NCBI GenBank assembly: GCA_041500685.1 | Contig: JBGQMP010000001.1 | Span: forward strand, 1 to 24,035 | From: Thermodesulfovibrionia bacterium | GTDB taxonomy: Bacteria; Nitrospirota; Thermodesulfovibrionia; Thermodesulfovibrionales; SM23-35 | Direction of reading: 5' to 3' | DNA length: 24,035 bases | Shown here: piece after piece, positions 1 through 24,035 of the stretch | Layout: every line of letters begins with the position of its first letter | Position numbering within the stretch: position 1 is the stretch's first letter | Translations under genes and position numbers: made by a program | Notes under the pieces: model-generated | Database searches by the model: none | Told to the model about the DNA's origin: nothing | Seen by the model: the letters and a program-made list of their open reading frames with translations, nothing else

Positions 1-197
1 GCACAAAAGGTGTGGAAAAGTCTAGAATTATTTTCTCATTTAAAATCAATATGTTACATCATTGCACTGGAATGTTTATATCGGTATTGCTACTAAGCAT
101 ATCTTATGCCGAACAGTATTGCCTTTACCCTCATTTTTCAATGAAAAGGACTGAATCTAAAATTTTGGAAAAACCTGTTTTTTTAACTATAAAAGTC

Positions 198-227
198 TTG
201 ACAATTTTTTTTGCCCTGTGATATGCT
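198..227 (+). promoter_or_regulatory. sigma70-type promoter of the atp operon
   Basis: Exact TTGACA at 198-203, 18-bp spacer, TATGCT at 222-227 preceded by extended -10 TG (219-220); 40 nt upstream of the b' start. Confidence 0.7.
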
Positions 228-267
228 TTTCCATCTTTTTCAATTCCTTCAAAAGAGAGGTCGGGGT

Positions 268-687
268 ATGTTAGATATTAATTGGTCGTTTTTTGCTATG
301 GTTGTAAATTTTACTCTTCTACTTATCATTTTGAATTTCATTCTCTTCAAACCTCTTCTCGGAATCTTTAAAGAAAGAGAAGACACGGTAAAAGGATCCC
401 TCGATGCAGCAAAAGAAATGAATAATAGGAGAGAGGAGAGCATCACCAGACTGAACAGGGAACTTGCTGAGGCAAGAAGCAAGGCAAAAGAGATCTTTGA
501 AACACTCAAGGCTGAGGGCCTGCAGAAGCAGAAGGAATTTCTCTCACATGCTGAGGCTGAGGCATCAGAAATACTCGATAAGGCCAGGACAGATCTAAGG
601 GCTGAGGTTGAAAAGGCAAGAAAGACATTGAGGGCAGAGATTGATAAATTCTCTGATGAAATCGTGAGAAAGCTGGTGAAGGTATGA
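268..687 (+). CDS. atpF2: F0F1 ATP synthase subunit b' (peripheral stalk)
   Basis: MLDINWSFFAMVVNFTLLLIILNFILFKPLLGIFKER TM plus long charged coiled coil; ATG at 268 follows purine-rich GAGAGG/GGGG SD. The ORF-track TTG at 211 lies inside the promoter. Confidence 0.92.
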   Translation: MLDINWSFFAMVVNFTLLLIILNFILFKPLLGIFKEREDTVKGSLDAAKEMNNRREESITRLNRELAEARSKAKEIFETLKAEGLQKQKEFLSHAEAEASEILDKARTDLRAEVEKARKTLRAEIDKFSDEIVRKLVKV

Positions 688-1262
688 AAAGAAGAAGTTA
701 CTTCCCAATCATAATTGCATTTTGTATTTTAAGTTTTGCATTTGCTTTTATTGCCTTTGCAGCAGAGGAAGAGGCAGCCCAGCCTATCTGGAAAGAATAT
801 ATTTGGAAGGTTATTAATTTTGGAATCCTCTTCTTTATCCTTTATAAATTTGGTAAGAAACCCATTCAGTCAATGCTGAAGCAGCGGAGTGAAATGATTG
901 AGAAGACTCTAAAAGAGGCCAGGGAGGCTAGGGAACTCGCAGAGAAGGCACTTCGGGAAGTGGATGTACGACTTAAGGAAAAAGATAAGGAGATACAGGA
1001 GATTCTCTCTGTGACAAGACGATCGGGTGAAACGGAGCGTGAAAACCTCATAGAACAAGGCAATAGACTGAGAGAAAAGATATTAGAGCAGGCAAAAGCA
1101 AATATAGCGTATGAGCTCAAGCATGCAAAAGAGGCGATTAAGGCAGAGGCAGCCGAAATTGCGATTGAGTTAGCAGAAAAGAAACTGAAAGAAAAGTTAA
1201 CAAAAGAGCAACAGGAAAGGCTACTCGATGAATCTATAGCGAAGATAGGGGGTAGTAATTGA
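684..1262 (+). CDS. atpF: F0F1 ATP synthase subunit b, with N-terminal signal-like extension
   Basis: WKVINFGILFFILYKFGKKPI TM then coiled coil; ATGA overlap with b' stop; position before delta. Confidence 0.92.
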   Translation: MKRRSYFPIIIAFCILSFAFAFIAFAAEEEAAQPIWKEYIWKVINFGILFFILYKFGKKPIQSMLKQRSEMIEKTLKEAREARELAEKALREVDVRLKEKDKEIQEILSVTRRSGETERENLIEQGNRLREKILEQAKANIAYELKHAKEAIKAEAAEIAIELAEKKLKEKLTKEQQERLLDESIAKIGGSN

Positions 1263-1798
1263 AAAGGCTGAAAGAGGTAAAGAAATATGCAAAGGCATTG
1301 CTTGATACCGTTGGCATTGAGAAAGCACCTCAGGCCTTTACCGAGCTGAGCATGGTTAACGACCTGATGGTGAAAAGCAAGGACTTTAAGAGCCTTCTTA
1401 TCAATCCACAGTTTACTCCGGAAGAGAGGGGAAAAATAATAAAGCAGATTGCTGGTAAACTTAAGCTTTCGGATAATGTAGTAAAGTTTATCCTACACTT
1501 AACTGAACTGATGCTTATTATTAGTCTTTCAGAGATAATTAAGATTGCCACAAGCCTTTACCTTGAAAAGAAAAAGAGGGCAAAAGCAGTGGTCATGACT
1601 CCTGTACAGATTAGCAAGAATTATGAAGATAAGCTCCGTACATCTCTGAAGAAACTGACTAACAGGGATGTTGACATAGAGTATGTAATGGATCCTTCCC
1701 TTCTCGGTGGGATCCAAATAAAGGTCGGAAGTACTGTATATGATACGAGCATCAAAGGCCAGTTGAGGCTTTTAAAAAATGAGCTTATGAAGGGGTGA
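1259..1798 (+). CDS. atpH: ATP synthase F1 subunit delta
   Basis: KKYAKAL N-terminus, C-terminal [25 protein letters not shown]; TTG start overlapping the b stop. Confidence 0.95.
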
Positions 1799-1802
1799 AA
1801 TT

Positions 1803-3320
1803 ATGGCTATTGAAGGAATCAAGACAGAAGAGATAAGTGAACTTCTAAAAAAACAGATAACTGATTTCGAGAAAAAGGTTGATGTCAGCGAAATCGGCAT
1901 CGTTACCTATGTCGGTGACGGTGTTGTGAGGATCTATGGCCTCGAAAATGCCATGGCTTCAGAACTTCTTGATCTGCCGAACAATATCGTTGGAATGGTC
2001 CTAAACCTTGAAGAGGACTCTGTTGGAGCAGTTCTATTCGGTGAAGACAGACTTGTTAAGGAAGGTGACATTGCAAAGCGTACAGGAAAGATCATGGAAG
2101 CGCCTGTTGGTGAAGCACTGATAGGCAGGGTCGTGGATGCCATCGGAAGGCCTATAGATGGGAAGGGTCCGATAGCCACAAAAGAGACAAGAAAAGTGGA
2201 TGTTGTAGCACCTGGTATCATAAGAAGGCAGCCAGTCAACCAGCCTCTCCAGACAGGCATTAAAGCAATAGATGCCATGATTCCCATTGGAAGGGGACAG
2301 AGAGAGCTTATCATCGGTGACCGGCAGATAGGCAAATCCACGATCATGATGGATACAATTATCAATCAGAAAGGCGGAGATGTTATATGCATTTACTGTT
2401 CTGTTGGTCAAAGGAGACCTGCCGTCGTCCGCCTGGTGAATACTCTTGAACAATATGGCGCAATGGCGCACACTATCGTCGTTGCTGCATCAGCAAGTGA
2501 ACCAGCTCCAATGCAATATATAGCACCCTATGTAGCCTGTGCGATGGGCGAGTATTTCAGGGATAAAGGAATGCATGCCCTTATCTGTTATGATGACCTG
2601 TCAAAGCAGGCCCAGTCCTACAGGCAGATTTCACTGCTTCTCAGGCGTCCGCCTGCCCGTGAGGCATACCCTGGAGACGTGTTTTATCTCCATTCGAGGC
2701 TCTTAGAGAGGGCTGCGAAGATGTCTGATCAGTATGGTGGCGGTTCTCTCACAGCCCTTCCAGTCATTCAGACCGAGGCCGGGGATATTTCCGGATATAT
2801 TGCTACCAATGTTATATCCATCACAGATGGACAGATATTCCTTGAGACAGAACTCTTTTACGGTGGTGTAAGACCTGCGATTAATGCCGGTCTTTCCGTT
2901 AGCCGTGTTGGAGGCGCTGCACAAACAAAGGCCATGAAACAGATTGCAGGAATGCTCAGGCTCGACCTTGCGCAGTACAGAGAGCTTGCTGCTTTTGCAC
3001 AATTTGCTTCTGATCTCGACAAGTCAACCCGTGCCCAGCTTGAAAGAGGGAAAAGAATGGTTGAGCTCCTCAAGCAGGACCAGTATGTCCCGATGCCAAT
3101 TGATGATCAGATAATACTCATCTATGCCGGAACACAGGGGTTCCTCGATGACCTGCCAATTGAGTCACTAAAGGCTTTTGAGGAAGGTTTCCTCAGGTAT
3201 ATCAGGGCAGAGAAACAGGATCTCAAGAAGGAATTGAGGGAAAAGATGGCATTGGATGATAACCTTAGGGCAAAGATGACTGAGGCCGTGACAACCTTTA
3301 AAAAGTCCTTTCAGCCATAA
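1803..3320 (+). CDS. atpA: ATP synthase F1 subunit alpha
   Basis: [18 protein letters not shown]-loop, [37 protein letters not shown] arginine finger. Confidence 0.99.
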
Positions 3321-3364
3321 ATAAGCGGAAGTAAGAAATGGGAAATAAGAGGCATGGAGGATAG

Positions 3365-4249
3365 ATGGCGACCTTAAGAGATATAAGAAAGAAAATAAAG
3401 GCCATCCAGAGCACGAAGAAGATTACAAAGGCAATGAAGATGGTGGCCGCTGCAAAGTTGAGGAAGGTCCAGGACAGGATGCTGAATTTCAGACCCTATG
3501 CGACAAGCATGCAAACGGTTCTTTCGAGCCTCGCAAGGGTCGCAGAGCGGGAGGTGCACCCTCTCCTCGCTGTCAGGCCAAGAAAGACTGTGGAGGTTCT
3601 TGTGATGACCTCTGACAGGGGTCTCTGTGGGGCCTTCAATACAAATATCCTGAGGAGTGCAACTCAGTATATTGATTCCTTAAAGAGAGAAGGTTTTGAA
3701 TTAAGTTTCAGCGCGGTAGGAAGGAAGGCCCGTGATTACTTTCGCCGGAGAAATTTAACAACGAGGAAATCCTGGGTCGGGCTCTCCGGAAGGATAACTT
3801 ATACTAATGCTCAGGAGATTGCAACGGATATCATAGAGAGTTATACAAACGAGACCATAGATGAGGTTGTTCTCATTTATAATGAATTTAAGTCCCTTGC
3901 TACACAAAAACTTTCTATTGTGAAGCTTCTTCCCATAGTTGCGTTGGAGACTGAGGGGGCTGCTGCTGAACATGCCCAGCTTCCAGGTGATTTCCTCTAT
4001 GAACCTTCAGCAGAGAGTCTCTTCGAAAGATTATTACCTAAATATATTGAGATTCAGATTTACAGGGCCCTCCTTGAGTCTTCTGCTGCCGAAGAGGCTG
4101 CAAGGATGAGTGCTATGGAGAATGCCTCAAAGAACTGTGATGACCTCATAACCAAGACAACACTTATCGCCAACAAGTTGAGACAGGCAGGCATAACAAA
4201 AGACCTGATGGACATTGTCGGTGGTGTCGAGGCACTGAAAGCGAAGTAA
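3365..4249 (+). CDS. atpG: ATP synthase F1 subunit gamma
   Basis: KITKAMKMVAAAKL, SDRGLCGAFN, ARMSAMENA, RQAGIT motifs; GGAGG SD. Confidence 0.99.
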   Translation: MATLRDIRKKIKAIQSTKKITKAMKMVAAAKLRKVQDRMLNFRPYATSMQTVLSSLARVAEREVHPLLAVRPRKTVEVLVMTSDRGLCGAFNTNILRSATQYIDSLKREGFELSFSAVGRKARDYFRRRNLTTRKSWVGLSGRITYTNAQEIATDIIESYTNETIDEVVLIYNEFKSLATQKLSIVKLLPIVALETEGAAAEHAQLPGDFLYEPSAESLFERLLPKYIEIQIYRALLESSAAEEAARMSAMENASKNCDDLITKTTLIANKLRQAGITKDLMDIVGGVEALKAK

Positions 4250-4266
4250 TAAAGTATTTTTAATAG

Positions 4267-5724
<1,458 letters not shown>

Positions 5725-5780
5725 AGAAAGTTAAAAGTTAAGAAGTGAAAAGTTAAAAGTGAAGATAGGGGAAGGAATAG

Positions 5781-6191
5781 ATGGAGAATAAATTAAGACT
5801 TGAAATCGTAACACCCTATGGCCTTATTTTAGGTGATGAGGTAGATGAAGTTACTGCTGCTGGAAGTGAGGGTGAGTTTGGGGTTCTCCCGGGACATGTC
5901 CACTTTATTACCACACTCAAGATAGGAATGCTTAACTATAAGAAAGGCAACGAAGTGAGGTATGTCTTTGTGAGTAGTGGATATGCAGAGGTTGGGCCTG
6001 ATAAGGTTACTGTCCTGGCAGATAGCGCTGAAAAGTCAGAAGATATCGATGTGGAAAGGGCTAAGGCAGCAATAAAGCGGGCAGAAGAGAGACTCAAAAA
6101 GATGGAAGAGATTGACTTTGCCAGGGCAGAATCAGCTCTTGAAAGGGCAGCAATAAGGACACAGGTAGCAGGAAGAAAAGCTGTCAGGTAA
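5781..6191 (+). CDS. atpC: ATP synthase F1 subunit epsilon
   Basis: [33 protein letters not shown] motifs; last gene of the operon. Confidence 0.98.
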
Positions 6192-6214
6192 GTATTATTA
6201 CGGTTTGAAAATCC

Positions 6215-6246
6215 AAAGGCCATGCTTGTGCATGGCCTTTTTGTTT
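6215..6246 (+). terminator. Rho-independent terminator of the atp operon
   Basis: AAAGGCCATGC-TTGT-GCATGGCCTTT perfect 11-bp stem followed by TTGTTT. Confidence 0.9.
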
Positions 6247-6255
6247 AACCGATAT

Positions 6256-6427
6256 TATTCATAAATTCTTCTGTACGTGTGGAGGATATAATATTTTCGC
6301 TCATTCTCGGGCTAACGCCCTTCGAGGCTTTTGCCTCTTGATTTTTATAAAAATACTATCTGACTATCGGCAAAAGAATCCGCTCAAATACTATATCCTC
6401 CTTTACCGACTAATCGTTTTATGAATA
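6256..6427. mobile_element. 172-bp MITE-like or structured inverted-repeat element
   Basis: 10-bp perfect TIR (6256-6265/6418-6427), inner 15/16 IR (6281-6296/6386-6401), inner 8-bp IR (6328-6335/6369-6376), GGGC-TAAC-GCCC hairpin, central ATTTTTATAAAAAT palindrome. Confidence 0.55.
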
Positions 6428-6444
6428 GAGTGGGTTAACTTCAC

Positions 6445-7197
6445 ATGGATATTACCCTCGACAGTATACGGGATATAAAATTATATCAACCGAGGAAGGG
6501 ATACAGGTTTTCCGTAGACTCTCTTTTACTGTTTGATTTTGTGAACCTCAAGAATGTAAGGAGAATAGGTGACCTCGGCGCTGGGGCGGGTATTGTAGGG
6601 ATTCTACTTGCAAAGAGATACCCTAATGCAGAGATTACCCTTTTTGAGATTCAGGCAAGTCTTGCTGCGCTTGCAGAAAAGAATATTACCCTGAACTGTC
6701 TCGAAGAAAGGGTTAAGGTAATTAAAACTGATATAAGAGAAATAAAACTTCTTCACTCTTCACTCGTCACTCCGCACTCTTTTGACCTCCTTGTATCGAA
6801 TCCTCCCTTCAGGAGACTCAGAAGCGGGCTTATCAGTGAAGAGGAGGAGAAGGCCATTGCAAGACATGAGATAAAGCTGATGCTTCATGAGCTCATTGAT
6901 GCAGCATCATATCTCATAAAGGAGAAAGGCAGGTTCTGTATGGTTTATAACCCTTCCAGACTTTCAGAACTTATGGATATCTTGAAAAAGAGAGACCTGG
7001 AGCCCAAAAGGTTAAGGTTTGTGCATTCCCATATATCGTCAGAAGCGAAGATGGTTTTGCTGGAGGCCGCAAAAGGAGGAAAAGGCGGGCTGAAGGTTGA
7101 TAAACCACTTTTTATCTATAAAGAAGACGGCAGTTACACCGATGAGGTAATGGAGATATACAATCCGACGTATAGCAACTATTACTATCAAAAATAA
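6445..7197 (+). CDS. trmN6: tRNA1(Val) adenine(37)-N6 methyltransferase family SAM-dependent MTase (YfiC/YabB-like)
   Basis: YQPRKGYRFSVDSLLL N-terminus, DLGAGAG motif I, NPPF motif IV, ARHE, PKRLRFVH, EAKMVLLEA family motifs. Confidence 0.85.
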   Translation: MDITLDSIRDIKLYQPRKGYRFSVDSLLLFDFVNLKNVRRIGDLGAGAGIVGILLAKRYPNAEITLFEIQASLAALAEKNITLNCLEERVKVIKTDIREIKLLHSSLVTPHSFDLLVSNPPFRRLRSGLISEEEEKAIARHEIKLMLHELIDAASYLIKEKGRFCMVYNPSRLSELMDILKKRDLEPKRLRFVHSHISSEAKMVLLEAAKGGKGGLKVDKPLFIYKEDGSYTDEVMEIYNPTYSNYYYQK

Positions 7198-7283
7198 GAG
7201 ATTGCTTCGCTACGCTCGCAATGACAAATTGAATAATGACATCTCTTTTCTGTCATTGCGAGGAGCGTGCGACGAAGCAATCC
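7198..7283. repeat. Inverted REP-like doublet (TGTCATTGCGAG class)
   Basis: GATTGCTTCG (7200-7209) pairs with CGAAGCAATC (7273-7282); CTCGCAATGACA (7215-7226) pairs with TGTCATTGCGAG (7251-7262). Confidence 0.9.
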
Positions 7284-7435
7284 CGTTTATTAGAACTAAT
7301 TGAATTAACATGTTCATACTGTATTTTGGACAATATGAGTAGATATAAATTTTTTATTTATTGATTTACATAATTTATATCCTTATGCATCATTTTGATG
7401 TATAATAGAAAAAATTTTTGAAAGGAGGAGATGGT

Positions 7436-8014
7436 ATGAAAAGACTCAGGTTTTTAGGTATCTTGATTCTTTTGCTTGCTCTCCCTGTGATTGCATCTGC
7501 ATATGGAGGTCATGATGGTCTCAACTGTACTGGTTGCCACGGTATTCATAATGCCAAAGGGGATATAATATTTGCGGTTGAGCCGAACAAGAAGGCGATT
7601 AATCCAAGGGCAAAACAGCCTTATACAGGCACAACTGCCCTTTGCCTTGGCTGCCATGAAACCGTGGAAAAAGGCGGTCTCGGAATACTGGCAGTTTCAG
7701 CTGTACACAGCCATCCATATGGAGTTACAGCGAGTGCAAAAGTTGCTACTGTTCCAGCAGCCTTTTTAAGGGATGGGAAGTTAGAGTGTGTGGGCTGTCA
7801 CGACCCTCATCCATCAAATCCATATTATGAATATCTCAGGGTTGATACTGCGAAGGGTGCAAAGATGGCTGAATTCTGTGCACTGTGTCATGCATCGAAG
7901 TCATCTCCAAAGGCTCTCGCAGAAATGAAGGTATTCGACAGTATGGACGAGAGGAAGTTTACTGCGCCTGCAGCACCAGCGCCAGCGGCTCCTGCAGCAC
8001 CTAAAAAGAAATAG
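7436..8014 (+). CDS. Secreted tetraheme c-type cytochrome
   Basis: Signal peptide MKRLRFLGILILLLALPVIASA; four CXXCH (CTGCH, CLGCH, CVGCH-DPH, CALCH); AAAGGAGG SD before ATG 7436 (ORF-track TTG at 7418 includes the SD); Ala/Pro tail; TATAAT at 7401-7406. Confidence 0.9.
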   Translation: MKRLRFLGILILLLALPVIASAYGGHDGLNCTGCHGIHNAKGDIIFAVEPNKKAINPRAKQPYTGTTALCLGCHETVEKGGLGILAVSAVHSHPYGVTASAKVATVPAAFLRDGKLECVGCHDPHPSNPYYEYLRVDTAKGAKMAEFCALCHASKSSPKALAEMKVFDSMDERKFTAPAAPAPAAPAAPKKK

Positions 8015-8027
8015 TTGAATGAGGTTA

Positions 8028-8061
8028 ATGAGTCATTGGTCAATATTGACCAATGACTCAT
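8028..8061. repeat. 34-bp perfect palindrome between the cytochrome gene and xerD
   Basis: ATGAGTCATTGGTCAATATTGACCAATGACTCAT equals its own reverse complement. Confidence 0.95.
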
Positions 8062-8072
8062 GACTATTATCT

Positions 8073-8951
8073 GTGGAACTGTTCAAGAGTTTCCTTATAT
8101 ATCTGTCAGTTGAGAAGGGACTCTCAAAAAATACCATTGATTCCTATTCAATAGACCTCAGGAAATTTCAGGACTTTCTCTTATCGAAGGATAAAGGGTT
8201 TGCCGCATTCTCGAGGGCCGATATTATCGATTTTATCGAAAGGCTGAGAGATGAGGGTTACTCCATATCAAGCATCTGTAGGTATATATCTTCTATAAGG
8301 GGTTTATGCAAATACCTTCTTATTGAAAATGTCATAAAAGATGATCCCTCAGAAAACCTGCAGGCACCAAGGAGGTGGGAAAGACTCCCAAAGGCGCTGA
8401 GTATCTCTGATATCAGATCTTTTCTTGAATTGAGCTCATCTGTTAACAAACCAACCATGATAAGAGACTTTGTAATGCTTGAACTTCTCTACTCCTCAGG
8501 TCTCCGCGTCAGCGAGCTAGTCTTCCTTAAGCTTGAGGCTCTTCATTTAGAGGCGGGGTTTTTAAGGGTTTTGGGAAAGGGTTCAAAGGAAAGGATTGTG
8601 CCTGTCAATACGAGGGCTATAGGAAAGCTAAAGATGTATCTTAATCAGCAGAGACAAGAGATCCTCAAGAAGAGGCAGTCTTCATATCTTTTTGTTACAG
8701 GGAGAGGGAAGCCTATGACAAGACAGCGTTTCTGGCAGACGATAAAGGCCTTGGGCAGGAAGACTGGGATTGAGATTTCACCACATACGCTCAGGCATTC
8801 CTTCGCAACACACCTTCTTGAGGGTGGAGCAGACCTCAGGTCAGTCCAGAAGATGCTCGGTCACTCTGATATATCAACGACCCAGATTTATACAAAAGTA
8901 ACTGCAGAAAGAATAAAGAAAGTCTATGCACGACACCATCCGAGGGCCTGA
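8073..8951 (+). CDS. xerD: Site-specific tyrosine recombinase XerD
   Basis: VEKGLSKNTIDSYSID N-terminus, ELLYSSGLRVSEL (Arg), GKGSKERIVP, HTLRHSFATHLL (HxxR), QKMLGHSDISTTQIYT (His, Tyr); GTG start. Confidence 0.93.
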   Translation: MELFKSFLIYLSVEKGLSKNTIDSYSIDLRKFQDFLLSKDKGFAAFSRADIIDFIERLRDEGYSISSICRYISSIRGLCKYLLIENVIKDDPSENLQAPRRWERLPKALSISDIRSFLELSSSVNKPTMIRDFVMLELLYSSGLRVSELVFLKLEALHLEAGFLRVLGKGSKERIVPVNTRAIGKLKMYLNQQRQEILKKRQSSYLFVTGRGKPMTRQRFWQTIKALGRKTGIEISPHTLRHSFATHLLEGGADLRSVQKMLGHSDISTTQIYTKVTAERIKKVYARHHPRA

Positions 8952-8954
8952 AAA

Positions 8955-9047
8955 AGTTTACCCAGTTTATTTAGTTTATTGAGTTTCTTGAGTTGAAACT
9001 TTAAAAAAACCATGTAAACTGAGTAAACTTTGTAAACTAGATGAACT
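8955..9047. repeat. Two opposed 9-bp-period tandem arrays
   Basis: AGTTT units at 8955, 8964, 8973, 8982 (AGTTG at 8991); complementary T(A/G)AACT units at 9015, 9024, 9033, 9042. Confidence 0.85.
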
Positions 9048-9064
9048 CTCCGTGGAGGTAATCA

Positions 9065-11491
9065 ATGCCTGATAAACTGAGTGTTGGTGAGCTTTATAAG
9101 TGCTGTGACCCGAATGCCTTTACCTTTAACACAACAGATGATCTGCCAGTCTTTTACGGAACGATAGGGCAGGAGAGGGCTTTAGATGCACTTGATTTTG
9201 GCCTGAGCCTTGAGAGCACGGGATTTAACATATTCCTCCTCGGTGAGAATGGTACAGGCAGGATGACCACAATCAAATCAATCCTTGCAGAGAAGGCGAC
9301 AGGTGAACCTGTACCTCCTGACTGGTGCTATGTTTACAATTTTAAAGATCCTGATACTCCTATAGCCATCTCTCTTGAACCAGGCAAAGCTTCATTATTT
9401 CAGAGAGATATGGAGGAACTGATCAAAATACTCAAGGTTGAAATTCCTAAGGTCTTTGAATCAAAGGAGTATGACAAACAGAAGAACAAAATAATGGAAG
9501 ATGCCCAGAAGAAACAGAAAGACATTTTTTCCAGCCTCGAAGAAGAGGCCAAGGAGAAAGGTTTTTCCCTGAGAAAGACAGTCAGTGGATTGGTAATCAT
9601 ACCTGTAAAGAAGACGGGAGAACCACTGACAGAAGAGGAGTATGGGTTACTCGATGAAAAGACAAGGGAAAAGATAGATGAGATAGGGAAGACTCTTCAG
9701 GAGAAGCTTAATGATGCCGTGCATGTTGTGCGAGAGGCTGAAAAATTGGTTAAGGAACAGATTACGAGGCTTGAGAAAGAGGCGGCCCTCTCAGCGGTAG
9801 GCCATCTTATTGATGAACTCAAGGTCAAGTACAGAGAGTATGAGAAGATTATTTCCTATCTCGATGATGTAAAAGAGAATATCCTCGAAAACCTCAGTGA
9901 CTTTACGGTTCCAGAAGAACAAGCCCCTGCTTTGCCCTTTATGAGGCTTCCGAAAACAGAGCCTACGTTCACGAGGTACACCATCAATGTCCTGGTTAAC
10001 AATAAAGATTGCAAGGGTGCACCTTTTATATTTGAAAGTAATCCGACGTATTTCAATCTCTTTGGGAGGGTTGAACATAAATTTCAATATGGAATTGCTA
10101 TAACAGATTTTTCGATGATTAAGGGAGGCTCGCTGTATAAGGCAAATGGAGGTTATCTCGTCATCGATGCCCTTGACCTTTTAAGAAACATCTTTGCTTA
10201 TGATGCATTAAAAAGAGCGATTCGCAATCAAGAGGTTAAGATAGAAGACGTCTGGGAGCAGTATCGGTTGATTTCAACAACGACCCTAAAACCTGAAGCA
10301 ATACCTCTGGATGTCAAGGTTATTCTTGTAGGCAACCCTTTTCTCTATTATCTCCTCTATAACCTCGATGAAGAGTACAGAGAACTTTTTAAGGTTAAGG
10401 CCGATTTTGACAGCAGGATGGAGAGGACAGATGAGAATATTCATAAATACGCATCTTTTGTTGCAATGAGGTGTAAAGAAGAAAAACTCCTTCCTTTTGA
10501 CAGGACAGGCGTTGCAAAGGTCGTTGAGGTTGGATCGAGGCTTGCAGAGCACCAAAATAAGTTGACTTCGAGGTTCAGTGAGATTGCCGATATTATCAGA
10601 GAGGCAAGCTACTGGGCGTCAAAATCCAATGGCAGGATTGTGACCGAAACCCATGTCCAGAAAGCCATAGATGAGAGAATATACAGGACAAACAGAATTG
10701 AAGAACGCTTGAGGGAGATGATCCTGGAAGGTACTCTCATTGTTGATACAGAGGGAGAGAAGGTAGGACAGGTTAATGGCCTTGCCGTGCTTGACTTAGG
10801 CGACTACAGCTTTGGAAAACCTTCGAGGATAACTTCAAGGGCATATGCTGGTAAGGCAGGTGTCGTGAATATCGAGAGAGAGACAAAGATGAGCGGCAGG
10901 ATACATGAAAAGGCAATACTCATCATAACAAACTATCTCGGGAGCACATATGCCACGAAAAAACCAATAAGCCTTTCAGCATCTATTACCTTTGAACAGC
11001 TTTACGACATGGTGGAAGGTGACAGCGCAACTTGTGCAGAGTTATATGCACTCCTGAGCAGTATTGCGAATGTTCCCTTGAAACAGGGCATTGCTGTTAC
11101 CGGCTCGATGGATCAGCATGGAGATGTTCAACCCGTTGGCGGGATAAATGAAAAGATCGAGGGTTTTTTTGACCTTTGTAAGTTCAGGAACCTCGATGGT
11201 AACCAAGGGGTGATAATACCGAGGAGAAATATCAAAAACCTCATGATAAAAAAGGAATTAGTTGATGCCATGAAGGAGGGGAAATTTACTATCTATCCCA
11301 TAGATAGAGTCGAAGAGGGCCTCGAGATACTTACTGCTATGCCTGCGGGCACGTTAAAAGACGATGGTACATACCCTGAAGGTACCATCAATTATCTTGT
11401 TGTAAAGCGCCTTACAGAAATATCAGAGGCGGTAAGAGAGAAGAAAGAGGAAGAGAAAGAGGAAGAGAAAGAGAAAGAGAAAAGGGATTAA
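9065..11491 (+). CDS. lonC: Lon-like protease, LonC type (AAA_32-like module plus Lon_C domain)
   Basis: IGQERA, FESNPTYFNLFG, GGSLYKANGGYL, GQVNGLAV, EGDSA (Ser654) and GGINEK (Lys697), 43 residues apart as in the Lon dyad; degenerate Walker A GENGTGR; GGAGGT SD. Confidence 0.88.
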   Translation: MPDKLSVGELYKCCDPNAFTFNTTDDLPVFYGTIGQERALDALDFGLSLESTGFNIFLLGENGTGRMTTIKSILAEKATGEPVPPDWCYVYNFKDPDTPIAISLEPGKASLFQRDMEELIKILKVEIPKVFESKEYDKQKNKIMEDAQKKQKDIFSSLEEEAKEKGFSLRKTVSGLVIIPVKKTGEPLTEEEYGLLDEKTREKIDEIGKTLQEKLNDAVHVVREAEKLVKEQITRLEKEAALSAVGHLIDELKVKYREYEKIISYLDDVKENILENLSDFTVPEEQAPALPFMRLPKTEPTFTRYTINVLVNNKDCKGAPFIFESNPTYFNLFGRVEHKFQYGIAITDFSMIKGGSLYKANGGYLVIDALDLLRNIFAYDALKRAIRNQEVKIEDVWEQYRLISTTTLKPEAIPLDVKVILVGNPFLYYLLYNLDEEYRELFKVKADFDSRMERTDENIHKYASFVAMRCKEEKLLPFDRTGVAKVVEVGSRLAEHQNKLTSRFSEIADIIREASYWASKSNGRIVTETHVQKAIDERIYRTNRIEERLREMILEGTLIVDTEGEKVGQVNGLAVLDLGDYSFGKPSRITSRAYAGKAGVVNIERETKMSGRIHEKAILIITNYLGSTYATKKPISLSASITFEQLYDMVEGDSATCAELYALLSSIANVPLKQGIAVTGSMDQHGDVQPVGGINEKIEGFFDLCKFRNLDGNQGVIIPRRNIKNLMIKKELVDAMKEGKFTIYPIDRVEEGLEILTAMPAGTLKDDGTYPEGTINYLVVKRLTEISEAVREKKEEEKEEEKEKEKRD

Positions 11492-11517
11492 TGCAATCCT
11501 GCCCTTAGATGTTCATT

Positions 11518-11548
11518 GAAGGCCGATGAATTTTTCGGCCTTCCGCTT
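11518..11548. terminator. Hairpin terminator between convergent lonC and hydrolase-like gene A
   Basis: GAAGGCCGA (11518-11526) / TCGGCCTTC (11535-11543), 9-bp stem, followed by CGCTTTT. Confidence 0.7.
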
Positions 11549-11568
11549 TTCTATGCATGAAGAAGGTC

Positions 11569-12588
11569 TCATTTTTCATTTAGCTTTAGGTCATAATCAG
11601 CATACTTGATATCTTCTTCATAGTCGGGATTTTTAATATCAACACTATAAATTTCCATATAGCTGGCTCCGGCATCAAGTCCTTTATTTATGGCTTCACG
11701 CAAGGTGCCACCAAATCTTTCTTTATCATCCGTATCACAAAGCATCTGAAAACCTACGTTTGCATAATTGGCATAGTCTTGAACTATCTGGTAAAGAGGA
11801 AAAGATTTGCCTATTTTGGCTGATAACCAATCGCCCTGGATACATAACCTGTCACCTAACTTCCCGTAGCCATAGCTCAGTATCTCCTGTACTACCCTCA
11901 AACTATCGCCAAAAGATACCGGCTGGGCAATGTTAATGGCCAGAGGAGTATCCGGAAATGCTTCTGCATAGGCATCAATTACGGTCATCCATGCCCAAAT
12001 GAGTTTCTCTTCTGTATAGCCCAATGATGACCAGAGTTCCTGATTATCCTTTTCCGGAAGATGCATTTCTCCATACTTACACGGTCCTGTCATATGAACC
12101 ACGACTATATCAGGATCATTGCTATACCGAATGCCTAATTTGCTGATGAATTGAACCCATTCCGTCAAATAAACCTCATCCCATGGAAGAGGCATGGAGA
12201 TTGTTTTGTCTTTATCTGTAAAATAATATCTGTTAGCCCCTTCAGCATAGACCCAGTCCGGAGTGAATTTACCGGCCCAGACCCTGATCATTATCTTTTT
12301 GCCGTGTCTGTGAGCTTTTCTAATGTTTCTATCAAGATATCTCCAATCATAAATACCTTTCTGAGGCTCTATTTTCTTCCAGGGCACACGCAGTGACAAA
12401 CCAGTCACTTCTTGGTTGGAAAGCACCTTTGATGAGAAAGATTTTCCCAACGCGTATACCCCGCCTATTTCCCCTGATTGTGCGAACGCAGGAGTAAGCA
12501 GGGAAAAGCAAATCAACAAATGAACTATCACTCCGAAAAACACAGTTGCTAAAGTTCGCATATGCAATCTGAAATAGAAGATGAACAT
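11569..12588 (-). CDS. Secreted glycoside-hydrolase-like TIM-barrel protein (GH-A clan/GH42-like), paralog A
   Basis: Signal peptide ending AFA|QS; GLSLRVPWKKIEPQKGIYDWRYLD, TPDWV, PLPWDEVYL, GEMHLP, GFQML, YMEIY. Start may instead be ATG at 12561. Confidence 0.72.
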   Translation of the reverse strand: MFIFYFRLHMRTLATVFFGVIVHLLICFSLLTPAFAQSGEIGGVYALGKSFSSKVLSNQEVTGLSLRVPWKKIEPQKGIYDWRYLDRNIRKAHRHGKKIMIRVWAGKFTPDWVYAEGANRYYFTDKDKTISMPLPWDEVYLTEWVQFISKLGIRYSNDPDIVVVHMTGPCKYGEMHLPEKDNQELWSSLGYTEEKLIWAWMTVIDAYAEAFPDTPLAINIAQPVSFGDSLRVVQEILSYGYGKLGDRLCIQGDWLSAKIGKSFPLYQIVQDYANYANVGFQMLCDTDDKERFGGTLREAINKGLDAGASYMEIYSVDIKNPDYEEDIKYADYDLKLNEK

Positions 12589-12721
12589 GCCTAATATTAG
12601 GAAGATTCAGACAAAAGAGCGGTGACTTAAAACACATTGTCAAATTTTTCTGAGAATGTCAGAGGGCTATCAAGGGGGGAATAGTGTAAAGAACACCCAC
12701 TGGCGTTTTGCTACTCACCAG

Positions 12722-12904
12722 TGTGCTGTCTGTAGCACTTCTTTAGAGTGTCATTGCGAGGGACAAAGTCCCGAAGCAATCTCACTACGAGATTGCTCGC
12801 GGAGTTTATCCTGAGTAGGAACTACAAGATTCTTCACTTAGTTCAGAATGACTCACGAAGGGCTTGGAATGACCCAGCAGTAAAGTTATTTAGCTGACAG
12901 GACA
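12722..12904. mobile_element. MITE-like cassette A carrying a nested REP doublet
   Basis: Ends GTGTGCTGTC (12721-12730) / GACAGGACAC (12896-12905), 9/10 IR; internal TGTCATTGCGAG...AAGCAATCTC and GAGATTGC...GGAATGAC (12749-12873). Confidence 0.55.
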
Positions 12905-12907
12905 CCG

Positions 12908-13060
12908 TGTAGTGTATCCATGAACGCTTTACAATCTTGTCATTCCGGACTTGATCCGGCCTACGACTCATGGAGAATCCAGTTTTTTTGCTTTTGGATT
13001 CCCGTTTTCACGGGAATGACAGGAGGAGCGTTATTGTAAAGATGAGTTAGATACACAACA
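12908..13060. mobile_element. MITE-like cassette B carrying a REP doublet
   Basis: Ends GTGTAGTGTATC (12907-12918) / GATACACAACAC (13050-13061), 11/12 IR; internal TGTCATTCCGGACTTGATCCGG...TGGATTCCCGTTTTCACGGGAATGACA (12938-13021). Confidence 0.55.
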
Positions 13061-13077
13061 CCAGAAAATTCAAAGTT

Positions 13078-13106
13078 TTGATTATATCTTTGGAAAGGGG
13101 TAAAAT
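13078..13106 (+). promoter_or_regulatory. sigma70-type promoter of hydrolase-like paralog B
   Basis: TTGATT (13078-13083), 17 bp, TAAAAT (13101-13106); AGGAAGG SD before ATG 13125. Confidence 0.55.
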
Positions 13107-13124
13107 ATTTTCAGGAAGGTTAAA

Positions 13125-14126
13125 ATGACATTTATCAGGAAGATCGCCATCTTGGTTTTCTTTGTCATCATTGTTTTTCCAAGAACTTCCCCGGCAGATT
13201 CATTTTCTGTAAAAGGCGTTTACAGTCTCATGAGAGGAATGGATGCCGTAGATCCGTCTGTAGTGAAACTGCCTTTCTTGGCAGGGGTAAGCATCAGGGC
13301 TCCCTGGCGAGCTATTGAGCCTAAGGAAGGGAAAATGGGATGGGATTATTTGGACAATGCCCTCAGTGAGGTTAAAAAGGCGAATAAAAAGGCAATGTTC
13401 AGGATCCTTCCGGGAATTAATTCTCCAGCCTGGGCATACAAAAAGGGAATCCCCTCTGTAGAAATTAAAGATGTAAACCAATATCATAAAACCTACGGTC
13501 AAAAGCAAAAAATTCCCTTGCCCTGGGATGAAACCTATCTGAATGAATGGGTAAAATTTGTTTCTCAACTCGGAGCAAGATATAACTCACATGATGAATT
13601 GGTATTAGTCCATATCGCGGGGCCGACGTATCACTCCGCTGAAATGCACCTGCCGAAGAAAGCAAATGCGGAACTTATGGTGAAGGCAGGTTATACAAAG
13701 GAGAAGATAGTCACTGCATGGGAAAAGGTTATAGACGCTTATGCAAAAGCTTTTCCTGATAAAGACCTTGCCTTAAATGTAGCCATCCCGCTTAGGGAGG
13801 ATGGAGCGATGGAAGAGATAATACAATATGGAATCTCAAAATTAGGGAAACGCTTGTGCATACAGGGGAACTGGTTAAGCGCTAAGACACTTGGATCTTT
13901 CCATCCATACAGGGTGATACGCGAGTATGGGAAGAAATATGGTGTAACCGTTGGATTCCAGATGTTGGACTCTGCTAAAGACAAACCTGAACGGCAGGGC
14001 TCACTCGAGACATCTATAGAACAGGGGCTGAAAGCCGGAGCGCACTATTTTGAGATATATCAGGCAGACATCAAAGAGCAAAAGAACAAGGCATTATTTG
14101 ATAAACTTGATAAAAAGCTGAGATAG
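13125..14126 (+). CDS. Secreted glycoside-hydrolase-like TIM-barrel protein (GH-A clan/GH42-like), paralog B
   Basis: Signal peptide MTFIRKIAILVFFVIIVFPRTSPA; GVSIRAPWRAIEPKEGKMGWDYLD, SPAWA, PLPWDETYL, AEMHLP, GFQML, YFEIY, colinear with paralog A. Confidence 0.75.
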   Translation: MTFIRKIAILVFFVIIVFPRTSPADSFSVKGVYSLMRGMDAVDPSVVKLPFLAGVSIRAPWRAIEPKEGKMGWDYLDNALSEVKKANKKAMFRILPGINSPAWAYKKGIPSVEIKDVNQYHKTYGQKQKIPLPWDETYLNEWVKFVSQLGARYNSHDELVLVHIAGPTYHSAEMHLPKKANAELMVKAGYTKEKIVTAWEKVIDAYAKAFPDKDLALNVAIPLREDGAMEEIIQYGISKLGKRLCIQGNWLSAKTLGSFHPYRVIREYGKKYGVTVGFQMLDSAKDKPERQGSLETSIEQGLKAGAHYFEIYQADIKEQKNKALFDKLDKKLR

Positions 14127-14156
14127 ATTACTATATTCTTCAGAATTCTTCAGACT

Positions 14157-14299
14157 TACTAAGGAGTTCATAAGTAAGGGCACGTAGTATGTCATTCCCG
14201 CTTGTCGGGAATCTTTCTTAAAGCACCAGAAGGATTGCGGACAAGCCGCAATGACAGAAATTAGTAGAGAATGTGGTTTTACTTTTGGTCTTATTAGTA
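14157..14299. mobile_element. MITE-like cassette with TA-starting TIRs carrying a REP doublet
   Basis: TIR 14157-14177 vs 14279-14299 (16/21); internal TGTCATTCCCGCTTGTCGGGAATC (from 14190) and GGATTGCGGACAAGCCGCAATGACA (14232-14256). Confidence 0.55.
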
Positions 14300-14348
14300 T
14301 CTGTGGGCAAATACCACATATGCCCTTTCCAGACAGCTCTCATATCGT

Positions 14349-14373
14349 TGTCATTCCGGCTTGACCGGAATCC
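14349..14373 (+). repeat. TGTC-tagged REP-like hairpin overlapping the GIY-YIG stop codon
   Basis: TGTC-ATTCCGG-CTTGA-CCGGAAT-CC. Confidence 0.9.
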
Positions 14374-14661
14374 TTCCGAGAATATCTTCATATAAATCCC
14401 TCAGGTCAGGATTATTCTTCCTGATAAGTTCTATCCTCTCCTGCTTGCTCATATTCTTTATCTGTCCCTTATAATCGCACTGAGACTGTTCTAACAAAAC
14501 TCAAAATGTACAAGTCTGTGCAAATAATATCTCGCTGTAAAGCACCGAGGGTTAAGATTGTTCTTATGCTCATAGACTCTTCGTACCAGATCATCTGTCA
14601 TCCCCACATAGAGGGTCGGCCTGGCATTAGCCATGATGTACACCGCAAAGTGTTTTTTCAT
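14351..14661 (-). pseudogene. Small standalone GIY-YIG nuclease (about 104 aa), inactivated
   Basis: Hand translation: [64 protein letters not shown][frameshift]QIKNMSKQERIELIRKNNPDLRDLYEDILGRIPVKPE*. In-frame TAG at 14491-14493; frameshift at 14465/14464. Confidence 0.9.
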
Positions 14662-14679
14662 TATAAAGCCGCATCAATC

Positions 14680-14783
14680 TGTCGTGCCGGCGCTTGTCCT
14701 CGCTTTGCCAAGGATCGGTCCAGCATTCTTCTTCAGAGAGATTCCGGTCAACCCGGAATGATACCCGACAAGCAAGAATGACA
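14680..14783. repeat. Degenerate nested REP cluster upstream of the GIY-YIG pseudogene
   Basis: GATTCCGGTCAACCCGGAATGA (14740-14761) is a near reverse complement of the 14349 hairpin; TACCCGACAAGCAAGAATGACA (14762-14783) and TGTCGTGCCGG (14680) are further decayed units. Confidence 0.75.
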
Positions 14784-14816
14784 AGAATTTCCACACAAAA
14801 CCGGAAGAACCGATTA

Positions 14817-17800
14817 CTATTTTTCCCATAGATAGATCTTTGATCTATAGCTTTCATAAACAACTTTAAAAGTTTGTTTTATGTAATCCACGGTTTTCCT
14901 GTCGTTTTCTTTTGGTAACTCGTAGTCAGGGTCAGACACAAACCAGACTCTATTATGTTTTGCTGTTATTTCTTTCAGTTCGTCCGGATTTTTTATGATA
15001 GGAGTACCAATGTATTTATCAATGAGACCCGGATATCCGCCCTCGCTTGTATCGAAAAACATTACTAACCTCAGGTAGGTTGAAATAGCGTAATCTGCTT
15101 TAATTTTATCATAATATTCCAGAGGAAATGATCTTACCATAATAAAGATATCTCCTTTCTTCATGTTTTCTTTTATGTATTTGGAAGTAGACTTAAAGTC
15201 GGTCCAGGTGACATCTTCTCGAACGTGATCTGGCGGGACAGAAGGGGTTTTAGAAAGCAAATAGAGTTTCAGAAAGGTGGTATTGGATGCGAGGAATATT
15301 GTCATCGATAACGCTATCAATGACAAAGAGGTTGAGAATCTGACGACGGTACTTTTTTCATGAACCATGCTTCTGAAAGAATTCATGAATATAATAATTA
15401 TAGCGGAGCCGGTGAGTATCAAGAATGGTTCAAGATTATAGATATAACGAGGAGCATTCACAGGCAAAAGATTGGTAAGACAGAGAGCGGGGACAAAAAG
15501 TATGATGTAAAGGTATCTTAAGGGTTTGTATTTTAAGAGCAGAAAAATACCCGCAATCAGGAACATAGTGAATAACCAGTTATTTTCAGTGAAGAAAAAA
15601 TGATCGATGTAGAAATAGGGGTCATACATCGGATCAAGGAAAAATAGTTTCGGAAGAGAAATATCTGCAATTTTTCCATTAATGAGGAGATAGGCATTTA
15701 AATACAGAATCCTCCTGCTCTGTTGTATGAATACAGTTAAGAATATTAAAGCAAAACTGGCCCATGCATGTTTGTTCCTGAGCCACGAGAGGTCAGATCC
15801 CTTATGGACTACTATTGCCGCCAGCATGGCAACAAGGAGAAAACCGGAGCCTTCCCAGCTTAAATACATCAGACTAAAGGATAGAGCTGTTAAATAAAGG
15901 AATCTTTTCTTTAAGGGGTTTGCATCTATTGCCTTGTATAGGAATAGAATAGTAAGACTTGTCAGGAACTGTGTCAGTTGAGGGTAAAAAACGGATTGGC
16001 TCCAGATTATGCAGGAGGGCAGAAAGGTTTGTACAGCAGCAGCTAATAATCCTGTTAATCTGTTAAATAGGGTTTTACCGAGGACATAAAGGAGCAATAT
16101 CTCAAGTGTTCCCCAGAATGCTGAATGTAATCGTCCTGCGTAGTCGTTAAATCCAAAGAGGCGCACAGGGACAGAAATAGAGTAAGGCAAAAGTTCGTAT
16201 GTAGTCATCGGTTTTACATAGGGGCCGATCACTTTCGAGGGGAATCCTCTATCCAAAAGGCCCTGCGTATATTCCATCATTGAAACCTCATCGTGATTCA
16301 GGGATAAATACGTAAGCCCATGTATTCTCATGAGGAAACCTACAATTATCAAGCATATTACAAGAAATGAAAAAAGAAGATTTGCTGATTTTCTGGACTC
16401 TCTGAGTACATCTTTGATCTTATATCTCTTTATCCTTGTACTTATGAACTCAGCAGATCGAAGAAGAAATAAGATTAAGAGTGAAACAAGAACGTACTTC
16501 AACTGGAAGGGGAATGAGCTATCAAATCTGACATCAAATTTTAACAGATAGATAAAGAATATAAAAAGTAAGGAAGGCATGTGTAATACACCATCTGTAA
16601 ATAGACGGTCTGACAAATTAGCATTGTCAATCTTGGCATATAAAAAGGCAATGATGAACCAGATGCACAACATGACAGTTATGACAGAAATTATGAAAGT
16701 AAGGAATTTTAAAAACTCTTGTACAATATGTGCAAAAGTAAAATCCATTTTCTTAATGCTTTTTGAGAGAACACCCCAGGGTTGGGATGGATATTCTGAA
16801 AGCAGTAGCGGTACTTTCCATGCAGACGAGTTAATATCCGGAATGTATTTTTCCGGAATTATATTTGATATAGTCCTCCATGTTGTATCAGCCGTTAAAG
16901 TGATTACTGAATTGCGATCATGGATATAACCCTCAACAAATAGACCCGGGGCAGTATCCCCGACTGTGACGCCTACGCCAATGGTATTTTGCCCGGAATG
17001 TAACAATAGGGTTAGATCATATATATCCAGACTTCCTTCAAAGAGATTGCCTTTTTTTACCGGTGTGCCATTTATGGTCAAGTCATAGATCGAACTTCCT
17101 GCGATTCCAACGATAGCATCCTTAACGGGTGACCTCAATGTAAATGATTTCAGGAAATATGCGGACCTTACAGTTGGTTCAGGATGCCACATCCAACATC
17201 CCGAAAGAGGCTTACCAAGTATGTAAGGTGCTATTCCCGACGTATACACCGGATATGAAGTAGATGTTCCCTCTATTTGTGCCTGCTTCCATCTTGAATG
17301 GTCGAAGTTGTGGAAGTACCATAGAATACCGTCCTGACGACCCTGTGTTTCTTCTACAGAAGAGACCTTCCATGTCCCATCTGTTACAAAAATATGTTCC
17401 CTCCCTGTAAGGTCGGTATATCCTCCCTTGAGAAGGAGTCTGGGGGGGCCTGGATAGCTCATTCGATAAACATATGTTGCAACTACATTCTTACCATGCC
17501 TTATCTTACCTGTTACATTATGGATGTCAGACAGATTCACTGACAAAAAGGTATCTACAGCAATTTTCTCCTCATTTACAAAAAGCTCTGCATTGTCAGT
17601 TGCAGCTATGGAAATCCATGCATCGGCGACATTATCAGGGATAAAGATTTCTTTGACAAAGTAGCCGTTTGGCGTTTTGTCGCCGGTGCTTATCCACTGA
17701 GCTCCGTTAAAATCGAGACTGTAACGATGCGGAGGATATTCAAAAATTATATGCCATAAAATATAACCGATGGAGAAACCGAGTAGAACCACCGGGATTA

Positions 17801-17828
17801 TCCCTAATAAGAGCTTCTTTTTCTGCAT
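14817..17828 (-). CDS. GT-C fold (ArnT/PMT-like, GT39/83-type) membrane glycosyltransferase fused to two N-terminal sugar-binding-like beta-sandwich domains
   Basis: N-terminal TM; two repeats of W-x-W...YF-K-F...a-l-VNG...l--G-N-i-v...D-tW; many TMs; LRIHGLTYLSLNHDE acidic motif (D513/E514), GRLHSAFWG, GKTLFNRLTGLLAAA; soluble C-terminal domain. Confidence 0.75.
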   Translation of the reverse strand: MQKKKLLLGIIPVVLLGFSIGYILWHIIFEYPPHRYSLDFNGAQWISTGDKTPNGYFVKEIFIPDNVADAWISIAATDNAELFVNEEKIAVDTFLSVNLSDIHNVTGKIRHGKNVVATYVYRMSYPGPPRLLLKGGYTDLTGREHIFVTDGTWKVSSVEETQGRQDGILWYFHNFDHSRWKQAQIEGTSTSYPVYTSGIAPYILGKPLSGCWMWHPEPTVRSAYFLKSFTLRSPVKDAIVGIAGSSIYDLTINGTPVKKGNLFEGSLDIYDLTLLLHSGQNTIGVGVTVGDTAPGLFVEGYIHDRNSVITLTADTTWRTISNIIPEKYIPDINSSAWKVPLLLSEYPSQPWGVLSKSIKKMDFTFAHIVQEFLKFLTFIISVITVMLCIWFIIAFLYAKIDNANLSDRLFTDGVLHMPSLLFIFFIYLLKFDVRFDSSFPFQLKYVLVSLLILFLLRSAEFISTRIKRYKIKDVLRESRKSANLLFSFLVICLIIVGFLMRIHGLTYLSLNHDEVSMMEYTQGLLDRGFPSKVIGPYVKPMTTYELLPYSISVPVRLFGFNDYAGRLHSAFWGTLEILLLYVLGKTLFNRLTGLLAAAVQTFLPSCIIWSQSVFYPQLTQFLTSLTILFLYKAIDANPLKKRFLYLTALSFSLMYLSWEGSGFLLVAMLAAIVVHKGSDLSWLRNKHAWASFALIFLTVFIQQSRRILYLNAYLLINGKIADISLPKLFFLDPMYDPYFYIDHFFFTENNWLFTMFLIAGIFLLLKYKPLRYLYIILFVPALCLTNLLPVNAPRYIYNLEPFLILTGSAIIIIFMNSFRSMVHEKSTVVRFSTSLSLIALSMTIFLASNTTFLKLYLLSKTPSVPPDHVREDVTWTDFKSTSKYIKENMKKGDIFIMVRSFPLEYYDKIKADYAISTYLRLVMFFDTSEGGYPGLIDKYIGTPIIKNPDELKEITAKHNRVWFVSDPDYELPKENDRKTVDYIKQTFKVVYESYRSKIYLWEK

Positions 17829-17837
17829 CTTCTGTGG

Positions 17838-19130
17838 CTATCTCCCTAATACGCTCATAAAAGCCCTTTGATTTCCCTCCATGTTCAGCCGCAGAGAGTT
17901 CAGATAATACACACGCGCTAAGCCATAATTTTTCGTCCTGTAGTATGAGTCGGCAATATTAGAACTCACATTCGCCTCCATTATTTCATCCCCGGATAGC
18001 TTTAAAAACTGAAGCCCTGCCATTATAGATTCTTCATATGCGCTTATGTCGTAATAAGCCCTGCTCAGGTAATAATATGCCTGAACCTGAGATGGGTCTG
18101 TCTCAAGAGCTTTTTTCCATGATTCGATGGCCGATGCAAACATTCCCTTTTTATATTCTAAGAGACCGAAGCTTACATAAGCCCAGGAGATAAGACTATT
18201 ACCGACGGTTTTGGAGATGGATGGCTCGATAAGTTGTGCATTTTTTAAAAAGAAAAGAGCCATGGGAAAGTTTCCCTCTCCGATAAAAATGTCAGCCCTA
18301 TAAAGATAATAATCTGCTTTATCTGTCCTTCCCATAAAGAAATATGCTTTGCCAACATTGGTATGAAAATTATTGGCATAGGCAATATTGTAATCCAATC
18401 TTTTTGCAAGTTCATATTGCTCTATTGCCTTGTTATACATGCCTGTAGCCAAATAATAATCTCCCTTGTTCCTGTGATATTCTGCAGCTATGTACGGAGG
18501 CAGAGCAACTGACAAATAAAACATGATGAATATAAGAAAGAGAAAAAATGAAAATTTTTTGATATTTCTGATTGTTCTAAACTTAAGAAAGGCGACTAAT
18601 TGTAATATGCTGCCGAGGATTGCCAAATACCAGCCGAAGGTGGCAAAATGAAAGGTGGCATAAAACCTATCCAGGATTGTATCCACTGCAATAGAATCCT
18701 CAAAGGTCGGCGATATCCCGAAATTAGGGGGCAGGTACTTGTTGAAAGTCAATATACTTGCTTCCTGCTGGTTGAGATCATTTATGGCAATAATCCTTTT
18801 AGAATCAAACAGGCAAAAAGTGAGGAAAAAGTTCAAAGATAGCATCAGACCAACTATCCCTGTTATAACACTTACCCACGTGAATCGTCTAAATAGGGCT
18901 ATAAAAGAGAACAACCCTGCAAGAAAGCATAGTGAGCCATAGGAGATTACAAGTGGTAAATTGTCCTTTATCTGTATCTTATTGCCCCTGATCCATCTCA
19001 TTACAGGTTCGTCAATCCAGCCCAGGAAGGCGCTTGCCATCAAAAATAATGCGCCCAGAATTATTAGTGTTTTAACATGGAATAATTTACCTAATATAGT
19101 TATAACCTTGTTTATCACTGCTTTGGTCAC
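17838..19130 (-). CDS. Polytopic membrane protein with C-terminal tetratricopeptide repeats
   Basis: About 5 TM segments then TPR-like units (KGDYYLATGMYNKAIEQYELA; FGLLEYKKGMFASAIESWKKALETDPSQVQAYYYL). GTG start uncertain (see finding). Confidence 0.75.
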   Translation of the reverse strand: MTKAVINKVITILGKLFHVKTLIILGALFLMASAFLGWIDEPVMRWIRGNKIQIKDNLPLVISYGSLCFLAGLFSFIALFRRFTWVSVITGIVGLMLSLNFFLTFCLFDSKRIIAINDLNQQEASILTFNKYLPPNFGISPTFEDSIAVDTILDRFYATFHFATFGWYLAILGSILQLVAFLKFRTIRNIKKFSFFLFLIFIMFYLSVALPPYIAAEYHRNKGDYYLATGMYNKAIEQYELAKRLDYNIAYANNFHTNVGKAYFFMGRTDKADYYLYRADIFIGEGNFPMALFFLKNAQLIEPSISKTVGNSLISWAYVSFGLLEYKKGMFASAIESWKKALETDPSQVQAYYYLSRAYYDISAYEESIMAGLQFLKLSGDEIMEANVSSNIADSYYRTKNYGLARVYYLNSLRLNMEGNQRAFMSVLGR

Positions 19131-19345
19131 TTTTTTGTTTCATTACCTACTTTAATATAACAAAATCCATGCCAAAATCTTCAATCAAGCAAAAGAATAA
19201 AGAAAAGTTGAAGAAAATACCGTAATTACAAAGAGTTACACAGTGTAAGTCTGAAGTGAAATCTTTATGCTTTTGGTAGGTAGTTATCTATTCTATACGC
19301 GAAATATGGATCTTCTGCATTTAAGTGACAAGAAATGTTGAATCA

Positions 19346-20815
19346 TTACTCTGTGGCTTTTGTGGAAGGGGCTTTTCTCATGAACCGCATGCTTTCTTTA
19401 ATCGTATCCAGATCACTCTTTGAGAGTGTCTTGAGAATAATGTTTGACACAATATAACAGAGCAGGCTGGCAAGGACACCCGATACCATCCAATACACAG
19501 AGGTTTGTTTAAATTGGTCAAGAACAGCCCACATAAATATGCCTGACACAACAGGTTTCCATGATGCCCTGACAAACGAAATATTTTTGTCCAGGGTTTT
19601 AACAAAGTATATGGATGTGCCGAAAAGCGATAGTTCAGCAAGGAGCGTACCTATACATGCTCCAATGAAATCAAACCTCGGAATCAGGACCAGATCAAGT
19701 ATCACATTTATCGCAAGGCTTGCAATGGAACTTATGGTAAATAACCTTTGTTTGCCGAGGGCAGAAAATATGTATATAAATTGAGCAGTCGGAAATAAAA
19801 ATATCAGGGTAAAGCTCAGTATCCGGAGAGCGATGTAAGAATTTATAAATTCATTTCCGTAGACCAGAAAGATGATACTGTAAGAGAGTGTTAAGAGGAT
19901 AACGGTGAGAGGAATGCTTACAATAAACAAGAACTTCAAATTTCTCTCATAGGCTTGAAATAGTTCCCTCACCGAGGTTCTTGCTAATCTTGAGAAGAAG
20001 GGGAAGAGGGGTATCGCCAGAGTAAGAGCCAGCATGTTAATGGCATTAATAATCTTGTATGGGGCACTAAAAAGGCCGACAGATGTTGCGGTACCGATTG
20101 CGGAGAGTATCAGAATATCAACCTGCCATGAAATCTTGCGAAGTACGCTGGCAATGCCTATCGGAACTGCTTCAGAAACAAGATACCACCATTGCTTTAT
20201 GTTCACAGTCATTTTTGGCCTGTGATATCTGTAACTGACAATTATGTAATAAAAAAACCATAAAGAAATATTGGAGACAAAGTACGATAATGCAATTTCC
20301 ACAAGCCCGAGCCTGGATGTAATGACAAGGATTGTAAGGCTGAGGAGGATGACCTTGTGAAGTACGAAACCCATGGCATTAAACTCCAGCTCCTCCATTG
20401 CCCTAAAGATAGAGTTGTATCCCATTGCATGTACACCTGCAAGGACTGCTGCGCCCATAATATATGTCGCATTCTTAATAGAATGTTCTGTGTTTATAAT
20501 ATTTATTGTCACAAAAATTAATGCGAAGACGATTATCGACAGTATCCATACGAGTGATTTTGTAACGTCTATCAAAGATTGAAGATTTTCTTTATCGACA
20601 GCAATTTCTCTTATCATTATATTGCCCAGGCCGGATTCGGCAACCAACTGGAAAAGTCCTACAAATGCAATTACAAAGGAGTAATGTCCGAAGCCTATGG
20701 ATCCAAGATAGCGTGCTATTAAAATGGTGACAGCGGAATTTATTACAAAGCCAATCAGTTGAGATGATAGCAGCAGGGTTATATTTTTTGCTATGCGCTG
20801 TGATTGTTTCATCAC
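19346..20815 (-). CDS. Wzx/RfbX-like polysaccharide flippase (MOP superfamily)
   Basis: RIAKNITLLLSSQ, ARYLGSIGFGHYSF, GLGNIMIREIA, DILILS...VGLFSAPYK, NVILDLVLIPRFDFIGACIGT; many TMs; ATGA overlap with the TolC stop. Confidence 0.88.
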   Translation of the reverse strand: MMKQSQRIAKNITLLLSSQLIGFVINSAVTILIARYLGSIGFGHYSFVIAFVGLFQLVAESGLGNIMIREIAVDKENLQSLIDVTKSLVWILSIIVFALIFVTINIINTEHSIKNATYIMGAAVLAGVHAMGYNSIFRAMEELEFNAMGFVLHKVILLSLTILVITSRLGLVEIALSYFVSNISLWFFYYIIVSYRYHRPKMTVNIKQWWYLVSEAVPIGIASVLRKISWQVDILILSAIGTATSVGLFSAPYKIINAINMLALTLAIPLFPFFSRLARTSVRELFQAYERNLKFLFIVSIPLTVILLTLSYSIIFLVYGNEFINSYIALRILSFTLIFLFPTAQFIYIFSALGKQRLFTISSIASLAINVILDLVLIPRFDFIGACIGTLLAELSLFGTSIYFVKTLDKNISFVRASWKPVVSGIFMWAVLDQFKQTSVYWMVSGVLASLLCYIVSNIILKTLSKSDLDTIKESMRFMRKAPSTKATE

Positions 20816-22641
20816 GGGAATGAGTACGTAAGCTTGCTTCCTGTTGCTTTACTTAATTCCAGATATGCATTTCTTAAGTTGTATTTCGCCTGGGAAAGGG
20901 CTTTTTGTTGCGCATACAAAGTATATTCGGCTTCTAAAAGAGAGGATAAGGGAGTAAGATTCTGTCCAAATTGTGCTTTCATCAGTCTGACATTTTCCCT
21001 GGATTGCTCTATCATCTTTTCGTTTAAAGTAATCTCGGCCTTCGTATTTTCTATATTTGTAAACGCCTCGATGACTTCTTGCGCTATATCGGCCTTTATT
21101 GACTGGAGGCGTTTTTCCTCTTCTGTCACCTTGGCTCCTTGACTCATGACTTTTGATTTGATAACATCAAAATCGAATATCGGGACACTGAGTTGCAAAG
21201 AAGCCTCCCATAATGAATTAAGACGGGACCCATAGTCGTTCGCTAAAGCATATGTTGAAATCAAATCAATGTTTGGATATTTCTGACTTTTAGCCTGTCG
21301 CTCTTGTTCCTTAACAACAGTTATTTGCAATTCCTGTGCCTTGATCTCGTGACGGCTTAAAAGGGCAGTCTCAATCAGTTCTTCCAGAGGCGGGAGAGGG
21401 GGTAGAGTAAAATCTTCTACCGAAAGAGGTATTCCTTTCATTGGTTCTAAACCCATCTTTGTAGAAAGTTCAGCTGCAAATAGCTTTGATGAATTTCTTG
21501 CGGTTGTCAGTTCTTTTTCTCCGGATGCAAGCTTTACTTCAGACATGAGGAGGTCATTTTTTGAAATGAGACTTTCATTGTATTTCGAAAGGGCTATGGT
21601 ATGAACATACTTCAGGTACTTAACATGTTCTTCAGCAGCCCCGCTTTCTTCCTTATTCTTAAGCACGTTTAAAAAAGTTCTTCCTATGCCATAGGTTAAT
21701 TCGTTTTTTTTCGCCTCATACATGCTTTTATCTATGAGGATCTGATCAGATGCTATGTTTAGTGAGGGGGCATTTCTGGCAAACAATACCCCTTCTCTAA
21801 GAATGGGAACGTTCAGTGAAGGTGAAGCTGAGATATATTGTCCTATGACATTCTTACTCCGGAGTCCCTGTTCTGTAATGCCTCCGAGTATAGCGAAGGG
21901 AGAGATTGGCTTTCCGGCGAGATAGCCTGTGGAAACATTCAGATCAAGCTGGGGGAAGAATAGTCCAGTCTGGGAATCGTAGTGATATGTCGACACCTTG
22001 ATTTTAGCCTCAGATGACTGCAGATCAGGGTTATTCTGGATAGCGTAATCTATACATCTTTGAAGGGACCATAGGTCAACAGGGCTGGCAGAGATTGTGC
22101 GATCTTCTTTCCGGGAATCATTTGATACTTCCTTCATCGGTTTCCCGGAAGACTCCGTTTTAACTTGTAGAGCGGGTTTCAAATAAACTTCTTGTTTTAC
22201 TTCATCAGCCTTCGCAGGGGTTAAAGACTTTTCCCCGGTTCCTGAAATTTTAGCAGGCATGGTTCTGTCATACTGTCTGATTATCCTTTTGTCTTCAATA
22301 TAATCTTTCAGTATAAAAGCACCTGGGGATAATGATTCAATCATCCTTGAGACGTTTCTTGTGGTTGCCATGCTTTTGAACTTACCAAACCTCACAGTAT
22401 AATATTTTTCACCCTTTTCTATCCTGAGATTCGAGAGCTCTTTCCTGTTAAGTTTTTGGGCGAGATAATCAAACAGCTCATGTGCGCCTTCAAGTCTAAT
22501 AAAGCTTCCTGCCTGAATGGTATAATATTTTTTGGCCACGTAGGAATAACCGTTATCAATAATAATAAGAAATACGATCAGGCAAGGCAGGATGAATATC
22601 GTTAGGAATTTAAGTATAATTTTTTCTGCTGACAGCCGCAT
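20812..22641 (-). CDS. TolC-family outer-membrane efflux protein with N-terminal SPOR domain
   Basis: N-terminal hydrophobic segment; YYTIQAGSF...YYTVRFGKF SPOR-like segment (22306-22527); SLQRCIDYAIQNNPDL, FFPQLDL, YPNIDL, LSVPIFD, LLEAE...AKYNLRNAYLELSKATG OEP motifs. Confidence 0.85.
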   Translation of the reverse strand: MRLSAEKIILKFLTIFILPCLIVFLIIIDNGYSYVAKKYYTIQAGSFIRLEGAHELFDYLAQKLNRKELSNLRIEKGEKYYTVRFGKFKSMATTRNVSRMIESLSPGAFILKDYIEDKRIIRQYDRTMPAKISGTGEKSLTPAKADEVKQEVYLKPALQVKTESSGKPMKEVSNDSRKEDRTISASPVDLWSLQRCIDYAIQNNPDLQSSEAKIKVSTYHYDSQTGLFFPQLDLNVSTGYLAGKPISPFAILGGITEQGLRSKNVIGQYISASPSLNVPILREGVLFARNAPSLNIASDQILIDKSMYEAKKNELTYGIGRTFLNVLKNKEESGAAEEHVKYLKYVHTIALSKYNESLISKNDLLMSEVKLASGEKELTTARNSSKLFAAELSTKMGLEPMKGIPLSVEDFTLPPLPPLEELIETALLSRHEIKAQELQITVVKEQERQAKSQKYPNIDLISTYALANDYGSRLNSLWEASLQLSVPIFDFDVIKSKVMSQGAKVTEEEKRLQSIKADIAQEVIEAFTNIENTKAEITLNEKMIEQSRENVRLMKAQFGQNLTPLSSLLEAEYTLYAQQKALSQAKYNLRNAYLELSKATGSKLTYSFP

Positions 22642-22746
22642 TCTTACATTTTCTCAATTCATATAGCTACTTCATTCCCCGATACTATTTAAATCTCTTT
22701 AATTCTTGATACGAATACAGACGAGCATGTTGAACCTAAAACATCT

Positions 22747-23862
22747 TCACGGCTTTCCCTCCATAACATTAACCCTGTCACCATCCTTTAAAAACTGAAT
22801 CCCTGCAAAGACAACATTATCTCCCTCTTTTAACCCTCCCAAGATCTCTGTCAATCCCCCTGCGGAAATGCCTATTTGTGCCTGTTTGATATGAGCGATA
22901 GAGTTAGAATCAACAATAAAAACTGTTGCATTCTCACCGACAGGATTAATTATGGAGATGGACGGGGCAACCAGAGCTTTCTTATGATAAATTATTCTCG
23001 CAAATCCCGTCAGGCCCGGAGTTAATTTAAGATTTTTATTCAGAATTTTCATAAAAGCATTAAATGTTCTTGTTTTAGGATCAGTTTGCGGATCAATTTT
23101 TACTATCTCGCCTTTGAACACATCATTCGGAAAGGAGTCAAAATGAACCTCCCCTTCCTGTTTTAAATGGATATAGGAGATTTTTTCTTCAGGAACTTTG
23201 GCCACCGTAAAAATATTATCAATAACCCCTAATAAGAACATCTGTTCATTTAACTTAGGGGTTTCACCTGTGTTCACAGTTTTTTCAAGAACAATGCCTG
23301 TAATAGGACTCCTTACCGTAGTAAAATCCATATCCTGAGTTGCTTTTCCCAATTGTCGCACTGCGGTTGAGTACTCATATTCTGCATCTTTGACCTTTTC
23401 GTCAGCTTTTTCCAAATCTACCTTTGCAATAAGATTCTGATTATAAAGATTTAATAACCTCTGGTAGTTTAGCTTACTATAATCAAGACCGGTTTTTGTT
23501 CTATTGAAACTGTCCTTTGCCTGGTCCACAATAGCTTTCATTAATTTTTGGTCGAATTCTAAAAGTACCTGTCCCTTTTGGACCCTTTCCCCTATATTGA
23601 CCTTAACAGATATGACAGGCTGTTCTATTCTCGCCGTGAGCGCTGCTTTTCCAAATTCCTGAGTCTGTCCGCTGGCTCCTATGACATAATCTATTGTTTT
23701 AATCTCAACAGGGTTTACACTGACTGGCATTTTGCCTTTAACAAGTCTTGCCTTTGTCGGGTCGGTTCTTATCATATGCAATACAACTTGTATCGCGACA
23801 AAGATAAATCCTGCCAATAAAAAAACAATTATGAGAACAAAAAGCTTTTTCCCTCTGCTCAA
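22747..23862 (-). CDS. Efflux periplasmic adaptor (membrane fusion protein, HlyD/RND-MFP family)
   Basis: N-terminal TM; VKVNIGERVQKGQVL and VRSPITGIV lipoyl halves, IDPQTDPKTRTF, LTPGL, GLKEGDNVV. TTG at 23862 with AAGAGAAG SD preferred over ATG 23934, which would overlap the upstream GT4 by 61 nt. Confidence 0.85.
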   Translation of the reverse strand: MSRGKKLFVLIIVFLLAGFIFVAIQVVLHMIRTDPTKARLVKGKMPVSVNPVEIKTIDYVIGASGQTQEFGKAALTARIEQPVISVKVNIGERVQKGQVLLEFDQKLMKAIVDQAKDSFNRTKTGLDYSKLNYQRLLNLYNQNLIAKVDLEKADEKVKDAEYEYSTAVRQLGKATQDMDFTTVRSPITGIVLEKTVNTGETPKLNEQMFLLGVIDNIFTVAKVPEEKISYIHLKQEGEVHFDSFPNDVFKGEIVKIDPQTDPKTRTFNAFMKILNKNLKLTPGLTGFARIIYHKKALVAPSISIINPVGENATVFIVDSNSIAHIKQAQIGISAGGLTEILGGLKEGDNVVFAGIQFLKDGDRVNVMEGKP

Positions 23863-23873
23863 TATGTCTTCTC

Positions 23874-24035
23874 TTAGCTGTAATGCAAAACTTTTTGGTA
23901 TATTCCCTCGATTTTTTTTGCTAATGTCGGCCAATCAAAGGTCGATTTGACTGTCATCTTCGCATTATCCCCAAGTTTTTTTGCTAGTACCTGATTCTGA
24001 ATAAGTAATACTATTCCTTTTCCCAATTCTTTCCA
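23874..24035 (-). CDS. Glycosyltransferase family 4 (GT-B), C-terminal 53 aa only; gene runs off the window
   Basis: Hand translation WKELGKGIVLLIQNQVLAKKLGDNAKMTVKSTFDWPTLAKKIEGIYQKVLHYS* matches the typical GT4 C-terminus (lg.na...v...fdw..ia..ie.iY). Not in the ORF track. Confidence 0.75.
   Translation of the reverse strand, partial: WKELGKGIVLLIQNQVLAKKLGDNAKMTVKSTFDWPTLAKKIEGIYQKVLHYS

Follow-up and report, generated by a model that had tools for sequence, protein, structure and literature searches.

The locus studied here raises the question of whether a small GIY-YIG nuclease belongs with the dispersed hairpins that bracket its gene, and whether the nuclease is what spreads them. We analysed a window of 24,035 nucleotides from a Thermodesulfovibrionia bacterium, whose preliminary description had placed a decayed GIY-YIG gene between inverted TGTCATT...AATC hairpins, and all parts of this layout were confirmed in the sequence (Table 1).

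A nuclease pseudogene among tagged hairpins

The product of minus-strand positions 14661-14494 matched the Pfam GIY-YIG domain at E 3.6e-7, above the curated cut-off. An alignment with four intact relatives revealed exactly two lesions: a nonsense change of GAG to TAG at 14493-14491, and the loss of 4 nt from an A-run between 14466 and 14465, after which the shifted frame terminates with ...EDILGRIPVKPE and a stop. Apart from these lesions the window copy is collinear with the intact relatives; it retains the catalytic tyrosine residues, and the glutamate codon sits at the 4-nt deletion. The window copy yields no enzyme today. We additionally read directly that the hairpin GGATTCCGGTCAAGCCGGAATGA (14373-14351) supplies RIPVKPE and the closing TGA of the pseudogene, as had been proposed for its last codons and stop.

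The two hairpins that flank the gene (14349-14373 and 14739-14763) are 86% complementary as inverted copies. The hairpin variant of the present lineage has a 7-bp stem and a CTTGT loop, with TGTCATTCCGGCTTGTCCGGAATC as the putative target on the tagged strand. For the decayed inner unit of the upstream doublet (14680-14703), an intact counterpart, GTCATGCTGGCTTGTCCAGCAT, was identified at about -41 in the nearest relatives (L004, L005 and L101). A strict search for tagged hairpins returned five matches in the window, where shuffling predicts 0.23 and none of 100 shuffles yielded as many, and direct reading extended this to about 14 units, remnants included, from three related families between 7.2 and 14.8 kb, which makes the earlier count of about a dozen a fair one. 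The insertion of about 170 nt that holds the hairpin pair at 7199-7283 was found in the genome of the window (G000) and in G003, and the orthologous site in G002 and G006 is without it. All seven stem variants seen at least three times are perfectly complementary, indicating that the stems are maintained by compensatory changes. A search of the hairpin regions against Rfam identified no family, with two chance-level matches only, and no tRNA was found in the window or adjoining the nuclease gene in 60 loci, so that an anchoring to tRNA genes was rejected for this subfamily.

Table 1. Positions in the window of the pseudogene, its hairpins and the mobile elements around them.
Feature	Position	Strand	Basis or remark
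Sister-family hairpin pair (GTCATTGCGAG...GAAGCAATC) within an inserted segment of about 170 nt	7199-7283	.	
Cluster of tagged hairpins and remnants	12749-13021	.	GCGAG type at 12749-12781; GAAA-loop (NTS-like) doublet at 12941-13021
Left 8-bp target-site duplication GATTACTA	14126-14133	.	Identical to 14812-14819
Left ISL3-type terminal repeat, outer part	14134-14156	+	TATTCTTCAGA[ATTCTTCAGA]CT, with a 10-nt internal tandem duplication
Nested 141-bp MITE-like element	14157-14299	.	TA at both ends (14157-58, 14298-99); inverted ends of about 23 nt (CTAAGGAGTTCATAAGTAAGG...)
Tagged hairpin TGTCATTCCCGCTTGTCGGGAATC, first of the doublet in the nested MITE	14190-14213	+	
Tagged hairpin TGTCATTGCGGCTTGTCCGCAATC, second of the doublet, inverted	14233-14256	-	
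Left terminal repeat, inner part (TCTGTGGG)	14300-14307	+	
3' hairpin, tag outward, encoding RIPVKPE and the TGA stop (14353-14351)	14349-14373	+	Read directly
Ssn-family GIY-YIG nuclease pseudogene	14351-14661	-	Pfam match, homologue alignment, lesions
Decayed hairpin TGTCGTGCCGGCGCTTGTCCTCGC, inner unit of the upstream doublet	14680-14703	+	Read directly
Hairpin 5' of the gene, tag outward, tag mutated from TGTC to TATC	14739-14763	-	Inverted-repeat comparison
Decayed tagged hairpin TGTCATTCTTGCTTGTCGGGTATC, abutting the 14739-14763 hairpin	14761-14784	-	
Right ISL3-type terminal inverted repeat (reverse complement GGTTCTTCCGGTTTTGTGTGG)	14791-14811	-	
Right target-site duplication GATTACTA	14812-14819	.	

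The nuclease family and its pairing with hairpins

The search identified 649 homologues, about 104 aa long. The intact relatives are 95-113 aa long, contain GIY-YIG (residues 6-77) as their sole Pfam domain, and have invariant Y8, Y18, R28, H32, E66 and N85 across 34 clade sequences. An AlphaFold model gave one compact domain (pLDDT 89), with the hairpin-encoded tail (residues 100-104) below 50. The nearest solved folds were UPF0213 BH0048, Slx1 and the N-terminal domain of UvrC, in matches that were weak but consistently GIY-YIG; a sequence search of the PDB returned nothing at E 0.01, and NCBIfam gave only a weak sub-threshold match, to group I intron endonucleases.

We surveyed 80 homologous loci from many phyla with a strict hairpin detector. 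A hairpin was found upstream of the gene in 48 loci, downstream in 53, and on both sides in 34, typically with tags pointing outward and the upstream hairpin starting some 45 nt 5' of the start codon. In 41 of the 80 loci the downstream hairpin starts exactly 7 nt past residue 96. It is read in three ways in the homologues, as IPDKPE and a stop, as DSGQAGMT..., or beyond the stop codon, indicating that the conserved thing is the DNA and not the peptide. Sister nuclease subfamilies showed the same layout with hairpins of their own, of the GAAA-loop, GCGAG or CCGAG types, the first of which equals the published NTS consensus, and the layout was not seen around UvrC genes, one unrelated small GIY-YIG gene, or Y1/RAYT-type genes. 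The enrichment of hairpins at homologues, which the preliminary description had put forward as a check, was recovered, with 3.39 hairpins per kb near the gene and 0.20 per kb beyond a distance of 500 nt. The match between the stem variant beside the gene and the dominant variant of the genome is not tight, and differs for example in G060. Gene and hairpins thus form a functional pair and are not chance neighbours, as shown by the fixed distances across 80 loci, the sister subfamilies, and the nicking documented for homologues (PMC11893778).

The same pairing is known from the Ssn nucleases. These enzymes consist of a single GIY-YIG domain, and the hairpins on either side of their genes are their own substrates, bound and cut in single-stranded form (PMC11893778). 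For four Ssn homologues, cutting was shown for ssDNA only, beside the hairpin and on one strand, and the Neisseria and Wolbachia homologues bound the hairpin only in single-stranded form (PMC11893778). Binding needs the C just 3' of the palindrome and cleavage the GTC just 5' of it, with the cut a few bases upstream, on the tagged strand only (PMC11893778). The family is defined by CDD class cd10448 (GIY-YIG_unchar_3), with E < 1e-10 as the homology criterion for SsnA (PMC11893778). As a reference we took a 94-aa ORF of N. gonorrhoeae (L164:692-976) to be the SsnA orthologue, by its length, its Y6, Y17 and E64 and its NTS flanks, and not via annotation; these three residues are those mutated in the published work (PMC11893778), and NTS hairpins lie on both sides. 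The intact relative P0003 is 45% identical to this protein over 91 residues (E 8e-25 pairwise; E 3e-15 by tblastn on 7.3 Gb), and the window product is 46% identical (E 1e-14), so that both fall below the published E value.

The published degenerate SRM motif, HGTCWYN(0-2)YYVSBRHN(0-5)WNVSBRGN(0-2)RNCYNB (PMC11893778), matches the NTS consensus, but no window hairpin and not the canonical CTTGT-loop unit. The biochemically important features, GTC before the palindrome and C after it, are present. As the motif is a search aid built from 29 genomes (PMC11893778), we did not treat the mismatch as excluding membership. Judged by its sequence, the window gene is a member of the Ssn family, with which its size, homology, catalytic residues and flanking hairpins agree and the SRM motif does not. 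Target recognition in the present clade rests on inference, the CTTGT-loop hairpins lying outside the motif, and the biochemistry of Ssn would extend to this clade.

We consider it very unlikely that the hairpins serve only the expression of the gene itself, as an operator near the promoter and an intrinsic terminator. The upstream hairpin of many intact relatives runs directly into TGATATAAT, which resembles an extended -10 box, and the start codon comes next; the downstream hairpin coincides with the stop codon, at the place expected of a terminator. I-TevI, also a GIY-YIG enzyme, represses its own promoter. However, no T-run follows the hairpins, tens to hundreds of copies of these hairpins are found where no such gene is near, and direct binding and cutting of the ssDNA hairpin have been published (PMC11893778). 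A regulatory use could exist beside the role of the hairpins as nuclease targets, but cannot be the whole story.

The ISL3-type carrier and the spread of the hairpins

The gene and its hairpins sit in a 678-bp non-autonomous element, at 14134-14811, with ISL3-type terminal inverted repeats of 22 nt. The left repeat is imperfect and was reconstructed across a nested insertion: rejoined over the nested MITE (...TTCTTCAGACTTATCTGTGGG), it is identical at 18 of 22 positions, by hand alignment, to GGTCCTTCAGACTTTTCTGTGG, the reverse complement of the right-end repeat of L002, which served as the reference. We had considered 14286-14306 as the terminal repeat of the cassette and rejected it, as this stretch is where the nested MITE ends, and the MITE interrupts the true repeat. 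The 8-bp duplications that border the element abut genes on both sides, the first base of the left copy being the last stop-codon base of an upstream GH42-like gene, and the right copy supplying the stop codon of a minus-strand PMT_2-domain gene (14817-17828). These flanking genes had no DNA match in five same-genus genomes, so that the target duplication stands in for an empty-site comparison. For the cassette of G037, no clean empty-site boundary was found in G139, where the site is rearranged and the cassette lies elsewhere.

The same ends recur in other loci. The terminal repeat GGTTCTTCNGGNTTTTGTGTGG bounds cassettes in about 12 related loci, and elements that encode an ISL3 transposase (L150, L152 and L156, from the same order) have inverted GGYTCTTC...GTGG ends at their boundaries. 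Perfect 8-bp duplications surround the same element type in L002, L010, L016 and L023, with 7 of 8 positions in L046, and the duplication at L140 is perfect as well; the transposase-bearing L152 has a 7/8 duplication. An 8-bp target duplication is typical of ISL3. In genome G133 we identified at least eight recent cassette copies, of which four were aligned and are about 97% identical by pairwise BLAST; all end pairs are cassette-sized, and the nuclease is the only ORF within them. In G109 these ends enclose another small nuclease-like ORF, and the duplication there is likewise 8/8. The ISL3 transposase (PF01610) was not found in G000 or in the cassette carriers G004, G037, G126 and G133, all incomplete metagenome assemblies. 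Insertion sequences are often missing from such assemblies, and the absence is weak evidence because the genomes are incomplete bins; across the order, 20 of 121 genomes have PF01610, among them G041 and G109, which carry the cassette.

The nested MITE carries a tags-out hairpin doublet (14190-14213 and 14233-14256). The stretch 14152-14304 has many copies in related genomes, and the ends of the MITE were fixed by aligning seven of them; in L036 the same type of MITE is inserted into the cassette gene.

The locus is therefore very probably a dead copy of the Ssn family that reached its site as cargo of an ISL3-type miniature transposon. The module of hairpins, gene and hairpin would have arrived within the 678-bp element, duplicating the 8-bp target, and the element would most probably have been moved in trans by an ISL3-family transposase. 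After arrival, the gene would have acquired its nonsense codon and 4-nt deletion, several hairpins would have decayed, and the 141-bp TA-flanked MITE, with its own hairpin doublet, would have inserted into one terminal repeat. The other tagged hairpins of the genome would be targets of the relatives of the pseudogene.

The preliminary description had further proposed that the nuclease itself propagates the hairpins. As a GIY-YIG counterpart of RAYT, it would cut hairpins exposed in ssDNA, and host repair or replication would copy single hairpins, doublets or the entire cassette into new sites, the gene-bearing cassette being the autonomous form and solo hairpins and doublets the non-autonomous ones. 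We regard this as unlikely, while noting a series of observations in its favour. The genome of the window contains about 50 tagged hairpins (three patterns), and its gene-less doublets share the tags-out layout of the cassette (41 tags-out versus 8 tags-in), with spacers that begin and end like the cassette interior (CTTTCT... ...GAAGG). All seven sampled genomes with an intact gene of the close subfamily carry 14-368 CTTGT hairpins, and at least 20 hairpins were found in 30 of 47 gene-bearing versus 17 of 73 gene-less genomes (odds ratio 5.8, p 1.8e-5, for three hairpin families and among relatives that are not independent). The copies in G133 hold only the nuclease ORF, with no ISL3 transposase found there; no Y1/RAYT gene among the loci examined was flanked by tagged hairpins, in line with an earlier report (PMC3733652), and the same idea has been raised for Ssn (PMC11893778).

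Several lines of evidence argue against propagation by the nuclease. GIY-YIG enzymes hydrolyse DNA with no covalent intermediate, and thus lack the means by which HUH transposases rejoin strands. For movement of the cassette, the 8-bp duplication and ISL3-type ends point instead to a DDE transposase, as does the unrelated ORF between the G109 ends; the insertions that could be delimited show a mobile unit larger than the hairpins, and at least some hairpins travel within other MITE-like elements. The correlation between copy number and gene presence, suggested at the outset as a check, is seen in the odds ratio but breaks down in G122, G099, G131 and G072, which lack the gene and have 421, 240, 101 and 91 hairpins, and the window's own genome has only a dead gene to its roughly 50 hairpins. 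The only role demonstrated for Ssn is to limit transformation by restricting incoming ssDNA (PMC11893778).

That the hairpins are ordinary REPs spread by a RAYT, with a nuclease gene that merely landed between two of them, is hardly credible. RAYTs and their REPs do share the layout of a gene between inverted repeats, and the window's own genome has eight Y1_Tnp (PF01797) matches. However, tagged hairpins are absent within 2.5 kb of each of seven Y1_Tnp loci in this genome and from the flanks, of about 1.5 kb, of seven further loci in G126, G039 and G072, and a search for Y1_Tnp returned no match in the hairpin-rich G122 and G131. The tag is TGTC/CGTC and not GTAG, the distances between gene and hairpin are fixed to the base across phyla, and hairpin binding has been shown for homologues of the nuclease (PMC11893778). 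We rejected a RAYT link to the window hairpins on the unflanked Y1_Tnp loci and the hairpin-rich genomes without Y1_Tnp.

Carriage by an ISL3-type transposon remains our reading of how the module reached the window. It is doubtful that Ssn is the missing partner that multiplies the TGTC/CGTC-tagged REP superfamily, by a hydrolytic and repair-dependent route; if it were, the ISL3-type carriers would be a second, independent means of spread beside nuclease-driven copying. The transposon route should be separated from nuclease-driven spread before Ssn is called the 'transposase' of CGTC-tagged REPs.

Comparison with known systems

The claim that no characterised example exists is outdated: the pairing of nuclease and hairpin was published in 2025 as the Ssn/SRM system (Chenal et al., Nat Commun 2025, PMC11893778), and the window holds a further member of a known family, and so opens no new field. 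Both systems have a single-domain GIY-YIG enzyme of about 100 aa with the same catalytic residues, encoded between inverted tagged hairpins ((C/T)GTCAT, palindrome, C) that are dispersed in the genome, and sister subfamilies of the same order are flanked by the published NTS consensus itself. In contrast to the gonococcal locus, where the tags point inward, those of the window point outward; the window hairpin includes the stop codon, the gene copy is a pseudogene, and it comes from a metagenome genome of the Nitrospirota (Thermodesulfovibrionales-like). The window hairpin, with its 7-bp stem and CTTGT loop, is outside the SRM motif, and its module is carried by a miniature transposon of ISL3 type, of which the published work makes no mention (PMC11893778).

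What the window adds to that work (PMC11893778) is the CTTGT-loop variant, the ISL3-type carrier with its 8-bp duplication, and the terminal repeat split by a MITE, and it extends the reach of the Ssn family to the Nitrospirota. The CTTGT-loop hairpin is missed by the SRM motif, indicating that motif-based surveys undercount the system. Within a single order the nuclease subfamilies are each paired with a hairpin family of their own, and every new pair of nuclease and hairpin might serve as a reagent for cutting ssDNA at defined sites.

REPtrons, in which genes for RAYT (a Y1 HUH transposase) are flanked by GTAG-tagged REPs or REPINs, are similar in placing a gene between inverted, dispersed, tagged hairpins, in gene-less doublets that resemble REPINs, and in a partial correlation of gene presence with repeat abundance. 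They differ in that the window enzyme is a GIY-YIG hydrolase and not an HUH tyrosine nuclease-ligase (PF01797), and in the TGTC/CGTC tag; the comparison with IS200 and RAYT-REP systems has been made in the Discussion of the Ssn paper (PMC11893778).

The CGTC-tagged REP superfamily consists of abundant (C/T)GTC-tagged stem-loops, mostly intergenic and often in inverted pairs, that were reported without a dedicated transposase and not flanking tyrosine transposase genes (Di Nocera, De Gregorio, Rocco 2013, PMC3733652). The window hairpins are likewise unlinked to tyrosine transposases. Whereas no partner enzyme was named for that superfamily (PMC3733652), Ssn fills this place, at least for binding and cutting.

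Finally, the element shares with ISL3 insertion sequences and with the MITEs and mobile insertion cassettes derived from them the 22-nt GGYTCTTC...GTGG repeats, an AT-rich 8-bp duplication, the lack of an internal transposase and the multiple near-identical copies in one genome. It differs in that no matching ISL3 transposase was found in genomes with many cassette copies, and in its cargo, which combines a nuclease gene with the hairpins that the nuclease would target. A module of nuclease and target can ride conventional miniature transposons that leave clean target duplications, a simple route to wide phyletic spread.

The nuclease pseudogene and its hairpins

In the small GIY-YIG gene of the window, codons 1-56, which include RRVYEH, score above the curated threshold of Pfam GIY-YIG, and alignment against four intact relatives identified exactly two lesions (Table). 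After frame repair the product ends in ...EDILGRIPVKPE*, with its final seven codons and stop codon formed by the hairpin GGATTCCGGTCAAGCCGGAATGA. The preliminary description of a gene between inverted hairpins, one of which supplies its end codons and stop, was therefore a correct reading of the window. Its "about a dozen" related units at 7.2-14.8 kb agree with our count of approximately 14, remnants included; strict tagged hairpins (GTCATT-stem-loop-stem-AATC) number 5 in the window against 0.23 expected, far above chance.

Table. Coordinates of the nuclease gene, its hairpins and associated mobile elements in the window
Feature	Position	Strand or place	Details
Small GIY-YIG gene (pseudogene)	14661-14351	minus	Pfam GIY-YIG match; alignment with intact relatives
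Nonsense lesion	14493-14491	minus	GAG to TAG
Deletion lesion	between 14466 and 14465	minus	four A's lost
Inverted copy of gene-end hairpin	14739-14763	upstream of gene	two decayed copies close by
Left terminal repeat	14134-14156 and 14300-14307		split by MITE
Right terminal repeat	14791-14811
8-bp duplication GATTACTA	14126-14133 and 14812-14819		flanks whole 678-bp unit
141-bp MITE-like element	14157-14299		TA at both ends, ~23-nt inverted ends (CTAAGGAGTTCATAAGTAAGG); splits left terminal repeat
~170-nt insertion	7167-7340		two GCGAG-type tagged hairpins

The hairpin-rich intergenic region 12589-13124 separates two divergently oriented paralogous genes with weak GH42-like matches (11569-12588, minus; 13125-14126, plus). 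Neither these genes nor a PMT_2-domain gene (14817-17828) had DNA matches in five same-genus genomes, indicating an accessory stretch.

Pairing of nuclease genes and hairpins

A protein search identified 649 homologues of approximately 104 aa, mainly in Nitrospirae metagenome genomes, nearly all ending in ...GRIPDKPE, the translated hairpin. We counted hairpins with a strict perfect-stem detector at 80 loci, taken from species genomes that span many phyla, among them Nitrospirota, Ignavibacteria, Patescibacteria, Gammaproteobacteria and Omnitrophota. An upstream hairpin lay 20-130 nt before the start codon at 48 of the 80, most commonly starting at -45 or -44, and an inverted 3'-end hairpin was present at 53, starting exactly 7 nt past residue 96 in 41 of these. 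Hairpin density was 3.39 per kb at the gene versus 0.20 per kb at distances beyond 500 nt. As negative controls, four UvrC loci, fourteen Y1-transposase loci and an unrelated small GIY-YIG gene from a hairpin-rich genome contained no such hairpins.

Loci differ in the frame in which the 3' hairpin is read, or have an earlier stop codon ahead of it, indicating that the DNA and not the peptide is conserved; a confident predicted model with a disordered hairpin-encoded tail (pLDDT 89 overall, below 50 at residues 100-104) accords with this. Stem variation consists of compensatory changes. Sister subfamilies in the same bacterial order (42-56% identical) have the same layout with other hairpins (GAAA loop, GCGAG or CCGAG). 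The pairing of nuclease and hairpin is thus general.

Upstream of the gene, two loci (L007 and L033) carry a series of partial hairpins (repeats of GTCATTCCGGCTTGTCCGG-CTT), which slippage between the loop CTTGTC and the one formed by the tag and its preceding bases may have produced. At L062, compared with L023, L046 and L036 of the same genome (G133), hairpin-doublet MITE sequence stands in place of the gene's 5' half, as if a segment had been lost by recombination between hairpins.

Mobility of the genes and hairpins

DNA similarity between loci usually stops at the outer hairpin ends, and the closest relatives have a 22-nt inverted repeat (GGTTCTTCNGGNTTTTGTGTGG) just outside them. In G133, four copies approximately 97% identical by pairwise BLAST extend from repeat to repeat, with unrelated flanks and direct 8-bp duplications; perfect 8-bp duplications also occur at L002, L010 and L016. 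Ends of the same kind bound ISL3-transposase elements in the same order (one with a 7/8 duplication), and G109 has such ends around a different small ORF. The simplest reading is that the nuclease-hairpin module is cargo of an ISL3-type non-autonomous transposon, a miniature form of which delivered the window copy. Five cassette-bearing genomes yielded no ISL3 transposase; one of them is G133, in which every repeat pair is cassette-sized. This is a point against a purely trans-mobilised model, but as these are metagenome bins the absence is weak evidence.

The G109 loci (L139, G109:C21:6100-7200; L140, G109:C79) have the same terminal repeats and 8-bp duplications; by eye, their ORF (...LWLKLRRKQLKGHQFYRQKTIGDFIADFYCP...LRVLRFSD...) resembles a DUF559/Vsr-like endonuclease domain, and L140 is an internal-deletion derivative of an L139-type element.

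The preliminary description placed the nuclease in the position of a RAYT, as an enzyme that may nick and spread the repeats. The tags-out layout also predominates among gene-less doublets (41 versus 8), and each of the 7 genomes sampled that have an intact close-subfamily gene contains 14-368 cognate hairpins. Across three hairpin families, at least 20 hairpins occurred in 30/47 gene-bearing genomes versus 17/73 others (odds ratio 5.8, p 1.8e-5, counting related genomes as independent). The proposed correlation of copy number with the gene was thus recovered in part, but we found no small GIY-YIG gene in the hairpin-rich genomes G122 (421 hairpins), G131 and G072. G122 and G131 also lacked any Y1 transposase match, and the only one in G072 is broken. 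Approximately 50 hairpins are present in the window's own genome with only the dead gene, and GIY-YIG chemistry cannot rejoin DNA strands.

Furthermore, where an insertion can be delimited, the hairpin makes up only part of the mobile unit. The 141-bp MITE, whose TA ends suggest a possible IS630/Tc1-type origin, contains a tags-out hairpin doublet and occurs in multiple copies in genomes of the same genus and family; a copy has inserted into the nuclease gene of L036. The ~170-nt insertion, which rewrote the 3' end of a methyltransferase gene (6445-7197), is shared by the window's genome and G003, whereas the orthologous site in G002 and G006 lacks it. That the nuclease spreads the hairpins is a hypothesis, and we consider it rather unlikely.

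In G004, the site of the ~170-nt insertion is occupied by a different insertion of ~190 nt. Upstream of the methyltransferase gene, a further ~140-nt repeat (6262-6438) starts with the ISL3-repeat-like AATTCTTCTGTACGTGTGGAGGATATAAT, and its 6300-6438 portion has dozens of matches in same-genus genomes at 75-96% identity.

Relation to the Ssn family

The preliminary description knew of no characterised example; the pattern it recognised is real and important, though it was characterised in 2025 as Ssn, single-domain GIY-YIG proteins (CDD cd10448) whose genes lie between hairpin repeats, termed NTS (CGTCATTCCCGCGMAVGCGGGAATCYRG) or, in a wider sense, SRM (Chenal et al. 2025, PMC11893778). SsnA binds the hairpin solely when the DNA is single-stranded and makes its cut a few bases upstream; binding depends critically on the C that follows the palindrome and cleavage on the three bases that precede it, and the enzyme reduces transformation by NTS-bearing DNA (PMC11893778). 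Their Discussion already likens NTS-ssnA-NTS to IS200/IS605 and RAYT/REP, and Di Nocera et al. 2013 (PMC3733652) reported that CGTC-tagged REPs lack a dedicated transposase.

We identified a 94-aa protein with Y6, Y17 and E64 and flanking NTS copies in a gonococcal chromosome filed as a plasmid record; it is 45% identical to an intact relative of the window gene (P0003; E 8e-25) and 46% to the window product (E 1e-14). This nearly unannotated 2.17-Mb Neisseria gonorrhoeae record (L164, NZ_CP119140.1) looks like a mislabelled chromosome.

At sister genes, the hairpins with a GAAA loop are identical to the NTS consensus. The CTTGT-loop hairpins of the window retain the GTC and trailing C and do not match the published degenerate SRM motif; they point outward, whereas those of the gonococcal locus point inward. 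The window gene belongs to the published Ssn/SRM family as a new, decayed member with a divergent hairpin variant.

Follow-up and report, generated by a model that had tools for sequence, protein, structure and literature searches.

A widespread, apparently undescribed bacterial gene cassette that may lead a glycan or glycolipid out of the cell by its own MFP-TolC duct without a pump

The minus strand of contig JBGQMP010000001.1 carries a gene cassette that is apparently undescribed and widespread, and that points to an undescribed exit route for a surface glycan or glycolipid. The interpretation that we favour, with a probability of about 0.55, is that a flippase, a GT-C enzyme and a TPR protein form an assembly line whose product, a decorated glycan or glycolipid, would pass into a dedicated MFP-TolC duct working without a pump. 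The window, by which we mean the whole 24,035-nucleotide stretch analysed, is the entire contig, and therefore only the last 53 codons of the GT4 gene are present (Table 1). This tail is 46-55% identical to the C-termini of the full-length GT4 genes that immediately precede the MFP gene in loci L013 and L015. It is followed by the genes for the MFP, a SPOR-TolC fusion, a Wzx-like flippase, a TM-TPR protein and a 1003-aa lectin-domain/GT-C protein, and two genes for secreted GH-A-like proteins come after the GT-C gene.

Table 1. Positions of the cassette genes and of their domains and motifs in the window
Feature	Coordinates	Strand	Evidence
GT4 glycosyltransferase 3' end, 53 codons, cut at contig end	23874..24035	-	open-ended ORF
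MFP (periplasmic adaptor)	22747..23934	-	TIGR01730 179 bits (cut-off 95); HlyD_D23 90.7 bits
MFP RLS-like hairpin-tip motif, R159-x3-L163-x6-A170	23425..23460	-	alignment A2
SPOR-TolC fusion, 609 aa	20812..22641	-	PF05036 27.9 bits; PF02321 (OEP) 164.6 bits, two repeats
SPOR domain, residues 37-102 of TolC gene	22336..22533	-	PF05036 27.9 bits (cut-off 21)
Wzx-like MOP/PST flippase, 489 aa	19346..20815	-	PF01943 113.8 bits; PF13440 57.7 bits
TM-TPR protein, whole gene	17838..19130	-	5-TM domain and TPR domain
TM-TPR five-helix membrane domain, residues 1-211	18498..19130	-	hydropathy and positive-inside analysis
TM-TPR TPR domain, residues 212-430, predicted periplasmic	17838..18497	-	TPR_2 62 bits and other TPR families
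GT-C protein, whole gene, 1003 aa	14817..17828	-	PMT_2 52.3 bits; N-terminal rhamnosidase-N/lectin-like domains
GT-C, two periplasmic beta-sandwich lectin-like domains, residues 44-360	16749..17699	-	profile vs PDB; Foldseek
GT-C membrane module and C-terminal periplasmic domain, residues 365-1003	14817..16736	-	PMT_2 52.3 bits; Foldseek
Secreted GH-A/GH42-like TIM-barrel protein a	13125..14126	+	PF02449 42.5 bits; signal peptide
Secreted GH-A/GH42-like TIM-barrel protein b, paralogue of a	11569..12588	-	PF02449 31.7 bits; signal peptide

All of these genes had been listed in an earlier note on this DNA, and the absence of Wzy, Wzc and Wza/OPX that it reported was borne out by a domain scan in which no scanned window ORF held a Wzy, Wzc or Wza domain. 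Two details of the layout needed correction. First, the flippase gene had been described as ATGA-coupled to the TolC gene; the Wzx start does overlap the TolC stop codon, but the junction reads CCGTGATGA, which makes the overlap either 4 nt (GTGA) or 1 nt (TGATG). Second, the packing, described as tight, is uneven: 105 bp separate MFP from TolC, 215 bp separate Wzx from TM-TPR and 9 bp separate TM-TPR from GT-C. The same stretch was found in an independent wetland assembly at ~96.5% identity, without indels and with the SPOR-TolC fusion intact, and thus neither the gene order nor the fusion is an assembly artefact.

Sediment and soil bacteria from several phyla share the cassette, and its conservation in dozens of loci places the arrangement far beyond chance. 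Carriers include Nitrospirota, Verrucomicrobiota (a Chthoniobacterales genome), unassigned soil lineages and many soil contigs; at least 234 clusters at 50% identity match the GT-C protein at E<=1e-30, and GT-C identity between loci falls to 26-28%. Among the 26 well-flanked loci (those in which the GT-C gene has 6 kb or more of upstream and 2.5 kb or more of downstream sequence), Wzx and TM-TPR were present in all, MFP in 25, TolC in 24, the GH-like homologue of protein a, a conserved cassette member, in 23, Phosphodiest in 21 and GT4 in 20. When the counting was done by sequence cluster at 70% identity, for clusters whose locus spans 9 kb or more, MFP and TolC were each found in 21 of 26; the 80 metagenomic loci include many close relatives and amount to 36 clusters at 70% identity, so that their counts overstate independence. 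The synteny for which the earlier note had called was thus observed in many genomes, with the order shuffled between lineages into at least three different arrangements. MFP, TM-TPR and GT-C remain together even in loci whose TolC or Wzx gene lies at another site (L049, L050), and because three lineages without a cassette Wzx retain these same three genes, the flippase is, on comparative grounds, not the likeliest protein for the MFP to bind. Two observations count against the dedicated duct. In genome G417 the cassette is split into two halves ~20 kb apart, its MFP is a long-hairpin protein of 776 aa, and a cassette-type TolC was not found. Between cassette groups TolC identity is 22%, compared with 28-47% for the other parts, and the cassette TolC may therefore have been replaced by other OMFs in some lineages.

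The MFP possesses a single N-terminal TM helix (residues 33-51) followed by hairpin, lipoyl, beta-barrel and membrane-proximal domains. In profile comparisons with the PDB it matched TriAB (199 bits), then MexJ, ZneB, MacA and AcrA, and by sequence it is an adaptor of the four-domain RND/MacB type. In 12 cassette MFPs (alignment A2), the RLS-like motif at the hairpin tip, as defined in PMC3391258, has an invariant arginine (R159), with L, I or M at +4 and S, A, T or P at +11. Because a four-domain MFP is combined with this invariant arginine, docking onto TolC is expected. At the other end, the large periplasmic parts of the GT-C and TM-TPR proteins could lie within reach of the membrane-proximal domain. 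The TolC of this genome consists of a signal/anchor segment, the SPOR domain, a linker of ~80 aa and a full TolC; its orthologues are 440-450 aa long with a plain signal peptide, and a SPOR-like extension was found in none of the other cassette TolCs. The cassette TolC of G156 carries an AMIN domain at the position matching SPOR. By domain content, a peptidoglycan-binding head was acquired twice in this TolC lineage, and two such independent fusions suggest a fixed envelope-spanning structure. In the TolC tree, the 23 cassette TolCs were set apart from all 12 non-cassette TolCs, which grouped in a single clade with support 100/99, and the cassette MFPs of G156 and G302 score 544 and 536 bits, the next paralogue 131. 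Judged by these comparisons, the MFP and the TolC of the cassette each form an orthologous lineage of their own, set off from the housekeeping paralogues.

An adaptor of this type normally needs an energised pump and the cassette encodes none, which counts against a pump-less duct and leaves the opening of TolC and the drive for transport unexplained in it. It is quite unlikely, in our view, that the cassette MFP-TolC instead pairs with an unlinked RND, MacB-type ABC or MFS pump, the co-location reflecting co-regulation and the cargo being a non-glycan substrate or a glycan driven by the energy of that pump. The adaptor type fits this scenario, and RND or MacB genes do lie elsewhere in carriers (an RND on contig C72 of G000; several RND and MacB genes each in G072, G156 and G302). 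However, the RND on C72 adjoins its own TolC, and other TolC paralogues also sit in their own loci. In addition, RND, MacB, Wza and Wzz gave 0 matches on the cassette contigs of G072, G156 and G302, and a pump partner never linked in ~25 shuffled cassettes would be unusual for a tripartite system. The earlier note had named a complete RND/ABC pump and a Wzy/Wza set just upstream as evidence that would oppose its proposal; in orthologous loci the upstream DNA held neither, and encoded cytoplasmic proteins of the AlkP type (Phosphodiest) together with unrelated ones. Neither the 25 commonest families of a Pfam tally of 38 non-core ORFs nor scans of the largest ORFs brought up RND, ABC, Wza, Wzc or Wzy in the cassettes, a procedure that single-locus pumps could escape, and the tally and ORF scans likewise revealed no initiating phosphoglycosyltransferase. 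The non-core ORFs encode sulfotransferases, YdjM, acetyl- and methyltransferases, autotransporters and beta-propellers, and the cassettes of other lineages include LpxL/PatA-like acyltransferases as well as sulfotransferases. A canonical Wza/PCP pair is present on contig C3 of the own genome and could in principle serve the product, which is a further point against the duct.

The GT-C and TM-TPR proteins are always present, while GT4 is absent from 6 of the 26 well-flanked cassettes and Wzx from three lineages; the GT-C protein therefore looks like the core enzyme rather than an accessory. Its membrane module carries a PMT_2 domain and is closest in Foldseek to ArnT (5EZM/5F15; TM-score by target 0.54-0.58), then to PglB/STT3, ALG9/12 and Emb/AftA, and the Asp-Glu pair in its first periplasmic loop (D513-E514, 16287-16292), a feature of the ArnT/PMT/Emb-Aft enzymes, is invariant across 20 sequences. 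Like EmbC and AftD it has carbohydrate-binding modules on the periplasmic side. It differs from the ArnT/PMT/Emb-Aft enzymes in that the module comes after one additional TM helix and a pair of rhamnosidase-N/fungal-lectin-like beta-sandwich domains (PDB profile matches to Pleurotus lectin 6t0q/6kbj, E 2e-18, and to rhamnosidase N-domains; Foldseek E 2.5e-16), and in that a separate 5-TM TPR protein and an MFP accompany it in every case. The TM-TPR membrane domain has a conserved loop, LPPNxGxEPTF, predicted to be periplasmic, with Q122, F129, L133, P134 and N136 invariant (alignment A3); fold searches with this protein returned matches to the TPR domain only, whose model has a pLDDT of 86.7.

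These enzymes also suit a cell-bound periplasmic glycosylation of the Arn/Gtr/PMT type, with GT2, flippase and GT-C as its three components and a protein, lipid A/LPS or another envelope molecule as the target. The TPR protein would pick the acceptor, and MFP-TolC would remove by-products, export the GH-like enzymes or act as a trans-envelope scaffold. The ArnT-like and OST/PMT-like module with its retained DE motif is consistent with such a system, as is the lack of Wzy and of an initiating phosphoglycosyltransferase among the cassette genes seen. So is a small GT2 resembling ArnC/DPM1 that is encoded on C71, the neighbouring contig (65% identical to the L013 copy and 62% to the L046 copy), with ArnC, PpgS and dolichyl-phosphate hexose transferases as its best NCBIfam matches. 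The pairing of TPR and GT-C parts recalls the eukaryotic TMTC O-mannosyltransferases. However, Arn, Gtr and PMT systems are not known to include an MFP or OMF, and the scenario leaves unaccounted for both the retention of a specialised MFP and TolC through repeated changes of order and the secreted GH-like enzymes, sulfotransferases and c-di-GMP proteins, company that exopolysaccharide loci also keep. We therefore consider it rather unlikely.

Pel of Pseudomonas aeruginosa (PelA-G), which the earlier note had offered as one possible analogy for the pathway, likewise has a GT4, a MOP-family membrane protein, a TM-TPR protein and a hydrolase-like accessory. Under this hypothesis the GT4, MOP and TM-TPR proteins would act as PelF, PelG and PelE, polymerisation and translocation would proceed without a lipid carrier, the GT-C enzyme would only decorate, and MFP-TolC would replace PelB/PelC. 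The matching component types and the failure to see an initiating phosphoglycosyltransferase or Wzy agree with it, as do the c-di-GMP proteins adjoining two cassettes (GT2-PilZ in L045; REC-PAS-GGDEF-EAL in L050). However, the PelF model gives the GT4 only 26.8 bits against a cut-off of 100, the MOP protein matches Polysacc_synt/Wzx models and no PelG model, and PelD, PelA, PelB and PelC are absent. Pel, in turn, has no large GT-C enzyme, and a GT4 and a Wzx that are sometimes missing beside a constant GT-C and TM-TPR are difficult to reconcile with a Pel-like synthase, which we regard as very unlikely. Of the earlier proposal, the glycan pathway that uses an MFP-TolC conduit of its own rather than an OPX or beta-barrel is thus supported by the comparative data on synteny and upstream content, while the Pel-like label falls away and the glycoprotein/S-layer alternative drew no specific support.

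From the domain identities, the fold and motif of the GT-C enzyme, the predicted topologies and the conserved co-location of the set, we infer the contacts, direction of flow, donor and product of the pump-less duct as follows. A lipid-linked precursor and donors would be made in the cytoplasm by the GT4, the AlkP-type proteins and the small GT2, joined in other lineages by the sulfotransferases and acyltransferases, and would be flipped by the Wzx-like MOP protein. The growing glycan may be held by the two lectin-like domains of the GT-C enzyme, which would extend or finish it at the periplasmic face using polyprenyl-phosphate sugars, with the TM-TPR protein as a putative scaffold for this step. 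The inner-membrane-anchored MFP would dock on the periplasmic parts of GT-C and/or TM-TPR and open the dedicated TolC through a tip-to-tip contact; the product would leave through TolC and could be trimmed or released by the secreted GH-A-like proteins. In this genome, the SPOR domain would tether TolC to peptidoglycan. Protein b is 52-55% identical to three copies in L015.

The layout resembles the Wzx/Wzy pathway in its Wzx-like MOP flippase, cytoplasmic GTs, periplasm-spanning adaptor and outer-membrane channel, but it lacks Wzy, Wzc, Wza and the initiating phosphoglycosyltransferase; MFP and TolC occupy the topological places of the PCP (Wzc) and OPX (Wza). Two polysaccharide systems come closer at the exit. 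In Xcs of Thermosynechococcus vulcanus, as summarised in PMC8892547 (citing Maeda et al. 2018), a cellulose synthase is combined with an HlyD-like and a TolC-like protein, and the polysaccharide is proposed to cross the periplasm and outer membrane via the MFP and TolC-like channel, which replace a TPR/beta-barrel porin or OPX; in the inner membrane, these work with a processive, BcsA-like GT2 synthase. In the mixed-linkage beta-glucan system BgsA-BgsB-TolC of Sinorhizobium meliloti, the exopolysaccharide needs an MFP (BgsB) and TolC, and a tripartite synthesis-export complex without an RND/ABC pump has been proposed, but BgsA is a c-di-GMP-activated GT2 synthase and the TolC is the unlinked housekeeping one (PMC13438883, 2026). 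MFP-TolC exit of a polysaccharide has precedent with GT2 synthases only. The cassette, in contrast, has no processive GT2 synthase as a member (only L045 has a GT2-PilZ neighbour); its conserved membrane proteins are the MOP flippase, the 5-TM TPR protein and the GT-C enzyme, its glycosyltransferases are GT4 and GT-C, and its TolC is a dedicated, cassette-encoded lineage.

In Anabaena, the heterocyst glycolipid reaches the surface via the MFP DevB and the TolC homologue HgdD, with the ABC transporter DevCA supplying the energy, whereas no ABC genes were seen in the cassettes within the tally and scans described above. Because acyltransferase and fatty-acid genes recur in the cassettes, a glycolipid is, by analogy, a possible product.

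The genome of origin is fragmented (1.78 Mb in 351 contigs, 84% complete), and the window is the whole of its contig C1. It begins with an F-type ATP synthase operon, past which lie genes for a methyltransferase, a multihaem cytochrome, a XerC/D-type recombinase and a Lon-like protease. The gene inventory that the earlier note had proposed for positions 14817-24035 was confirmed, apart from details. Where that note had read the junction of the TolC and Wzx genes as ATGA, the stop codon of the former and the start codon of the latter overlap as GTGA or TGATG. The row is compact, as had been claimed, except for a gap of 105 bp between the MFP and TolC genes and an AT-rich spacer of 215 bp between the Wzx and TM-TPR genes, which may contain an internal promoter or regulatory element. 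A patch of repeats and mobile-element remnants adjoins the cassette. In an independent wetland assembly, a single 5.2-kb contig spans positions 19647-24035 with ~96.5% identity and zero indels and extends beyond the end of the window; because this contig agrees with ours, the gene order and the reading frame of the SPOR-TolC fusion are real. DNA of the window was also found in sediment and freshwater-sediment metagenomes as well as in those from wetland.

Coordinates of the features of the window and of related contigs
Sequence	Positions	Strand	Feature
Window	211-6191		F-type ATP synthase operon
Window	8073-8951		XerC/D-type recombinase gene
Window	11569-12588	minus	GH42-like protein, copy b, signal peptide, paralogue of copy a
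Window	12700-14800		Repeat patch / mobile-element remnants
Window	13125-14126	plus	GH42-like protein, copy a, signal peptide
Window	14817-17828	minus	1003-aa protein, rhamnosidase-N/lectin-like domains and PMT_2 GT-C module
Window	17838-19130	minus	TM-TPR protein
Window	19131-19345		AT-rich spacer
Window	19346-20815	minus	Wzx-like MOP protein
Window	20812-22641	minus	SPOR-TolC fusion, 609 aa
Window	22336-22533	minus	SPOR domain of the TolC gene
Window	22747-23934	minus	MFP (TIGR01730)
Window	23874-24035	minus	GT4 gene, last 53 codons only; contig ends within gene
Contig C71 of the same genome (L052)	1-5093		Phosphodiest cut at contig end, 252-aa GT2 (ArnC/DPM1-like), 424-aa Phosphodiest, PAPS-reductase/CysD-like gene
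Genome G156, contig C13 (L133)	2109-3917		Cassette-type TolC with AMIN domain
Genome G417, contig C6 (L134)	9164-11491		MFP, 776 aa
Genome G072, contig C25 (L051)	6824-9367		Single 847-aa ORF, LpxL/PatA-like acyltransferase and Wzx-like flippase

The proteins closest to the TolC part, at 50-60% identity, are 440-450 aa long and lack the SPOR domain, and their contigs carry one to three Phosphodiest genes, then GT4, MFP, TolC, Wzx, TM-TPR, a GT-C gene of ~1000 aa and a GH42-like gene. The same gene set was present on a contig with a TolC of only 33% identity, on Nitrospirota contigs with GT-C proteins of 31-41% identity and in a Chthoniobacterales genome with a GT-C of 28% identity. A metagenome scan with the GT-C alignment yielded 80 further loci. 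HMMs of the cassette families were built and run on six-frame ORFs from all loci, and presence was counted in those 26 loci where the GT-C gene is flanked upstream by 6 kb or more and downstream by 2.5 kb or more. Wzx and TM-TPR were found in 26/26 of these loci, MFP in 25, TolC in 24, a GH-like gene in 23, Phosphodiest in 21, GT4 in 20 and an LpxL/PatA-like acyltransferase in 8. Clustering at 70% GT-C identity gave 36 clusters; among the 26 having a locus of at least 9 kb, MFP and TolC were each present in 21, and the clusters without MFP or TolC were mostly contigs broken beside the GT-C gene. The order is PDE-GT4-MFP-TolC-Wzx-TPR-GTC in the lineage of the window (PDE, Phosphodiest), MFP-Wzx-TPR-GTC-TolC in a large soil group and PDE-PDE-MFP-TPR-GTC-TolC-Wzx-acyltransferase-GT4 in another group. 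Thus, co-location survives rearrangement, which argues for a functional unit, and the expectation of the earlier note that the gene set would be syntenic in other genomes was borne out across the well-flanked loci despite their shuffled order. The GT-C family is large: at least 234 clusters at 50% identity match it at E<=1e-30. A full-text literature search of incomplete coverage revealed no paper describing the gene set.

The GT-C protein of the window scored 52.3 bits on PMT_2 (PF13231), against a cut-off of 26.1. Its model (pLDDT 87.8) comprises an N-terminal helix, two beta-sandwich domains resembling Pleurotus ostreatus lectin and rhamnosidase N-domains, the GT-C module and, at the C terminus, a periplasmic domain. 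Foldseek matched the model to ArnT (5EZM) with an E value of 4e-9 and a TM-score by target of 0.58, and ranked ArnT nearest to the module, followed by PglB/STT3, ALG9/12 and Emb/AftA. A sequence search against the PDB matched the lectin-like part only, the module being placed by the model. In addition, Asp513-Glu514 in the first periplasmic loop (SLxHDE) does not vary among 20 sequences with identities as low as 30%. The protein is a bona fide member of the ArnT/PMT type with unusual additions.

The TM-TPR protein is predicted by the positive-inside rule to have its N terminus inside, five helices and a periplasmic TPR domain, and its membrane domain has a strongly conserved periplasmic loop, LPPNxGxEPTF. 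Foldseek searches of the PDB and ESM Atlas with its model matched the TPR part only and gave no match to the 5-TM domain, and a protein-atlas feature search returned only unnamed TPR clusters. The Wzx-like protein scored 113.8 bits on PF01943 and 60 bits on NCBIfam Wzx_EPS, below the cut-off of 800. The Phosphodiest (AlkP-type) proteins are cytoplasmic, since their sequence begins directly at the catalytic domain. In the alignment of the GH42-like proteins, 10/10 orthologues from several phyla possess a glutamine (Q279 of copy a, in the motif GFQ) at the strand-7 position of the clan GH-A nucleophile, and W134-D135, Glu310 and D315 are likewise invariant. On this alignment, the glutamine is a family trait and not a sign of decay of the two copies in the window.

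The window MFP scored 179 bits on TIGR01730, against a cut-off of 94.9, and has one TM helix at its N terminus, followed by four domains in the periplasm (hairpin, lipoyl, beta-barrel and membrane-proximal). Its nearest solved relatives by profile matches are TriAB, MexJ, ZneB, MacA and AcrA, which are adaptors of pumps with large periplasmic domains. At the hairpin tip, 12 cassette MFPs carry a motif like the RLS motif for TolC docking (RxxxLxxxxxxS), in which R159 is invariant, position +4 is L, I or M and position +11 is S, A, T or P (A in the window). The RLS motif forms the TolC contact in MacA, AcrA and HlyD, and MacA retains partial activity after replacement of the serine by alanine (PMC3391258). 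The TolC of the window matched PF02321 in two stretches, corresponding to two OEP repeats (164.6 bits), and scored 115 bits on TIGR01844, under the cut-off of 225. In the genomes G156 and G302, the cassette MFP scored ~540 bits on the cassette profile vs. 131 bits for the next paralogue. In a maximum-likelihood tree with outgroups from this phylum only, 12 non-cassette TolCs from the genome of the window and its relatives formed one clade (100/99), apart from 23/23 cassette TolCs. Judging from these scores and this tree, the MFP and the TolC of the cassette each form a separate lineage.

Among the cassette TolCs, only that of the window has a SPOR head. The cassette-type TolC of G156, the gene of which is located away from the cassette and beside a Kdo transferase gene, has an AMIN domain (PF11741, 34.9 bits) at the same N-terminal position. 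Therefore, a peptidoglycan-binding domain was gained twice, independently, by this TolC lineage, which suggests a statically anchored conduit. We also observed that the Verrucomicrobiota-type MFPs (loci L047 and L048) lack seven residues in each hairpin arm, or one heptad per helix; TolC divergence is also greatest in this group, as though the length of the adaptor varied together with the channel. At the other extreme, the genome G417 has a cassette split into two halves ~20 kb apart, and the hairpin of its 776-aa MFP is longer by ~320 coiled-coil residues. G417 has other TolCs (at least 4 OEP proteins), but none of the cassette type was found. The neighbours of this MFP gene encode a fatty-acyl-AMP ligase, two desaturases, a P450 and an acyltransferase. 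The locus L046, labelled 'Limnocylindrales' and carrying Wzx-TPR-GT-C without MFP or TolC, belongs to G417; it was rejected as a monoderm control because of these OEP proteins and because the other half of the cassette, with the MFP, is present in this genome.

The adaptor and TolC are shared with tripartite MFP-OMF pumps, in which they serve a transporter that the cassette lacks. No energised transporter (RND, ABC, MFS or PET) was found with the MFP in the window, the annotated neighbourhoods or the non-core ORFs of diverse cassettes. One arrangement that, according to the earlier note, would speak against its proposal is an entire RND/ABC pump plus a canonical Wzy/Wza set just upstream. This is not the arrangement in the orthologous loci, where the cassette is preceded by Phosphodiest genes and then by unrelated genes, including those for an acyl-CoA dehydrogenase, an arginase-family protein, an AMP-binding enzyme, an aconitase and secreted repeat proteins. 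When 38 non-core ORFs of varied cassettes were tallied by Pfam family, sulfotransferases were the most frequent (6-8), besides YdjM (3) and hexapeptide and methyl transferases, and the 25 commonest families included none of the ABC, RND, Wza, Wzc or Wzy type. The largest unassigned ORFs encode autotransporters, FG-GAP/ASPIC proteins, beta-propellers, a GH129-like protein and a DegT aminotransferase. The genome of the window does possess, on contig C3, a Wza paired with a Wzz-domain protein and, on contig C72, an RND adjoining its own TolC, and in G072, G156 and G302 every RND, MacB, Wza and Wzz match falls on contigs other than those of the cassette.

Next to the Wzx/Wzy pathway, the cassette has the flippase in common, but neither the window nor the cassettes yielded a Wzy, PCP (Wzc/Wzz) or OPX (Wza). 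An initiating phosphoglycosyltransferase of the WbaP/WecA type was likewise not seen in the window or among the 25 commonest families of the tally. By similarity to L013, a locus with a full-length GT4 gene next to the MFP, contig C71 is likely to be the upstream continuation of the cassette. Its 252-aa GT2, with best matches to ArnC, PpgS and dolichyl-phosphate hexose transferases, all below their cut-offs, is the candidate synthase of a polyprenyl-phosphate-linked sugar donor for the GT-C. A Pel-like pathway had also been suggested, an analogy that is not supported. The window retains only a 53-aa fragment of its GT4, and the full-length orthologue from L015 scored 26.8 bits on the PelF model NF038011, against a cut-off of 100; the MOP protein matched Polysacc_synt/Wzx-type models only and not PelG; neither the window nor the cassettes contain a gene like PelD (c-di-GMP receptor), PelB or PelC; and TM-TPR resembles PelE in architecture only.

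Exit of a polymer through an MFP-TolC conduit has precedents, being supported genetically for rhizobial mixed-linkage glucan (PMC13438883) and, in the portion of PMC8892547 that cites Maeda 2018, described as a proposal for cyanobacterial cellulose. The inner-membrane partner in both Xcs and BgsAB-TolC is a GT2 synthase, whereas the cassette has none: a membrane-embedded processive GT2 synthase is absent from the window and from all related loci except L045, which has a GT2-PilZ neighbour. Export of polymers by MFP-TolC is already known, and what is new here is the inner-membrane machinery and the dedicated TolC.

Wzx is missing from the cassettes of three lineages (a JGI contig, L049 and L050; in L049, TolC is also elsewhere), and MFP, TM-TPR and GT-C are adjacent in all three. 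Since the MFP has a membrane-proximal domain and the flippase has no periplasmic domain, the likeliest contacts of the MFP would be the periplasmic parts of GT-C and/or TM-TPR rather than Wzx. A complex prediction for TM-TPR with MFP, using the alignments of both families, gave a score of 0.00 and was counted neither way.

Several features bear on the nature of the product. The recurrent sulfotransferases in the cassettes, together with the PAPS-reductase/CysD-like gene on C71, suggest that it is sulfated. LpxL/PatA-like acyltransferases also recur; in G072 one of them is fused with the Wzx-like flippase in a single ORF, which hints that the flipped substrate is acylated, and in L043 the two are separate adjoining genes. 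In some loci, genes for fatty-acyl-AMP ligase, desaturase, ketoacyl synthase or beta-oxidation are close by. The acyltransferases, their fusion with or adjacency to Wzx and the nearby fatty-acid genes suggest an acylated or lipid-anchored glycan. Proteins of c-di-GMP signalling lie beside some cassettes (GT2-PilZ in L045 and REC-PAS-GGDEF-EAL in L050), and these neighbours, the secreted GH-like enzymes and the flanking adhesin-like and glycan-processing proteins fit a matrix polysaccharide.

Stripped of its Pel analogy, the proposal of a glycan pathway that leaves the cell by a dedicated MFP-TolC exit has the best support among the readings, with a probability of about 0.55; all of it past domain identity and conservation is what we infer. 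General routes of glycan and glycolipid export are Wzx/Wzy, ABC and synthase pathways, and the cassette could be a separate one. More tentatively, and with the odds somewhat against it, it may represent a new class of envelope-spanning machine, in which a glycan assembly complex of MOP flippase, lectin-armed GT-C and 5-TM TPR protein, and no pump, would feed an adaptor of the RND/MacB type and a dedicated TolC, which SPOR or AMIN domains anchor to peptidoglycan in some lineages, as a further general export pathway in several phyla of sediment and soil bacteria. The outer-membrane routes for bacterial polysaccharides and glycolipids are few and well catalogued, and passage of polymers through TolC tunnels is a recent idea based on two GT2-synthase systems. 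If the dedicated-exit reading is true, this idea extends to quite different inner-membrane machinery, and because the TolC is dedicated and cassette-encoded, the question can be tested in a single compact gene set. Two families that are common in soil and sediment metagenomes, a sizeable one of ~1000-aa lectin-GT-C proteins and a new one of 5-TM/TPR proteins, would also gain a role. The recurrent sulfotransferases are a hint that uncultured lineages make surface polymers that are sulfated.

Vertical inheritance of the cassette within the family is unsupported: its TolC had an orthologue in 0/40 genomes of the same genus, family or order, and the GT-C was found in only 5/401 sampled genomes of the phylum. 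The G+C content of the cassette is slightly lower (0.37-0.40 vs. 0.41-0.49). This patchy distribution and lower G+C, with the recombinase gene and the repeat and mobile-element remnants alongside, fit horizontal acquisition of the cassette.
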